DNA of 64,000 nt from Pseudomonas phage RWG: the sequence record KM411958.1; one strand, written 5' to 3'. The notes below the pieces were generated by a model. The model was not told the origin of the DNA. It saw nothing but the letters and a program-made list of their open reading frames with translations, and ran no database searches. The position numbers and the translations under genes are program-made. Positions 1-64,000 of this stretch are shown piece after piece. Numbering within the stretch: the stretch's first letter is position 1; the number at the start of each line of letters is the position of its first letter.

Positions 1-300
1 ATCAATGCCACCAACGTGCGTCAGCTGGAGACTGACCACCTGGAAGCCCTGTGTGAACTATGGGATACCATGCGTGTGCATGAACCCTTCGAACTGGTCA
101 CCGTGCACGATGAGTTCAAGTGCCACCCGAACTTCTGCAACGAGATGCGTCAGCACTACATCAACATCTTCGCCGAACTGGCCGACAGCAACATACTCGA
201 CGATATCGTTCACCAGATCACTGGAAGCCATGTCAGCTACGACCGCTCCATCCACAATCTGTCTGAACTGATCCGTGATAGCGAGTATGCGCTGTCTTGA
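1..300 (+). CDS. 5'-truncated C-terminus of a T7-like single-subunit RNA polymerase (N4 RNAPII large-subunit-like)
   Basis: Frame is open from position 1 with no stop. Motif VTVHDEF lies ~64 aa from the C-terminus, resembling T7 RNAP motif C (IHDSFGT, ~70 aa from the end). Position fits N4-like gene order, with RNAPII genes upstream of the middle genes. Confidence 0.4.
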   Translation: MNATNVRQLETDHLEALCELWDTMRVHEPFELVTVHDEFKCHPNFCNEMRQHYINIFAELADSNILDDIVHQITGSHVSYDRSIHNLSELIRDSEYALS

Positions 301-397
301 GGTGAGTGGGCGTCTTCCAGACGCTCCATGAACCCGAATTTGCCTGATCCCAGAAATGGGATCGGGCGCTTATTTTTTTGAGGGGAGCTTAGAAACC

Positions 398-550
398 ATG
401 AGGAAACACAGACTATGCAAGTACTGTGGTCAGCCAATAGTGCTGGTCCCCAGTGCAGAAGAGAGGGCTAAGAAGTACGGAGAGTCTCCCAAATTCTACC
501 TCAATCTCTTCTATGCCCATGGTGAGTGCATTGTGAAGAACAGAGGTTGA
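398..550 (+). CDS. small Cys/His-containing (zinc-ribbon-like) protein
   Basis: ATG at 398 preceded by GAGGGGAG. Contains CKYCGQ...HGEC. Followed immediately by a terminator hairpin. Confidence 0.4.
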   Translation: MRKHRLCKYCGQPIVLVPSAEERAKKYGESPKFYLNLFYAHGECIVKNRG

Positions 551-576
551 GCGTACTCCGTACGCTTTTTGCATTT
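549..576 (+). terminator. rho-independent terminator, hairpin AGCGTAC-TCC-GTACGCT followed by a T-run
   Basis: Perfect 7-bp stem with a 3-nt loop, then TTTTTGCATTTT. Confidence 0.6.
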
Positions 577-622
577 TCGCTGGTTTTCGGCGAGATCATC
601 AACAGATAGAAGGAGTAACACC

Positions 623-847
623 ATGCGTAAGTCTTACCTGAAATTCCTGGATACCATGGCTTGGATCGTGGCAGTCCTCGTCTTCGTAGTCGTGGCAGTC
701 GCCGCCCTGACAGTCTACAACGGCCTCGTGGCTCTGCTGGTAATGCTGGGCGCTGCTGTAGGCATCGGCATGACCTTCGGGTTCTGGTTCCTGGGTTACG
801 GCATCTACGAGGAACTCCAGAAGCTCAACGCCCGCACCAAGGTGTAA
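623..847 (+). CDS. small membrane protein
   Basis: AAGGAG RBS 8 nt upstream of ATG at 623. Product is highly hydrophobic with two predicted TM helices. Confidence 0.55.
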   Translation: MRKSYLKFLDTMAWIVAVLVFVVVAVAALTVYNGLVALLVMLGAAVGIGMTFGFWFLGYGIYEELQKLNARTKV

Positions 848-850
848 GCC

Positions 851-1477
851 ATGCAGGTCCGTAACTTCACCTACGAGGACGGAGGGTGGGTGCTGGATGG
901 CATGGACACCTTTGATCCTGGCGATTCTCTGACAGTTATCCATGACTCGTTCGAGCACATCGACAGCACCGAGGGCCTTGAAGCTGAGTTGCGGGCCTTC
1001 GGTGCCATGTGGTGGCTCCGTGGTGAGACAGACTGGTGGTGCCGTTTTCCTAGGATGGACCCTCGTCCTGAGCAGGTGATGTACTACGACATCGCCACAT
1101 TCATCAGGGAGAACGACTTCCTCATCGACAACGTAGGAAAGCGGTTCAAGCTGGGCGTGGACGAAGAGAGCTTCCTCGACGTGCTACGCAAGCTTGTCGA
1201 AGATGCCCTGGAGAGAGACAGTCAGTACCTCGACAAACCAGTGGCAAGGAAGGTGATCCAAGAAGCGGCAAGCACCGCTATGGATTGGCTTCGTGTTGGG
1301 TACAGGGCAGCCCGTAGAAAATACCCTAACAACTTCGCAGTTGCTGACCTCATGTACGACATCTATTGCCGTGTCTACGCACTGAACTTCAGGGCGTTGG
1401 AAGGCAGCATGCTGCAACTCAAATACACCCTCAGCGGCAAGTTAGTTGAGATCAGTTTAGATGGAGAACCCGTATGA
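851..1477 (+). CDS. hypothetical protein
   Basis: 208-aa ORF tightly packed with its neighbours. Confidence 0.6.
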   Translation: MQVRNFTYEDGGWVLDGMDTFDPGDSLTVIHDSFEHIDSTEGLEAELRAFGAMWWLRGETDWWCRFPRMDPRPEQVMYYDIATFIRENDFLIDNVGKRFKLGVDEESFLDVLRKLVEDALERDSQYLDKPVARKVIQEAASTAMDWLRVGYRAARRKYPNNFAVADLMYDIYCRVYALNFRALEGSMLQLKYTLSGKLVEISLDGEPV

Positions 1478-2028
1478 TCCCATTCGTTTCCCGCAAGCGT
1501 TTCGACGAAGCCCTGGCTGGTTTGACCAAGCACTACGAAGACAAGGTGCGTCGCAGGGATGAAGTCATCAATGTACAGAACAACAAGTTGCAGGCGGAAC
1601 GCGAAGAGTCTAGTAACTACCGCCGACTCTACGCATATACCCAGAGTGACAATTACCGCCTTCAGAACCAGATCAAGGATCTGAAGAAGGCCGTGGAGGC
1701 CCGCGACAAGAAGATAGCGGAACTGGCCAAGCCATTCCATGGGGAGCCGGACAAGGTTCCCGTACTCGTCGCGGAAGAGACAGTCTTCGAGCCTGTGGAC
1801 ACCGGTCTGGAAAAGCAACTGGCTGAAGCCAAGAAAGAGATCGAGATCCTCAAGGAAAAGGTTCGCAAGCAGCGTCGTAGCGATGCTGAACTGACCATGG
1901 ACACCCTCGTGCATGCTGTCATGCGTGAGTACACCAACTTCCAACGGAGCAACAATCCCCACCTGCTGCTCCGTTCCTGCGAGAACCTGACGAAGGCTCA
2001 TCGTCGTCTGGTGAAGGGTAAACGCTGA
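1474..2028 (+). CDS. hypothetical coiled-coil protein
   Basis: ATGA start/stop overlap with the upstream gene. Product is charged and helical. Confidence 0.6.
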   Translation: MIPFVSRKRFDEALAGLTKHYEDKVRRRDEVINVQNNKLQAEREESSNYRRLYAYTQSDNYRLQNQIKDLKKAVEARDKKIAELAKPFHGEPDKVPVLVAEETVFEPVDTGLEKQLAEAKKEIEILKEKVRKQRRSDAELTMDTLVHAVMREYTNFQRSNNPHLLLRSCENLTKAHRRLVKGKR

Positions 2029-2609
2029 TGGATACGATCACATGGTTTCGTCGTGGTGAACCCATCGAAGTCCCAATCGGCCGCTGTCTGTACTTCCTGG
2101 CTGACGGCAAGCTGGTGCAGTTCATGTATCACGATGAACGGGGACTGACTCAGCTTGCACATGTCACCGGCCTTTCTGTAGGCAAGATCTACAGTGCCCT
2201 TAAAGGGAAGTTCGTGTACGTCCGTCATGGCTTCATCGTTAAGAACGAGCGGGTTGGTATCAGCCTAGGCCATGGAAAGGACTTCCGGCGTCCTGTGTGC
2301 GTTTACGTGAAGGGTTTCGAACACATACGGGGTTCGTTGACTGTCGGTGCCCAGGAACTCATCACCGCCCAGCTGCTGGGGGACCACGTGAAGCTCTGCA
2401 CCAAGCAGAACATCGGCGGCACCCTGGTAATGCTTCCAGGGGAGCCGGGTGAACGTGTCAGGAAGAAGGTTGTAATCGAAGAGATCGGTACCGCCATCCA
2501 CCGCAACTGGTGTGGCAATGCCTGCTTCGAGATCGCTGTTATCGACAAGCATGGCCGCCGCTACACCGAACTGAACGACCATTTCCAACTCTACGGGGTG
2601 AACAAGTGA
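2028..2609 (+). CDS. hypothetical protein
   Basis: TGATG overlap with the upstream gene. 193 aa. Confidence 0.6.
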   Translation: MDTITWFRRGEPIEVPIGRCLYFLADGKLVQFMYHDERGLTQLAHVTGLSVGKIYSALKGKFVYVRHGFIVKNERVGISLGHGKDFRRPVCVYVKGFEHIRGSLTVGAQELITAQLLGDHVKLCTKQNIGGTLVMLPGEPGERVRKKVVIEEIGTAIHRNWCGNACFEIAVIDKHGRRYTELNDHFQLYGVNK

Positions 2610-3130
2610 TGATGATGATGAGCGAAGACAAGTTCCAATACGAGATCTCTGCCATGAAGAGCAAGATGCAGCGATTGCGTCGTCGGGTAGAAGTTCTCAA
2701 CAACAAGCGAGATATCCTCCTCGAAGATATCGATGCAACCAACAAGATGGTGGAAAACCTCAGCGGTCAGGTTGAAACGCTGTTACGGGAAGCCAACAAG
2801 GTCAAGGGTCCGGTCATGCAACCGGGTCGTCTACACCAGAGCGACGTACTGCTCACCGGCCAGAACATCCAGGGTATGATGGACTCTGGGGAAGCTGTCG
2901 CCCAATTCGAGGTGAAGAAGGGAGACGACCAGACCACCACCATCCTGAAAGATGCGGTGGTCACCCAGATGAGCAACAAGCTGGCTGAACTACTGGATGC
3001 CATCGGCTTCGGCAAGGAGCATGTTCAGAAGCATGGCCTGGACGAAACTGTCTACGATGCGTGCTTGTACATCCAGTCCCTGAAGGGCGGCGAGGCACTG
3101 CTGAACAATCTGCGTTCGATGCTGAAGTGA
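2609..3130 (+). CDS. hypothetical protein
   Basis: Start MMMMSEDKF placed just after the upstream stop. The upstream part of the tracked ORF overlaps the previous gene and was discarded. Confidence 0.55.
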   Translation: MMMMSEDKFQYEISAMKSKMQRLRRRVEVLNNKRDILLEDIDATNKMVENLSGQVETLLREANKVKGPVMQPGRLHQSDVLLTGQNIQGMMDSGEAVAQFEVKKGDDQTTTILKDAVVTQMSNKLAELLDAIGFGKEHVQKHGLDETVYDACLYIQSLKGGEALLNNLRSMLK

Positions 3131-3351
3131 TCAGCGACAAGCTCCGCAAAGAATTCGAAGAAGAGTACCGCCACTGTGTGTGGTCCTTCGCCGGGGTAGT
3201 CATCACCCAGGAAGAACTGGCGAGTAAGCGTAGTCGTCTCGGAGACTACGCTGACAACCCTTTGATTCATGGGTTCTTCCGAGGCTGGCTGGCAGGCCGC
3301 TTCGGTATAGAAGGGATGATGTACCTCACAGGTGAACAGGCTATTCATTAG
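3127..3351 (+). CDS. hypothetical protein (GTG start overlapping the upstream stop)
   Basis: GTGA overlap at 3127-3130. No internal ATG. Followed by a terminator. Confidence 0.45.
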   Translation: MISDKLRKEFEEEYRHCVWSFAGVVITQEELASKRSRLGDYADNPLIHGFFRGWLAGRFGIEGMMYLTGEQAIH

Positions 3352-3392
3352 CGTACTCCGTACGCTCTTGTCCTGTTTATTCTTTCTTTCAT
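3352..3392 (+). terminator. second copy of the AGCGTAC-TCC-GTACGCT hairpin plus T-rich tract
   Basis: 17-nt perfect hairpin identical to 549-565, followed by CTTGTCCTGTTTATTCTTTCTTTC. Confidence 0.55.
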
Positions 3393-3594
3393 TGGTTTAG
3401 GAGCAAGTGCCATGCATTAGCGTTGATCATTTAACTAACTCCCTGCGCATAGCGTCGCATAAGGCGAGACAGTCTAAGTGGACTATTAGTACATAAAGAG
3501 AATGCCGAGTTTCCAAACTGCACAGGATGCAGTCCCTGAGTAACTGTCGGCATTCTACTGTGTGTATTAAACCAAGAATTAAATAGGAGAAGCT

Positions 3595-3780
3595 ATGCAG
3601 TTCAGCGATCTCAGTCCGGTGGAACAAGCACTCTACCCAACCCACAGTTCCTTAAAAGAAGCCCTCGAAGAGGCAAGGCATCTGCTTCCCGAGGGCAGTC
3701 ATCATGACTTCATGCGAGCCATGATGGGTTACCACAACACCCTACTCCTATTCGTAGGGGAATGGACTCCATCCACCTAG
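3595..3780 (+). CDS. hypothetical small protein
   Basis: GGAG RBS. 61 aa. Sits after a ~240-bp non-coding region. Confidence 0.4.
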   Translation: MQFSDLSPVEQALYPTHSSLKEALEEARHLLPEGSHHDFMRAMMGYHNTLLLFVGEWTPST

Positions 3781-3807
3781 TAGTTTAAGTCTACAGGAGA
3801 CTACTCA

Positions 3808-4641
3808 GTGTCCCAAGCCAATAAGAAAACTATCGAGCGGATTGGTAAGATCCTGCTCATCTTCAAAGCGTCCGAAGGGGAGATCCGTCCCCACTTCTGG
3901 CTGACCGGCCCTTCTGGTTCGGGCAAGTCCTTCAACATCATGGACCAGTGCAATCGCCTGGACATCATGCTGCCTATGACCGAGGTTAACTGTGCCTCGC
4001 TGACCAAGGAAGGCTACTCCGGCCTCAGCTTGAGCAAGGCACTGGCCCCTCTGGCTACCCTCAGTAACGTCCCCAACGTGGTCTTCTGCGACGAGATGGA
4101 TAAGCTGTTCCTCTCTGGCAATTCCAACGACAGCCACGCCAACGAGATCAGCATCGGCGTCCAGAACGAGTTCCTGCGAGTGCTGGAAGGTAGTACTACT
4201 CAGACCTTCGGCGACTACGGCAAGTACAACACCGTCAGCGTCGAGCGTTCCCTGTTCATCTTCGCCGGTGCCTTCAATGGCCAGGAGAACATGGACGCCA
4301 CCGAACTGCTGAAGTGCGGCGTCAAGACCGAGTTCATCGGTCGCACTGGCTTGGTCTACAACCTGGAGAAACCGACCATGGAAGCCTTGGTCCAGTACCT
4401 CAAGGAATCGGAACTGTGGGCGAACTACCGCTCGCTGTTCCCGAAAGAAGACCACAAGAAAGCCGAGAAATGGCTGATCAAGGAGATCGGACGCCAGTAT
4501 CCCGATAGCAACATCGGGGTGCGGTTGATCAACACCTTGATCCACCAGTACTACATCAACGCCGGCGAAGACTCCAAGCCTCAAGCAGGCAAGAAGGAAT
4601 TCGCCCGAACCCTCGACTTCAGCACTGGGAGGCTGAAATGA
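3808..4641 (+). CDS. ClpX/HslU-like AAA+ ATPase (single AAA module)
   Basis: Walker A GPSGSGKS. Walker B VVFCDEMDKL. The following segment ISIGVQNEFLRVLEGS matches ClpX GEGVQQALLKLIEGT. GTG start at 3808 with a CAGGAGAC RBS. Confidence 0.6.
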   Translation: MSQANKKTIERIGKILLIFKASEGEIRPHFWLTGPSGSGKSFNIMDQCNRLDIMLPMTEVNCASLTKEGYSGLSLSKALAPLATLSNVPNVVFCDEMDKLFLSGNSNDSHANEISIGVQNEFLRVLEGSTTQTFGDYGKYNTVSVERSLFIFAGAFNGQENMDATELLKCGVKTEFIGRTGLVYNLEKPTMEALVQYLKESELWANYRSLFPKEDHKKAEKWLIKEIGRQYPDSNIGVRLINTLIHQYYINAGEDSKPQAGKKEFARTLDFSTGRLK

Positions 4642-4880
4642 GCAAGTTGCAAGAACTACCTGTACTGATCGACCGTCCTGGGAACTACGTCACTCGTGAC
4701 GGTTCCCGCGTGGTGATCTTCACTGTCACCGAGCGTCCTGAAGGCTACTCCATGCTGACCTTCGACGCTCGTGGAAGCTACACCAGGGTCAACAACACCG
4801 CGAAGCCCGAATGCTGGCACATCAGCGGTCGGCTGCACGCTTTCCGGGAGCACCCGAAAGACGTAGTGGCCAAGGCTTAA
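4638..4880 (+). CDS. hypothetical protein
   Basis: ATGA overlap with the upstream gene. 80 aa. Confidence 0.5.
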   Translation: MSKLQELPVLIDRPGNYVTRDGSRVVIFTVTERPEGYSMLTFDARGSYTRVNNTAKPECWHISGRLHAFREHPKDVVAKA

Positions 4881-4911
4881 ACCAATCAAATCAATCGTTT
4901 AGGAGTTCACC

Positions 4912-5982
4912 ATGCACTTCCCCCAGGAACAAGAAGTATCCATTTTCGATGCCAAGTTCATTGCCGAAGGTTTCCTGCGTGCCGGCCTGAAGCCGATGAT
5001 CCACGGTTCGCCGGGCATCGGTAAGTCGGCAGTGGCCCGTCAGATCGCCAAGGAAAACAACCTGAAGCTGATCGACCTTCGTCTCACCCAGATGGACCCG
5101 GCTGACCTCAATGGTTTGCCGAACCTCTCCGGCAAGCGTGCCAAGTTCCAGGTATTCGAGCAGTTCCCACTGGTCGGCGACGAGCTTCCCGTCAATCCCG
5201 AAACCAACGAACCCTTCGCTGGTTGGTTGCTGTTCCTCGACGAACTGACCAGTGCGGATGACGACCGTCAAGCGGCGGCCTACAAGCTGATCCTGGATCG
5301 CCAGATCGGCAACGAGGATCTCCATCCGAAGTGCCTGGTCATGGGTGCCGGTAACCTCGAAACCGACGGTGCCATCGTCAACCCGATGTCATCGGCCCTC
5401 ATCAGTCGTCTGCACCACATCGTGGTTCGGAATGACCTGAAGCGTTGGCTTCAAGTCGTGGCTCCCAAGCTGGACATCGCCACCAAGGTACAAGCATTCC
5501 TGGAGTTCAGTCCCCGTGCGTTCTACACCTTCGATCCGCAGAACAGCGGTCGTGTCTATGCGTGTCCTCGTACCTGGGAAGACTTCTCGAAGTGGTTCCT
5601 GAAGATGTCCCCGGAGCAAGACCCTCGTGCCCTGGACGACATGCTGAACCTCGCTGCTGCCATGGGCATCATTGGTACCGTGGCCACTGACTTCAAGGCG
5701 TTCCTGGCCTACTTCGGTCGCCTGCCGAGCCTGGAAGAGATCCTGACTTCCCCGAGCACGATCTACGTGCCGAAGGATGAGCCGGGTCTGATGTTCGCCA
5801 TGTGTTCGATGCTGGCGGATAACGCCAAGGTGGACAACATCGAGAAGATCCTGATCTTCCTCGACCGGTTCAACCCGGACCACATGGTGATCACTCTGCG
5901 TATGGCTTGCCAGCGTAACAAGAGTCTGATTCAGAACCCGCGTATTTCGGAGTGGGTGAAGAAGAACCTGAACATGTTCTAA
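4912..5982 (+). CDS. MoxR-like AAA+ ATPase (AAA_5 family)
   Basis: Walker A MIHGSPGIGKSAV. Walker B LLFLDELT. Size and downstream VWA partner are typical of MoxR/CobS-type ATPases. Confidence 0.7.
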   Translation: MHFPQEQEVSIFDAKFIAEGFLRAGLKPMIHGSPGIGKSAVARQIAKENNLKLIDLRLTQMDPADLNGLPNLSGKRAKFQVFEQFPLVGDELPVNPETNEPFAGWLLFLDELTSADDDRQAAAYKLILDRQIGNEDLHPKCLVMGAGNLETDGAIVNPMSSALISRLHHIVVRNDLKRWLQVVAPKLDIATKVQAFLEFSPRAFYTFDPQNSGRVYACPRTWEDFSKWFLKMSPEQDPRALDDMLNLAAAMGIIGTVATDFKAFLAYFGRLPSLEEILTSPSTIYVPKDEPGLMFAMCSMLADNAKVDNIEKILIFLDRFNPDHMVITLRMACQRNKSLIQNPRISEWVKKNLNMF

Positions 5983-5993
5983 AGGAGAATCCA

Positions 5994-6512
5994 GTGAGTG
6001 GTCGATGGGAACTTTTTATGGTTCGTCAAGAAGACCTCACAGGTCAAGCAATAGTTGACGAGTATGCAAACAGCGACTCCCCCAATCGACTACTCACTGG
6101 AGATTTCGAAGGCTGGAGAGTTAGCATCTATGAAAAAGGTATCCAGAAAGGGATCAAGTTCGGTACTAAATCAGTACTAGAAAAACTAGCATCTGAATTT
6201 TGTCCGTACGTAGTTACCGTTAAGCCCCCAGACGGCTCATATGTAACACCTGGTCTTTATGTGGGTCACTGCCGTAATAGTGAAAGCCAATACAACCAGA
6301 GTTACTCTCGACTAGGTGGTACCGCAGCTTCAATTAATGAAGTGGTGGAGCTAATAAGAATAACCAATCCACTAAATGGTCACTGGATTTTTGATGAAGA
6401 AGAAGTTTTCGTGGCCCAGTCTCTGGCTGTTCCTTCCTTAATACCTGAAACCCACAATCAAGTTGAGTGGTGCAAATTCGCTAAGGCGATGGCCATCATC
6501 GGAGGTGAGTAA
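5994..6512 (+). CDS. hypothetical protein encoded by a compositionally atypical (low-GC) gene
   Basis: GTG at 5994 after AAGGAG. The ~520-bp segment is visibly AT-rich and uses A/T-ending codons, unlike the flanking genes. Confidence 0.5.
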   Translation: MSGRWELFMVRQEDLTGQAIVDEYANSDSPNRLLTGDFEGWRVSIYEKGIQKGIKFGTKSVLEKLASEFCPYVVTVKPPDGSYVTPGLYVGHCRNSESQYNQSYSRLGGTAASINEVVELIRITNPLNGHWIFDEEEVFVAQSLAVPSLIPETHNQVEWCKFAKAMAIIGGE

Positions 6513-7738
6513 TGACTGATCGTTCTGCTGAAGACATCGCCCTTTCCAAGGCGAAGATTCGCATCATCGGAGACTCCAAGGTGAGTTTCTACGCCAACAT
6601 CATGATGGGTCTGAAGTACGTGTGGGAAGAGGGCATGGGCACTGCTGCCATCGACGGCATCACCATGTTCATCGACCCCAAGTTCTTCATGTCCCTGGAC
6701 GAGATGAGCCGCAAGACCGTGATTCTCCATGAGATCGAACACGTCTGGCGGCATCACATCGGTAAGGTCCGTATGGGTGACCGTGACCACATGCTGTACA
6801 ACATTGCAGGGGACCACGTGATCAACAACAACCTCTTGGCTTGTGGCTATGGCCCCATCTCCTGGACCGACTACAAGACCGGTGCCAAGTGCAACTGGGT
6901 ATGCGATCCGAAGTTTGCCGACATGTCCACCGAGGAAGTCTACGATGCCCTGTACCAGGAACAGAAGTCGCAGAGCGGCGGCGGATCCGTTGCACCAGAC
7001 CAGGGCAACAGCGGTAACAACCCGGTACCGTTCGATGACATTTCCCGGCCTGTACCGACCAAGGACGATGGTACCCCCATGTCCGAGACGGAGATCCAGG
7101 GAGCCATCAACGATCTGATCCTCAGTGCTGCTACTGCTGCTCGTGCCAATGGCAACCCTGGGTCCATCCCAGGGGAGGTGCAGGTGTTCATCGACAGCCT
7201 GATGTTCCCCAAGCTGCCCCTGCCTCACCTCCTGCGTCAGTTCTTCCAGGTGGTAAAGCGTGGTGGCTTCACCTGGGCACGTCCCAATCGCCGGCTGATC
7301 AACAGGTACTACCTGCCCTCACGTCGCGGTAAGGCACTCCTGCGGATTGCCATCGCAATGGACCTGTCGGCATCGGTCAGCAACGAAGAGATCCGCCGCT
7401 ACATGTCGGAGATCGCCAACATCTTCGTCACGCTGAAACCAACACAGCTGGATATCATCCAGTTCGACGCTTCCATCCGTTCGGTGGATACGGTCCCCAA
7501 CCTCAATGCCCTCATGAACATGGAGTTGAAGGGCCGGGGTGGTACCTGCATTGCCCCTGTGATGCAGTGGGCCGCAGAGAACAAACCTCACGCATTGGTG
7601 GTGTTCTCTGATGGGGAGTTCCACCACTACAACGACAACCCAGGAGTACCGATTCTATGGTTGATTCACCCGTACAGCAGGAAATCGAACTGGAAAGCCC
7701 CGTACGGGCAAGTGATCCTGTTCGATCCGAAGGAGTAG
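6512..7738 (+). CDS. DUF2201-like protein: N-terminal HExxH metallopeptidase-like domain plus C-terminal VWA domain (MoxR partner)
   Basis: ILHEIEHVWRHH contains an HExxH motif. IAIAMDLSASVS matches the DxSxS MIDAS motif. Architecture matches VWA partners of MoxR ATPases. Confidence 0.65.
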   Translation: MTDRSAEDIALSKAKIRIIGDSKVSFYANIMMGLKYVWEEGMGTAAIDGITMFIDPKFFMSLDEMSRKTVILHEIEHVWRHHIGKVRMGDRDHMLYNIAGDHVINNNLLACGYGPISWTDYKTGAKCNWVCDPKFADMSTEEVYDALYQEQKSQSGGGSVAPDQGNSGNNPVPFDDISRPVPTKDDGTPMSETEIQGAINDLILSAATAARANGNPGSIPGEVQVFIDSLMFPKLPLPHLLRQFFQVVKRGGFTWARPNRRLINRYYLPSRRGKALLRIAIAMDLSASVSNEEIRRYMSEIANIFVTLKPTQLDIIQFDASIRSVDTVPNLNALMNMELKGRGGTCIAPVMQWAAENKPHALVVFSDGEFHHYNDNPGVPILWLIHPYSRKSNWKAPYGQVILFDPKE

Positions 7739-8994
7739 ACAAGCCTGCTCCCTTCGTACTGACGCCCGGCCAGGAAGCCGGGTTTCAGACCTTCATCAAC
7801 TTCTACTCCAACCCCGATGCCCAGGTAATGGTCCTCAAGGGCTGGTCAGGAACTGGCAAGTCCACTCTGATTCGTCGAATCCTCGACGAGATGGAGACTC
7901 TGGATCGCGCCCTGTCTACCCTGGACGACAACTTCGAGCCGTTCGAACCCCTGCTGACAGCCACCACAAACCAAGCATGTGATGCTCTGGCGGTGGCCAT
8001 GAAGGAGTTCAACCACGAGGTCAAGACCATCCACCGGGCATTGGGCCTTCGTCTCCGCACCGACTACAAGACGGGCAAGAGCGAACTGATGCCCATCCGC
8101 AACTTCGACATCCCTTTCCGCTGCCTGATCGTGGTTGACGAAGCCAGCTACATCGACCCTGCTCTGCTCCAGTTCTGCTTCGACCGGACGGACTGCTGCA
8201 AATTCATCTTCGTCGGCGACGACTGCCAGCTGACTCCGGTCGGTACCAACATCATGCCTGCCTTCGCCATGAAGGACATTGTGGTGGAACTTACCGAGGT
8301 CAAGCGGCAGAACAGTGGTCCCCTGTTGGACCTCTGCAACGCTTTCCGCCACACGGTGAAGACGGGTGAGTGGCCGAAGATCCAGTTGGACGGTGACCAG
8401 CTGATCCATGTACAACGGGACAAGTTCGTAGAGATGGCGGAAGAAGCCTTCCAGAACCCCCAGGTGCACGGCAGCACCAAGGTATTGGCTTACACCAATG
8501 CCTGTGTGACCGAGTACAACAAGCACTTCTCCCAACTGCTGCTTGGCTCCAGCGATCCGCAGGTAGGTCAGAAGATGCTGGTGAACGAAGCCGTCATCAA
8601 CAAGCATGCCCAGCTGTCCAACGGATCCGAGGTGGTGATCGAAGACATTCGGCCAACCAGAGAGTTTGACGTGGACGGCTACCTCGTGAAGCTGATGCAC
8701 CACAACAGCAGCTTCTTCCTGCCCAAGTCCCTCAAGGACCGCAAGGACCGGGAGAAGCTGGCTCGGAAAGAGGAGGATTACAAGATCCTCCAGCTGATCG
8801 ACCAGAACTGGGTAGACCTACGGCCTGCCTTCTCATGCACCGTGAACAAGTCGCAGGGCTCCACCTACGATACGGTGTTCATCGACCTGGACAACATCTG
8901 TGGCAAGGTACACCGCCCGAATGCACTGGCACGCCTTCTTTACGTTGGCTTCAGCCGAGCACGTAGACGGGTGGTCATGACAGGAGACATGTGA
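7657..8994 (+). CDS. SF1 DNA helicase (Dda/RecD-like)
   Basis: LTPGQEAGFQTFINF resembles the T4 Dda N-terminus. Walker A GWSGTGKST. Walker B IVVDEASY. Also FVGDDCQLTPV and NKSQGSTYDTVFIDL. The start overlaps the upstream gene by ~80 nt and is uncertain. Confidence 0.75.
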   Translation: MVDSPVQQEIELESPVRASDPVRSEGVDKPAPFVLTPGQEAGFQTFINFYSNPDAQVMVLKGWSGTGKSTLIRRILDEMETLDRALSTLDDNFEPFEPLLTATTNQACDALAVAMKEFNHEVKTIHRALGLRLRTDYKTGKSELMPIRNFDIPFRCLIVVDEASYIDPALLQFCFDRTDCCKFIFVGDDCQLTPVGTNIMPAFAMKDIVVELTEVKRQNSGPLLDLCNAFRHTVKTGEWPKIQLDGDQLIHVQRDKFVEMAEEAFQNPQVHGSTKVLAYTNACVTEYNKHFSQLLLGSSDPQVGQKMLVNEAVINKHAQLSNGSEVVIEDIRPTREFDVDGYLVKLMHHNSSFFLPKSLKDRKDREKLARKEEDYKILQLIDQNWVDLRPAFSCTVNKSQGSTYDTVFIDLDNICGKVHRPNALARLLYVGFSRARRRVVMTGDM

Positions 8995-9521
8995 TGCAAG
9001 CGAGAACCCCGGAGTTCCTGATCTTCAAGAGGGCAGTGAAGGACTGCTTGGATCACTTCCTCTATGCTCCGGTGAGGAAGGCTTTCCAGGAGCGGATGAA
9101 CGAACTGATCATCGCGGATGCTGTAGCCCGAGGTGATGGCATCCGGGCGTTCTGCCATCGTGGACGCAACTTCATGATCCCTGGAGAGAAGCCCAACTTC
9201 CGCTACTTTCCCAGGCTGAGTCGTAGCAACCGAGTACTCGTTGACAGTCTGTTGGCAGAGTACGACCCGGTGTTATCCGACGAGCGTGACTCTGTGCTCA
9301 CGTTCATCAGCCAAGTGCTCAACAAATCTGACGAACCGTCGGAGTACCTCAAGATGTTCCCAAGTGGTTTACGGGAGCCTCTGAAGAAGGCGTACGAGCA
9401 TTTTGGCTTGCCGGTAGATGGGGCGGAATTCCCGACCGAAAGTCCCATAGGTTCAAACCAAGAAGGCTGGGATAAGCTCTGCACCCGCGTTGGATTGAAC
9501 CTTGTACTAGGAGGACTGTGA
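8991..9521 (+). CDS. hypothetical protein
   Basis: ATGA overlap with the upstream gene. 176 aa. Confidence 0.55.
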   Translation: MMQARTPEFLIFKRAVKDCLDHFLYAPVRKAFQERMNELIIADAVARGDGIRAFCHRGRNFMIPGEKPNFRYFPRLSRSNRVLVDSLLAEYDPVLSDERDSVLTFISQVLNKSDEPSEYLKMFPSGLREPLKKAYEHFGLPVDGAEFPTESPIGSNQEGWDKLCTRVGLNLVLGGL

Positions 9522-12136
9522 TGAAGTACATCACCTGGGAAGAACAGGATAGCTACCCTGTGGCTATCCTGATCAAGGAGGCAGCGGTGAGTCGGTCAGC
9601 CGCTGAATCCACCTACATCAAGCAGCTGGAAGGGCTTGGTGTTCCCCGCAAGAATGTCATCGTGCTCTCTTTGGATTACGAGGGCAAGAAGGTATCTGCC
9701 AAGGCGATCAAGGAGTGCATCAAAGATCGTGACCAGCTACTGCGGGATCTCGGAGTACAGTATGCCTACGTGGCTGACTCCAAGTACTTCAAGGAGTGGA
9801 CCAAGCGGAAGACGGACGCCGACTTCGGCAACCTGTCGCCCCCTGCTGGCTACGACCCTGGATACCTGGTGACTCCGGGCGTGAACCATCAGGTGCTGCT
9901 GTTCGATCCGGGTCAGATGCACAAGCTCAGCCGTGGCTTCAAAGCCATCGTTGACCATGCCAATGGTGTGTATCGGCCTGTCGGATCTGACCTGCTGCAC
10001 AATGTCACGTACATCTACCGGGGCCATGTCAGCCAAGCCAGGGAAGCACTGGCCAGGCTCATGGACAAGCCGGAGATATCCTGTGATATCGAGGGCTTCA
10101 GCCTCAGCATGTTCGACTCAGGCATTGCCACCATTGGCTTCGCCTGGAGTGAGCATGATGCTGTACAGATCCAGTGTGACTACAGAGAGATGATCCAGGA
10201 CGAGAACAAGCACCACGGTTATTACGAGCCGAACGCAGAGATGCGGGAAGTGCTCAAGTGGTTCTTCACCGAGTACCCTGGGCGAATCATCTACCACCGT
10301 GCAAACCATGACGTGAAGGTTCTGATCTACACCCTCTTCATGGAGCATGACCTCGACAAAGAGGGTATGCACCGTGGATTGGAGATCATGACTCCACGGA
10401 TGGACGATACCAAGATCATTGCGTATCTAGCACTGAACTCAACCGCTGATGTCAGCTACTCCCTGAAAGACCTGGGGCAGGAACATGCGGGTAACTGGGC
10501 ACAGGACGAGATCAAGGACATCCGGCTGATTCAGCTGGACGATCTCATGAAGTACAACGCGGTGGATGCGGTGACGACCGTATGGGTGAAGAACAAGTAT
10601 TACCCCATCATGGTGCAAGACCAGCAGGAAGCTCTCTACCACGGCCTGTTCAAGGACAGCTTGGACCTGATCATTCAGATGGAACTCGTGGGCATGCCTA
10701 TGAATCCCCGGAAGATCACAGAGGTCAATACTGAACTGAACAATCTGCGGGACGGCTACCACAATACTGTGATGAGCCATCCCGCAGTCGCCAAGGTAGA
10801 GGTGCTGATTCAAACCAGTGAGATGGAGAAGGCCAATGCCAAGCTGAAGACTATCCAGCATCCGCTGAGCAAGTTTTCGCACATTCGGTTCAACCCCAAC
10901 TCTGGCCCGCAAGTGGCTCGTCTGCTGCATGAAGTCCTCGACCTTCCTGTACTGGACGTAACGGCTACCAAGCAGCCCTCCACCAGTGGGGGCACGCTGA
11001 AGAAGCTGCTGAACCACATCAAGGCGGAGCCCTACAAGGATCTAATCCAGGCTCTGATGGACTTGGGTGCCGTGGAAAAGGTCATCTCTGCCTTCATGCC
11101 AGCCTTCAAGGCGGGTCGAATGAAGGCGGACGGAATGATGTACCTACATGGCTCCTTCAACCTTGGAGGAACCATCTCTGGGCGGCTGTCCTCATCCGAT
11201 CCCAACCTGCAAAACCTTCCGGCTGGCTCGACCTATGGCAAGCTGGTGAAGTCTCTCTTCTGTGCACCCCCCGGCTTCCTCTTCGGAGGGGCGGACTTCG
11301 CTGCACTGGAAGACCGGATCAACGCCCTGCTCACTCAAGACCCGAACAAAATCAAGGTGTACACCGATGGCTACGATGGCCACTCGATGCGTACCTTTGC
11401 GTTCTGGCCGGACAAGTGTGATGGGATCGTAGACACGGTTGACTCCATCAACTCGATCCAGAAGGTCTACCCAGACCTGCGAAGCAAAGCCAAGACTCCA
11501 CACTTCCTGCTCCAGTATGGGGGCAGTTGGATGGGTCTGGTGCGGCAGGTAGGTTTCTCGGATGAAGAAGCCCAGGAGATCGAAACCAACTACAACAAGC
11601 TCTATCGCGTAAGCAATGAGTGGGTGGCTGGTGAGATCGACAAAGCAACCAAGACGGGCTACGTGGAACTGGCCTTCAACCTGCGGCTGAGAACGCCGCT
11701 GTTGGGGTCCACCATTCTTGGCTTGAAGGCGACTCCCAAGGAGGCTGCTGCTGAATCCCGCAGTGCGGGTAATGCGGTGTCCGGCCAGTCCTGGGGTCTA
11801 CTGACCAACCGTGCTGCTGTGGAATTCCGCAAGCTGCTACTGGCCAGCCCCTACAAGCTGAAGGTAGAGATCATCTCTCTGATCCACGATGCGATCTACG
11901 TGATGTGGCCAGACGATCCTGATGTCACTGTGTGGGTCAACAACACGCTCTGCAAGTGCATGGCGTGGCAGGAAGACCCCAAGATCAATGACAAGCGGGT
12001 TCCATTGGGGGCTAACCTGGACATCTTCTGGCCCAGTTGGCGTGAAGCCTGCACCCTGGACTACCCCATCACCAAGGAACGCCTCATTGAGCAATGCAGG
12101 GAACATGCTGCTGCTCTCAAGGAGAAGGCCAAGTGA
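9518..12136 (+). CDS. family A DNA polymerase with 3'-5' exonuclease domain
   Basis: Exo motifs CDIEGFSL and YNAVDAV. Pol motif A ADFAALEDR, motif B RSKAKTPHFLLQYGG, motif C LIHDAIYV. Confidence 0.9.
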   Translation: MMKYITWEEQDSYPVAILIKEAAVSRSAAESTYIKQLEGLGVPRKNVIVLSLDYEGKKVSAKAIKECIKDRDQLLRDLGVQYAYVADSKYFKEWTKRKTDADFGNLSPPAGYDPGYLVTPGVNHQVLLFDPGQMHKLSRGFKAIVDHANGVYRPVGSDLLHNVTYIYRGHVSQAREALARLMDKPEISCDIEGFSLSMFDSGIATIGFAWSEHDAVQIQCDYREMIQDENKHHGYYEPNAEMREVLKWFFTEYPGRIIYHRANHDVKVLIYTLFMEHDLDKEGMHRGLEIMTPRMDDTKIIAYLALNSTADVSYSLKDLGQEHAGNWAQDEIKDIRLIQLDDLMKYNAVDAVTTVWVKNKYYPIMVQDQQEALYHGLFKDSLDLIIQMELVGMPMNPRKITEVNTELNNLRDGYHNTVMSHPAVAKVEVLIQTSEMEKANAKLKTIQHPLSKFSHIRFNPNSGPQVARLLHEVLDLPVLDVTATKQPSTSGGTLKKLLNHIKAEPYKDLIQALMDLGAVEKVISAFMPAFKAGRMKADGMMYLHGSFNLGGTISGRLSSSDPNLQNLPAGSTYGKLVKSLFCAPPGFLFGGADFAALEDRINALLTQDPNKIKVYTDGYDGHSMRTFAFWPDKCDGIVDTVDSINSIQKVYPDLRSKAKTPHFLLQYGGSWMGLVRQVGFSDEEAQEIETNYNKLYRVSNEWVAGEIDKATKTGYVELAFNLRLRTPLLGSTILGLKATPKEAAAESRSAGNAVSGQSWGLLTNRAAVEFRKLLLASPYKLKVEIISLIHDAIYVMWPDDPDVTVWVNNTLCKCMAWQEDPKINDKRVPLGANLDIFWPSWREACTLDYPITKERLIEQCREHAAALKEKAK

Positions 12137-12357
12137 CTACTACCTGCTGGGTAAATGACCACGAGATCACCGTGTCGCAAGGCGTAGTAGCCGTGCGTAA
12201 GGACGGTGTGCTCGTCCATGAATGCGGCGGCCTTTGGGCTGCCTGTGACTTTGCGAGAGGTATCAACAGTGCTGAAAGCCCCAGACCCGAGGTCGATGAA
12301 GTACAGGAGACTGTACATGTCGATAGCGACAAATGCGGCCAAGCAGAGTGTAGCTGA
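12133..12357 (+). CDS. possible small Cys-rich ORF (GTG start overlapping the polymerase stop)
   Basis: 75 codons, several Cys. Overlaps the deaminase start. Could instead be non-coding spacer. Confidence 0.25.
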   Translation: MTTTCWVNDHEITVSQGVVAVRKDGVLVHECGGLWAACDFARGINSAESPRPEVDEVQETVHVDSDKCGQAECS

Positions 12358-12787
12358 ACGCCATCAAGTTGGAGGGGTACTGGTCACTACGACCGGTGCC
12401 CTCTTCACTGGGTGGAACGGCACCATGCCTGGAACTGACAACTGCTGTGAGAACGGCGAGTACCTTCGGGAAGAAACCCGCTTCAAAACCACTCCCTACG
12501 GGGTGATCCATGCCGAGCACAACATCTTAGCTTGGGCATCCCGCTCTGGTGTACCCCTGGACAATTCTGTCCTATGGATCACTCGGGCACCTTGCGTACG
12601 CTGTGCAGAAATGATCGCAACTCATGGTGTTCATCTCGTGATGTACCGGGATGATCACGATGAACCCGAGGGGATGACAGTGCTGGCCATGGGCAATGTG
12701 AAAGCCATGAGTTGGAGCACCCTGGACTCCCTTATCACCGAACACGGGGGTCACTACGTTGTCTCGAAAACCCTGCTCGCTAACTGA
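12296..12787 (+). CDS. dCMP (deoxycytidylate) deaminase
   Basis: HAEHNILAW and PCVRCAEMI give the cytidine-deaminase zinc motifs H(A)E...PCxxC. N-terminal YMSIA helix as in T4 Cd. ATG at 12296 with GAGG upstream. Confidence 0.8.
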   Translation: MKYRRLYMSIATNAAKQSVAERHQVGGVLVTTTGALFTGWNGTMPGTDNCCENGEYLREETRFKTTPYGVIHAEHNILAWASRSGVPLDNSVLWITRAPCVRCAEMIATHGVHLVMYRDDHDEPEGMTVLAMGNVKAMSWSTLDSLITEHGGHYVVSKTLLAN

Positions 12788-12959
12788 CCGGAAGTCCTAC
12801 TGGGCTTCCTTCAACCATATGATCAAGCACTTCGGAGGTATCGAAGAAGCTGAGGCTGCTATCGCTTCCGGCAAGGCTGTCTATGGGAAACCAACAGTGC
12901 CCAAGGGTTACATCTTGGGCACCGACATCAAAGGCATGTACGTGCTGCATAAGGAGTAA
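12759..12959 (+). CDS. hypothetical small protein
   Basis: 66-aa ORF overlapping the deaminase end. Start uncertain. Confidence 0.35.
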   Translation: MSRKPCSLTDRKSYWASFNHMIKHFGGIEEAEAAIASGKAVYGKPTVPKGYILGTDIKGMYVLHKE

Positions 12960-12961
12960 TC

Positions 12962-13360
12962 ATGGCGAAGAAAGCCAAACTGAAAGCTGATTGGACTCCA
13001 GGAAAGTTGGGTCATGCGCCTGTCAACGGACGGTATTTCTTCGTCAACCGTGAGACACGCATGACCCACACCTGGACTATCGGTCAACTGCCTGTGCCCG
13101 AAGGGTATGAGCAGGTGACCATGCAAGAATACGACAGCTTCCGTAAGTTCAACGGAACCTTGTCGAAGAAGAAACTCATGGCCTTTATCCGAGGGGAAGC
13201 CAAGTGTTCGAAGGACGCAGGAAAGAAATCCGAGAGCGAATCGAAGCCCGCTGCAAAGTCGAAGACACGGGCTTCATCCTCGACGGTAAGCCAAGTCCCT
13301 GCCACCTCTGGCAAGGCCCGGATTCAGGTACGGGCAGGGGTGGTGGTTACGGTCGCATGA
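12962..13360 (+). CDS. hypothetical protein (C-terminal extent uncertain; overlaps HNH gene)
   Basis: Begins MAKKAKLK. The last ~50 codons overlap the HNH ORF in another frame and look low-complexity. Confidence 0.4.
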   Translation: MAKKAKLKADWTPGKLGHAPVNGRYFFVNRETRMTHTWTIGQLPVPEGYEQVTMQEYDSFRKFNGTLSKKKLMAFIRGEAKCSKDAGKKSESESKPAAKSKTRASSSTVSQVPATSGKARIQVRAGVVVTVA

Positions 13361-13548
13361 GCCTGGACGGCCAGACAGTGGCCGTCCACATCGTCATGTT
13401 CACCAACTACTTCGGCTATGTGCCGGGTAAGAAACAGATCGACCATCTCTGCGGGCAGCGACTGTGCTGCAACCCCGCCCATCTGGAGATGGTCACCCAC
13501 CTCACCAATCAAAAACGTCGCGCTAAACGCGCCAAGTCCAAGGAGTAA
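13204..13548 (+). CDS. HNH homing-type endonuclease
   Basis: CHLWQGPDSGTGRGGGYGRMSLDGQTVAVHIVMF...HLCGQRLCCNPAHLE is a typical HNH_3 zinc-binding core. Confidence 0.75.
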   Translation: MFEGRRKEIRERIEARCKVEDTGFILDGKPSPCHLWQGPDSGTGRGGGYGRMSLDGQTVAVHIVMFTNYFGYVPGKKQIDHLCGQRLCCNPAHLEMVTHLTNQKRRAKRAKSKE

Positions 13549-13551
13549 TCC

Positions 13552-16068
13552 ATGCAGGTAACTCATCAGAAAGACTACGCCACTCACGTTGTGATAGGCG
13601 GCAAGCAAGCAATTTCCATGGGCATCAGTGATGACCCGGCCTTCTTCCAAGTTCTGTCGAGTTCCCTGTACACGGACAAGATCCTTGCCGTTGTTCGGGA
13701 AACTCTCTGCAACGCCTTCGATGCCCACAAGATGGCGGGCATCGAGAAAGAGACTCCGGTCGAGATCACCCTCAAGGACGACGAATTCGTCATCCGTGAC
13801 TTCGGCCCTGGTATACATCCCGACGACGTGGGCACCATTTACGGTGTATACGGCGGCTCCACCAAGAAGCACGACGGCACCCAGACTGGTGGTTTTGGTT
13901 TGGGGTGCAAGTCCCCCTTCGCCTACGTGGACAACTTCCAGGTGACCATTCACCACGAAGGCAAGACCAACGTCTACCGCATGCAGAAAGCCTCCATCCA
14001 GAACGGCGGACGACCGGCGATCACTCCTGTGGTCACGGACATTCCTACCGACCAGACCGGTCTGGAAGTACGGATCAACATCAAGAACGAAGACGTACGT
14101 CGATTCGGTACGCTGATTCGCCGTATCGTGGCCAACGCCGAGATGCTGGCCAACTTCAACGGGGTGAAGCTGCCCACCCTGCCCTTCTCCCAGGTGACCG
14201 AAGACTGGTCCATCGCTACCGAGCAGGTGCTCGAATACAACGGCCACATCATCTGTGTCCGCTATGGTGATGTCATCTATCCTGTAGAGCGGGATGAGTT
14301 CATCGCCGAGGTGTACGATCCTGTGCACAAGTTCGTGAACTCTCTGCCTGGCAACGTCAACGTGCTGGTGCTACAAGCCAAACCGAACTCGGTGTCGATC
14401 ACACCGTCTCGGGAAGCGCTGTCCATGGAAGACCACACCCGCAAGACTCTTCTTCAGCTGCTCAACAAATTCCTCCGTGCAACGCGGAACATCAAAAAGG
14501 AACGCAGCGACATCCTGGCACAGTCCTGCGAAGAACTGGTGCAGGCCAGGAAAGGTGCGATGGTGCAGCCCGAAGAAGTAAATGCTAATCGTGTGCTCGT
14601 GAGTTCCATGCGTGGGTCTAAGCTTTGTACCAAGGGACTCATGTCTACCATGGAAGAGGTTGGCTTGAGCCAGCTGTACCATTCGAATAGCCGGGATGAA
14701 AAGGAGAACTTCAAGACCCTGCTGCAACAGCTTTCCCTCATCGGAAAGCAGCCGCGAAACCAAGGAAACACCCTGTACCCTTCGCTCATCCGGCTGCTGA
14801 AGAAGGTTGGGATGGCAGCTGCCTACCATCACTACGATAGCGCCACCTTCGAGAACCTCACGAAGTTCCGGAAGGATTCCTGGCAGGCCCTGGCAGTACG
14901 CAAGTGGGGCCAGAAGCACCTGGTTTCCAAGCTGTTGCCTCTGATCCACGAAGAAGGGCTGTGCCCCACTCGGCTGATCTGGTACGGCGCTGGTCGTCAC
15001 CTGCACAACGGGGATTCTGTTCGGAACTACAACACCCACAATGGGTATCCGTTGGTTTCGTACTGGTCGAAGAATCCTATGTCCTATGTGCCACTGTTCC
15101 GTCGCTGTATTGTCCTGACGCACAGCCGTCGTGACATCCATAGCCGTGTGGAGGATCTCGACGAGTGGGTAGGTGGTTACAGTGCTGACGACTCTCTCAT
15201 CGCTTACGTGGTTCCGCGTAGCGTGAAGAAGGTGGAGGAAGCCAGGAAAGCCCTGAGTACTCTGAAGGGCTGGGAAGTACTGGACCTGACCAAGGAAGCT
15301 GAGGTAATCGAGTACGACTCGAAGATCAGTGCTGTCCCAGTCGTGTCCAAGCCAAAGAAGAAGGGCTATCCGATGCTCTCGGCTTGTCATAGCAACGGCA
15401 TATTCTCCCTGGAGATGGCACGTACTGAGAACGTAGCTCGGGTGGAGAATCCAGCTTACTACGTACGCCTCAACACCAAGAGCGACTACTACGTGCGTAA
15501 GTGTGTTCGTGGTTTGGACAAGACTTGCTCTGCCTACCTGCTGAAGAACTACGGCAACTTGGGTGCAGTCGTGTACAACGAAACCCAGGAAACCAACATG
15601 GAGAAGAAGGGCATCAAAAGTGCTCGTGACTTCCTCCTGGAAAAGTTCCTGGAAGAGGCGAACAAACCTGAGTTCATCAAGGCTTGCTCGCTGCGCTACG
15701 ACATGCTGGTTCAGGTTACAAAGGATTCGGACCAAGTAGACCTGGTTCGTACCATGATGGCGGTCAAAGAATGTCGTGATGACTTCAAGCTGCCTGAGCC
15801 GGAAACAGCTGATGCTGAGAACTTGCTCAATACCATGTGTGCTATGGACCCCAGGTTCTTCACTGAAGACCAGAAGGTAGCCTTGGGCAAGATAGCGGAA
15901 AAGATCAAGGCTGTTCCGGGCGATAAGAAAGTGCTTGGCATGCTGAAGAAGATCGCAGGAGCACCATTGATTACACTTCTGAACATCTCAGAAGTACGTG
16001 CTGCTTTACGCGATAAGAAGACTGTCGCTTCGACAGTCAAACTACTGAAAACAGCTATTCGTGGCTGA
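13552..16068 (+). CDS. rIIA: rIIA protein (N-terminal GHKL ATPase fold)
   Basis: Colinear with T4 rIIA. [32 protein letters not shown] matches T4 [40 protein letters not shown] matches [25 protein letters not shown] matches [33 protein letters not shown] matches IAPSREALSLDDRTRK. Confidence 0.9.
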   Translation: [838 protein letters not shown]

Positions 16069-16079
16069 AGGAGAAACCA

Positions 16080-17858
16080 ATGAGCAACAAAGTAACTGTC
16101 GTAGGTGCTGTCCTCGACGAAAGGTACCTGACGTTGTACGTGAAGGGTTCTGCTGAGCAGATCCGTATCCCCCAAGGCGATCCCCGTGTCGCCGTCTTCG
16201 TCGAGAAGTACGTCCCCATCCTGAGCCAGGGTGGTGAAGTGGACTACTCCGAAGACCTGCTGGTCATCAACAACGTCTACGAGGCCGCCGAGAAGAAGTC
16301 CGGTGGCATCATGCGGTTCTTCCGCGTGGCGAAGAAGAAGGTCGCAGAGTTCTTCTCGGCAGCTTCCGCATCCGAGCCGGCTGCTCCCGTCGCTCCCGTC
16401 ACCGCTGGCGCGGTTCCTGGCGACTGCGCACCGGACACGGATGCTGGGCAGGGTGTAGGGGAAGAGGTGGCCGAGAAGGTCACCATCAAGGATCCCGTAC
16501 TGGCCAAGGCCGTCGATGACATCCTGGCTCACGCTGTACCGGCATCTGCCCCCAACTTCATGGCTGCGGACCTGGAAGTCCCGTCACCGGATCGCATCGA
16601 AGATGAAGATCCCAGCGACGACGTGGGCGAAGGTGACACCATCATCGCCGTGACCGACCAGGGAACCATCGTACCGGACGCCCAGAAGCTCAAGACCCAG
16701 CTGACCGCAGCTGTTCAGTCGAAAGCCAAGGGCAGCACTGTCGGCATCGAGAACTTCCTCCGCCGGGCTGGTGCTGTATCTGCCAAGCGCCAACACAGCG
16801 TGCAGGATCTGATGCGCTTCATCGAACGTGGGGATCTTCCCATCGCCGATGATGGCTGCATCGTGATCTACAAGCTGCTGTTGAAAGGCGGCCCAGACGG
16901 TCACAAGGAGTTCTCCTACCGTGACATCCACTCGCAGAAGGTACCGCAAGGCGTCAGTACTCTGGTGTGCATGAACGAGTCCCTCGTGGACCCGGATCGC
17001 CGCAACGAGTGCTCGAATGGCTTGCATGTGGCTCGTCGTCAGTACCTGGGCAGCTTCAGCGGAAACGTGTGCGTGCTGGCCAAGGTGGCACCGGAAGACG
17101 TGATCGCCGTTCCGTCCTACGACGCGAACAAGATGCGTGTCCGTGCCTACCACATCCTCTTCGAACTGCCGAACGAAGCCATGGTGGCCCTGAAAGCCAA
17201 CCGCAGCATGACCGACATCAAGGAAGCTTCCCGCATGCTGGGGGCTGCTCTGGCGGGTCAGCACAGCGAACCTGCCTACCATGTGGAGATCACCGGTCAC
17301 CGTGGCTCCAGCATCGTGGTGCACAAGGGTCCGGCGAGCACCAAGAACAAGGTGCAGACGGCTGTTCCGAAGAACGCACCTGAAGCCCGCTCGCTTCCGA
17401 CTACTCCCAATGAAGTCGTCGGCGAGAAGGTAGACGTGCTGGCTGTAGTGGATACTGTCATGCCGGAAACCAAGCAACCGGAACCGGAAGCTCCGTCGCT
17501 GACCAAGGACGTGCCGGTATCTGAGCCGAAGCCTGCCAAGGCCGAGAAGAAATCGAAGAGCCGTGTGCCTGCCCGTAAAGCCAAGAAGCTGAAGTCCGTC
17601 AAGGTGGAAGCCAAGCCCGTGGCTCAGCCTGTCCGGGACACCTTCAAGGCCAAGGGTGAACCCCTGCCGGCTGATAAGAAGACTGCCATGACCCTGCCCG
17701 AACAAGGCAAGGCCCTCTGGGATGCCTTCGTAGCCAGCAAGGGCGACAAGGCGAAAGCTCAGGCTTGCCTGGACTTCAAGAAAGCCAAGAAGAAGGGCTG
17801 GTCCGTTCTCGGTATGCCTGGCGACGCGGCTGACAAGTTGGCCAAGGCGCTGAAGTAA
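16080..17858 (+). CDS. rIIB: rIIB protein with extended basic Lys/Ala/Pro-rich C-terminal tail
   Basis: CSNGLHVARRQYLGSFSGNVCVLAKVAPEDVIAVPSYDANKMRVRAYHIL matches T4 rIIB CSRGLHVCSKSYIRHFGSSTDRVVKVKVHPRDVVSIPIDYNDAKMRTCQYEVV. Immediately downstream of rIIA. Confidence 0.8.
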   Translation: MSNKVTVVGAVLDERYLTLYVKGSAEQIRIPQGDPRVAVFVEKYVPILSQGGEVDYSEDLLVINNVYEAAEKKSGGIMRFFRVAKKKVAEFFSAASASEPAAPVAPVTAGAVPGDCAPDTDAGQGVGEEVAEKVTIKDPVLAKAVDDILAHAVPASAPNFMAADLEVPSPDRIEDEDPSDDVGEGDTIIAVTDQGTIVPDAQKLKTQLTAAVQSKAKGSTVGIENFLRRAGAVSAKRQHSVQDLMRFIERGDLPIADDGCIVIYKLLLKGGPDGHKEFSYRDIHSQKVPQGVSTLVCMNESLVDPDRRNECSNGLHVARRQYLGSFSGNVCVLAKVAPEDVIAVPSYDANKMRVRAYHILFELPNEAMVALKANRSMTDIKEASRMLGAALAGQHSEPAYHVEITGHRGSSIVVHKGPASTKNKVQTAVPKNAPEARSLPTTPNEVVGEKVDVLAVVDTVMPETKQPEPEAPSLTKDVPVSEPKPAKAEKKSKSRVPARKAKKLKSVKVEAKPVAQPVRDTFKAKGEPLPADKKTAMTLPEQGKALWDAFVASKGDKAKAQACLDFKKAKKKGWSVLGMPGDAADKLAKALK

Positions 17859-17861
17859 CAG

Positions 17862-17893
17862 ATCGGGGGAGGCAACTCCCCCTTTCCTTTCTC
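17862..17893 (+). terminator. rho-independent terminator
   Basis: GGGGGAG-gcaac-CTCCCCC followed by TTTCCTTTC. Confidence 0.65.
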
Positions 17894-17905
17894 ACAGGAG
17901 TTACC

Positions 17906-18130
17906 ATGGACTACTACTTGTTGTACCTGGCTTTGGGTGCCGCTTGGTTCTTCATAGCCATCGGCGATGTCTACAAGGTGCCGCTTAACATTGCCTTCAG
18001 CAGGCAGTTCACACCGTCTATCATCGTCTCTCTCAGCTTCTTCCTCACCTTCTTGTTCTACCTGTTCCTGTGGCCTATCGGTGTAATCACCAGCATTTGG
18101 CTACGGATGACCAAGAAGTCAACTACCTGA
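17906..18130 (+). CDS. small membrane protein (2 TM; holin-like candidate)
   Basis: Hydrophobic 74-aa product with a charged C-terminus. GGAG RBS. Confidence 0.5.
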   Translation: MDYYLLYLALGAAWFFIAIGDVYKVPLNIAFSRQFTPSIIVSLSFFLTFLFYLFLWPIGVITSIWLRMTKKSTT

Positions 18131-18213
18131 TGGATACCCGTGTGTTCCAGTAAGGATTGCTTTATCATGGCAACTGGCTGCTATACGGCCTTGAACTTTG
18201 CTGGAGAGTACCA

Positions 18214-18531
18214 ATGCCTTGGAAAAGCGACCCTAACATCTGGGGGGTGCTGAGTGCGATTGCGCTCAGTGTATTGAGTGGGGTGATCAGCCTCACTTCA
18301 CGGATTGCAAAGGGACACCCACCTAAATTTGTGTGGATTGTCTCTGAGCTATCCTCAGCAATACTCGTCGGTTACCTGATCTACGACGTGTACCCTGTAA
18401 TCCAACATCTGCTCTACGAGTGGATGACCATGCCAATCTGCATTGCAGTTGGTGGCCACCTGGGAGGTCGAGTCTTCCAGTGGGTTGAGTTCAAGTACAA
18501 GGAGAAATTCGGCATCCCGGACTCCTACTAA
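18214..18531 (+). CDS. small membrane protein (3 TM; holin/antiholin-like candidate)
   Basis: ATG at 18214 with upstream GGAGAG. Alternative TTG start at 18157. Three hydrophobic segments. Confidence 0.5.
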   Translation: MPWKSDPNIWGVLSAIALSVLSGVISLTSRIAKGHPPKFVWIVSELSSAILVGYLIYDVYPVIQHLLYEWMTMPICIAVGGHLGGRVFQWVEFKYKEKFGIPDSY

Positions 18532-18540
18532 ACCAACCAG

Positions 18541-18570
18541 AAACCCGCTTCGGCGGGTTTTTTATTGCCT
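18541..18570 (+). terminator. strong rho-independent terminator
   Basis: AAACCCGC-ttcg-GCGGGTTTTTTATT. Confidence 0.8.
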
Positions 18571-18580
18571 GGAGGAAACC

Positions 18581-18772
18581 ATGGCTGAGGTAATCACTAC
18601 CGTTTTGGAAATGCCCAACACCGTCATTGCGACGGCTGTCGGTGACAAGATCATGGAAGCTGACGCCTACCGTCACTACCTGGAGTCAATCAACGTTGAT
18701 CCTCGGTTTGTACTAGAAGAGTACATCGCAATGGTTGCGGAAAAGGATCAGGAGGTGTGGAAGCATGTCTAA
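18581..18772 (+). CDS. hypothetical small protein
   Basis: GGAGGAAACC RBS precedes the ATG. 63 aa. Confidence 0.45.
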   Translation: MAEVITTVLEMPNTVIATAVGDKIMEADAYRHYLESINVDPRFVLEEYIAMVAEKDQEVWKHV

Positions 18773-19322
18773 GTACGAACCCGTGTTCGATAGCTCTAAG
18801 GTAGCCCGGTTCTACCATGTGCGTGGATTTGCTGAGCGCAACGGAAGGCAGGTCAGATTCTTCAAGACTACCTGGGTTGGCTTCCTAGAAACTGACCGAG
18901 CCTACTGGGTAGTAGATGAAGATGATCTCAAGGAACTGGAGCATGTCGTACGCATTCGTAAGATCACTGCTGCCAGTGATATCCGTGATCTCGCTAAGGA
19001 GAGATACGGTGCCTTTCTCGCCCTGAAAGACGGTAGTACCAAGCGAGCACGCACTTCTGTGAAAGCTGCCTTCTTCAGCATGATCTGTCGTCGTGAACGC
19101 CAGTTAACCTTTCTGGAGCGTGACCTCAATAGTGCTCAGTCAATCCTTCTGGGTACTCGCTTGGATACCAAGGTAGCCGAGCGTCTGGAGATGCTGAATA
19201 CCACTACGGTAGAGATCCCCAGTTCCTGGGATATCGACCAGCAGATCCTGGCAGAGCACAAGCGTATCCACGAGAACGAAGGACACGAAGAAGGTGCACT
19301 GGTCTGGGAACCTGATTTCTGA
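18765..19322 (+). CDS. hypothetical protein
   Basis: GAGGTG RBS. 185 aa. Last plus-strand gene before the strand switch. Confidence 0.55.
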   Translation: MSKYEPVFDSSKVARFYHVRGFAERNGRQVRFFKTTWVGFLETDRAYWVVDEDDLKELEHVVRIRKITAASDIRDLAKERYGAFLALKDGSTKRARTSVKAAFFSMICRRERQLTFLERDLNSAQSILLGTRLDTKVAERLEMLNTTTVEIPSSWDIDQQILAEHKRIHENEGHEEGALVWEPDF

Positions 19323-19329
19323 CAGGCAT

Positions 19330-19365
19330 TAAAAACCCCCGAAGACCGCAGTCTAAGGGGGTTAC
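19330..19365. terminator. putative bidirectional terminator at convergent gene ends
   Basis: AAAAACCCCC...GGGGGTT with a large loop, sitting between convergent genes. Confidence 0.4.
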
Positions 19366-19383
19366 GCATGGTGTCGAAGGAGA

Positions 19384-19896
19384 CTACTGGGGAGGAGCGT
19401 GCCCCAGTGACTTCACAATAGCGTAGCTCTTCTGGCATGTCAATCCTGCCGCATGGCTTCGGTCAAGCGCTCCTGCGAGTTCTTGTCGATGGCTGACACA
19501 GCTTCCGTACAGGTCGGCGAGCACCACAGAGGCAGCGTTGCTTGCATGCCGCTCAGTGGTAGCTCTGGCATCATCGGCGATGAGGTCGTCACGTAGACGG
19601 GAGACTTGCTCCCGCAGGCTACGAGACTGAGCATCAGCAGCAGCAATGCGGGCAGCTTGATCAGCCAGTTGTTCATCAGCATCTTTTTTTACCTCGTTCA
19701 TGGCTTCGAGCAGACTCTGTTCGATGGCCTTTTTGTTTTCTTCCGCAGTCCTTTCAGCCTGCATCATGCGGAGTTCCCACTCCGCATTGGTCTTGGATTC
19801 CGCCTTCACGAAGCCCTTGTTGTAGGCGTAGAAGGCAATGATGGCGAACAGCAAAACCTCTGCTATCCACCGGATCTGGCGGGCTGAGATGGTCAT
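19384..19896 (-). CDS. i-spanin (Rz-like)
   Basis: N-terminal TM helix (IAEVLLFAIIAFYAY) followed by a long charged coiled-coil. Adjacent to the endolysin. Contains an embedded out-of-frame lipoprotein gene. Confidence 0.7.
   Translation of the reverse strand: MTISARQIRWIAEVLLFAIIAFYAYNKGFVKAESKTNAEWELRMMQAERTAEENKKAIEQSLLEAMNEVKKDADEQLADQAARIAAADAQSRSLREQVSRLRDDLIADDARATTERHASNAASVVLADLYGSCVSHRQELAGALDRSHAAGLTCQKSYAIVKSLGHAPPQ
19440..19682 (-). CDS. o-spanin (Rz1-like lipoprotein) embedded in the Rz frame
   Basis: Signal peptide ending in the lipobox LVAC-G. Pro-rich mature part. Entirely inside the Rz gene in a different frame. Confidence 0.65.
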   Translation of the reverse strand: MLMNNWLIKLPALLLLMLSLVACGSKSPVYVTTSSPMMPELPLSGMQATLPLWCSPTCTEAVSAIDKNSQERLTEAMRQD

Positions 19897-20417
19897 TGGG
19901 TCACCACCCTTACCGCCTTGCGGTACAGTTCCGGCCAGGTGGCTTCATGGGGTTGCCCAGGACGCCATTGGCGTATGTAGAGATCCCATGCTTCCTGCTG
20001 AGCCTTGATGGCAGGCAGACGGTGTGGGTCCGTGAAGAGCAGGATGCGAGCCAAGGCACAAGCCAAGACATCATCATGCTCCAGGGCATCCCACACTGCG
20101 TCTTCAGTTACCGGCACACCCCTGGCCTTGCAGACCGAGTGCACCAGTTCCTTGGTCGATGGCTTCCAGAAGTTGAGCAGTCCCTTGACGGCACCACCCT
20201 TCTCCATCTGCCAGTAGCCCTTGGCTGGGCCAAGGGGAAGAAGGACTTTACGTCCCTCGCTGTTGATGGAGTTCACCAGCTGCCTACGAGAGGCAAAGCG
20301 GGACTCCTGTAACCCAATGGCCAGCAACATCACGCTGGCCTCTGGACTGTTCATGCTGGCCGGAAGCAGCTTGTAGGCTTCCGGTAGCACTTGGTTGAAT
20401 ACCTGGTCAGCAGTCAT
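19893..20417 (-). CDS. endolysin, lytic transglycosylase (SLT domain)
   Basis: LLAIGLQESRF is the catalytic Glu-Ser motif of the SLT/GEWL fold. Sits in the lysis cassette. Confidence 0.7.
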   Translation of the reverse strand: MTADQVFNQVLPEAYKLLPASMNSPEASVMLLAIGLQESRFASRRQLVNSINSEGRKVLLPLGPAKGYWQMEKGGAVKGLLNFWKPSTKELVHSVCKARGVPVTEDAVWDALEHDDVLACALARILLFTDPHRLPAIKAQQEAWDLYIRQWRPGQPHEATWPELYRKAVRVVTQ

Positions 20418-20656
20418 TTCGGTTCCTCCGGTAGGGGGTAGCGTTCCTGAATCTCTTTGACCTTTTCAAGCCAAGGAGTGAGGTCAGCTGTCTCCCCGTT
20501 CTCCATCGCCAGAGCTTCCAGTTCGATCCGAATCGGTTCGCTCTCCGACTGATAGGCTATCGCTCGGAGGTTCTTCACCTCCTTGAGCGCCTCCTGATAC
20601 TTCGACATTTCCAGTTCCTTCGGGTTCTGGAAGTCGTTCCAAGCGATAGAAGTCAA
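20414..20656 (-). CDS. hypothetical small acidic protein
   Basis: 80-aa ORF. Overlaps the 3' end of the upstream ORF (see findings). Confidence 0.35.
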   Translation of the reverse strand: MTSIAWNDFQNPKELEMSKYQEALKEVKNLRAIAYQSESEPIRIELEALAMENGETADLTPWLEKVKEIQERYPLPEEPK

Positions 20657-20972
20657 AGGGCATCTCCACGGGACCGTCCTCGGTCACCAAAAAAGGTTCG
20701 ATGATCGACTCTTGAGCATCGAAGATCTCCAGAGTCACTTGGTGAATATACCGGATGAAGAGGTTTCCGTCTTCATAGTGGATGTCCTGGAAAGGAGTAC
20801 GGCCTATGTAGGCTTGTGGAGGGAGGTACCCTCCCCCAATGAAGGGGGAGAAGTCGTGTTCCTCGCCATCCACAGTGAGCTTGGTGCCGGAGACCGACAC
20901 CTTACTCACTCGTTCCCGACCTGGAATGTCCACTTGCATGTCAGGCTTGAGGATGAATTGCATTATTTCCAC
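20484..20972 (-). CDS. hypothetical protein (3' end possibly over-extended)
   Basis: The N-terminal ~105 aa look protein-like. The C-terminal ~55 aa are Gly/Ser/Glu low-complexity and overlap the next ORF. Confidence 0.45.
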   Translation of the reverse strand: MEIMQFILKPDMQVDIPGRERVSKVSVSGTKLTVDGEEHDFSPFIGGGYLPPQAYIGRTPFQDIHYEDGNLFIRYIHQVTLEIFDAQESIIEPFLVTEDGPVEMPFDFYRLERLPEPEGTGNVEVSGGAQGGEEPPSDSLSVGERTDSDRTGSSGDGERGDS

Positions 20973-23900
20973 CGTCCTACTGCGACTACTGCGCAGTTAA
21001 TGAATGAAGTACTGGCAAAGCTGTGTGCAGTATACCCAGCAACCCGGTAGATCTGCACGAGAGCATTTCCATTGCCCACGTTGTAGGTAAACGGACTGGT
21101 CACAGCGAAGTAAGGCATATCGTTGATATCAGCACGAGCACCAAGAATAGGCTGCACAGTGATAGTAGGCGGTGCTACGAACCCCATCGGGTAGGTGTAG
21201 GTGTACTGCAACACATCCACCGCAGAGTAGGTGAGCCGTATCGTTGCGTAGACGATCTGAGTACCGTCAGCGAAACGTACAGAACGGCCCACGTTCTGGT
21301 TGTTGTTGCCGTTGTTCTGGAAGATAGCAGTAGTCAGAGGTTCGGTGGTTACCGAACCCTCCAGTTGGTTAGAAGCCAACAACCGCACCCAGCTTTCCCA
21401 ACCGTTGTTCGACCGAGCACGGTAGAACACAGAGGTAGCGTAGGAACCAGCACCACCAGTACGCGGGAACAGCAGCTGATACTTCGTGACATTGTCGAAC
21501 ACCGAAGTGATACCAGCATGCCCGTTCGTGGTATCCATGCCCAGCGGAAGACCAGCAGTACCACTCGGTACCGAGTAGAAACCGTTGAGGGCTGCGTTGT
21601 CGATACTGTTGCTCGGAAGGGTCTGGTTTGCGATAGGCATACCACCCAGGTAGTTCAGCGCCCCACCAGCCGAGGAAGCCCCCAGCAAAGCCACACCAGT
21701 AGGAGTGGTAGACAGGTTACGCCAGCCACCATCTGCACTGTCCTGGATCGGTACGAAGCCAGACAGAGATGGGCTACCAGGTGGGTTGAACAACGGCAGT
21801 TCCATGAACTTTAGAGTTCGTGGCTTGGTGACGTTGTTCTCATCCAACCAGGTGAAGGTAGCCAGTTCTACCGGAGTCTGCCAGACGCCCGAAGTATTCG
21901 TCGTACGGATGAACAGACGGCCAGTGTAGGCCGGGTTCCACAGCTGCCAGCCCTTGTTGGTGTCGTAGGACTTGTGGTCCACGAAAGCCAGAACAGTGTT
22001 CAATCCAGAGGGCAAAGGGTTACCTGCACCAGCGGGAACGTGGTAGTAGCCACTCCGTACACCGGCACCGGACAACTGTGCTCCCGTACGGCTGTCCATG
22101 GTGAGGTCACCGTAGCCGTACCGTTGGGTCCAGTCCTGAATGAACGTGACCACGTACTCGGTATTGGCGATGGTCTTGCCGAACGGCAGGAAAGGAGTCT
22201 GAGTGGGAACAGTCGGGATACCAGTGAAGGCTGGGCTATCCAACGAGGCGAAGCCATTGGTATCGCTGGAGTTGGAGAAGAACTGGCCAAGCTTGTCGGC
22301 GATCTTCTGTGCCGAGGCATCGGTCAGGTGCAGGCCATCACTCGCACCGAGGGCAGGGTCCATGTACCCGTCCTTGGCGATGAGTCGAGCAATGTCCAGC
22401 GTCTGGGCCAAACCATTGACCTTGGGCAGTTCAGTGTTCCACCACTGGTCGGTGTAGTCCCGTAGCTTGACGGTAGTGGACGAAGCATCGTTGTACGCCT
22501 TCGTGCCCTGCATGGAGTTGAACAGCACCACCTGGGCACCGACAGCATGAAGCTGGTCGATGATGGCTTGGGTGTCAGAGGTGCGCTTCTCCATAGTCAT
22601 GGTGGCATCGTTCACGTCATTCGTGCTGGCATGCATGAAGACTACCTTGACGCCAGAGTTGGAGATCTCCGACAGCTGGCTGAGGTACTGCCAAGTACGA
22701 CGACCTTCCACGCCCTGCACAAGCACGAGGTTGTTCCGGTTCGTGGCATACAGCGGAACCTTCCCAAACCAAGTACCAGCCCAGTTGCGATTGTTGTTGT
22801 AGGAGTTACTCCCGCGAGTCACACCGTACTCGTTCTGGCCTGCGGCGATGCTGTCGCCGTAGCAGATGAGGTTGGGCTTGCACACCGAGATGAAGTCCAG
22901 ATCCAGCCACCAGTTCTGCGGGGCTACCGGCATGGACGAGATCTCGATGAAAGCAGGCTTGATGGCATCTACCATCAGACGACCACCACCCTTCTGCCAA
23001 GTGCCATTGGGCATGCGGCGGAAGAGTTCGATGTGGCGGTTTACCGCATCGTACTTCACAGCAAGGTCTAGCCAGTCTTCGGTTCCCAAACCAGTGAACA
23101 TGGTTGCAGCGTTGCGGGTACCACCCTCGGTGCCTTGCATGTGGATGGTGTTGGGTTCCACCAAGCCATTCGCATTGACGTTGAAGTAGACCACGCAGTC
23201 CTTGTTGTCAGTAGCGATGAAGCGGATCTGTGCAGAACGGTTCTGCGAGGCGGTACCGGTCTGGGTCTTCACACGCATGTAGACGATCCAGTGGCTGTCC
23301 GGGAAGGACACTGCCTGTCGTACGAACGCACGGGAACCGCTGCCATCGGTCTTGGTCAGGCGCATGACGCTACCGTCCGAGACAGCCGTAGCAGGGCCAG
23401 ATACAGTCCATCGGTAGGGGTCGGTACCTTCGTAGGTGAAGGTTTCGTTCATGCCTACCAGCGGAGGCAGGGAACCACCCTCGACCTTTTCAGCCATGGC
23501 GTCAGCCAGATCCCGTGCACGGTCAGCCTCGCTCTTGGAGCGGTCAGCTTCCGTCTTCGCACGGTTGGCTTGGTTGGTTGCAGCAGTTGCCGAGGCGGCA
23601 GAACCAGCAGCGGCATTCGCAGCATTGGTCTCGCTGACCTTGGCCGCAGCAGCAGAGGCTTCTGCCTTACCCACTTCGACCTTCGCAAGCTCAACTTGCT
23701 GAGCAGCTTTGGTCACTTCAGCCTGAGCCTTGGTCACCTCGGCTTTGGCTTTAACGACCTCATCCTGGGCTTTGACGACCTCGGCTTTGGCTAGATCTAC
23801 CTGCACTTCAGCACGGTCAGCCTGAGCTTCAGCTTCGTCACGAGCCTCACGGGCATCGACGACAGCCTGGGTGATCTTGTTCATGGCTTCCTCGTCCCAC

Positions 23901-24235
23901 GGCAGATTCGTGGGCGGGGGCATCAGGATCAGTTCCTGCACGTAGACCGGATCAGCAGAGTCCGGCACGTAGAAGGTGAAGGTGTACTGCGAGCAGGGAT
24001 CGTCCTCGTACTCGTCGTCATCGCCTATAGCAGTGACGCGGTAGGCAGAGGTAGACGATTCCAAGTCCATGGTGAACTCGCCCTTGGCGTCGGTCACCAT
24101 CTCGTAGGTTTCGGGAATTACGACGCAGTGCTCTGCATCGCTCATGCCAGGACGGGTCAGTCGCACGGTGAACTTCTCGTTCGCCTGTGGGCTGCCATCC
24201 GGGTTATGGAAGGTGAAGATCACCTTGGTAGTCAT
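20963..24235 (-). CDS. tail fibre/spike protein with SGNH (GDSL) esterase domain
   Basis: 1090 aa. Ala/Lys-rich coiled-coil near the N-terminus. ICYGDSIAAGQNEYG is a GDS(L) block I. Adjacent to other fibre-like genes. Confidence 0.7.
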   Translation of the reverse strand: MTTKVIFTFHNPDGSPQANEKFTVRLTRPGMSDAEHCVVIPETYEMVTDAKGEFTMDLESSTSAYRVTAIGDDDEYEDDPCSQYTFTFYVPDSADPVYVQELILMPPPTNLPWDEEAMNKITQAVVDAREARDEAEAQADRAEVQVDLAKAEVVKAQDEVVKAKAEVTKAQAEVTKAAQQVELAKVEVGKAEASAAAAKVSETNAANAAAGSAASATAATNQANRAKTEADRSKSEADRARDLADAMAEKVEGGSLPPLVGMNETFTYEGTDPYRWTVSGPATAVSDGSVMRLTKTDGSGSRAFVRQAVSFPDSHWIVYMRVKTQTGTASQNRSAQIRFIATDNKDCVVYFNVNANGLVEPNTIHMQGTEGGTRNAATMFTGLGTEDWLDLAVKYDAVNRHIELFRRMPNGTWQKGGGRLMVDAIKPAFIEISSMPVAPQNWWLDLDFISVCKPNLICYGDSIAAGQNEYGVTRGSNSYNNNRNWAGTWFGKVPLYATNRNNLVLVQGVEGRRTWQYLSQLSEISNSGVKVVFMHASTNDVNDATMTMEKRTSDTQAIIDQLHAVGAQVVLFNSMQGTKAYNDASSTTVKLRDYTDQWWNTELPKVNGLAQTLDIARLIAKDGYMDPALGASDGLHLTDASAQKIADKLGQFFSNSSDTNGFASLDSPAFTGIPTVPTQTPFLPFGKTIANTEYVVTFIQDWTQRYGYGDLTMDSRTGAQLSGAGVRSGYYHVPAGAGNPLPSGLNTVLAFVDHKSYDTNKGWQLWNPAYTGRLFIRTTNTSGVWQTPVELATFTWLDENNVTKPRTLKFMELPLFNPPGSPSLSGFVPIQDSADGGWRNLSTTPTGVALLGASSAGGALNYLGGMPIANQTLPSNSIDNAALNGFYSVPSGTAGLPLGMDTTNGHAGITSVFDNVTKYQLLFPRTGGAGSYATSVFYRARSNNGWESWVRLLASNQLEGSVTTEPLTTAIFQNNGNNNQNVGRSVRFADGTQIVYATIRLTYSAVDVLQYTYTYPMGFVAPPTITVQPILGARADINDMPYFAVTSPFTYNVGNGNALVQIYRVAGYTAHSFASTSFINCAVVAVGRWK

Positions 24236-24273
24236 GGGTATATCCTCTTCGAAGGGAGCGTGCAGTGTACCGT

Positions 24274-24941
24274 TTATTCGATGGCCAACAAAGGATGGTC
24301 AATAGTGTAACCGGGCTTGTTGCCGCTGATGAAAGCAGCGATGTACATCCAACCCGTAGGGCCGTTAAGCATTCCAATGGTGAAACCATTGTGCATGAAG
24401 GTTGTGTTACCGAAGTCCACTCGGAAGTAGGCACCCTGCTTGATTTTGGTTGCATCGGCATACCAACTCCCCAGTGTACGACCACCAGGGAAGTTAGGGT
24501 TGTAGCCGTAGGGCAAGAACCTCTGGATACCACCAAGGAATACTGCTGGTGTGTAGCCAGTATCGAATACGCCATTACCATCAGCGTCAAATACCTGCAT
24601 ACCCCAGCCAGCAGTCTTTGGCATATGCACAGCAACGATCTTGTACTTACCGGAATACACCGAAGGAGCCATACCAGCAAAGTTGGTCAGTACAAAGCGA
24701 CAACCGGTCCAGTTACCGTTAGAACCGAACCAAGTGAAGTCCATGAAACCATGAGGGCCATCTTGCTTAGCGAAGAAAATTGGCAAGCTCTGGGATCTGA
24801 TAGGGGTAGGGAACTGCACGTAGATAAAGTCTTGCCCAGGTCTGTCATACTTATAGGATCCTTCGAACACAACAACATAGACGGGATTCAACTCGTCGAT
24901 GCAGATGTCACTGTTTTCGTTTGTCAGTTTAATACCGTAAG

Positions 24942-24945
<4 letters not shown>
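24274..24945 (-). CDS. tail-associated hypothetical protein
   Basis: 223 aa, Gly/aromatic-rich. Lies between fibre genes. Confidence 0.55.
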
Positions 24946-26563
<1,618 letters not shown>

Positions 26564-26577
26564 CTAACCTCCCCCAG

Positions 26578-26660
26578 CCTATCCACGCAGGAACGCAGTC
26601 CGCCGAGGATCGAGCGCAGCGAGCACCGCAGAGCGAGACGGGAGTGGATGCGTGGATAGG
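26578..26660 (-). repeat. structured repeat E1: 12-bp inverted repeat CCTATCCACGCA/TGCGTGGATAGG enclosing conserved core (CTCGCTGCGCTCGATCCTCGGCG on minus strand)
   Basis: Read directly from sequence. The same core occurs in three further elements. Confidence 0.7.
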
Positions 26661-26670
26661 CGGAAGGAAT

Positions 26671-26686
26671 AATTGAATATTCAATT
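26671..26686. promoter_or_regulatory. perfect 16-bp palindrome AATTGAATATTCAATT (candidate dimeric regulator site)
   Basis: Exact dyad symmetry in the divergent intergenic region. Confidence 0.5.
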
Positions 26687-26698
26687 TCCCCCGGTCAG

Positions 26699-26769
26699 GG
26701 GTCAGGTTACGGGTCATCCCTTGCGGGCCTCGCTGCGCTCGCTCCTCGGGCGACCACTTCACCTGACCC
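26699..26769 (+). repeat. structured repeat E2: 9-bp inverted repeat GGGTCAGGT/ACCTGACCC enclosing core CCTCGCTGCGCTCGCTCCTCGGGCG
   Basis: Read directly. Interior shares GTCATCC plus the core with element E4. Confidence 0.7.
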
Positions 26770-26866
26770 CTTCCCTGGATGGAGAAGGGGGAGGGTGAGC
26801 GCTAGTGGTTGCCCTGGGACGGCCCCTTCCAGGGGCGAACCCCTTCGAAAGAAGAGGGGTGAGAGT

Positions 26867-26883
26867 CCCCTATTATATATAAG
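26867..26883 (+). promoter_or_regulatory. CCCCTATTATATATAAG promoter-like motif upstream of the plus-strand gene block
   Basis: Near-identical to CCCCTATATAATATATAGG at 62329. Preceded by a G/C hairpin. ~35 nt upstream of the 26920 start codon. Confidence 0.45.
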
Positions 26884-26919
26884 ACACTTTCGTGAACATT
26901 TTTTAACCAGGAGGTTTTC

Positions 26920-27348
26920 ATGGAAAAACTCACCGCTGAGGACGTACCCTTCAAGGACTTCCCCATCGACTCCATGCCGAATCTCCTGGCTCAGCTGGGC
27001 AAGGCTCGTACTGACACCATCCGGTTTCATGGCTTGGATCGAAGATCGATAGGAGGACCACGGACTCGTTGGTTTACCAACCCCCACGCAAAACGCTTGC
27101 AGGGGCTTCCTGATGCGTTTTCGGATCGAGGGGTAGAGGACATCCTCTCGGGCATCGCATCAGCCACAGAGGGCTCCCAGAGGCCGTTGTCGGCTGCACG
27201 TCTGTTCGTCCTGCTACAAGAACCTCAGCTGTGCTACGACCTGCTCATGGGTGGCATGGCTTTGGAGAAGCGACAAGCGCTTCGCTACATGGCAGCAGCC
27301 AAGCTAGCCGTGTTCCACCTCAACCGATACTTTGGAGCAAGCCAATGA
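26920..27348 (+). CDS. hypothetical protein
   Basis: AGGAGG RBS. 142 aa. Confidence 0.55.
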   Translation: MEKLTAEDVPFKDFPIDSMPNLLAQLGKARTDTIRFHGLDRRSIGGPRTRWFTNPHAKRLQGLPDAFSDRGVEDILSGIASATEGSQRPLSAARLFVLLQEPQLCYDLLMGGMALEKRQALRYMAAAKLAVFHLNRYFGASQ

Positions 27349-27725
27349 GAGATCCACGATACTCGCCTCACCCCGTGTGTAAGGCACAGCATCCACAGGG
27401 ACAACCCTGTGAAGACTGCGAGAAGCTTCACCACAGGTTGCCGGTCAAGTCAGCAGAACCGGCCCACAAGGTCCAGCGTGATACTGCACCCCTGAATCGC
27501 TACCAGCGTCCGATCCCACGTGCCTGGAAGTTCGTAGACGTGTACCGGATCAACATGCTGTTCCCCCTGGGTGAACTGGATCCATCCGGTGCCCTGGACC
27601 ACGCTCGCAAGAAGCTGATGGCACCAGGTCAACGCAGCGGCGGCAAGAGCCTCTGGCAAGACGTGAAGGAAGCCAGGGATACCCTCAATCGTTGGCTTGA
27701 AGACAACGCAGGAGAGGACGACTGA
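27345..27725 (+). CDS. hypothetical protein
   Basis: ATGA overlap with the upstream gene. 126 aa. Confidence 0.5.
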   Translation: MRDPRYSPHPVCKAQHPQGQPCEDCEKLHHRLPVKSAEPAHKVQRDTAPLNRYQRPIPRAWKFVDVYRINMLFPLGELDPSGALDHARKKLMAPGQRSGGKSLWQDVKEARDTLNRWLEDNAGEDD

Positions 27726-27726
27726 C

Positions 27727-28737
27727 ATGGGTCAGATCTACACCAACCAGACGGGTATCCCGATGGCCATGGCTTTGTGGCTGGCTTCGGACTACTACGA
27801 CTACAGCGAAGCAGGGCTGTCAGCCACCACCCTGCTTAAACCAATCAGGCAGGTTGTACTGGCTCGTCGGATCAAGCCATCCGACTCCATGGCCGATATC
27901 GAGGGCATGATCGCCAACCGCATGGGAGCGGCGATTCACGACTCCATCGAGAAGGCTTGGACCGTGAACAAGGACCGGGCACTGGATGCCCTGGGCATCC
28001 CTGCAAGCGTCGCTAAACGTGTGCTGGTGAATCCCACCGAGGCGGAACTAAAGGCGTTCAACGAAGCCAACGAGCAGCCTGCTATCACCGTCTACATGGA
28101 GCAGCGGTCCAAGAAGGAGTACGCAGGAGTAATGGTATCCGGCAAGTACGACTTCGTGGCAGACGGCCAGGTGGAAGACTTCAAGTCCACCACCACCTTC
28201 AGCTACATCAAGGACTCGAAGGACAGCGACTACATCCTACAAGGGTCGATCTACCGTGCTCTCAATCCTGGGCTGATCACCAAGGACACCATGCGAATCC
28301 ACTTCATCTTCACGGATTGGCAGAAGTTCATGGCGAAGCAGAACAAGGACTACCCTCAGAGTCGTGTGGCTTCGAAGGTATTCAACCTGATGCCCATCGC
28401 CGAGACGGAAGAGTGGATCACCAACAGGGTGAAGTGGCTGATGTCCCTGAAGGATACCCCTGAAGCGGATCTGCCCCTGTGCAGCGACGAAGAGCTATGG
28501 CGTAGCCAGCCGGTGTACAAGTACTATCGTGACCCCGCCAAGGCTGACCAGAAGGGTGCTCGCAGCACCAAGAACTTCGACAGCCTGTCGGAAGCCATGG
28601 CTCACCGTGCCAAGGACGGGAACGTTGGCGTAGTGAAGACCATCCCTGGCCAAGTGAAAGCCTGCCTCTACTGCCCGGCATACCTCCTGTGTACGCAGAA
28701 GGACATGCTCATCGCCAAGGGCGACCTCATCGTATAA
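27727..28737 (+). CDS. PD-(D/E)xK family nuclease with C-terminal Cys cluster (Cas4/RecB-like exonuclease)
   Basis: YDFVADGQVEDFKST matches the D...E-x-K nuclease motif. C-terminal CLYCPAYLLC resembles a Cas4/AddB Fe-S Cys cluster. Confidence 0.6.
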   Translation: MGQIYTNQTGIPMAMALWLASDYYDYSEAGLSATTLLKPIRQVVLARRIKPSDSMADIEGMIANRMGAAIHDSIEKAWTVNKDRALDALGIPASVAKRVLVNPTEAELKAFNEANEQPAITVYMEQRSKKEYAGVMVSGKYDFVADGQVEDFKSTTTFSYIKDSKDSDYILQGSIYRALNPGLITKDTMRIHFIFTDWQKFMAKQNKDYPQSRVASKVFNLMPIAETEEWITNRVKWLMSLKDTPEADLPLCSDEELWRSQPVYKYYRDPAKADQKGARSTKNFDSLSEAMAHRAKDGNVGVVKTIPGQVKACLYCPAYLLCTQKDMLIAKGDLIV

Positions 28738-28748
28738 ACCTGGAGTAA

Positions 28749-30926
28749 ATGATGCTCAAGTACGAGGAAATGCAACACCATCCGACCTCGGAACGCATCG
28801 TCGAAATTCTGTGTGAGAAGACCCAATCCAAGAACCACAGGTTCTTCAGGATCTTGGTTGGCTTCCAGTTCTCGATGATGGCAGCGCATATGCGTTGCCA
28901 CATCAAGACTCACGAACGCGGCGAGATTCCGGTCAACATGTACGCCCTCAACCTGATGCCTTCTGGCGCAGGTAAGGGCTTCTCCACGAAGGTGATGGAG
29001 GACCAGATTACCTATGGCTTCCGCCATCGGTTCATGGAAACCTTCGACACCGCAGCCGAGAAGCACCTTGACGATCTGGCGTTCAAGCGCCACATCCGTA
29101 AGGGGTCCGAACTACCCGACGAACAGGAAGCTGTCCGTAAGGAGTTCAAGTCTCTCGGCCCCCTGCTGTATGACTTCGACTCGGGTACTGGCCCAGCCGT
29201 CAAGCAGATGCGTCACAAGCTGCTGATGGCCAACGCTGGTGCGGTCAACCTCGTCGTCGATGAGATTGGCTTGAACCTGCCTGCCATGACCGAGATCATG
29301 CCGACGTTCCTAGAACTGTTCGACGTGGGTTCGGTCAAGCAGAAGCTGGTCAAGAACACCAACGACAACCTTCGCGGCGAAGAGATCATCGGTCGAACGC
29401 CCACCAACCTCATGGCTTTCGGTACCCCCGGCAAGCTGCTGGATGGCGGCAAGACCGAGGACCAGCTGATGGAGTTGCTGGAGACTGGCTACGCTCGTCG
29501 TTGCTTCTTCGGCATGGCTGGCGAAGGCAAGAAGGTGGACATGACCCCGGAAGAGGTCTATGACCTCATGACGAAGAACTCCACCTCCACCTTCATCGAA
29601 GATCTCTGCGATGACCTGGAACGTCTGGCAGACGCAAGCAATATGCGTCGAGTGCTCACCATGGACAAGGACACCGCTCTGCTGTCCATCGAGTACAAGC
29701 TGAAGTGCGAGAAGATCGCAGCAGGCTTGCCGGAGCACCAGGAAGCCAAGAAAGCAGAAGTGACGCACCGGTACTTCAAGGCTCTCAAGCTGGCAGGTGC
29801 CTATGCTTTCGTGGACGACTCGCCGGTACTCACCATGGATCACCTCTACGCAGCCATCAAGGTTGCCGAGGAATCTGGTGAGTGCTTCGACATGCTCATG
29901 ACCAGGGACCGTCCCTACGTGAAGCTGGCGAAGTACCTGGCAGCGACCAACTCGGAAACCACCGTGGCCGAACTGGATGAAGATCTCCCGTTCTACCGTG
30001 GCTCCCGTCAGCAGAAAGACGACATGCTGGTCATGGCTACTGCCTGGGGCTACAAGAACAACATCATCATCAAGAAGACCTACGAACAGGACATCATGTT
30101 CCTCCGTGGGGAAGCACTCCAAGCCACCGACATCCATGACAAGAGCATGATCGTGGCCTACTCGCAGGACATCGCGTACGGCTACTTCAACGATCTAGCG
30201 ACTTGGGATGACCTATGGAAGATGACCCAAGCCAATGGTATCCACTGGATCAACCACCACCTCAATGGTGGGGAAGAGCGAAAGGGTCACCGCAATGAAG
30301 AGAACTGCCGGGTTGGTTTCAACCTGCTGGTTATCGACATCGACCATGGGTGCAAGCTGTCCACGGCCAAGGAATTCCTGAAGGGCTACAAGGCTCTTCT
30401 GTACACCACGAAACGCCATCAGACGGACGGTAACGGTGATCGCTTCCGCATCATCCTTCCGTTGAACTACACCCTGAAGATGGACGCCAAGGAGTACAAG
30501 GAGTTCTACAACGCCGTCATCGAATCCCTGCCTTTCGAGGTGGACGATGGCGTCGGTCAGCGTGCACGGAAGTGGCTATCTCATGCCGGCCACTACGAAT
30601 ACCTGGATGGTGAGTTGTTCGACGCACTGCCCTACATCCCGAAGACCACGAAGGATGAAGAGCGTCGGCGTAACCTCAAGGATCAGGCGTCGATGGACAA
30701 GCTGGAGCGTTGGGTAATCAACAACACCGGCGACGGCAACAGGAACAACATGTTGCTCCGTTACGCAATGATCCTTCTGGATGCTGGCTTCAGCGTCAAT
30801 GCAATCCACGGCAAGGTGAACGAACTCAACTCGAAGATGGCTGACAAGCTGTCGGAGATCGAGATCGCTTCCACCATCATGGTCTCTGTAGCCAAGAAAG
30901 CTGGGGCAAACGGCAACTTAGCTTAG
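28749..30926 (+). CDS. DNA primase: N-terminal P-loop NTPase plus C-terminal archaeo-eukaryotic primase (AEP/prim-pol-like) domain
   Basis: Walker A LMPSGAGKGFS. Walker B LVVDEIGL. C-terminal LLVIDIDHG (DxD), RFRIILPL and a PriCT-like KWLSHAGHYEYL. Confidence 0.6.
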   Translation: MMLKYEEMQHHPTSERIVEILCEKTQSKNHRFFRILVGFQFSMMAAHMRCHIKTHERGEIPVNMYALNLMPSGAGKGFSTKVMEDQITYGFRHRFMETFDTAAEKHLDDLAFKRHIRKGSELPDEQEAVRKEFKSLGPLLYDFDSGTGPAVKQMRHKLLMANAGAVNLVVDEIGLNLPAMTEIMPTFLELFDVGSVKQKLVKNTNDNLRGEEIIGRTPTNLMAFGTPGKLLDGGKTEDQLMELLETGYARRCFFGMAGEGKKVDMTPEEVYDLMTKNSTSTFIEDLCDDLERLADASNMRRVLTMDKDTALLSIEYKLKCEKIAAGLPEHQEAKKAEVTHRYFKALKLAGAYAFVDDSPVLTMDHLYAAIKVAEESGECFDMLMTRDRPYVKLAKYLAATNSETTVAELDEDLPFYRGSRQQKDDMLVMATAWGYKNNIIIKKTYEQDIMFLRGEALQATDIHDKSMIVAYSQDIAYGYFNDLATWDDLWKMTQANGIHWINHHLNGGEERKGHRNEENCRVGFNLLVIDIDHGCKLSTAKEFLKGYKALLYTTKRHQTDGNGDRFRIILPLNYTLKMDAKEYKEFYNAVIESLPFEVDDGVGQRARKWLSHAGHYEYLDGELFDALPYIPKTTKDEERRRNLKDQASMDKLERWVINNTGDGNRNNMLLRYAMILLDAGFSVNAIHGKVNELNSKMADKLSEIEIASTIMVSVAKKAGANGNLA

Positions 30927-30950
30927 GGGTGCCTCCGGCACCCTTTCGCT
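30927..30950 (+). terminator. hairpin GGGTGCC-TCC-GGCACCC plus TTTCGCTT (weak terminator or regulatory hairpin)
   Basis: 7-bp stem and the same TCC loop as the 549 and 3352 hairpins. Short T tract. Confidence 0.45.
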
Positions 30951-30956
30951 TCCAAC

Positions 30957-31703
30957 ATGGAGTCAATCATGACGCAAGTGAACGACCATCTGGTCTTGGT
31001 TTCCGGTCTGTCCGCTACTGGCAAGTCTGCTTGTCTGCGGAATCTACGGGAGCCGGAGAAGGTCATCTACCTGAACTGCGAAGCCGGTAAGCGGCTGCCG
31101 TTCAAGTCTCGCTTCATCGAGCGGACGGTGACCGATCCCTACCAGATCCCCACTGTCTTCGATGCAGTGGTAGAAGGGAAGGTAGAAGCCCACACCATCA
31201 TCATCGATACCCTCACCTACCTGCTGGACATGTACGAATCCCAGTACATCTACCGGGCTGCCAACGGGCAAGCTGCGTGGATGGATTTCCAGCAGTTCTT
31301 CAAGGATCTGATGCAACAGAAGGTTGCCAGCAGTCCCTGCAAGGTGATCTTCCTGGCTCACACCAAGGAAGAGTACAACAAGGCAACCATGGCCATGGAC
31401 GTGTGCGTTCCGGTCAAGGGCGCCTTGAAGAACAACGGCATTGAGTCCTACTTCTCCACGGTGATCTCCACCAAGAAGGTGGAACTAGGGAAGCTGGAGC
31501 CGTTCAAGGAGAACAACAAGCTCTTGGAGATCACGCCGCAGGAGGAAATGCTTGGCTACAAGCACGTCTTCCAGACGCAGATCACCAAGGAAACTGTCGG
31601 TGAGCGCATTCGTGGTCCCATGGGTATGTGGACGCACGAGCAAACCTTCATCGACAACGACATCCAGAAGGTTCTTGACCATCTGGACTGGTACTACAAC
31701 TGA
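30957..31703 (+). CDS. AAA_24/Sak4-like RecA-fold ATPase
   Basis: Walker A VSGLSATGKSA. Walker B IIIDTLTYL. KVIFLAHTKEE is typical of AAA_24. Confidence 0.5.
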   Translation: MESIMTQVNDHLVLVSGLSATGKSACLRNLREPEKVIYLNCEAGKRLPFKSRFIERTVTDPYQIPTVFDAVVEGKVEAHTIIIDTLTYLLDMYESQYIYRAANGQAAWMDFQQFFKDLMQQKVASSPCKVIFLAHTKEEYNKATMAMDVCVPVKGALKNNGIESYFSTVISTKKVELGKLEPFKENNKLLEITPQEEMLGYKHVFQTQITKETVGERIRGPMGMWTHEQTFIDNDIQKVLDHLDWYYN

Positions 31704-31729
31704 TTCACGCATCGAAAGGAAACAGCACT

Positions 31730-32476
31730 ATGTTCGGTAACCTCAGCACCAACAACAACAGCGACATCAAGGAAGCCAAGGACAGCATCGGCGGCGGCAG
31801 TCGTATCTTCGACACCGACATCTATGCCTTCAAGATCCTGGCCGCCTACGGCTCCGAATCCTCCGGCGGCGCTCTGGCAGTGAACTTCGAGTTCGAAGAG
31901 CACGGCACCGGTCGCAAGCTGAAGATTCAGCAGTACGTGACCAGCAGCAAGGAAAAAGGCCAGAACAACTACTACGTGAACGCCGAGGGCGAGAAGCACT
32001 ATCTGCCGGGCTTCAACATCGTCAACGCCATCTGCCTCATGACCGCCGAAAAAGAACTGGCGGCCTGTGTGCCGGAACAGCGCACCCTGAAGATCTACGA
32101 CTACGACGCCAAGGCCGAAGTACCCAAGCAGGTTCCGGTCCTCGCTGACCTGACCGGCAAGGACATCTACCTGGCCCTGGAGAAGATCATCGAGAACAAG
32201 CGCGTCAAGAACGAAGCCACCGGCCAGTACGAAGATTCGTCGGAAACCCGCGAACTGAACGACGTGGCGGCGGTCTTCCACTTCGGCACCAAGAAGACCC
32301 TGAACGAAGCCCGTGCCAAGGCTGAACCCGAGTTCTTCGACAAGTGGAAAGAAGCCAAGGCCGGTACCGTCCGCGACAAGACCAAGAAGGTCGCCGGTGG
32401 CGGCGCAGCTTCCGGTCGTCCTGCACCGGCAGGCGGCCAAGCAGGTGGCGGCAAGCCCGCAAGCCTGTTCAGCTAA
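31730..32476 (+). CDS. putative ssDNA-binding protein (N4 gp45-like by position) with Gly-rich disordered tail
   Basis: Lies in the replication/recombination block. C-terminal GGGAASGRPAPAGGQAGGGKPASLFS is a flexible tail ending in a hydrophobic/aromatic tip, as in SSBs. No motif-level confirmation. Confidence 0.4.
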   Translation: MFGNLSTNNNSDIKEAKDSIGGGSRIFDTDIYAFKILAAYGSESSGGALAVNFEFEEHGTGRKLKIQQYVTSSKEKGQNNYYVNAEGEKHYLPGFNIVNAICLMTAEKELAACVPEQRTLKIYDYDAKAEVPKQVPVLADLTGKDIYLALEKIIENKRVKNEATGQYEDSSETRELNDVAAVFHFGTKKTLNEARAKAEPEFFDKWKEAKAGTVRDKTKKVAGGGAASGRPAPAGGQAGGGKPASLFS

Positions 32477-32479
32477 GCC

Positions 32480-32845
32480 ATGAAGGTCCGGGAACTGCTC
32501 GATTCGTTGAAGCGGCAGTTGAGCTACTGCACGAACCCGCAACAACGCGAACGGTTGCTGGACCACACCTTACGCATCCCTGTCCTGAGCCCCGGTACTG
32601 TCGGGGCGAGGCCATCTGTGGATGTGCTGAGTGTGGTTCCTGGCTTCGATTGGGATGACGGTTCGATGTTCTGTGAACCCAATTCCGACATCAAGCTGAC
32701 CGTACTGACCCCTGAAGAAGTGAAGACCATCATGGCGAGCTACAGCAAGGGGACATCTTGGTTTGCCTACCAGGAAACCAAGAAGCTACGGGAAGAAATC
32801 AACCGGCTGAAGAAACAGCTGGAGCTACTCGGAGGTAGCGAATGA
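32480..32845 (+). CDS. hypothetical protein
   Basis: 121 aa. Confidence 0.5.
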   Translation: MKVRELLDSLKRQLSYCTNPQQRERLLDHTLRIPVLSPGTVGARPSVDVLSVVPGFDWDDGSMFCEPNSDIKLTVLTPEEVKTIMASYSKGTSWFAYQETKKLREEINRLKKQLELLGGSE

Positions 32846-33285
32846 AAGTCAACCCGCAAGACGTGAAGAACATGATCGTGGAAGAGTCTTTCACGATCCT
32901 TCCCAACGGACTGACCACCGTATGCCAGCTTACCCTGGTCAACGGTTGGACGGTCACTGGGCAGTCATCCTGTGTGGACCCCGATGAATTCGATGCCGAG
33001 ATCGGAATCGAGATCGCTCGTCGTAACGCTGAAGACGAGGTGTGGAAGTTCGCAGGCTACGAACTCATGCAGAAGCTGCACAAGCGGCGGATGGGTGCGA
33101 AGGAGCGGCTGAAACTGGAACTCCAGGAGCTTCGTGAGCGGCAAGAAAGGTTGTTCAACCTGCTGCATACCGATGCTGCTGTTGACATCCCGGAGTACGC
33201 CTACAGCCTCCTGGAACAGCAGGAAACTGCTCAGCGTAACCTCATCGACATCCTCGAAGAGCGACTGAAGCAATGGCGCGACTGA
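32842..33285 (+). CDS. hypothetical protein
   Basis: ATGA overlap with the upstream gene. 147 aa. Confidence 0.5.
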   Translation: MKVNPQDVKNMIVEESFTILPNGLTTVCQLTLVNGWTVTGQSSCVDPDEFDAEIGIEIARRNAEDEVWKFAGYELMQKLHKRRMGAKERLKLELQELRERQERLFNLLHTDAAVDIPEYAYSLLEQQETAQRNLIDILEERLKQWRD

Positions 33286-33833
33286 ACGTAATCGGCATGG
33301 ACCCCAGTATGAGCAACTGGGGACTAGCCTGCGGTCAGTACGACACAACCTCCAACACCCTCAGCCTACGGCATATCGAAGTCATCAAGACTTCCAAGAC
33401 CAAGGACAAGCAGATTCGCGTCAACAGCGATGACTTGAACCGGTCTACCGAGATCACCACCAGAGTCATGGAGGTGATCAAGGAAGCCAACGTAATATTC
33501 GTGGAAGTGCCTGTAGGATCCCAGTCTGCCGCAGCCATGAAAAGCTACGGCATGTGCATTGGGATCCTCTCTGCCGTGAGAGCAAGCGGCAAGCCATTCC
33601 ACCTGCTCACCCCCACTGACCTGAAGGTCATGGCTTGTAACTCGAAGACAGCTTCGAAGGACGCCATGATCGAATGGGCGGTCAAGAAATACCCCCATCT
33701 CAACTGGCCCATGACCTCGAAAGGGGAAGTGATCGCCAGTAAGGCTGAGCACATGGCTGATGCCTGTGCAGCAGCCGAGTATGGGGTCTTCCATCACAAT
33801 GATTTCAAGCTGGCCCTGGCCATGCTCACTTAA
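33273..33833 (+). CDS. RuvC-like Holliday junction resolvase
   Basis: VIGMDPSMSNWGLA matches RuvC ILGIDPGSRVTGYGV. FVEVPVGSQSAAAMKSYGMCIGILSAV matches the second RuvC acidic motif. EHMADACAAAEYG matches ADAADALAIAI. Confidence 0.7.
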   Translation: MARLNVIGMDPSMSNWGLACGQYDTTSNTLSLRHIEVIKTSKTKDKQIRVNSDDLNRSTEITTRVMEVIKEANVIFVEVPVGSQSAAAMKSYGMCIGILSAVRASGKPFHLLTPTDLKVMACNSKTASKDAMIEWAVKKYPHLNWPMTSKGEVIASKAEHMADACAAAEYGVFHHNDFKLALAMLT

Positions 33834-33844
33834 AAGGAACCAAG

Positions 33845-34285
33845 ATGAAAATCGAACTGCAACAAGCCGAAGTCGCCGCTGGTATCGCTACCTACCTGAC
33901 CGCCAATGGCCTGAAAGCCGACGCTTCCCAGCTGACCATCTCCTTCCAGACCACCCGCAAGGGCGACGGCGGCATCGTGGCTTTCGTCGAAGTACCGGAA
34001 CTGGCCGTAGCCAGCCTGGTCGGCACCAAGGCACCGGTCGCTACCGAACCGCAGGTTGCGGAAGTGGCCGAGAAGCCGAAGAAGGCCGAGAAGAAAGTCG
34101 TCAACACCGAAGCGGCCGCCGGCCTGGCAGCTGCCGTTGCCGAATCCAAGGCGAGCGAAGAAGCAGTGCCGGTCGAAGTAGCTACCGAAGAGCCGGATCC
34201 GGTTACCGAGGTGGAAGCCAAGAAAGAAGAGCCGGCAGCCGAACAAGCAGCCCCGGCCAGCACCGGTGGTAGCCTCTTCAGCTAA
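33845..34285 (+). CDS. hypothetical Ala/Glu/Lys-rich protein ending in the same SLFS tail as the SSB-like protein
   Basis: C-terminus APASTGGSLFS versus GGGKPASLFS at the end of 31730-32476. Confidence 0.5.
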   Translation: MKIELQQAEVAAGIATYLTANGLKADASQLTISFQTTRKGDGGIVAFVEVPELAVASLVGTKAPVATEPQVAEVAEKPKKAEKKVVNTEAAAGLAAAVAESKASEEAVPVEVATEEPDPVTEVEAKKEEPAAEQAAPASTGGSLFS

Positions 34286-34296
34286 CACCTCTTCCA

Positions 34297-34320
34297 GGCC
34301 GATAGCCCCCGTAACAGGGG
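34297..34320 (+). terminator. hairpin GCCCCC-gtaaca-GGGGGC (terminator-like, no T-run)
   Basis: 6-bp G/C stem immediately after the stop codon. Confidence 0.35.
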
Positions 34321-34342
34321 GCTGTCTCTACCGGAGTAAACC

Positions 34343-34747
34343 ATGAAAGCCAAGTCGTATTACCTCCTGGCCTTCGCTGCACCCACAGGCGTAGGCACCG
34401 TATTCCAGTCGGCCATCCATGCTTTCGAGCAGGGCAAGAGCCACGACTTCACCGTACCACTCATCGCTCAGATCAAGGAGCGTAGCGGTATCGGTGCCAA
34501 CTCGATCATGCTCAGTGTCTCCTTCCTGGGAACCATGACCGAAGCTGAGTTCAACCCACCGTTCCGTCCTGGAATGGATGCCACCGTTGCATACCTCGAA
34601 GGTGTGCGTGCTGGCTTGGAGAACTCCGAGAAAGACAACCCGTACCCCACTGGTTCGGTGGAGGCAGCAGACTACCGTAATGGTCGTATTTCTGGCTTCA
34701 GCATGCGTGAAGGCCAACAGCCTCCGCAGGATCACAGTCCACAGTAA
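34343..34747 (+). CDS. hypothetical protein
   Basis: 134 aa. Confidence 0.5.
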   Translation: MKAKSYYLLAFAAPTGVGTVFQSAIHAFEQGKSHDFTVPLIAQIKERSGIGANSIMLSVSFLGTMTEAEFNPPFRPGMDATVAYLEGVRAGLENSEKDNPYPTGSVEAADYRNGRISGFSMREGQQPPQDHSPQ

Positions 34748-35000
34748 AAAGAGCATTCCCTTTTGTCCGCTGATACGTCACTACCTTCATTCCTTTTCTG
34801 AAGTTCTCGTAATGGTTACGGGTAGGCGGACTCTTTTTAGTGTTGACTGCCATGTCAGCCTCCTGTAAGTTGAGAACCATGAAGTGGAGACAACCTCTCA
34901 CCACCTCATCGGCCCCTGGATACCACTACCAAGTAATCCTTGTCCCACTCGATCCAAGGGGCCGTTTACCACCTCCCTAATCCAATGCCTCCATAGACTA

Positions 35001-35027
35001 AGCCAGCTACCTCAGCTGGCTTTCTTA
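35001..35027 (+). terminator. hairpin AGCCAGCT-acctc-AGCTGGCT followed by TTCTTAT
   Basis: 8-bp stem and T-rich tail, inside a 400-bp non-coding region. Confidence 0.45.
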
Positions 35028-35052
35028 TGTCTATTGACCCAGTAGGCATAAG

Positions 35053-35120
35053 GGAGTGCTCTGGCCCGTTGCAACGGGTACACCCACCACCCCGCAATGG
35101 GGTCCAGACCAGAGCACTCC
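35053..35120 (+). other. 68-nt structured element: 12-bp stem GGAGTGCTCTGG/CCAGAGCACTCC enclosing hairpins CCCGTTGCAACGGG and CCCC-gcaat-GGGG (candidate ncRNA/leader)
   Basis: Read directly. Located ~30 nt upstream of the 35153 start codon. Confidence 0.4.
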
Positions 35121-35152
35121 ATCCCTTACACCCAACCAGAAGGAACTTCGCT

Positions 35153-35389
35153 ATGGGCGATTTGAGCAAAGCGTGCATGCTGAAAAACATGCATGTCACC
35201 CGTGTGCTACACCTCATCGAAATGCGCAACAAGCTGACGAACACCCTACGGGACAATGCCACCGACGACGGTATGGCTACCCTGGAAATGTTCGACGCTG
35301 CCCTGAAGCAGGAAACCGACCGCTTCCTCCGCGCTTTCCGTGCGGTAGGCAACGAGAACATCAACGAGATCAAGAAGGCGGCCGAATGA
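35153..35389 (+). CDS. hypothetical protein
   Basis: 78 aa. Confidence 0.45.
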   Translation: MGDLSKACMLKNMHVTRVLHLIEMRNKLTNTLRDNATDDGMATLEMFDAALKQETDRFLRAFRAVGNENINEIKKAAE

Positions 35390-35703
35390 GCTTGGTAGAT
35401 GCGGTAGTAGAAGCCAAGCGCCAGGGCGTACAGCACAGCCTTCGTGGCAGCAACTACGAGTCCGACATCCCGCCGAGCCTGAAGGCTCTACTGGATGAAG
35501 CACTGCGACTGGCCAACGAGCACAGCATCCCGCTGTACTGGTCTGCCAGCCTGCCCAATGGTGTGATGACTCGTGCTGCTCTCGGCGAGAAGGGCGAGAA
35601 CATCCACATCCAGTACCTCATGTCCTATGCGGCTGCGGTACAAGATCCTGCCCTGGCACAAGAAGTTGTGCAGAAAGGTATGGCCTTCCTCGACAAGAAG
35701 TAA
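35386..35703 (+). CDS. hypothetical protein
   Basis: ATGA overlap with the upstream gene. 105 aa. Confidence 0.5.
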   Translation: MSLVDAVVEAKRQGVQHSLRGSNYESDIPPSLKALLDEALRLANEHSIPLYWSASLPNGVMTRAALGEKGENIHIQYLMSYAAAVQDPALAQEVVQKGMAFLDKK

Positions 35704-35712
35704 GGAGTCCGT

Positions 35713-35916
35713 ATGGGAGTCCTGAAAGGATTGTTCGGCGCTGGGGCACTGGCAGGAGCCGTGATAGGCATTCTATTCATTGGCTTCGTATTCAGCTGGA
35801 TCTTCAGAATACTCGGCGTGGTAGTAGCACTGTTCATCGTGCTACTCATCCTCTGCTGGGTAGGATGGGAATGGTTGAAGTATTGCTTCAGCAGGAAGAA
35901 GGAGGGGGAGCAATAG
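35713..35916 (+). CDS. small membrane protein
   Basis: 67 aa with two hydrophobic helices. Confidence 0.5.
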   Translation: MGVLKGLFGAGALAGAVIGILFIGFVFSWIFRILGVVVALFIVLLILCWVGWEWLKYCFSRKKEGEQ

Positions 35917-35930
35917 CTCCCCCTTTCTTC
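35904..35930. terminator. bidirectional terminator between convergent genes
   Basis: GGGGGAGC-aat-AGCTCCCCC followed by TTTCTTC. Lies between the plus-strand gene end and the vRNAP stop. Confidence 0.6.
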
Positions 35931-35931
35931 A

Positions 35932-38900
35932 TTACAGGTTCATCAGACCTTTGATACCTGGTAGTTCGCTCAAGCTGGATGGCCAGGACCACGGACCAGA
36001 CTGGAACGGGTTGTGCCCGATCCGGTTGATCCAAGAGCTATCCATTACCGATTGCAAGCCACTCACAAAGTGGTTAGCAGCAACCAGAGCCAGTGCACGA
36101 GCAGGCTTCTGACGGATCAAGCGAGCGATCACCTTCTGCACACGCAGATAGTACTTGGTGAACATCACCAGACCCATGTCGTTCATGAACTGAAGACCAC
36201 GGCCAGAAGGCAAGTCGTAGTTGATGAACGATTCTTCAGCCTGACGCAGAGCATCAGCTTTACTCAGCGGATCTTTAGCACGAGTAGTCAGGTGCTCATA
36301 CAGAGCGTATCGAGCAACCAGATCACTCAGCTGAGTGGTTTGGCTCAGGAACTTGTACACAGCAGTGTCGTGAGTCATGTAGACCTGACGACCAATGTCC
36401 CGAACCAACTTCGGCAGCTTGCTGGTGTACTTCTCAGCCTTCTTCTGGAGCAGAGACTTGTAGCTGTACTGCGAGTCATCAGCTTCCACATCTTCTACGA
36501 TGGTCGGCATCAGTCCGGCATCTACCAGCGGCTTGATCGGGTTGCGACTCAGGCGATCCATCAGCACAGCGATCTCATCCCGTACAGCTTGCTCACCGGA
36601 AGGCAGGTAACCAACGTCAAGTGCACGCTGAAGCTGGATAAGCTTCTTGTTGTCCTGACGATACTGGAGAGCAGCCTTGATGCCGGTAGCGTGAGCACGT
36701 ACACCTTCGGCCAAGCCAACACCTTCCCAAGCCAACAGAGTCATGTTCGAGACAATGTTACCTACGAGAGTGGTGATGTTCTTGATTACCAGGATGTCCT
36801 TGGCTTCACGGACCAGTTCCTGCATCACATCCTCAGCACGACCAATGCGAAGTGCAGCCTTCTCACCCAGGATGGCTTCAGCAACTCGTACAAGCACCTT
36901 CTCAGCGATGTTGCGTTCGTCTTCTGCCAAACCAAACGGAGTAGTCAGACTGTACTTGCGATAACCCATGATCATGTTCAACTGATCAGCAGGGATCTGC
37001 ATGTTGTCGCTACCCCAAGTCTTGCGGATCTCACGCTTAGTGTTCTCCGGCAGCAGTTGGTACAACTCAAGCAGCTGAGGATCAGTGCTGTCCTTGCCTA
37101 CAACCAGGTAGCTGCTAGGACGGTTGGCGTAATCCTCGCGGAATTGGTCGTACATAGCACGAACAACGTCAGCGTTCTGGATTGCGGAGTCAACCTTGTC
37201 CACGATCTGACCTGCAAGAGTACCAAGCACCTGTTCCATGGAGTTATCACGATCCAGCAGACTGTCACGGTTGTGCTCAGTCATGGTATAGCGGTAGTCC
37301 ACGATGGCTCCATTCGGGTTCACCACAGGAGACACTCGGCCCGGCTTCTGCTGGCGAGGATCGTAGGAGCGATCACGCAGGAACATGTCACTCACATCCT
37401 GGGCAATGTTGCGCTTGATGGTAGTGATGGCGTTCTTCGCAGTTCCAGGAGCAGCCGACAGCATGTTGGTAGCCTGACGATCCACCTTGGTACCACGAGC
37501 ATGCACACCGGTGTAGCTCATCGCACCAGTCAGCAAGCCAACCTGACCACTACCACGACGGGTCACCAGAACCTTGTCGGATTCCAGACCAGCACGTTGG
37601 TCTACCTGCACGTCACCAGCAACAGCGTAGCCACGCTTCTGGAAGTAGGGCAGGTCACTGCGGTCTACGGCCAGCACTTCGATCTTGGAGTCGAAGATGT
37701 CCGGTACATAGCCATCGGTGTACAGACGTTCGGTGCCTTGGAACAGGGCATCCTTGGAGCGCTTACCCAAGCCATGGTGCATGGCCAGGATCAGATCCAC
37801 ACCGTTGCCATCGGTACGGTTGGATTCGGTCTTAAGCACTTCACGGGCACGGCTCTTCACCTGGGAACCCGAGTACTCCCACCCATAGACAGCTTGCAGC
37901 TGGTCCAGCAGTTCGATGGCTTTCGCACGATCTGCCTTGGAGGACTGGAGCACACGCTTGGTACCGAGCATGTCTGCGATGTTCGCACTGTTCAGCATCA
38001 GGTTCGGACTGACGTTGCCACCAATCACACGGTGGTAAGCCAAGTCCTTCACAGCACCCAGGTAATACTGACCATTCGGCAGTGCCAGCAGTTGGTCTTC
38101 GAGGTCTTTGCGGAGATTGGCGAACTCGCCATTGTCCAGAAGGACTTCCTTCAACCGATCCATACCCAGGGCTTCACGAAGGTTACCCATGTTGGTACGC
38201 AGGAAACCCTTGGTCAGTGCAGCACGGTCTTCAGTGCTCAGGTACTGACCGTTGTCCTTGAAGCCCTCATTGATCATCGCAGCGGTGTACTCGATGTGCT
38301 GCTTACGAGCCATCTCGTTGGACTTGGCTTGCTTGAACAAAGTGTGTGCAGCGAGGTTACCCTCGTGTGCCCCACGCATCTCGTTCACTACCTGCATGGC
38401 CATGCCGTGCTGGCTCTTGAAAGCGTTGTCACGGATGCGAGTGATACCGTCCAGGACCAAGCCAACACGCTCATTGGTGATGGTGCTGATGGTCTTACCA
38501 GCTACCCGAACGAAGGGGCTGTCCGACTGAGTGAAGAAGGTCGATTCAGCGATCCGGTTCAGGTTGTCCTTGATGGCTTCCCCGGTGTTTGCCAGGGCAG
38601 TTTCCACCTGGTCCAGGGCACCCACTTTCTGGTCAGCCAGACGTCCACGACGCTTGGCTTCGATGTCCACCAGACGATCCACCAGGGTGAACAGTCGGCT
38701 CTCAGCCACCTCACCCGGACGAGTCTTGTCGTGCAGCTGACCCAGGCGGGTAAGCAAACGTCGGAACATCTCAACCAGACGAGTAGCCAGTGGCATACCA
38801 GCCAAGGACTTCTCGCTGCTACGGGTAGTGAACTGAAGCAGGTTCGCTACTTCTTGGCTCGCTACACCCAGGGCAGCAAAGCGGCTCAGGTAGTCGCTAC

Positions 38901-41900
38901 GGGAACCAACACGCTCAGGGCGGAACAGGAAGTTGTACTTCTCCTGTGCCACATCCTTCTCTGCTTGGGTGGCTTGGTCCCAATCACCAGCGAAGAAGTC
39001 CTTAGCAGACAAGCGATACTTGGCTTCACGCCAGAGGTTCTCCAGGCTGCTGCGGATGAAGATTCCATCGTTGCTGTTCAGGGTGGTGGCCACAGTAGCC
39101 TCGACCTGCTCCAGCACGTAGGCTTCCTGCGGGCTGACAATGAACGCCGAAGCCAATGCCTGAGAGGCGAAGGGCAGGCGGCCAGTGTCCAGAGCCTTCA
39201 GGACAGCATCAGTGGTGGTCAGTGCTTGGCCACGAGCAACCTCGTTGCGGAATGCACCCATGGGACCGTAAAGCTCGGTGACGATGCTGTTCAGGACAGA
39301 CTTCAGCTTGTTGCTGTGAGCCACGGTAAGCGGGGTCTTCTCGCTCTCCAGGGCATTGAAGATCTGTTCACTGCTCATCGCGTTGACCTGATCTACAGCG
39401 TCCTCGTACTTCAGGGTCAGGTCGCTACGTTTGGCCATCTGTGCAGCAGCCTCAGCGAACAAGCCAGAGGTATTGCTGATCACCAGAGCCATGGCATTGG
39501 TATCGGACGGCTTGGTGTCACGGAACAGCAGGGCAGTCAGGTTACGAATGAACCGCAGCAGCCCGTCAGTGAAACCAGCATCACGCTTACCAGCAGGCAT
39601 CTCCAGCTTCTTCAGGACTTCTTCCTGGAAGCCCTGGTTGGTCATGCCCCAGCTAACAAGCTCATGCACGTTCGACACAGCGTTGGCGTACTTGGCAGAC
39701 AGACCACCGTTCTTGCTCAGCATGTCGCTAGCACGGGAACGGATCATCTCCAGGTCGTTGACCATACGCCAGGGCATGGAATCGTAGTTGGAGTTGGCTT
39801 GCTTCTTGTCCAGTTCACGCTGGATGGTACGGCCCAGGCTCACATGGAGCAGTTCGTGGGTCAGCATCTCTTCGGTGATGCCCGACTCGACGAACTCAGG
39901 ACTCTTCACATAGAGAGCTTCGAAGTTGCCCTGGGTTGCATACCAGCCACGAGCCTTGCTCACACCCTCGCCGATGGCACCGTCAGGGCCAGTGGTAGAG
40001 GTGACCAGCTTGACCGGTACATCTTCGCGGATGGACCGGAGAGCAGCACGCAGTACCTGCTTGCGGAACGGGTCATTGGTACGGGCTACCAGAGCCTCAG
40101 CCAGACCACGAGTGGTCAGGTCATTGGTTTCGGTCAGTAGATCCACCAGTGCTTGGTCAGACGGAGTTACCGGCTGACCAAGTTCACCCCATACCGAGGT
40201 CTTGGCACGGCTGTTCTGCTGGACAGCTTGGACTACCTCAGCCGCACGATCTTCCGGCAGAACTTCCTTGGCAGACTCCAAGCTCAGGTTGGATTTCTCC
40301 ATCACTTGGGCTACCTGCTGGATGTCCTGTTGCAGCTGACCCTCAGCCTTGATGCGGTCCATGGTGTTCAGCGTAGTAGCCGGAGCCAAGGACTGTACCG
40401 AGTCATTGCGGAGCGGCTTGCGAGCAGCAGGCTTGGCTTCACGAGGGGTAGCCTTCAGCTGGGCGTCGATAGCATCAGCCATCGTTTCCGCTTCAGGATT
40501 GAAAGTGCTACCGATCTCTTCACGAGCCTTCACAGCAGCGGCACGGTCAGCATCGGTGACGATGTAGCTACCGCCATCAGTGGCGTACTGACCCACTGCA
40601 CGCATGTTGGCCAGCATGTTCAGCTTGTCAGTATCAGCCTGTTCAGCGACGTGACGGATGCTGGCCAGCTGAGTAGAGACGGTGGTCTTCTGGCTTTCCA
40701 GGTACTTGCCGAACTGGTTTGCAACCTGCGGATCCTGTACCCACTTACTGAAGCCAGCAAGAGTACGCTCGAAGGTCGAAACCATCTCACTGGCTGCCGA
40801 GTAGTTCAGCATCAGCTTGAAGGTTTGCTCGTTCAGACGTTGGCCAGCAGCGTCCATACCCAGTACACCCACACCGTGAGCATCGTGGATGTTCAGGACA
40901 TCTTCACCCATCAGTGCATTGTGGGAGATGAACGAGTCACCTGCGTGGGTAGCAGTGATGAACGGAGCTACACCCGGACCTTCGTTGACGGTGGTCATGC
41001 CACTGGCACGGAAGCTCTTCACGGACTGCTTGCGGCCTTCCTCATCGGTGAACTCCAGAGGTTCAGCGAAGTGGACTTCCGAGCGGTACAGGGGAGAGTC
41101 GTTCAGTTCCCGACGAGTCTTCGCCATCAGCATCCCCGAATCCAGGTCACCACTAGCTTTCGAGAAAGCGGTGTGCAGGATCGGTTCCATGTCCTTCAAC
41201 TCGTTGCGGATCTGGTCGATCTGAGCACGAGTGAGGTCAGTAAAGGGCTGGCCATCATTGCCACGAGGCAGGTTGGCCGAAGCCAGTAGCTCATCACGGC
41301 GAGCCTGGAAGACAGCTTCGTACATCTGGAAAGCCATGTTCGCAGTCTTGTTGATGGTGTCACGGCGAGCGATGAAGACCTCGTAGGTATCGTTCAGTGC
41401 ACTCTCTACCTTGCTACCCAGCAGGTCATAGAAGGCAGCCTTGATGGCGGTCTGCTGGACCGGGGAGTAGACAGTATTCAGTGCTTGTTCGAAGCCCATG
41501 TCGGTAGCCCACAGCTGACGCTTGTCGCTGTTCTTCGAACCAATGAGGCTGTTCACAGCAGCGATCACTTTGGACAAGGCAGCTTGGTCACCAGCATTGG
41601 CAGCGTCTTCCATCTTGGAGTAGATGGTTTCGATGAAGGCATCAGCCATACCGCTGACAGCAGTCTTGGTGTTGGAACCAAACATCATTGCGGTCAGGGG
41701 CTTCTTGATGACGTTACGACCCTTGGACGATACACCGCCTTCCTCGTTGGTCAGCACACCAGTGATGACTTCCACAGAGGACAGCAGCGGGTCATTGCCC
41801 AGACGGTCCAGCACAGCCTTGATGGTACCCTCGTACAGGTCCAGGTTTCCCTGTGCCTTGTAGTCGTTGAACTGGGTGTACGGATCTTCCAGGCTGAAGA

Positions 41901-44900
41901 AACCACCCTGGTTCAGGGTATCGAAGCCCTTGGCACCGGACATCAGCAGGGACAGCATAGGACCGTTGGTCACGCCATCCACTTCGCCAAGCAGCTGGGT
42001 GGTGAAGGATTCAGCACCGTTCTCACGGGCGATCTTCTCTTGAGCCAGGGCTACCAAGCCATCCAAGCTGAAGAACTTCTCACCAGCTTCAGCCACGGCA
42101 GCCAGGATTGCGGACTCGTTGGCTACGGTGTCTTGAGCCTCACCACGCAGGATTTCAGCCAGGGCAGTTACACCAGCCTGGATCGCAGGGGTGTTCACCT
42201 TGCTGTCGTACTTGGCCAGCACTTTCGAAGTGTTGTTGCCCTCGGTCTTCACACCGAAGGACTCCAGTACGCGAAGCTTGAAGCTATCCATCTCTGCCTT
42301 GTTGGACAGATTGATGGTGTTCTCCCAGCCTTCCATTGCCAGCATGTGGCGATGCACCTTGCTGGTCTGCGGGTTGATCATGTTGGCAGTCAAGCCAACA
42401 CGCTGAGGCTTCCACACGCTCCGGTCGAAGTACAGCGGCTGTTCCAAGCCAAGGTCAGAAACCTCCTGGATCCGACCAAAGAACTCGTTGAAGTTGTCGA
42501 TCTGGCGTACCAGTCCATCGTTCTTGGCTTGGGTGCCAGCACGGTTGGCCTTGTGTACGAAACCACCTTCAACATCTACAGCACCAGCGATGGTGGCCAA
42601 TGCGTTCTCGGACAGGTTGCCCCAGACTTGGAACATGTCCTGACGGAGACGCATGGGACGCTTGCCTGCATCGTACAGGATCTTGGCCAGTTCCTTGGGT
42701 ACCGGCTGCTGAGTACGCTTGGCGTTCTTCTGGGTGAAGGGTACCGGAGTGAAGCTCGGCTCAGTCTGACCTTCAGTCGAACCGAACAGCTTGGCCAGGA
42801 TGGACTGGCTTCCGGTATTGGCTTCACGGATCTGGCGAGCAACTGCACCCGGAACCAGCTTACCGTCTACACGCTCACTGACCGGGGTCAGGAAGTAGTG
42901 CTTGACGCGGGGGTTGGCCGGTTCATTGGAGTCCATCAGGGACTTCAGCTTGGCGTCGCTGACAGTGGTGATCTTTGCCACACCCATCTTCACCAGCAGA
43001 GCCAAGGCATGCTCACCCAGGGAAGCTTCCAGACGAGCACGCTCGTTCACAGGAGCATTCGGCAGGACTTCCAAACCAAGGACATCAACGATCTTGGCAC
43101 CCAGCTGGGAAGCTGCGGTGGCCTGGCGAGTACCTACGTTGCCCAGGACTGCATAGGCAGCTGGAGAGACTTCTTCATCAGCGTCCTTGCCCAGGATGGC
43201 ATTGATACCGGCATCGGTGTTCACCAGGTTGTTGGCAGCATCGATAGCCCAGTCGTACGCACCGTAGGCAATGGCGGTGGTCAGGTTCTCGTCCAGAGTA
43301 CCGTCAGCATTCACCAGGAACTGAGCATAGTCCCGGAAGTAGTAACGGCTGGCGTCACTGGTCTTCGAGGTGTATGGCTTCAGCGTTCGCTCGATGATCG
43401 GCTTGGCAGCACGTTGGAACTTCATGAACTGCTTGATGGCAGACTGTTGCTGACCAGTGAAGCTCTTCACACCAGCGAATTCAGCCATGCGGCCTTCACC
43501 AGTACGGATCTTGGTAGCGAAGTCTTTGACTACTACCAGAGGCTTCTGAGTGTCACCGTCATTGCGAGCCGGGGACTGCTGGAAGAAGGCGGAAACCAGA
43601 TTGGTAGTCTGATAGTTCTCAGCAGCAACTTCCTGACCACGCACAGCTTCACCCTCACGGATAGCCGTGAGTTCACCAGTTTCGGCCTCGGTAGCAGGTT
43701 CTGCCTGGATCGACTCGGTTTCACTGACTGGGACATCTTCAGTGACCTGAGCGATAGGCGCCTCTACCGAGGCCACCTCTTCAGCTACCTGTACGGGCGC
43801 TTCCTGTACAGGGGCAGCTTCTTGCACCACAGGGGCCGGACGAGCAATCGGACCAGCCTTGACCAGTTCACCCAGGGACTCAGCCGAGCGGGACAGTGCA
43901 GTGGCTTCCAGTGCTACAGCATCACGCAGCTTGAAAGAGCGGGCGGAGATCTCCAGACCACCAGCCGACTTCAGTTGGCGGGCAGTCATGGACTCCGGTG
44001 CTTCGGTCCAGTTGCCGGCTTCATCACGTACGATACGGATGGAGTTGTCGGTACCTTTGACCTGTTGATACGCAGCGTCGATGGCGTTGAACTTCGCCAC
44101 ACGACTGTCAGCGAAGGCACGCAGTTGGTCTACCTGACCAGCAGCTGCTTCTTCGTTGCCGTTCATCAGAGCCATACGCACAGCGTTACGGTACTGAGGC
44201 AGACCTTTGAAGCCATCACCACCAGACTCGATGTCGGTGCGTACACCGCTCAGACCCTTGAGTTCGTTGAGTGCAACCTGTGCTTCACTGAAGCTACGCA
44301 GGGATGCACGCTGCTCAGCGGTAAGGGTGTTGCTGGTGTCAGCCACCAGAGCATCTACCTGCTCCAGGCTTAGGGCATCCGGGTTGATCATGGTCAGGGT
44401 GACCAGACGCTCGGAGGCTTCTGGCTGGACAGCAGCTTCCTGAACCAGAGTCTCTACCTCGGCAGCCTTCGGAGCGGCTTCCACCTGGAAACGCTTGATG
44501 GCGTCACGAGTAGCGGTCAGTACCTGCTGAGCATCCTTCAGTTCCTTGGCTTGAGCCTGACGCTGCTCAGGAGTGATGTTGAGGATCTGCTCACGTACGC
44601 CGCTCAGGTTGGCCAGTTCTTCGTCCAGGCGGGCAACGGTAGCTTCATCAGCACCCTGCTTGGCCTGCTCACGTTGTTCGATGGCTTGCTCTACCTTGGC
44701 CAGACCTTCTTCACTGAACAGGACTTGTTCCTGCTCCAGCTGGGATACACGCTGGGCAGCTTCCTGCTCGATGGTGTCAGCCTGCTCCAGGGCACGGTCC
44801 TTGACCTCTTGGGTCACACCATCAGCCATGACTTGTTCCTGGAGAACTACCACTGCACCAGCAGGGTTATAGGACTCCGAGGTCACATCGGTCAGGGCAG

Positions 44901-46128
44901 AGATGTCGCCGGTTTCACGGGCAGCATTCACAGCTTCACGCGAAGCCAAAGCAGCCTCAGCACGGGTAGCACCAGAGCGGGCACCTACAGCAGCACGGCC
45001 ACCGATGTTCATGGTTCCGCCGACAGCAGCACCAATGGTTGCAGCTTCGACGATCTCTTCCAGGCTGGTGTCTTTCAGGTGAGCAACGTTCTCACCCCAG
45101 GTTTGGTAACCCTCGGTCACGCCTTCACGAGCGCTAGAACCAAGAGTAGAGCGGATCAAACCACCACCTTCACCACGGATACCACGCAGGATGCCAGCAT
45201 CGGCTACCTGCTCAGCTACCGCCAGTGAAGCAGCAGCAAGACCCATCTTCAAACGATCGTCAGCATCCGGCAGTTGGCCTTGGTTCTCGGCCTGATACTC
45301 AGTGATTCCTTCACGGTATTCATCCGAGGCGTAGCCCACGTTGGTAGCAGCACCCAGCACAGGGTTAGCGGCATAGGCCAGCATCTGCGGAGCGTTTTCC
45401 ACAGTGTACTCGCCGACTGCCAGCGGGTTGGTTGCCGATGCACCGATAGCGGTAGCAGCGGTCTGGCCGACACCGAGTGCACCTTGCACCAAGCCATCCA
45501 GAATCTCGCCACGGCTGAAGGACTCGCCTGCATTGCGGAGACGTTCTACGCCACCAGCAGTCGCATCAGCGATGTCGTCGCTCAGTTGGTCACGGCGAGT
45601 AGTGTCTACGATGCTCGACCAATCGAAGAACTTGTCCACGTTGGTAGAGAGCTTGCGGAGTTCATCCACACCTTGCATACGTTGCAGCATGGTCTGGTGA
45701 ACACCGTCGTCACCGGCAGCAGTCTGGCTCAGGATGGCTTCATCACCTTCCTGCATCTGGCCGGAGACGTAGCGGTTGTAGGCTTCGATGGCTTCGTTGG
45801 TTACACCAGCCTGACCCATGTCAGCAGCAGCGTTGATCGGCAGAGCAATCACGTCGCCGAGAGCACGGCCAGTACCGGATACGAAGGAAGCAGCAGCGTT
45901 GAGGATCTCAGTGCCAGCAGCACCGGGGGTGATACCCATCTTGCCGATGAGGGATTCTTCCACGTTGCGCTTCTTGCGCTCGCGGATGCCGTCGAGGTCG
46001 TAAGCCTTCTGCGAACCCTTCATGTCCAGGCCCACACTGGCAAAGTCCAGAGCGTCGAATGCCGGGGTAGCCCCGGCATTCGCCTCTTGACGATCCGACA
46101 GGAATTGATCCAAGTCGAAATCAGCCAT
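35932..46128 (-). CDS. virion-encapsidated giant RNA polymerase (N4 gp50-like vRNAP)
   Basis: 3398-aa ORF. Central VLNIHDAHGVG matches T7-like motif C (IHDSFGT). Size and position immediately upstream of the virion-protein block match the N4-like hallmark. Confidence 0.9.
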   Translation of the reverse strand: MADFDLDQFLSDRQEANAGATPAFDALDFASVGLDMKGSQKAYDLDGIRERKKRNVEESLIGKMGITPGAAGTEILNAAASFVSGTGRALGDVIALPINAAADMGQAGVTNEAIEAYNRYVSGQMQEGDEAILSQTAAGDDGVHQTMLQRMQGVDELRKLSTNVDKFFDWSSIVDTTRRDQLSDDIADATAGGVERLRNAGESFSRGEILDGLVQGALGVGQTAATAIGASATNPLAVGEYTVENAPQMLAYAANPVLGAATNVGYASDEYREGITEYQAENQGQLPDADDRLKMGLAAASLAVAEQVADAGILRGIRGEGGGLIRSTLGSSAREGVTEGYQTWGENVAHLKDTSLEEIVEAATIGAAVGGTMNIGGRAAVGARSGATRAEAALASREAVNAARETGDISALTDVTSESYNPAGAVVVLQEQVMADGVTQEVKDRALEQADTIEQEAAQRVSQLEQEQVLFSEEGLAKVEQAIEQREQAKQGADEATVARLDEELANLSGVREQILNITPEQRQAQAKELKDAQQVLTATRDAIKRFQVEAAPKAAEVETLVQEAAVQPEASERLVTLTMINPDALSLEQVDALVADTSNTLTAEQRASLRSFSEAQVALNELKGLSGVRTDIESGGDGFKGLPQYRNAVRMALMNGNEEAAAGQVDQLRAFADSRVAKFNAIDAAYQQVKGTDNSIRIVRDEAGNWTEAPESMTARQLKSAGGLEISARSFKLRDAVALEATALSRSAESLGELVKAGPIARPAPVVQEAAPVQEAPVQVAEEVASVEAPIAQVTEDVPVSETESIQAEPATEAETGELTAIREGEAVRGQEVAAENYQTTNLVSAFFQQSPARNDGDTQKPLVVVKDFATKIRTGEGRMAEFAGVKSFTGQQQSAIKQFMKFQRAAKPIIERTLKPYTSKTSDASRYYFRDYAQFLVNADGTLDENLTTAIAYGAYDWAIDAANNLVNTDAGINAILGKDADEEVSPAAYAVLGNVGTRQATAASQLGAKIVDVLGLEVLPNAPVNERARLEASLGEHALALLVKMGVAKITTVSDAKLKSLMDSNEPANPRVKHYFLTPVSERVDGKLVPGAVARQIREANTGSQSILAKLFGSTEGQTEPSFTPVPFTQKNAKRTQQPVPKELAKILYDAGKRPMRLRQDMFQVWGNLSENALATIAGAVDVEGGFVHKANRAGTQAKNDGLVRQIDNFNEFFGRIQEVSDLGLEQPLYFDRSVWKPQRVGLTANMINPQTSKVHRHMLAMEGWENTINLSNKAEMDSFKLRVLESFGVKTEGNNTSKVLAKYDSKVNTPAIQAGVTALAEILRGEAQDTVANESAILAAVAEAGEKFFSLDGLVALAQEKIARENGAESFTTQLLGEVDGVTNGPMLSLLMSGAKGFDTLNQGGFFSLEDPYTQFNDYKAQGNLDLYEGTIKAVLDRLGNDPLLSSVEVITGVLTNEEGGVSSKGRNVIKKPLTAMMFGSNTKTAVSGMADAFIETIYSKMEDAANAGDQAALSKVIAAVNSLIGSKNSDKRQLWATDMGFEQALNTVYSPVQQTAIKAAFYDLLGSKVESALNDTYEVFIARRDTINKTANMAFQMYEAVFQARRDELLASANLPRGNDGQPFTDLTRAQIDQIRNELKDMEPILHTAFSKASGDLDSGMLMAKTRRELNDSPLYRSEVHFAEPLEFTDEEGRKQSVKSFRASGMTTVNEGPGVAPFITATHAGDSFISHNALMGEDVLNIHDAHGVGVLGMDAAGQRLNEQTFKLMLNYSAASEMVSTFERTLAGFSKWVQDPQVANQFGKYLESQKTTVSTQLASIRHVAEQADTDKLNMLANMRAVGQYATDGGSYIVTDADRAAAVKAREEIGSTFNPEAETMADAIDAQLKATPREAKPAARKPLRNDSVQSLAPATTLNTMDRIKAEGQLQQDIQQVAQVMEKSNLSLESAKEVLPEDRAAEVVQAVQQNSRAKTSVWGELGQPVTPSDQALVDLLTETNDLTTRGLAEALVARTNDPFRKQVLRAALRSIREDVPVKLVTSTTGPDGAIGEGVSKARGWYATQGNFEALYVKSPEFVESGITEEMLTHELLHVSLGRTIQRELDKKQANSNYDSMPWRMVNDLEMIRSRASDMLSKNGGLSAKYANAVSNVHELVSWGMTNQGFQEEVLKKLEMPAGKRDAGFTDGLLRFIRNLTALLFRDTKPSDTNAMALVISNTSGLFAEAAAQMAKRSDLTLKYEDAVDQVNAMSSEQIFNALESEKTPLTVAHSNKLKSVLNSIVTELYGPMGAFRNEVARGQALTTTDAVLKALDTGRLPFASQALASAFIVSPQEAYVLEQVEATVATTLNSNDGIFIRSSLENLWREAKYRLSAKDFFAGDWDQATQAEKDVAQEKYNFLFRPERVGSRSDYLSRFAALGVASQEVANLLQFTTRSSEKSLAGMPLATRLVEMFRRLLTRLGQLHDKTRPGEVAESRLFTLVDRLVDIEAKRRGRLADQKVGALDQVETALANTGEAIKDNLNRIAESTFFTQSDSPFVRVAGKTISTITNERVGLVLDGITRIRDNAFKSQHGMAMQVVNEMRGAHEGNLAAHTLFKQAKSNEMARKQHIEYTAAMINEGFKDNGQYLSTEDRAALTKGFLRTNMGNLREALGMDRLKEVLLDNGEFANLRKDLEDQLLALPNGQYYLGAVKDLAYHRVIGGNVSPNLMLNSANIADMLGTKRVLQSSKADRAKAIELLDQLQAVYGWEYSGSQVKSRAREVLKTESNRTDGNGVDLILAMHHGLGKRSKDALFQGTERLYTDGYVPDIFDSKIEVLAVDRSDLPYFQKRGYAVAGDVQVDQRAGLESDKVLVTRRGSGQVGLLTGAMSYTGVHARGTKVDRQATNMLSAAPGTAKNAITTIKRNIAQDVSDMFLRDRSYDPRQQKPGRVSPVVNPNGAIVDYRYTMTEHNRDSLLDRDNSMEQVLGTLAGQIVDKVDSAIQNADVVRAMYDQFREDYANRPSSYLVVGKDSTDPQLLELYQLLPENTKREIRKTWGSDNMQIPADQLNMIMGYRKYSLTTPFGLAEDERNIAEKVLVRVAEAILGEKAALRIGRAEDVMQELVREAKDILVIKNITTLVGNIVSNMTLLAWEGVGLAEGVRAHATGIKAALQYRQDNKKLIQLQRALDVGYLPSGEQAVRDEIAVLMDRLSRNPIKPLVDAGLMPTIVEDVEADDSQYSYKSLLQKKAEKYTSKLPKLVRDIGRQVYMTHDTAVYKFLSQTTQLSDLVARYALYEHLTTRAKDPLSKADALRQAEESFINYDLPSGRGLQFMNDMGLVMFTKYYLRVQKVIARLIRQKPARALALVAANHFVSGLQSVMDSSWINRIGHNPFQSGPWSWPSSLSELPGIKGLMNL

Positions 46129-47693
46129 CTATCGTTTCCTCCCTCGTAGTGCAAAAGTTAGATCATCGGTTGGGTCCATGGTAACACCCTTTTCCCGTTC
46201 TGCCGAGCGAGTTACCTTAACGGCATTTGACCGTTTTTGGTTGGCGATGTCCGACACGGTTTTCAGGAAGTTTTCCCGGATGGTCGGAGCGTCTTCTCGC
46301 ATCTGAGTCATGCCATCAGTGGTCATGAGTTCGATGATCCGTTTCTCCACGTCACCGGCATTCTTGAACAGCCAAGTGTTCGTGGTGTTGAACGCCTGCT
46401 CCAGTAGCTTCGACGGGACTACAGCAGTACGTCCGTCCGGCAGCTTGATGCCATTGGTAGCGAAGTCCACGAGCATGTTGTTCAGATCCTGGCGGTCACC
46501 TTCCCAGCCGAAACCAGACTTCACAGCCTTGTCTACGATCTTGTTGACCGAACCCAGCGGATCCTTGTCAGGCTCGACAAACGGGTTACGTGCAACTTCC
46601 CGTTCGTAGTCCTCGGTAGCCGTCCGTTGCAGGGTATCCAGTTCTGCGTTAACCGCACCGATGGTTGCTTCAACCTTCGTGCGATCTTGCGGAGCCAGAC
46701 CCTCCAGGGATTCCCGGAGTTCCATCTCTTGCTTGGCCTGGGCGATACCCTTCGAGCTTACCCCTGCATCCACGAGAGACTTGAGTACAGCATTCCGCCG
46801 CTCGGTAGGAGAGGTATTGGCTTGTACACCAGCTTCGTTCAGCGCATTGCTGAAGGCATCAAGCTGGTCTTGCGAAGCACGGCTCATGTCGGGCATGCCC
46901 TGGTCATCGGTAGGCATACCGACTTCCTTGCCCACGATCCGCATGATCTCGCTCTGAGCCTGACGGGACTCGTCGTAGTCCTGGAAGGTAGTAGCGATGG
47001 TTCCCGAAACCAGCTTCGCTTCATCCCGATCACGGCGTAGTTCATCACGCTGCTCACGAGTGAAAGCCAGGTTCTCCCGACCAGCAGCCATGGAGAGGGA
47101 GTGTGCTTCAGCTGCCCGGTTGGCCGCTGCCTGTGCACGCTGTTCACCAGCTGCCCGGTACTGCCGATTCTGTATAGCATCCTGCACACCGGTGAGTTCC
47201 TTGCGGATCTCGCCCTCGTTGATCAGCTGTTGCTCAGCCAAGATCTGGTTGACTTCACCAGCACGGCCTTCAGCTGCCAGGGTACGAAGCTGATCTACGA
47301 TGCCTCGTTGACCTACCTCAGCCTGCATGTCGTCGAACTTCTGAGTAGTAGCCGCTTGGTTCTGCTGAGCACTGATCTGCTTGGTGATCGCATCGCGAGT
47401 AGCAGCACGATCCAGGTTCATCCCCATCGCATCACGTTGGGCCTCCAGGCCACTGCGATAGTCTGCGTTGCTGAGTTGTTCCAGGGTGGATGCTGCCACC
47501 TGGTCCAGATAGCTTTGCGTGTTGGCTTCACGCTGCAACTTGGCATTGTTGACGTTCATCTCCTGTTGACGGGAGATGATGTCACCCAGTGCACCAAGTG
47601 CTTGTTGGACACCGGTAGTCCCAGCAGACATCGAAGATGCACTACCAGGACTTACCGTTGCACCAATGTTACGCCAAGTGATCTCTTGGGCCA

Positions 47694-47694
<1 letters not shown>
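46129..47694 (-). CDS. virion internal protein (Gln/Ala-rich coiled-coil)
   Basis: 521 aa, low-complexity helical. Immediately upstream of the vRNAP in the late operon. Confidence 0.55.
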
Positions 47695-51389
<3,695 letters not shown>

Positions 51390-52055
51390 TTAGTCCTCCT
51401 TGTAGGAACCGTTTACTGCCTGTTGCTTGCGGAGGGATTCGAGTTCATCCTCGCTCAGCTGCGGCAGGAGTTCCACGGAGAATTCACGTACTGACTTCGA
51501 CCGGCGTACCTTCTGCGGACCCATCGGGGTCTGCTCGGTGACCGTGTAGAAGTGCTGGTACTGCTTGGACTTGATGAAGTTCAGCAGGGCTTCCGGCACA
51601 TGCCAGTCCACCTCGAACGGAACCAGACGACGGATCGTGCCGATCTCGTCGTTGCCGATGCTGAAGTACTCCGCATCCCAGTCGTTCTTGTTCGGGTTGT
51701 GGCAGGTGATCCGGCAGCGGATCAGGCGATGGGCAGCCATGCGACGGTCACGACGCAGTTCGCCTTCGGTCTTCGGACGCGGTGCTTCGGCTGCCTTGAG
51801 GGCAGCTGCACCAGCTTCGGCGGACGGCTTCGGGATGGACGAGGTAGCTTCGGTGGCTTCGTCTTCTTCCTCGTCGCCGACAGCTTCGTCGTTCAGGACG
51901 GCATTGATCTTTTCACGCAGCTTTTCCACGCCGGTATTGGAGCGGAAGGAGATGCCGAGGGCAGTAGCTTTTTCTTGTAGGACTTCCAACTCGGAACGGG
52001 TATCCGGGGATTCCAGTGGTGCTTCACTCAGGTTTTGCAGTTCGTCGAGGGACAT
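51390..52055 (-). CDS. hypothetical structural protein
   Basis: 221 aa, immediately upstream of the putative capsid gene. Confidence 0.5.
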   Translation of the reverse strand: MSLDELQNLSEAPLESPDTRSELEVLQEKATALGISFRSNTGVEKLREKINAVLNDEAVGDEEEDEATEATSSIPKPSAEAGAAALKAAEAPRPKTEGELRRDRRMAAHRLIRCRITCHNPNKNDWDAEYFSIGNDEIGTIRRLVPFEVDWHVPEALLNFIKSKQYQHFYTVTEQTPMGPQKVRRSKSVREFSVELLPQLSEDELESLRKQQAVNGSYKED

Positions 52056-52111
52056 GGGTGATTCTCCAGGGTAAGAGTTAAGAGGGGGAGGTTACCCTCC
52101 CCCTTGCCTAG

Positions 52112-53311
52112 TTACAGGCGTGCCACGGTCTTCAGCAGGGCGATCCACTCGGGGCGGAACACCATGAAGCCGTAGTACCACTTGATGGACATGAAGCCCA
52201 TCTCGCCGTACGGGTCACTGCGGTCGGCAGTGGCTTCGCCAGGACGCTTGGTGATGATCTTGAACTTGACGTTCTTGCCGTCGGTAGCGAAACCGACAGT
52301 GGTGAACGCCTCGGAAGCCACACACAGCATCGGGAAGACACTGTACTTGCCGCCCGACTCGTGCATCGGAACCTGGTCGTTCGGGTCCACGGCCTTGCCG
52401 ACGCCAGCCCAGTGCATCATCTGCGGGTTGACGATGACGCGGAAGCGGCCCAGCTGGCCGACTTCGCCGTGCATGGTGGCACCACCGGCAGCGTACTTCT
52501 CGATGGGGATGAAGGCCGGATTGCCGTGGTTGTCCTTCATGGCTTCGATGGTCGGAACCAGATCGGAACCAACGTACAGAGCACGGGCGTTGCCCACGGT
52601 ACGGGTGTCGATCATGCGGGTACCGGTGATCATCTTGATCTTGGTCGGAGCACGCGCGTTGTCCAGGTCCAGACGCAGACGCATCAGCGAGTCGTAGGTG
52701 ACCTCGGTGGTGGCGTCGACTTCAGCGTCGGAGGTTGCAGCGCCCGGATAACGGACGGTGCCGGCCGAGTTGAGCAGGTCGATTTGCAGCAGGTCTTCGG
52801 TGATCTCGTTCGCGCCCTTCACCATTTCGGTGGTGACGTGACCTTCCATCGCCGGATCGCTGTCGAAGTCGAGTTGCTCTTGGGTGTACTCGCGGAAGAA
52901 GCCGTACTTCTCCAGCTTGCCCTTGATCTCGACACGCTTGAAACCAACACGGTTCACGCGACCGCCGATCTCGGTGAGGGTCGGCATCTTCGCGGTGATG
53001 TTGCCCACGTCACGGCTCGAACCGTAGAGGTTGCCGTTGGCGATGGTAGCGCCGGAAGCGTCGATACCCTGGTCGTTCACGTTGCGGTCGTCGAGCAGCG
53101 GGATGTAGTGTAGTCGCACGATCTCTTTGCCGTAGTTCTTCGGCATCGAGAAGGTATCGGCCAGCTGACCGAAGTAGGCTTCCTTGGCGGCATCGATGAG
53201 CGCACGCTTGTACCAGTAGCGGGTATGGATCTGGGGACCGATGGAAGACTCTACCCCGTTCGCGGGGTCGTTGTACTTCATCGGCTTGCTGTTATCTACA
53301 GGACCGGCCAT
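52112..53311 (-). CDS. putative major capsid protein
   Basis: 399 aa, close to the N4 major capsid (gp56) size. Sits between a scaffold-like acidic protein and the portal. No motif-level proof. Confidence 0.45.
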   Translation of the reverse strand: MAGPVDNSKPMKYNDPANGVESSIGPQIHTRYWYKRALIDAAKEAYFGQLADTFSMPKNYGKEIVRLHYIPLLDDRNVNDQGIDASGATIANGNLYGSSRDVGNITAKMPTLTEIGGRVNRVGFKRVEIKGKLEKYGFFREYTQEQLDFDSDPAMEGHVTTEMVKGANEITEDLLQIDLLNSAGTVRYPGAATSDAEVDATTEVTYDSLMRLRLDLDNARAPTKIKMITGTRMIDTRTVGNARALYVGSDLVPTIEAMKDNHGNPAFIPIEKYAAGGATMHGEVGQLGRFRVIVNPQMMHWAGVGKAVDPNDQVPMHESGGKYSVFPMLCVASEAFTTVGFATDGKNVKFKIITKRPGEATADRSDPYGEMGFMSIKWYYGFMVFRPEWIALLKTVARL

Positions 53312-53345
53312 GAGATGTTTTCCTTATTCCAGTTTCAGGGATTGC

Positions 53346-54536
53346 TTAGTTGAAGCCCAGCTTCTCGAACTCTTCGTCCGACATCGCTAGGGGATCGAAC
53401 TGGGCAGGCTTAGCCTTTCCAGCTACAGTTTTGGTCGGAGCCGCAGCCCGACGCTTTTCTTTCACAGCCGCTTCCTGTGCCTTGGTGCGGGTGGTGACTC
53501 GCTTCACCGGTTCAGCGGGTGCTTTACGTTGGCTTTCAGTGGCCGAGGCTTGAGCCAAATCGTCGAATGCACCTTGAGCCTGAAGCTCATCCCCAACCGC
53601 CTTATATGCGTGCAGGTACGGGGTACTATCAGTGATCGTGCCGAATGCCTTACGGCGCTGGATCTCGGAGTCGATTCGGTCGAATACCCCATTGGTCATG
53701 TGCTGTTCGAAGTAGCCGATGACTTGAGGATGTTCGGAAACCAACTTCTGAGAAGTTTTATCCAACTTGCCCAGCGTAGTAACCACTCGGTTGTAGGATG
53801 GACTGTGCTCGATGGAATCGAGTTGTTCGTCCAGTGCCTCACGAACTTGGTTGAATGGTACAGCAGTCGGTTTGTAATCCGCAACGCTCTTCTCATCCAA
53901 GTCGAGCGGATCTACACCGGCATCTTTAGCCAACTTAGCGATGGCTTCAGGTTTCTTGTGTTTGAGAAGATCAACCACATTGGCGATAGTCTCCGGGTTC
54001 AGCAAACCAGCTTCATCCAGTTGACGCATCATGTGCAAGTTCGGCTTGAGCGCGGACATCTTGTGGTTGTAGTTGGCACCCATCTGCATCAGACGGATAG
54101 CCTCTTCCGGCGTCTTGACCTGTAGATCACGGCCATTCGCTTTGAACGGTGCAGTGATCTTCGCCATGAAGTCAGCAGGATCTACCTCTTGCTTGGTAGC
54201 CTCGGACTTCTTGGCTTCAGGTTCTTCTTCAGTCGGAGTATCTTCCGACTCTTCCTTGTCGCCGTCTTCTTCTTCCTGCCCCGACTTTTCTTCAGTCGGT
54301 TTCTCTTCCGCAGGAAGATCGCCGAGTTCATCGTCCGGCGAGTTGAGAGGATCTTGTTCCTCCTCCTGTCCTTCTTCCTGCTCTTCGTCAGCAGGCTCTT
54401 CTTCCTGGTCGGCGGCTTCAACTTGCTCGTCGTCCAGTTGTTCCTGCTCGGGTTCTTCTTGCTCGGAGCGAGTCTGCTCTTCTACTTCGTAGAACTCGGG
54501 CAGATCGTCGTCACTCATTTCGAGGAAGTCAGCCAT
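53346..54536 (-). CDS. highly acidic protein (scaffolding-like)
   Basis: N-terminal ~120 aa are almost entirely Glu/Asp/Gln. Positioned between the portal and capsid genes. Confidence 0.4.
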   Translation of the reverse strand: MADFLEMSDDDLPEFYEVEEQTRSEQEEPEQEQLDDEQVEAADQEEEPADEEQEEGQEEEQDPLNSPDDELGDLPAEEKPTEEKSGQEEEDGDKEESEDTPTEEEPEAKKSEATKQEVDPADFMAKITAPFKANGRDLQVKTPEEAIRLMQMGANYNHKMSALKPNLHMMRQLDEAGLLNPETIANVVDLLKHKKPEAIAKLAKDAGVDPLDLDEKSVADYKPTAVPFNQVREALDEQLDSIEHSPSYNRVVTTLGKLDKTSQKLVSEHPQVIGYFEQHMTNGVFDRIDSEIQRRKAFGTITDSTPYLHAYKAVGDELQAQGAFDDLAQASATESQRKAPAEPVKRVTTRTKAQEAAVKEKRRAAAPTKTVAGKAKPAQFDPLAMSDEEFEKLGFN

Positions 54537-54928
54537 TACTCTTCATCCTCCTCTTCACGGACACGTTCGAGTTCAGCGTCACAGTCCTTGATGGCCTGTT
54601 CAGCTTCGTCGCCACGTACGCCGATCAGCTGGAAGTAGGTGTGCAGAGCGCCGACCGCATCGATCTCACGGATGATGCGAGCCTGCATCTCGGGGGATTC
54701 CATGTTCTTGTCCGCCTTGAGCAGGACCAGACGTGCAGCGTTGTCCTTGAGGAAGTCGTTGAGGATCAGCGCCTGGAAGTCCCGGTTCTTGTGCAGACGC
54801 AGCATTGCGTCACGCAACCGGACGAACTTCTCAGCGTTCTTCCGGGTGATCTGAATAGCGTGTTCTTCGTTCATCTTTGCAAATCCTGTCAAGTAAAGGG
54901 GTGTTGGTTCACCGTAAAGGTGAACCAA
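54536..54928 (-). CDS. hypothetical protein
   Basis: 130 aa. Confidence 0.45.
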   Translation of the reverse strand: MVHLYGEPTPLYLTGFAKMNEEHAIQITRKNAEKFVRLRDAMLRLHKNRDFQALILNDFLKDNAARLVLLKADKNMESPEMQARIIREIDAVGALHTYFQLIGVRGDEAEQAIKDCDAELERVREEEDEE

Positions 54929-54943
54929 CTATAGTGAAGTTAA

Positions 54944-57136
<2,193 letters not shown>

Positions 57137-57158
57137 TCAAACCAATGAGGTAAGAATC

Positions 57159-57578
57159 TTGGAAATTAAACAACTGAGCCCGAACTTTACCATGCCCAAG
57201 CGTGGCAGTGATACCGCAGCCGGGTACGATATCTTCATGCCCGAAGGTGGTATTGCCTTCGCAAACCATCCAACTACGGTAAAGCTTGGCTTCTCCGCTG
57301 CTGTACCTGAAGGGTATGTAGCTCTTCTGCTGCCTCGCTCTGGCGTAGGCGCCAAGGCCGGTGTCCGCCTTCGCAATACCTGCGGTGTCATCGACTCCGA
57401 CTACCGTGGTGAGTGGATGGCTGTCATCTCCACCGACCGGGAACCCTTCCGATGGGCAGCTGGTGATCGTCTTCTTCAGATGGTCCTGGTTCCGGTAGGA
57501 ACTCCCGAACTTCAACTCGTCGAAGAACTGTCCGAAACCAATCGTGGTGAAGGCGGCTTCGGCTCTACTGGGGAATAA
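57159..57578 (+). CDS. dut: dUTP diphosphatase
   Basis: All five dUTPase motifs are present: AAGYDI, RSG, GVIDSDYRGE, GDRLLQ, RGEGGFGSTG. TTG start with a GAGGT RBS. Confidence 0.85.
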   Translation: MEIKQLSPNFTMPKRGSDTAAGYDIFMPEGGIAFANHPTTVKLGFSAAVPEGYVALLLPRSGVGAKAGVRLRNTCGVIDSDYRGEWMAVISTDREPFRWAAGDRLLQMVLVPVGTPELQLVEELSETNRGEGGFGSTGE

Positions 57579-57581
57579 CCC

Positions 57582-57881
57582 ATGCAACTGATCAAAGAGT
57601 ACGAACACGCCAAGCCCCTCAAGTTCAAGGGCTGGCAGGTAAGTGAAGACCACGAGCAGAACGTCCAGGCACTGCAAGAGATGCTCGGCTCGTTCCACTT
57701 CATCACGGCAGCCTTCGGCGACAACGCTGATGGCGAACGTGTCTACTCCCTCAGCAACTTCAACGAGGGTGCCACCCTGGACGTGAAGGCCGGCGAATGG
57801 ATCTTCGTCAACGAAGAAGGTTCCATCGAAGGCTGGTCCGCTGAAGTCGGCGCTGTCCGCTTCAAGGAAATCCAGGCATAA
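57582..57881 (+). CDS. hypothetical protein
   Basis: 99 aa, co-directional with dut. Followed by a strong terminator. Confidence 0.5.
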   Translation: MQLIKEYEHAKPLKFKGWQVSEDHEQNVQALQEMLGSFHFITAAFGDNADGERVYSLSNFNEGATLDVKAGEWIFVNEEGSIEGWSAEVGAVRFKEIQA

Positions 57882-57885
57882 AAAA

Positions 57886-57908
57886 GAGGGGACCGTCCTG
57901 GTCCCCTC
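57886..57908. terminator. strong bidirectional terminator
   Basis: AAAAAA-GAGGGGACC-gtcct-GGTCCCCTC. Confidence 0.75.
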
Positions 57909-57912
57909 ACCC

Positions 57913-60295
<2,383 letters not shown>

Positions 60296-60296
<1 letters not shown>

Positions 60297-61021
60297 TAGG
60301 CAAGCTCCCCTTCGATGACTTCACCGAAGTCCATGCTGCGTTCAGCTACATCCTTCGCCGACAGCTGCTTGCCCGCGATCATCTCCTGCTGGAGACGTGC
60401 CAGTGCTTCAGCATTCTGCCGCATGATGTCGATGGCATCTGCTGCACGGTCACTGACATCGATCTTCAGTTCAGTCTTCTCCGGCGACTTCAGGTGAGTG
60501 AGCAGACTGTTGGCCGACTCCTGCTGCACCTTCTCCGACTGAGCATTCTGCATCAGATGGAACAGATGGTTGATCGCCTTCTGCTTGATGTCCGCGTTGA
60601 GCACATGGCATGGGATCAGTGCCTGCTCCAGGATGAGGTTCACCAACTTCGACTTGTTGTAGCTGGTGATGTAGCTGGCCATGTCCTTGTTGGCCACACC
60701 CTGTTGGGTCCACCGCTGGATCTTGGTGGGGAAGGTACGGGTGTAAGCCTCAGTGTTGTTCAACCCCATCAGCTTATAGGTCACGTACTTCGAAGCATGA
60801 AGGTAGTTATCCAGCTTGAACTTACCTTCCTTCATCACATGGGTGTACCCAATGATGTTGTCCCTGAAGGCTTCCGCCATGTCAGGATCAGACAGCATGT
60901 CATTGAGTGTCTTCAGTACTTCCGGGGAGATGGACTTCTTCATCTTGTCCGGTAGCACGGAGCGGAACTCATCTACCGTCAACATCCCAGGCTGAGCAGT
61001 AGTGGCGGGGGTGGTGGTCAT
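60296..61021 (-). CDS. putative terminase small subunit
   Basis: Start MTTTPATTAQ at 61021 with a GAGG RBS. Position immediately upstream of TerL. No motif evidence. Confidence 0.35.
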
Positions 61022-61087
61022 CTTAGTACCTCGGTTGTCTATAGGTTGTGCCGAGGATAACACAACGTACAAACCAAGGAGTAAACC

Positions 61088-61519
61088 ATGCAACTAGAAC
61101 CCTATGCCCGGCACATCGTGAACGGGGAACTCCAGCCTCGTAATGCACGAGTGGAGTGTGGCACCAAGGTATTCCTTTTGAGGGACACCCTCACTCACAA
61201 CCCGGACACTGGAAGAACACTGGCCCTCGGTGCAGGAAGCCAAGTGATCGTTATGGGTCTGTGCATCCAGTACACCGAGAAGGGGAACATCCCTCTGATC
61301 GCAGTCCACAGCATCAATGAAGACGGCGTCCTCTTCCATGCCCTGGTAGACCCCAACCATCTCTGCTATGCAGAGTGCCCGGTTGATCGTGTACTCAAGC
61401 TGGTGCAGGTAGAAGAGATGACAGTGATGCTACGTAACAAGGGATACGAGCAGTCGGAGAAAGTAGCTGAACTTATCTACAGCTACGGTATCCGTCAGCT
61501 GCATGAAGGTAGGCTGTGA
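61088..61519 (+). CDS. hypothetical protein
   Basis: AAGGAG RBS. 143 aa. Confidence 0.5.
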   Translation: MQLEPYARHIVNGELQPRNARVECGTKVFLLRDTLTHNPDTGRTLALGAGSQVIVMGLCIQYTEKGNIPLIAVHSINEDGVLFHALVDPNHLCYAECPVDRVLKLVQVEEMTVMLRNKGYEQSEKVAELIYSYGIRQLHEGRL

Positions 61520-61731
61520 TGGACATCAGCTATGCTCATGTTCAGATGAAGCTGAAGGACGGGAAGACTACCTCTCACAAGGTAGAGATCCCCTACTCTC
61601 TCAGTGAAGTGCAGGATGACTTCTACTCCACTGTAGCTCAGATCCTCAATCTGGTACGCAGAGGGACTGGCATCTCTGTTCTGAACGTCACTCACTCACG
61701 AGTACTCTTCACTGCGGGGCCAAACCAATGA
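61516..61731 (+). CDS. hypothetical small protein
   Basis: ATGA overlap with the upstream gene. 71 aa. Confidence 0.4.
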   Translation: MMDISYAHVQMKLKDGKTTSHKVEIPYSLSEVQDDFYSTVAQILNLVRRGTGISVLNVTHSRVLFTAGPNQ

Positions 61732-61988
61732 AAGCAGACTGGGTGTCCAACCTGATCTTCGCTCTGGTCTGGTCCTTGTACGTGCCCAAGCCAGCAAGCG
61801 AGGAACACCTCTGGCTCTTCCACCTGTTGCACTTCCTCTTCGCCCTCCTGCTGTGGACGGCGATAGACGTGACCAGGTACTCACCCGAATGGAAGGAGAA
61901 GCCTGTCTTCGCCTTCTTCATCTTCGCACCCATGGTACCGATGAACCTGTACGGAGCCATGATGCTACTGGAGCTTTTATGGAACTGA
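61728..61988 (+). CDS. small membrane protein
   Basis: Hydrophobic 86-aa product. Confidence 0.4.
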   Translation: MKADWVSNLIFALVWSLYVPKPASEEHLWLFHLLHFLFALLLWTAIDVTRYSPEWKEKPVFAFFIFAPMVPMNLYGAMMLLELLWN

Positions 61989-62287
61989 ACGACACAGGCA
62001 AGATTCGCATTGTCCTCACCATCCAGGGCAAGGCGTACTACCTTGATACCCTTCTCACCAGGGATGAATGGGACACCATGACCGACGCGCAGAAGACCAA
62101 GTACATGAACGAATGGGTACTGGCTTCGGTGAGCATCCGTCCCCAGATGCCTTCCTCGGAATCGGACATCCTCAAGCACAAGATCCGTGAACTGGAACTG
62201 GAGGTATCTCGTCTGAAGAAGCAGGCTACCCCTACCTTTCGGTATCCACCTGGGGTAACCATCGGGCATCTTCCCGACCAACGGTAG
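61979..62287 (+). CDS. hypothetical protein
   Basis: Begins MELNDTGKIRIV. 102 aa. Confidence 0.45.
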   Translation: MELNDTGKIRIVLTIQGKAYYLDTLLTRDEWDTMTDAQKTKYMNEWVLASVSIRPQMPSSESDILKHKIRELELEVSRLKKQATPTFRYPPGVTIGHLPDQR

Positions 62288-62303
62288 TATTCCAAGCACA
62301 AAA

Positions 62304-62327
62304 AAGGAGGCCCGTAAGCCTCCTTCT
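62304..62327. terminator. terminator hairpin AAGGAGGC-ccgtaa-GCCTCCTT
   Basis: A-run upstream and TCT downstream. Directly abuts the TATA-like motif. Confidence 0.6.
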
Positions 62328-62328
62328 C

Positions 62329-62347
62329 CCCCCTATATAATATATAG
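62329..62347 (+). promoter_or_regulatory. CCCCTATATAATATATAGG promoter-like motif (contains TATAAT)
   Basis: Near-identical to 26867-26883. Palindromic TATATAATATATA. Confidence 0.45.
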
Positions 62348-62397
62348 GTAATCCCCCGTGGGTGAGTAATACCAAGGGTACCACGAGGAATTACCCT

Positions 62398-62427
62398 CGT
62401 CAACCCCTCGCTCCGCTCGGGGTTGAC
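62398..62427 (+). repeat. structured repeat E3: hairpin GTCAACCCC-tcgctccgctcg-GGGGTTGAC (core variant in the loop)
   Basis: 9-bp stem. The loop is a variant of the CTCGCTGCGCTCG core. Preceded by a second small hairpin ACGAGG-aattac-CCTCGT. Confidence 0.6.
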
Positions 62428-62483
62428 TCGGGCCGCAGGCGCCGAGGCTCACTACTCCCCCACCTCAACGCGCGCGAGGAATC

Positions 62484-63141
62484 AGATTCAATGGAACAGA
62501 AGACCGTACTGAACATCAAGCTACCAGGACAAGAACTGGTAGAGATCGACCTTGGTATCTCCTGGCATGAGTACATCAACAATGCAGGAGATGACAACAC
62601 TGGCTTGGTTTACGTCAAGCTGGCTGAGTACGCTGAACTGTTTGATGTAGTACCTAACAACCCAGCAGAGAAGAAGATAGCTGAACTGGAAGCCAAGGTA
62701 AAAGAACTGGAGGACAAGCTTAAGGCTACCTCTACTGAAGAGAACAGGGAGAGTTTCCTGTGCAGGGTTGCCAGTCGTGGTTCTCGTAAGCATGCTGACA
62801 TCGTTAAGAAGGATGGCTTGTTCTACTGGGTAGGTACCATCAGGGGCATGACACTCAGAATGGAGAGTACCTTCATGGATGCAGACTTCGATCCTGTCAT
62901 CCGTGATGCAAGGGATTGGGTGAAGACACCTACTGTAATGTGCGGCGGTCTTGGTGTACTGGTCATGAGTGATCGTGCAAGGAACCATAGACTGGAACTC
63001 TATTGGTTTGCAGCTACTGGCTTGTTCACTGGTGTAGCCACTCACACAGAGACTGGCTTAGCCTATGTATCACCAGTCAAGCACAAGGACTGGAAGGATG
63101 CGTGGAGAGAGATAGGCTGCTACATCCAAGGTAAAGACTAG
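62484..63141 (+). CDS. hypothetical protein
   Basis: Begins MEQKTVLNIK. 219 aa. Confidence 0.5.
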
Positions 63142-63150
63142 GGTGTGTAT

Positions 63151-63187
63151 ATCCTGTGGATAACTTGACTATAGATATCCACAGGTA
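63151..63187. repeat. hairpin ATCCTGTGGATA-acttgactataga-TATCCACAGGTA
   Basis: 10-12 bp stem. The loop contains TTGACT. Confidence 0.5.
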
Positions 63188-63188
63188 T

Positions 63189-63273
63189 CCATAACCCATA
63201 GCTTCGGACCAGTCATCCTGCTCACCTCGCTGCGCTCGGTGCTTGGCGACTTAACCTCAGCTATGGGTTATGG
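63189..63273 (+). repeat. structured repeat E4: 14-bp inverted repeat CCATAACCCATAGC/GCTATGGGTTATGG enclosing core CACCTCGCTGCGCTCGGTGCTTGGCG
   Basis: Perfect 14-bp arms. Interior shares CAGTCATCC plus the core with E2. Confidence 0.7.
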
Positions 63274-63557
63274 GAGCTAGGGGAAAGGGATTGGTTTGGG
63301 GAGATGGAAGTGATTTGGGTTATGGGAAATTTCATCATGTACTTGTGATTGCAGTACTTCAGTCTGCGGCTCTCCAAAACCGGTTATCCCCCCGGTACCT
63401 CTTGAGTTTTGGAATTCCCGCGCTACCTACCCCACCTTGTTTAACTCTACTTCTACCCAATCATCTGTCTGTACTTCTAGATCAAGAGAAGCCTTCGGCT
63501 GTGCTGTGGATTGATCCTGTGTCACCACAACCATTCTCACTACTCTGGAGTACTACC

Positions 63558-63812
63558 ATGTTCAAAGCTCTCAACCAATTCTTCGCTATGCTGGAGTCCA
63601 TGTTCCGTGCTGTCACCAACCTGACCAAGGCTGCCGAGAACGTAACCGAGTGGGCCGAAGAAGAATCTGCTCACTTCAACAACAAGGCTCGTCTGCAACG
63701 CGAACAAGCCATCGCTCTGCTCAACATCGAGAACGCTCAGGAACTTCAGGAGAAAGGTCTCACCGAAGCTGTAGAATCCGTCCGTAAAGAACGCTCCAAG
63801 TCCAAGGCTTAA
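63558..63812 (+). CDS. hypothetical small protein
   Basis: Begins MFKALNQFFAML. 84 aa. Sits after a 415-bp non-coding region. Confidence 0.4.
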   Translation: MFKALNQFFAMLESMFRAVTNLTKAAENVTEWAEEESAHFNNKARLQREQAIALLNIENAQELQEKGLTEAVESVRKERSKSKA

Positions 63813-64000
63813 CCCTACCCCAAGTCCCTCACTCCCTAACACGGAGTGGGGGCTTACCTTTTCAGAGCACACATAAGAACACACAACCAGAGCACACACC
63901 TCTCTCTCAGGGACAGTAGGTTGTAGGAAGGAAGGGATACTCTCTGTGTCAGTAACTACTCTCGTGTGTAGGAGGATAGGGGAGATAGGGGAGTCTGGCA

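What the first reader, a model, noticed from the sequence alone, without database searches (positions are those of the whole stretch)
3808..7738. Cluster of three AAA+ modules in the middle region, including a truncated ClpX/HslU-like ATPase
The 277-aa protein at 3808-4641 has Walker A GPSGSGKS, Walker B VVFCDEMDKL and a following segment ISIGVQNEFLRVLEGS that closely parallels ClpX (DEIDKI...GEGVQQALLKLIEGT). It lacks the ClpX N-terminal zinc-binding domain and has a short C-terminal region. A phage-encoded stand-alone ClpX-like unfoldase module would be unusual. It could remodel host or phage complexes or hijack ClpP. It lies two genes upstream of the MoxR ATPase, its VWA/HExxH partner and a Dda-like helicase.
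Basis: partly seen in the sequence, partly recalled or inferred. Interest (0 to 1): 0.55.

Follow-up and report, generated by a model that had tools for sequence, protein, structure and literature searches.

The report
Minimal ClpX-like ATPase of N4-like phages
This Pseudomonas N4-like phage gene encodes a compact, intact ATPase related to the bacterial unfoldase ClpX but lacking every part that links ClpX to its protease, so it most likely works alone; the gene is common in phages, already annotated, and its target is unknown.

Summary
ORF 3808-4641 (277 aa) has the stated Walker A and Walker B motifs and the ClpX-like segment. Sequence profiles and a predicted structure both place it in the ClpX/HslU clade of AAA+ ATPases.

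The interpretation needs correction on four points:
- **Not unusual.** The window is a Litunavirus (about 100% identical to PEV32, DEV and Ab09). The gene belongs to phrog_5534, matches 201 phage records, and is already labelled "ClpX" or "Clp protease ATP-binding subunit" in GenBank.
- **Not a truncation.** It is a uniform 265-280 aa family. The catalytic residues K40, D95/E96, R179 and R239 are invariant in 195 of 195 members. pN/pS within Litunavirus is about 0.01-0.02.
- **ClpP hijack is disfavoured.** The zinc-binding domain, the RKH loop and the whole IGF loop that docks ClpP are absent. There is no HslU-type I-domain or C-terminal tail. The window encodes no ClpP or HslV.
- **Pore-1 tyrosine is not a family feature.** It is Tyr in 5 of 195 members and Thr in 137.

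The cluster holds two AAA+ ATPases, not three. The second is the N4 gp24-like AAA_5 ATPase, which sits near a VWA/HExxH partner. The helicase is SF1B.

In several phage lineages the gene sits in replication or nucleotide-metabolism modules. My best reading is a protease-independent hexameric remodeller that acts in the middle phase. The client is unknown.

The parts
3595..3780 (+). 61-aa DUF6833 protein, the gene immediately upstream of the ClpX-like gene
   Evidence: Pfam DUF6833 at E 2.7e-40. An HMM finds homologues in 28 of the 83 related loci, all of them N4-like, and often directly upstream of the ClpX-like gene. It is absent from the stretch of phage N4 examined. It is not a universal partner.
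3808..4641 (+). 277-aa ClpX/HslU-clade AAA+ ATPase (phrog_5534), consisting of an N-terminal helix, a large domain and a small domain and nothing else
3907..3930 (+). Walker A GPSGSGKS (aa 34-41)
   Evidence: K40 is present in 194 of 195 family members, the remaining row having a gap
4003..4029 (+). Pore-1 loop equivalent TKEGYSGLS (aa 66-74); aligns with ClpX TEAGYVGED
   Evidence: T66, E68, G72, S74 and K77 are invariant, but position 70 is T 137, L 30, I 11, V 7, Y 5, M 5 across 195 members.
4078..4101 (+). Walker B VVFCDEMD (aa 91-98); D95 and E96 correspond to ClpX D184 and E185
   Evidence: invariant in 195 of 195 members
4114..4158 (+). Pore-2 loop region SGNSNDSHANEISIG (aa 103-117); the model is less confident here
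   Evidence: The family consensus is SGNSNSxLAHExTNG. Litunavirus departs from it at several positions.
4207..4227 (+). FGDYGKY loop (aa 134-140), in place of the ClpX RKH loop and six residues shorter
4285..4293 (+). Site where the ClpX IGF loop (ClpX residues 258-290) would be; here a short linker around aa 160-162
   Evidence: hhalign and mafft alignments; two-segment HMMER alignments; in the model a 9-residue loop joins strand 148-154 to helix 164-169
4342..4344 (+). Arg finger R179 (ClpX R307, HslU R325)
   Evidence: invariant in 195 of 195 members
4522..4524 (+). Sensor-2 R239 (ClpX R370, HslU R393)
   Evidence: invariant in 195 of 195 members
4638..4880 (+). 80-aa ORF whose start overlaps the ClpX-like stop by 4 nt (phrog_4781, unknown function)
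   Evidence: Found only in the three Litunavirus loci among the 83 related loci, so it is not a conserved partner.
4912..5982 (+). 356-aa N4 gp24-like AAA_5 ATPase (MoxR/midasin clade)
   Evidence: Pfam AAA_5 at 24.9 bits against a cut-off of 22; phrog_1297; the family profile's best PDB match is a midasin AAA module at E 6.6e-9; aligns with N4 gp24
5952..6512 (+). 186-aa ORF (phrog_14291, unknown function) between the AAA_5 ATPase and the VWA protein
6512..7738 (+). 408-aa N4 gp25-like protein: DUF2201_N putative metallopeptidase domain (HEIEH at aa 73-77, nt 6728-6742) plus DUF2201 VWA-like domain
   Evidence: (E 2.8e-29 and 1.2e-23)
7657..8994 (+). N4 gp37-like SF1B (Dda/RecD2-type) helicase, not AAA+; the true start is probably at about 7828
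   Evidence: The RefSeq homologue is 388 aa.

Best explanation
ORF 3808-4641 encodes a minimal, catalytically intact AAA+ ATPase derived from the ClpX/HslU clade. It keeps the motor: Walker A and B, the sensor-like Glu, a trans-acting Arg finger (which implies a ring oligomer, presumably a hexamer), sensor-2, and conserved axial loops. It has lost every element that couples ClpX or HslU to adaptors and to a peptidase. It therefore most likely works as a stand-alone, protease-independent ATP-driven remodeller, in the way ClpX alone acts on the MuA transpososome or on TrfA. It would be expressed with the middle genes and act on a protein or nucleoprotein assembly connected with phage DNA replication or nucleotide metabolism. 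Shown here: clade membership, the missing modules, conservation, and genomic context. Inferred: ring assembly, remodelling activity, timing and client.
For: - Clade: NCBIfam ClpX at E 2.5e-14 and HslU at 3.7e-9; family profile against PDB gives ClpX 4.4e-25 then HslU 2.6e-17; hhalign 99.1%; AF2 model pLDDT 83.9 with all top 50 Foldseek hits being ClpX.
- Intact motor: D95, E96, R179 and R239 are invariant in 195 of 195 members and K40 in 194 of 195; E127 is invariant in the 35-sequence alignment. pN/pS is 0.01-0.02 among Litunavirus genomes.
- Uncoupled from peptidases: there is no Cys in the N-terminal 33 aa. ClpX residues 258-290, which include IGF, have no counterpart. The RKH loop is replaced by GDYGKY. 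There are only about 50 residues between Walker A and Walker B, so there is no HslU I-domain. The chain ends at the terminal beta-strand equivalent, so there is no HslU-type tail. tblastn finds no ClpP or HslV homologue in the 64-kb window.
- Context: in N4-like loci the gene lies between the RNAPII genes and gp24L, gp25L, the helicase and the DNA polymerase. In a second lineage of about 55-kb phages it lies among primase-polymerase/DUF3987, RNase H, ThyX, ligase, Sak4-like ATPase, a DnaJ-domain protein and a DEAD helicase. In other contigs it lies next to NrdD, PolA and a 3'-5' exonuclease. One homologue is fused in frame to RNase H.
- Transcription: there is no sigma-70-like promoter in 3000-9600. 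In the related phage LUZ7 the middle genes are mainly replication genes (PMC9163698).
Against: - No experiment bears on activity, oligomeric state or client. I found no functional study.
- The pore-1 aromatic residue needed for ClpX translocation is Thr in 70% of the family, so canonical polypeptide threading may not apply to the family.
- No partner gene is conserved across the whole family, and phage N4 itself lacks the gene in the region examined. It is therefore an accessory function.
- Linking it to replication by gene neighbourhood is weak evidence in phages.
Confidence: 0.55

Rival explanations
1. ClpP-coupled unfoldase: the phage ATPase docks on host ClpP and redirects proteolysis.
For: It is the closest relative of ClpX by sequence and fold. 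GenBank records label it as a Clp protease ATP-binding subunit.
Against: The IGF loop, which is the established ClpP-docking element of ClpX, is deleted in every family member aligned. The NCBIfam ClpX score is 53 bits against a cut-off of 359. The protein is no closer to P. aeruginosa ClpX (9ndj, E 1.6e-9) than to other ClpX proteins. The window encodes no ClpP.
Confidence: 0.06
2. HslU mimic: a ring with six-fold symmetry and no IGF loops that activates host HslV.
For: HslU is the second-best family. HslU also lacks IGF loops.
Against: HslV activation uses the HslU C-terminal tail (...EDLSRFIL), which lies beyond the last beta-strand. The phage protein ends at the strand equivalent (FARTLDF aligns with ClpX VVIDESVI), and it has no I-domain. 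It scores 36 bits against the TIGR00390 cut-off of 362.
Confidence: 0.03
3. Host-takeover or anti-defence unfoldase: the same stand-alone motor, but its clients are host proteins such as defence complexes or host replication or transcription factors, not phage replication assemblies.
For: The gene is accessory: it is absent from the stretch of N4 examined and present in several unrelated phage lineages. It sits among small early/middle ORFs of unknown function. The pore loops covary by lineage, with Litunavirus having Y70, L73, N112 and I116 where the consensus has T, N, H and N, as expected if the clients differ.
Against: It gives no PADLOC hit. It shows no linkage to known anti-defence genes. 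Its neighbours are mostly replication or nucleotide-metabolism genes.
Confidence: 0.2
4. Not a polypeptide translocase: a ClpX-derived ring whose polar, Lys/His-containing axial loops bind nucleic acid or act as an ATP-dependent switch or loader in replication.
For: In 70% of members pore-1 position 70 is Thr. The family loops are rich in S, N, T, K and H: TKEGTSGNSLSK, SGNSNSxLAHExTNG and GDYGKY. One homologue is fused to RNase H and the gene is adjacent to RNase H in five loci. It lies in replication modules.
Against: I know of no ClpX/HslU-clade member that acts on nucleic acid. The loop composition is only suggestive. The Litunavirus protein itself has a more canonical Tyr and hydrophobic pore residues.
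Confidence: 0.12
5. Decaying remnant of a captured host clpX with no function.
For: It is shorter than ClpX and lacks three ClpX modules.
Against: pN/pS is 0.01-0.02. The catalytic residues are invariant across 195 diverse members. Length is uniform.
Confidence: 0.02

Closest known systems
[quoted passage not shown]
   Same: Same AAA+ clade and fold, with large and small subdomains. It shares Walker A and B, the VQxxLLKxxEG helix, Arg finger R307 (here R179), sensor-2 R370 (here R239) and the position of the pore-1 loop (GYVG in ClpX, GYSG here). It is the best match by sequence, by profile and by structure.
   Different: It has no zinc-binding N-domain, no RKH loop and no IGF loop. The small domain is compact. 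Identity to E. coli ClpX is 26%. It scores 53 bits against the equivalog cut-off of 359. The pore-1 Tyr is not conserved in its family. It therefore resembles ClpX acting alone, not ClpXP.
HslU
   Same: It is the second-best family. HslU also lacks IGF loops and shares the sensor-like Glu (E286, here E127), R325 and R393.
   Different: It has no I-domain between Walker A and Walker B and no HslV-activating C-terminal tail.
phrog_5534 and homologous 265-280 aa phage ATPases (Litunavirus, Luzseptimavirus, Klebsiella Pylas, Salmonella FSL SP-058, Erwinia S6, Vibrio and Proteus phages)
   Same: Full-length match at E 3.6e-149. Members share 45-55% identity, the same length and the same loops.
   Different: The Litunavirus subgroup has a more hydrophobic pore (Y70, L73, I116) than the family consensus (T, N, N).
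ClpP-independent Clp/Hsp100 remodelling: ClpX on the MuA transpososome or TrfA, ClpA on P1 RepA, ClpB (named from established knowledge, not tested here)
   Same: These are ATP-driven remodelling reactions without degradation, acting on replication-initiation complexes of mobile elements. ClpB likewise lacks a ClpP-docking loop.
   Different: Those enzymes keep an aromatic pore-1 residue and N-domains that bind substrates or adaptors. Here specificity would have to come from the ring itself or from unknown partners.
MoxR-VWA pairs / midasin (for the neighbouring gp24-like and gp25-like genes)
   Same: An AAA_5 ATPase lies next to a VWA-domain protein. The gp24-like profile's best PDB match is a midasin AAA module.
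   Different: The MoxR-specific AAA_3 model scores below its threshold (16.2 bits against 27). The VWA protein also carries an HExxH DUF2201_N domain. Its function in N4-like phages is unknown.

Membership tests
ClpX | AAA+ large and small domains of the ClpX/HslU clade | tested here: met
ClpX | N-terminal C4 zinc-binding domain | tested here: not met
   Only about 27 residues, forming one helix, precede the AAA core. There is no Cys in the first 33 aa.
ClpX | IGF loop that docks on ClpP | tested here: not met
   ClpX residues 258-290 have no counterpart, either here or in the 35-sequence family alignment.
ClpX | RKH loop at the pore entrance | tested here: not met
   It is replaced by a conserved, shorter FGDYGKY loop.
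ClpX | Pore-1 loop GYVG with an aromatic residue | tested here: inconclusive
   This protein has GYSG. In the family, however, position 70 is Tyr in only 5 of 195 members and Thr in 137.
ClpX | Walker A and B, Arg finger, sensor-2 | tested here: met
   K40, D95/E96, R179 and R239 align with ClpX K125, D184/E185, R307 and R370.
ClpX | Score above the NCBIfam equivalog cut-off | tested here: not met
   53 bits against 359 for PRK05342; 48.5 bits against 370.75 for TIGR00382.
ClpX | Physical and functional coupling to ClpP | not testable with these tools
   This needs biochemistry or multimer modelling. The window encodes no ClpP.
HslU | I-domain inserted between Walker A and Walker B | tested here: not met
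   About 50 residues separate Walker A (aa 34-41) from Walker B (aa 91-98).
HslU | C-terminal tail that activates HslV | tested here: not met
   The chain ends at the equivalent of the last beta-strand.
phrog_5534 (short phage ClpX-like ATPases) | Full-length profile match | tested here: met
   E 3.6e-149, covering residues 1-275 against profile positions 1-273 of 273.
AAA_5 / MoxR-type ATPase (gene 4912-5982) | AAA_5 profile above its gathering threshold, with a neighbouring VWA partner | tested here: met
   AAA_5 scores 24.9 bits against 22. The best PDB match is midasin at E 6.6e-9. The DUF2201 VWA gene lies one ORF downstream. The MoxR-specific AAA_3 model is below its threshold.
AAA+ (gene 7657-8994) | AAA+ fold | tested here: not met
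   It matches the SF1B helicase families RecD2 and Dda, and UvrD_C_2. The Pfam names 'AAA_19' and 'AAA_30' denote P-loop helicase domains.

The most novel reading that the evidence does not exclude
The phrog_5534 family is a previously undescribed functional class. It would be a ClpX-derived ring that has exchanged the aromatic pore paddle for conserved polar, Lys/His-containing loops, and that works in phage replication modules on a nucleoprotein or nucleic-acid substrate, without any protease. It would not be a polypeptide-threading unfoldase.
Probability: 0.12. Interest if true: 0.65.

Novelty: new variant of a known kind. Interest (0 to 1): 0.33.

Why it matters
[quoted passage not shown] It is probably wrong in its functional implication, because the protein lacks the parts needed to feed a protease. 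The family is widespread and strongly constrained, it recurs in replication modules of unrelated phages, and nothing is known about its function. It is therefore a tractable target: it is small, soluble-looking and has clear catalytic residues for trap mutants. It could reveal how phages use a stand-alone unfoldase-type motor. It is not a surprising discovery in itself.

Tried and rejected
- **Conserved partner gene.** I clustered the ORFs of 83 related loci with BLAST and phmmer. Nothing is universal. DUF6833 is confined to part of the N4-like group, and the downstream 80-aa ORF is confined to Litunavirus.
- **C-terminal motif FQKTLxF/L.** I considered it as a beta-clamp-binding or peptidase-docking peptide. 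I rejected this as the primary reading because it aligns with the terminal beta-strand of the ClpX small domain (VVIDESVI), so a structural role suffices.
- **Defence or anti-defence link.** PADLOC gives no hit for the ClpX-like protein.
- **Literature.** Six searches found only homology-based annotation.
- **Phage-encoded peptidase.** tblastn with ClpP and HslV finds nothing in the window.
- **Recent capture of host clpX.** The protein is no closer to P. aeruginosa ClpX than to other ClpX proteins.
- **Longer relatives.** Some are double-ring Hsp100-like proteins whose second ring resembles this family and also lacks a docking loop. I did not pursue this.


Full report
**Origin of the window.** Region 3500-9000 is 99.9-100% identical to Pseudomonas phages PEV32, vB_PaeP_DEV, CMS1 and Ab09, and 95-97% identical to LIT1 and other members of Litunavirus (Schitoviridae, N4-like). 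All genes of the finding lie on the + strand of the N4-like middle region, between the RNAPII genes and the DNA polymerase.

**Check of the observation.**
- ORF 3808-4641 starts at GTG, with AGGAG 8 nt upstream, and encodes 277 aa.
- It carries GPSGSGKS (aa 34-41), VVFCDEMDKL (aa 91-100) and ISIGVQNEFLRVLEGS (aa 114-129).
- Pfam gives AAA and AAA_2.
- NCBIfam ranks ClpX first (E 2.5e-14) and HslU next (3.7e-9), both far below the equivalog cut-offs (53 bits against 359; 36 against 362).
- phmmer against PDB sequences returns ClpX proteins first (1um8, E 2.6e-13) and then HslU. A 35-sequence family profile gives ClpX 4.4e-25 and HslU 2.6e-17, with classic-clade AAA proteins much weaker.
- hhalign against E. 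coli ClpX gives probability 99.1%.
- An AlphaFold2 model built on the family alignment has mean pLDDT 83.9 and pTM 0.78, with a large and a small AAA+ subdomain. Its 50 best Foldseek matches in the PDB are all ClpX chains.

**What is kept and what is missing relative to ClpX and HslU.** I took E. coli ClpX and HslU from MG1655 and confirmed the landmark residues on those sequences.
- Kept:
  - K40 (ClpX K125)
  - D95/E96 (ClpX D184/E185)
  - E127 (HslU E286)
  - R179 (ClpX R307, the Arg finger)
  - R239 (ClpX R370, sensor-2)
- Missing:
  - The zinc-binding domain. Only one helix of about 27 residues precedes the core, and it contains no Cys.
  - The RKH loop. It is replaced by a shorter, conserved FGDYGKY loop.
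  - The whole IGF loop. ClpX residues 258-290 have no counterpart. In the model a 9-residue linker joins strand 148-154 to helix 164-169.
  - The HslU I-domain, because Walker A and Walker B are only about 50 residues apart.
  - The HslU C-terminal tail. The conserved C-terminal FxxTLxF aligns with the terminal beta-strand of ClpX (VVIDESVI), and the chain ends there.
- tblastn with ClpP and HslV finds nothing in the window.
- From established knowledge, the IGF loop is the ClpP-docking element and the HslU tail is the HslV activator. Their absence makes a protease-coupled role unlikely.

**The family.**
- The protein matches phrog_5534 over its full length (E 3.6e-149; function unknown).
- The large protein database returns 1745 hits at E<=1e-3, led by 265-280 aa proteins of about 50% identity.
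- An exhaustive profile search gives 73 representatives (clusters at 50% identity) at E<1e-30. These grade into ClpX-length proteins, which match in two pieces, that is, with the IGF gap.
- tblastn finds matches in 201 phage records: Litunavirus at 97-99.6% identity, about 40-49% in other N4-like phages (Luzseptimavirus, Klebsiella Pylas, Salmonella FSL SP-058, Erwinia S6 and Rexella, Stenotrophomonas Philippe) and in Vibrio and Proteus phages, and about 22-26% in jumbo phages.
- Many records already call it ClpX or a Clp protease ATP-binding subunit, and so does one paper, by homology only.
- A phage-encoded ClpX-like module is therefore neither rare nor newly noticed.
- It is not a truncation. 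In 195 distinct members D95, E96, R179 and R239 are invariant, and K40 is present in 194 with one gap. Within Litunavirus pN/pS is 0.01-0.02.

**Axial loops.**
- The pore-1 loop is almost invariant (T66, E68, G72, S74 and K77 in 195 of 195 members), except at the position of ClpX Y153. There the counts are Thr 137, Leu 30, Ile 11, Val 7, Tyr 5 and Met 5.
- Litunavirus also differs from the consensus at L73 (Asn in 189), N112 (His in 179) and I116 (Asn in 128). The pore-1 and pore-2 loops therefore change together by lineage.
- The loops are clearly functional, but the family as a whole does not carry the aromatic paddle of canonical unfoldases.

**Genomic context.** I fetched 80 viral loci plus three contig places and compared their ORFs.
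- About 37 loci are N4-like. Their order is DUF6833 small protein, ClpX-like gene, gp24-like AAA_5 ATPase, gp25-like VWA protein, SF1B helicase, PolA.
- Phage N4 itself has gp24, gp25, gp37 and gp39 but no ClpX-like gene in the 25 kb examined.
- In a second lineage of about 55-kb phages the gene sits among a primase-polymerase/DUF3987 protein, DUF7173, RNase H, ThyX, ATP-dependent ligase, a Sak4-like AAA_24 ATPase, a DnaJ-domain protein and a DEAD helicase.
- In other contigs it lies next to NrdD, PolA, a 3'-5' exonuclease, NAMPT or a DUF2828/DUF7788 protein.
- One homologue is fused in frame to RNase H, and another carries an intein.
- No partner gene is conserved across the family.
- The region 3000-9600 has no sigma-70-like promoter and no + strand terminator-like site. 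This fits transcription by a phage polymerase. In LUZ7 the middle genes are mainly replication genes (PMC9163698).

**The rest of the cluster.**
- Gene 4912-5982 is N4 gp24-like. Pfam AAA_5 is just above threshold, and the family profile's best PDB match is a midasin AAA module (E 6.6e-9). This supports an AAA_5/MoxR-clade ATPase.
- Gene 6512-7738 has DUF2201_N with HEIEH and a DUF2201 VWA domain, which is the usual kind of partner for such ATPases.
- Gene 7657-8994 is an SF1B Dda/RecD2-type helicase, not AAA+. 'Three AAA+ modules' should therefore read two AAA+ ATPases plus a helicase.

**Mechanism.**
- The best-supported reading is a ring-forming, ATP-hydrolysing motor of ClpX ancestry that acts without a peptidase and remodels a client during the middle or replication phase. 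ClpX alone on the MuA transpososome or on TrfA, ClpA on P1 RepA, and the docking-loop-less ClpB are precedents from established knowledge.
- Shown: clade, intact catalytic set, missing coupling modules, constraint, and context.
- Inferred: hexamer, remodelling activity, timing, and client.
- Rivals are a host-directed takeover or anti-defence unfoldase (0.2), a non-threading or nucleic-acid-directed motor suggested by the polar loops and the RNase H fusion (0.12), ClpP coupling (0.06), HslV activation (0.03) and a dead relic (0.02).

**Verdict.** The sequence observation is correct and the family assignment is right at clade level. The gene fails the membership tests for ClpX proper and for HslU, and the ClpP-hijack idea is disfavoured. 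The gene is already known and is a common accessory of phage replication modules. Its function has not been studied, and the current 'Clp protease subunit' label is probably misleading. Interest is moderate to low.

Noticed in passing
window 551-565 and 3351-3365 (+); variant at 15454-15468: An identical 15-nt hairpin, GCGTAC-TCC-GTACGC, occurs twice. Each copy lies directly after a stop codon and is followed by a T-rich tract. The second copy lies upstream of the DUF6833/ClpX-like gene block. These could be intrinsic terminators or the GC-rich hairpin promoters reported for N4-like LUZ7.
   Followed up: partly
L002 (GCA_029839225.1 contig JAOCAE010000006.1, 74381-95181): A complete N4-like middle-gene block (RNAPII, ClpX-like gene, gp24L, gp25L, helicase, PolA) lies inside a 284-kb contig of a Stutzerimonas stutzeri assembly. 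This is either an integrated or carried N4-like element, or a chimeric assembly.
   Followed up: no
P0134; P0121 and L084:~7001-7795 (525-aa ORF): One family member carries an intein with an HNH domain inserted near the Walker A region. Another is an in-frame RNase H fusion to the ClpX-like module. RNase H is also the gene immediately upstream in five other loci.
   Followed up: partly
window 6512-7738: The gp25-like protein has DUF2201_N (HEIEH) plus a VWA-like DUF2201 domain. PHROG and RefSeq nevertheless name it 'HNH endonuclease', which looks like a propagated mislabel.
   Followed up: partly
window 4638-4880: The 80-aa ORF overlaps the ClpX-like stop codon by 4 nt, which suggests translational coupling. 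Some records label it 'cell division protein' without any Pfam or NCBIfam support. It is found only in Litunavirus among the 83 related loci.
   Followed up: partly
window 7657-8994: The longest helicase ORF starts at 7657 and overlaps the gp25-like gene by 82 nt. The RefSeq homologue is 388 aa, which corresponds to a start near 7828.
   Followed up: no
P0166, P0170, P0171, P0173, P0176 (600-990 aa): These are uncharacterised double-ring Hsp100-like proteins. Their second AAA+ ring is closer to this phage family (E 1e-45 to 1e-53) than ClpX itself is, and it also lacks a ClpP-docking loop. phrog_4339 may be the phage counterpart.
   Followed up: partly
L057, L059, L060 (145-150 kb viral contigs): In these large phage contigs the ClpX-like gene lies two to three genes downstream of a DUF2828/DUF7788 protein. 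The contigs contain no gp24L or gp25L homologue within 7 kb.
   Followed up: no

Follow-up and report, generated by a model that had tools for sequence, protein, structure and literature searches.

A probable late non-coding RNA locus of the Litunavirus phage RWG and its counterpart, the PL13-T47-T48 locus of phage LUZ7

The closest described system is the orf69-orf70 intergenic region of phage LUZ7, which RNA sequencing identified as a late "transcription hotspot" with sRNA1-3 (Putzeys et al., 2022; PMC9163698; bioRxiv 10.1101/2022.03.18.484859). Transcription of this region starts at PL13 (TSS 42780(+)), which with 16,209.8 RPM is the strongest of the 33 late promoters and was classed as the primary TSS of orf70, and the ends T46, T47, and T48 were all mapped on the plus strand (PMC9163698). 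T46 is a TTS at 42741(+), the transcript ending ...GGACTCTTTTT; T47 (TTS 42911(+)) was called intrinsic, has a TE of 0.57–0.59, and was validated in vivo by terminator trap, being among the nine best; T48 (TTS 43010(+)) was not predicted as intrinsic, and its TE, 0.44 at 10 min, reaches 0.88 by 20 min (Putzeys et al., 2022, PMC9163698). The transcription units defined by these sites are TU55 (131 nt, PL13 to T47), TU56 (230 nt, PL13 to T48), and the read-through mRNAs TU57 and TU58 that serve orf70-72, and a processed small RNA species without a TSS of its own has also been reported (PMC9163698). At 20 min, transcripts made by the host polymerase from PL13 dominate in LUZ7. No functional study of the RNAs of this locus was found in the literature.

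The window analyzed here, meaning the whole stretch of 64,000 nucleotides, belongs to a Litunavirus, an N4-like Pseudomonas aeruginosa phage, and shows 99.9–100% identity to phi176/PEV32. A plus-strand ORF (34343-34747) and an annotated CDS starting at 35153 leave a gap of 405 nt between them; an earlier note on this DNA had set the same boundaries, a gene end at 34747 and the next start at 35153, and these were borne out by the ORF list and the annotation. The note had read the gap as a non-coding structured region, and all three structures it proposed exist in the sequence, with folding much better than that of shuffles; the upstream terminator hairpin, the promoter, and the 13-bp hairpin listed in Table 1 were not part of it. 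Its proposal that the region gives rise to a phage small RNA or to a structured 5′ leader or attenuator corresponds to what is documented for the homologous gap of LUZ7. We consider the gap to be a compact late transcription unit for a non-coding RNA and the counterpart of the LUZ7 PL13-T47-T48 sRNA locus, with a probability of roughly 0.72. As such, the locus is a real new member of an already known phage sRNA/leader locus; for the RWG-type phage, we infer both the expression of the RNA and the involvement of Rho.

Table 1. Features of the 405-nt gap and of the genes downstream of it (positions in the window).
Feature	Position	Strand	Basis or details
T46-like long-range terminator hairpin, predicted to close the upstream middle operon	34745..34839	+	Inverted repeats; folds of the window and LUZ7
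Putative sigma-70-type late promoter, PL13 homolog	34843..34871	+	-35 TTGACT 34843-34848; 17-nt spacer; -10 TAAGTT 34866-34871
Predicted short RNA (~149 nt), equivalent of LUZ7 TU55 "sRNA2" (131 nt)	34877..35025	+	Alignment to LUZ7 TSS 42780 and T47 TTS 42911
Hairpin A (first structure of the earlier note)	34910..34964	+	12 bp, bulged A, ~30-nt loop
Single-stranded C-rich, G-poor linker	34965..34999	+	Core of a rut-like C>G tract (~34880-35000)
T47-like intrinsic terminator (second structure of the earlier note)	35000..35035	+	Terminator scan
Hairpin B	35024..35052	+	13 bp, 3-nt loop; inverted repeat and folds
68-nt element (third structure of the earlier note)	35053..35120	+	3′-terminal structure of the predicted long RNA
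T48-like 3′ end predicted for the long RNA	35121..35127	+	Positioned by LUZ7 T48; without U-tract
5′ UTR with RBS GAAGGAA (~35142-35148) and first small ORF	35128..35389	+	
Small ORFs downstream	35153-35389, 35386-35703, 35713-35916	+	Annotation of phi176 and LUZ7

Independent folds of the window and LUZ7 RNAs gave the same architecture, the predicted RNA from 34878 to 35127 having a folding z-score of -8.0 against shuffled sequence and its LUZ7 equivalent one of -6.6. When the variants were aligned, 14 of the 92 paired columns varied versus 17 of the 31 unpaired ones (p = 6e-5), and the single-stranded parts of the gap RNA were the least conserved. In the T46-like hairpin, the outer stem pairs an A-tract (34745-34752), which includes the TAA stop codon, with a U-tract (34832-34839), and the inner stem pairs 34765-34774 with 34822-34831; a 3′ end is expected near 34838. 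This hairpin showed covariation in the alignment, with three pairs altered on both sides, one of them occurring as CG, AU, and GC, and 96.3% of the cells were paired versus 88.7% in shuffles (reached by 0 of 500) and 33–58% when slid.

At the place homologous to PL13 lies a putative sigma-70-type late promoter, whose exact motif, TTGACT-N17-TAAGTT, was found in 19 of the 19 Litunavirus loci fetched. The sequence upstream of the LUZ7 PL13 TSS is TTGACT-17-CATAGT; thus the -35 block is identical in the two genera and the spacer is of 17 nt in both phages, whereas the -10 sequence differs, that of the window matching at 3/6 positions and being weaker than that of LUZ7. A simple promoter scan had missed this promoter because it agrees with the consensus at 8/12 positions, under the threshold of 9/12. 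By comparison with LUZ7, the TSS would be located at about 34877 (34875-34879).

The body of the predicted RNA, from the TSS to the terminator, is unalignable between the window and LUZ7 (25–50% identity). Its first structure, hairpin A, had been described in the earlier note as an inverted repeat at 34910-34962 with arms of about 11 bp enclosing 30 nt, and it proved to be a 12-bp stem reaching 34964 (arms 34910-34921 and 34952-34964, with the bulged A at 34956). A 66-nt fold containing it had a z-score of -4.07, with none of 200 shuffles as good, although in a tighter cut of 53 nt the z-score was just -2.1. Within Litunavirus, 1 of 24 stem positions versus 14 of 31 loop positions were variable (p = 0.0007); the stems are conserved and the loop is free to vary. 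LUZ7 has an analogous hairpin with a 13-bp stem and a bulged A (GGUGAACCAGAGG...CCUCUG(A)GUUCACC; z = -3.19), which differs from hairpin A in sequence and in the position of the bulge and cannot be aligned to it. The C-rich linker that follows, unpaired in the MFE fold and containing the anti-Shine-Dalgarno-like CACCUCCCUAA, is of 35 nt in the window versus 14 nt in LUZ7, and 12 of its 35 positions vary within the genus. In 78-nt windows of the C-rich tract, the C/G ratio is 2.4–3.0, which ranks among the highest 0.1% in the 64-kb window, and that of the LUZ7 equivalent is 2.0–2.25.

A terminator-like hairpin had been noted at 35001-35027, and the terminator scan recovered it as a GC-rich 9-bp stem (35000-35008 and 35014-35022) with a 5-nt loop, followed by a U-rich tail, as in intrinsic terminators. 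Its stem is kept and its loop is variable across variants, and transcripts ending here would be expected to have their 3′ end at about 35025. Since the U-rich tail is also the 5′ arm of hairpin B, the latter would form only in read-through RNA. Hairpin B adjoins the 68-nt element with zero linker, and its stem is invariant save for one G.U to A-U change, the loop being the part that varies.

The 68-nt element had been proposed to consist of an outer 12-bp stem enclosing two small hairpins, in the manner of a three-way-junction RNA. The outer stem was recovered as predicted, with arms (35053-35064 and 35109-35120) of 12 nt that are 100% complementary and 44 nt apart, and the element has a folding energy of -39.1 kcal/mol (z = -6.1), equaled by none of 200 shuffles. 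Above this basal stem, the element most likely continues as a rod, since both the MFE fold and the RNAalifold consensus predict 12 bp plus 8 bp (second stem 35065-35072 and 35094-35101), a 7-nt bulge on the 3′ side (GUCCAGA, 35102-35108), and a small apical hairpin of 4 bp. The two inner hairpins belong to one possible fold, but the three-way junction is 2.2–3.7 kcal/mol less stable than the rod in three variants, and its hairpin 1 requires a register shift in LUZ7. Compensatory changes were found for neither fold among 11 distinct variants from both genera, so that comparison of sequences favors neither. Across these 11 variants, no change affects the basal stem, the bulge, or most of the second stem, except for two single-sequence mismatches, the basal stem having single mismatches in two isolates. 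In this element alone, the enrichment of variation in unpaired positions was not significant (p = 0.10), so that, together with the lack of compensation, its structure rests on thermodynamics and invariance. The compensation of paired arms in relatives that the earlier note had put forward as a test is borne out only in part, being seen in the T46-like hairpin but not in the 68-nt element, which is near-invariant. As the minus strand of the element folds comparably (z = -4.96), its strand is assigned only from the LUZ7 data and the U-tracts. No further copies were found in the window, the element being single copy and not part of a repeat family within the phage. It is followed by AUCCCUU and not by the U-tract of an intrinsic terminator, LUZ7 T48 likewise not being predicted as intrinsic; the T48 TTS lies 6 nt past the 68-nt element of LUZ7, and the long RNA is predicted by analogy to be of about 250 nt, from 34877 to about 35126.

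The window shares with LUZ7 a conserved promoter, T47, and 68-nt element. The gap is of equal length in both phages, and the proteins flanking it are 57–58% identical. Identity to LUZ7 is 63% overall and reaches 70–100% (20-nt bins) at 35020-35120 versus 25–50% at 34840-35000. The conservation of these 100 nt (about 0.83) is at about the 98th–99th percentile, parts of the vRNAP gene reaching 0.85–0.89; the idea that the 68-nt element was the single most conserved stretch was wrong. Searches of the gap with blastn matched only Migulavirinae, pattern and protein-anchored scans of IMG/VR returned the same isolates plus one metagenomic variant, and a metagenome scan added one near-identical contig. 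A covariance model of the 3′ domain had no match in phCDa. The three small ORFs downstream, whose PHROGs matches are all of unknown function, would be reached only via read-through.

On the basis of LUZ7, the following sequence of events can be proposed. Late in infection, host RNA polymerase would start at about 34877, and some 60% of the transcripts would be released at the intrinsic terminator as an RNA of about 150 nt. RNA that reads through would gain hairpin B and the 68-nt rod, and most of it would end about 6 nt past the rod as an RNA of about 250 nt, a minority of transcripts continuing as mRNA for the three small ORFs. The 68-nt element would thus act as a structure that defines and stabilizes the 3′ end of the RNA, and would form with the terminator a tandem attenuator. 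In bacteria generally, there are Rho-dependent attenuators and premature-termination leaders whose transcripts have their 3′ ends trimmed back to a stable stem-loop. The most likely origin of the second end would be termination by Rho, or else a pause of the polymerase on the C-rich leader that is not translated, after which a 3′ exonuclease would trim the RNA back to the 12-bp GC-rich stem. A C-rich, G-poor tract without a conserved ORF is present upstream of the release site (C/G 2.4–3.0), and we infer a Rho-type end from the ranking of this C/G ratio in the top 0.1%, the non-intrinsic nature of T48, and its twofold higher efficiency at 20 min.

It is also possible, though less likely, that the short RNAs have no function of their own and are only by-products of a cis-acting leader whose tandem terminators dose the expression of the three small ORFs. 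PL13 is the primary TSS of orf70 and TU57/TU58 reach orf70-72, the leader of LUZ7 has two terminators in series (TE about 0.58 and 0.44–0.88), the sequence of the short-RNA body is not conserved between genera, and no complementarity of at least 13 nt to other transcripts was found in the window, the longest one, 12 nt, being at chance level. Such an arrangement would be odd for the strongest late promoter, as about 95% of its transcripts terminate before the genes (read-through of 0.42 x 0.12 at 20 min in LUZ7). It also sits poorly with the near-invariance of hairpin B, the rod, and the bulge, given that the neighboring proteins are just 57–58% identical, and with the behavior of the T46-like hairpin and hairpin A, which conserve structure only and drift in sequence in the same alignment.

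That hairpin B and the rod are near-invariant suggests an additional role that depends on their sequence and involves a putative protein or RNA partner. A purely end-stabilizing hairpin, by comparison, would not need an invariant loop and bulge sequence. Extending this, hairpin B and the rod, which together make up a 3′ domain of about 100 nt and may correspond to the "sRNA3" of LUZ7, might act in trans by binding a host or phage protein, or another RNA, in a sequence-specific manner, for instance as a decoy, as a sponge, or against host defence, a proposal that we hold only tentatively. Loop, bulge, and stem sequences are invariant in two genera with a common host, the expression in LUZ7 is very high and late, and LUZ7 has a processed species without its own TSS; the anti-defence hotspot of Ab09 (gp59-61) is also near, 460 nt upstream of the locus, a proximity that is weak evidence. 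On the other side, the domain belongs to no Rfam family (in Rfam 15, there were no matches at the gathering threshold, and the gap gave only chance-level matches with E of at least 0.8), and neither the arms nor a 20-nt core, the latter in sense or antisense, had a copy in 185,579 species genomes. A more specific version, rather unlikely in our view, is that the late RNA transcribed most strongly in Migulavirinae phages would have this domain as its functional core, and that the domain would recognize a host or phage factor by sequence and so act in trans, perhaps as a decoy for a host protein of defence or RNA processing; if true, it would represent a new class of phage regulatory RNA.

The hairpins recognized by RNase III in T7 (e.g., R1.1) are irregular intergenic duplexes of about 20 bp with an asymmetric internal loop, and their cleavage can leave a protective 3′ hairpin. 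The 68-nt element could be a processing site of this type, as between T7 genes, whose cleavage would yield the small species together with stabilizing hairpins: its rod comprises about 20 bp, is interrupted by an asymmetric internal bulge of 7 nt, and stacks on a 13-bp hairpin in an intergenic position, and one processed species is reported in LUZ7. The 3′ end mapped in LUZ7, though, lies 6 nt past the base of the stem and outside the bulge, and we regard this explanation as unlikely. It is highly improbable that the conserved sequence works at the level of DNA, as a replication origin, a cruciform, or a protein-binding site. Perfect 12-bp inverted repeats, invariance, and strands that fold alike would fit a DNA site, but transcription of the LUZ7 region is abundant and has defined ends located at the structures, the wobble changes tolerated (G.U to G-C or A-U) are sensible only in RNA, and there are no repeats, iterons, or extra copies; the replication signal considered in the earlier note found no support. 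Protein-coding readings, namely a 51-aa minus-strand ORF (34853 down to 34698) with a good Shine-Dalgarno (AGGAGG) and a plus-strand extension from an ATG at 35027 (as in Ab09 ORF63 and PaVOA), are hardly credible even though both ORFs exist and are annotated in some GenBank records, and they were rejected because the conservation is frame-inconsistent across the two genera: the LUZ7 minus-strand ORF keeps about 10 codons and then changes frame while the DNA stays conserved, the frame in which the plus-strand ORF crosses the conserved 68-nt DNA is another one in LUZ7 and yields an unrelated peptide, no minus-strand TSS or TTS exists in the LUZ7 gap, and ATG 35027 lies inside the terminator tail.

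Other candidates were also discarded. A long-range pairing of 34750-34772 with 35040-35062 is absent from the conservation with LUZ7. Antitermination of the HK022 put type was rejected because the downstream terminator T50 of LUZ7 stays 0.83–0.96 efficient. Inspection by eye gave no convincing motifs for a CRISPR-repeat mimic, for Rsm (GGA-loop), or for a CrcZ-like sponge.

Cocktails for phage therapy against P. aeruginosa include Litunavirus phages (PEV2, Ab09, DEV, LIT1, and others), in whose GenBank records this gap is blank or filled with dubious ORFs. The present analysis provides a testable map of the RNA, with its start, two ends, and five helices, and locates the sequence constraint at 35020-35120, the other parts of the gap drifting. 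It also draws attention to the fact that the strongest late promoter of LUZ7 is devoted to a non-coding RNA.

Compared with known systems, the locus is closest to that of LUZ7, with which it shares the slot between a gp69-like gene and three small ORFs ahead of the convergent vRNAP gene, the -35 block, the terminator stem and tail, hairpin B, a nearly identical 68-nt element, and the overall fold; the RNA lengths predicted in the window are about 149 and 250 nt versus 131 and 230 nt in LUZ7. Attenuators of the Rho type have in common with it a C-rich, G-poor untranslated leader and, as judged from LUZ7, a non-intrinsic 3′ end a few nt past a strong stem and the accumulation of short RNAs while a minority of transcripts reads into the genes, and differ in that the sequence conservation found here is above what a generic roadblock needs. 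With T7 R1.1-type sites, the 68-nt element has a compatible shape, but the end mapped in LUZ7 is outside the duplex. The comparison with other N4-like phages concerns position. In N4, the same slot, which follows the SSB/gp46/gp47 module and precedes the last small ORFs and the convergent vRNAP gene, has tRNAs, four of them in a 1.5-kb gp47-gp48 gap; Erwinia phage Frozen has eight tRNAs in the equivalent slot, on the strand of the replication genes, Holyagarpour has tRNAs on the opposite strand, and Presley, JWAlpha, and JSF3 are compact there. The 68-nt element itself is no tRNA, as the earlier note had already held: ARAGORN detected neither tRNA nor tmRNA in the window, LUZ7, or phCDa, and ARAGORN and the Rfam tRNA model (RF00005) gave no tRNA across the tests of the window, LUZ7, phCDa, and G7C. 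The tRNA clusters and the gap RNA would both be small stable RNAs at the same position, with no tRNA fold in the latter, and from the location of the locus in the tRNA-gene slot of other N4-like phages it seems that this family keeps a conserved place for such RNAs.

The non-coding gap between the flanking genes (34748-35152, + strand, 405 nt) contains a structured RNA locus. The surrounding region (34300-35750) is 99.9-100% identical in the Pseudomonas phages phi176 and PEV32 and 95-98% identical in about 60 other Litunavirus genomes; + strand genes lie in long blocks, and the virion RNA polymerase (3,398 aa) is encoded on the minus strand at 35932-46128. The three elements described in an earlier note were all found in the gap: a hairpin (hairpin A) with a 12-bp stem and a bulged A (z = -4.1 in a 66-nt frame), a terminator-like hairpin that was recovered by a terminator scan, and a 68-nt element whose perfect 12-nt arms lie 44 nt apart (-39.1 kcal/mol, z = -6.1). 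As that note had held of the 68-nt element, this is not a tRNA, since neither a tRNA match nor an Rfam family match was obtained.

Its interpretation as a structured small RNA or leader gained support from the sister genus Luzseptimavirus (LUZ7, KPP21, and others), which carries a gap of equal length with homologous genes on either side. In Litunavirus, the locus corresponds to the published sRNA/leader locus of LUZ7. In that phage, the gap is an unusual late "transcription hotspot" with putative sRNA1-3 of unknown function (Putzeys et al., 2022, PMC9163698). The supplementary tables of that study place the start site of the late promoter PL13 at 42780(+) with 16,209.8 RPM, the strongest of 33 late promoters and the fourth overall in LUZ7. 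The same study reported + strand 3' ends at 42741 (T46), at 42911 (T47, intrinsic, TE about 0.58, confirmed by terminator trap and one of the nine best terminators), and at 43010 (T48, not intrinsic, TE rising from 0.44 at 10 min to 0.88 at 20 min), as well as the units that start at PL13: TU55 (131 nt), TU56 (230 nt), and TU57 and TU58, which continue into orf70-72 (PMC9163698). We found TTGACT-17-CATAGT upstream of the PL13 start site, and T48 6 nt past the LUZ7 copy of the 68-nt element. A literature search found no functional follow-up of the LUZ7 small RNAs.

The LUZ7 features were carried over to the window by means of an alignment of 16 relatives (see table). The promoter motif (TTGACT/TAAGTT) was exact in 19 of the 19 Litunavirus loci examined. 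From the transferred start and the two ends, RNAs of about 149 and 250 nt are therefore predicted. Folded independently, the window RNA (z = -8.0) and LUZ7 TU56 (z = -6.6) showed an identical succession of helices. The predicted parts, identified by sequence, agree in their order with the unit mapped experimentally in LUZ7.

Features of the locus and its flanks, and the syntenic slot in other phages (slot positions are those of stretches taken from each phage)
Feature	Position	Strand	Basis or remark
134-aa ORF of unknown function	34343-34747	+	upstream flank of gap
T46-like long-range terminator hairpin	34745-34839	+	alignment; A-tract takes in stop codon, U-tract before promoter, inner stem 7-10 bp
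Promoter -35, TTGACT	34843-34848	+	alignment
Promoter -10, TAAGTT	34866-34871	+	alignment; predicted TSS ~34877
Hairpin A	34910-34964	+	alignment, fold
C-rich single-stranded linker	34965-34999	+	alignment, fold
T47-like terminator	hairpin 35000-35022, expected end ~35025	+	terminator scan, alignment
Hairpin B (13 bp)	35024-35052	+	5' arm = U-rich tail of terminator
68-nt element	35053-35120, expected end ~35126	+	alignment, fold
Three small ORFs, unknown function	35153-35916	+	downstream flank of gap
Bidirectional terminator	35903-35924	both	between last small ORF and convergent polymerase gene
N4 slot	12113-13632		4 tRNA genes, not among the RefSeq features listed
Erwinia phage Frozen slot	6630-7550		8 tRNA genes
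G7C slot	~6350-7537		long stretch without annotated genes; ~1.2 kb without convincing ORF
phCDa slot	5246-6257		unannotated 1-kb gap; tRNA-3'-end-like remnant and own rod-like hairpin

Compensation in the paired arms, which the earlier note had named as a check, was seen in the T46-like hairpin, where three pairs are altered on both sides (one of them occurring as C-G, A-U, and G-C), but not in the 68-nt element, which showed zero compensatory changes, four single changes compatible with wobble pairing and two mismatches, each in a single isolate, in the aligned relatives. Paired cells in the T46-like hairpin amounted to 96.3% versus 88.7% in shuffles (0 of 500 reached the observed value) and 33-58% when it was slid. 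Hairpin A is not alignable across genera; in both it has a 12-13 bp stem, a bulged A and about 30 nt enclosed, and in Litunavirus the variable positions fall at 1 of 24 stem versus 14 of 31 loop sites (p = 0.0007). Over the 3' domain, which runs from the terminator through the 68-nt element, identity to LUZ7 was 70-100% per 20-nt bin, versus 25-50% in the remaining RNA and 63% over the entire 13-kb comparison. Among 100-nt windows, the domain ranks at about the 98th-99th percentile for conservation, which is not the highest level, as 0.85-0.89 is reached in parts of the polymerase gene. Its variable columns were enriched at unpaired positions (p = 6e-5), an enrichment that was not significant for the 68-nt element alone (p = 0.10), and the evidence for structure and selection is weaker for this element taken alone than across the domain. 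For the 68-nt element, folding favoured a rod over the proposed three-way junction by 2.2-3.7 kcal/mol, and RNAalifold also returned the rod, the comparative data fitting neither fold better.

The 68-nt element occurs as a single copy in the window, and no complementarity of at least 13 nt to other transcripts in the window was found. Judged by the sequences searched, the element is restricted to Migulavirinae, since blastn, IMG/VR, a metagenome scan, genome scans and a covariance model yielded no homolog outside this group. The linker motif CACCUCCCUAA (34970-34980) and an SD-like AAGGGAG (35049-35056), which lies where hairpin B meets the 68-nt element, are complementary and form inverted repeat I8; the motif is variable within the genus and resembles the anti-Shine-Dalgarno sequence at the 3' end of 16S rRNA. 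Through a direct repeat, AGAGCATTCC/AGAGCACTCC (34750-34759 and 35111-35120), the start of the gap could pair with 35040-35062 in transcripts that run on from the upstream operon; LUZ7 does not share this repeat.

Coding readings of the gap were also considered. GenBank records of Ab09 (ORF63), PaVOA and vB_Pae575P-3 place the start of the downstream gene at ATG 35027 (35027-35389, +), which falls within the terminator tail, and the ORF from there crosses the structured RNA. In LUZ7 a different frame runs through the conserved DNA and the peptide is unrelated, so this start is likely an over-extended annotation. A minus-strand 51-aa ORF (34698-34853) is probably no gene, because only about 10 codons are kept in LUZ7 before the frame changes. 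Its AGGAGG "RBS" sits 6 nt ahead of the ATG, inside the + strand promoter spacer, and the ORF runs across the stop codon of the + strand gene.

For the small RNA and leader locus, we propose that late in infection the host polymerase would initiate at about 34877 and that the intrinsic terminator would free the short RNA. Read-through RNA would gain hairpin B and the rod, the majority stopping just beyond the rod and a minority serving as mRNA for the three downstream ORFs. The predicted second end lacks a U-tract, and the leader is untranslated, with a C/G ratio of 2.4-3.0 (top 0.1% of the window; 2.0-2.25 in LUZ7 despite unrelated sequence). The efficiency of LUZ7 T48 doubles when host-polymerase transcripts dominate (PMC9163698). 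From these features we infer Rho-dependent termination or pausing at the second end, after which an exonuclease would trim the RNA to the 12-bp stem. The 68-nt element would thus set and shield the 3' end and, together with the T47-like terminator, attenuate the downstream ORFs. An end-protecting or attenuating role would not require hairpin B and the bulge of the 68-nt element to be invariant, and their invariance points to a putative sequence-specific partner. Elsewhere on the + strand, C/G ratios above about 2.7 in 78-nt windows occur only at ~17980-18070 and ~63380-63590; the body of the predicted small RNA likewise exceeds this value.

Regarding the neighborhood, the bidirectional terminator is a GC-rich hairpin with T-rich runs on either strand and a homolog of LUZ7 T50, a strong bidirectional terminator by experiment. 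The 134-aa upstream protein is confined to Migulavirinae; its residues 79-108 matched ribosome modulation factor faintly and below threshold (PF04957, E = 0.047, 14.2 bits versus a cutoff of 27.9). Ab09 gp58-61, with Acb4-Sequestin, Bes1 and Bes2 among them, are described as an anti-defence hotspot in a 2026 preprint, and their counterpart by coordinate transfer (~32480-34285) ends 460 nt upstream of the RNA locus. Two GenBank records named "Photobacterium phage TEMp-D1/D2" (PP852687.1 and PP852688.1) share about 96% identity with P. aeruginosa Litunavirus phages over the region, and their host assignment looks doubtful.

In several other N4-like phages, the syntenic slot, which follows the SSB/gp46/gp47 module and precedes the last small ORFs and the convergent polymerase gene, holds other small-RNA genes or long gaps. 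The G7C slot gave no tRNA and no Rfam match. In phCDa, GGGGGTTCGATTCCCTCGGCATCCGCCA (minus strand, ~5790-5820) resembles the T-arm, acceptor strand and CCA of a tRNA, in a region where neither ARAGORN nor Rfam called anything, and a rod hairpin of about 23 bp (minus strand, ~5255-5354) immediately precedes the RBS of the next gene, which is not homologous to the small ORFs of the window. The slot is compact in Presley, JWAlpha and JSF3. It may represent a conserved small-RNA slot of N4-like phages. Since its counterpart was already published for LUZ7, the kind of locus described here is known and its Litunavirus member is new; its biology is testable, and the phenomenon had been noted previously in the sister genus.
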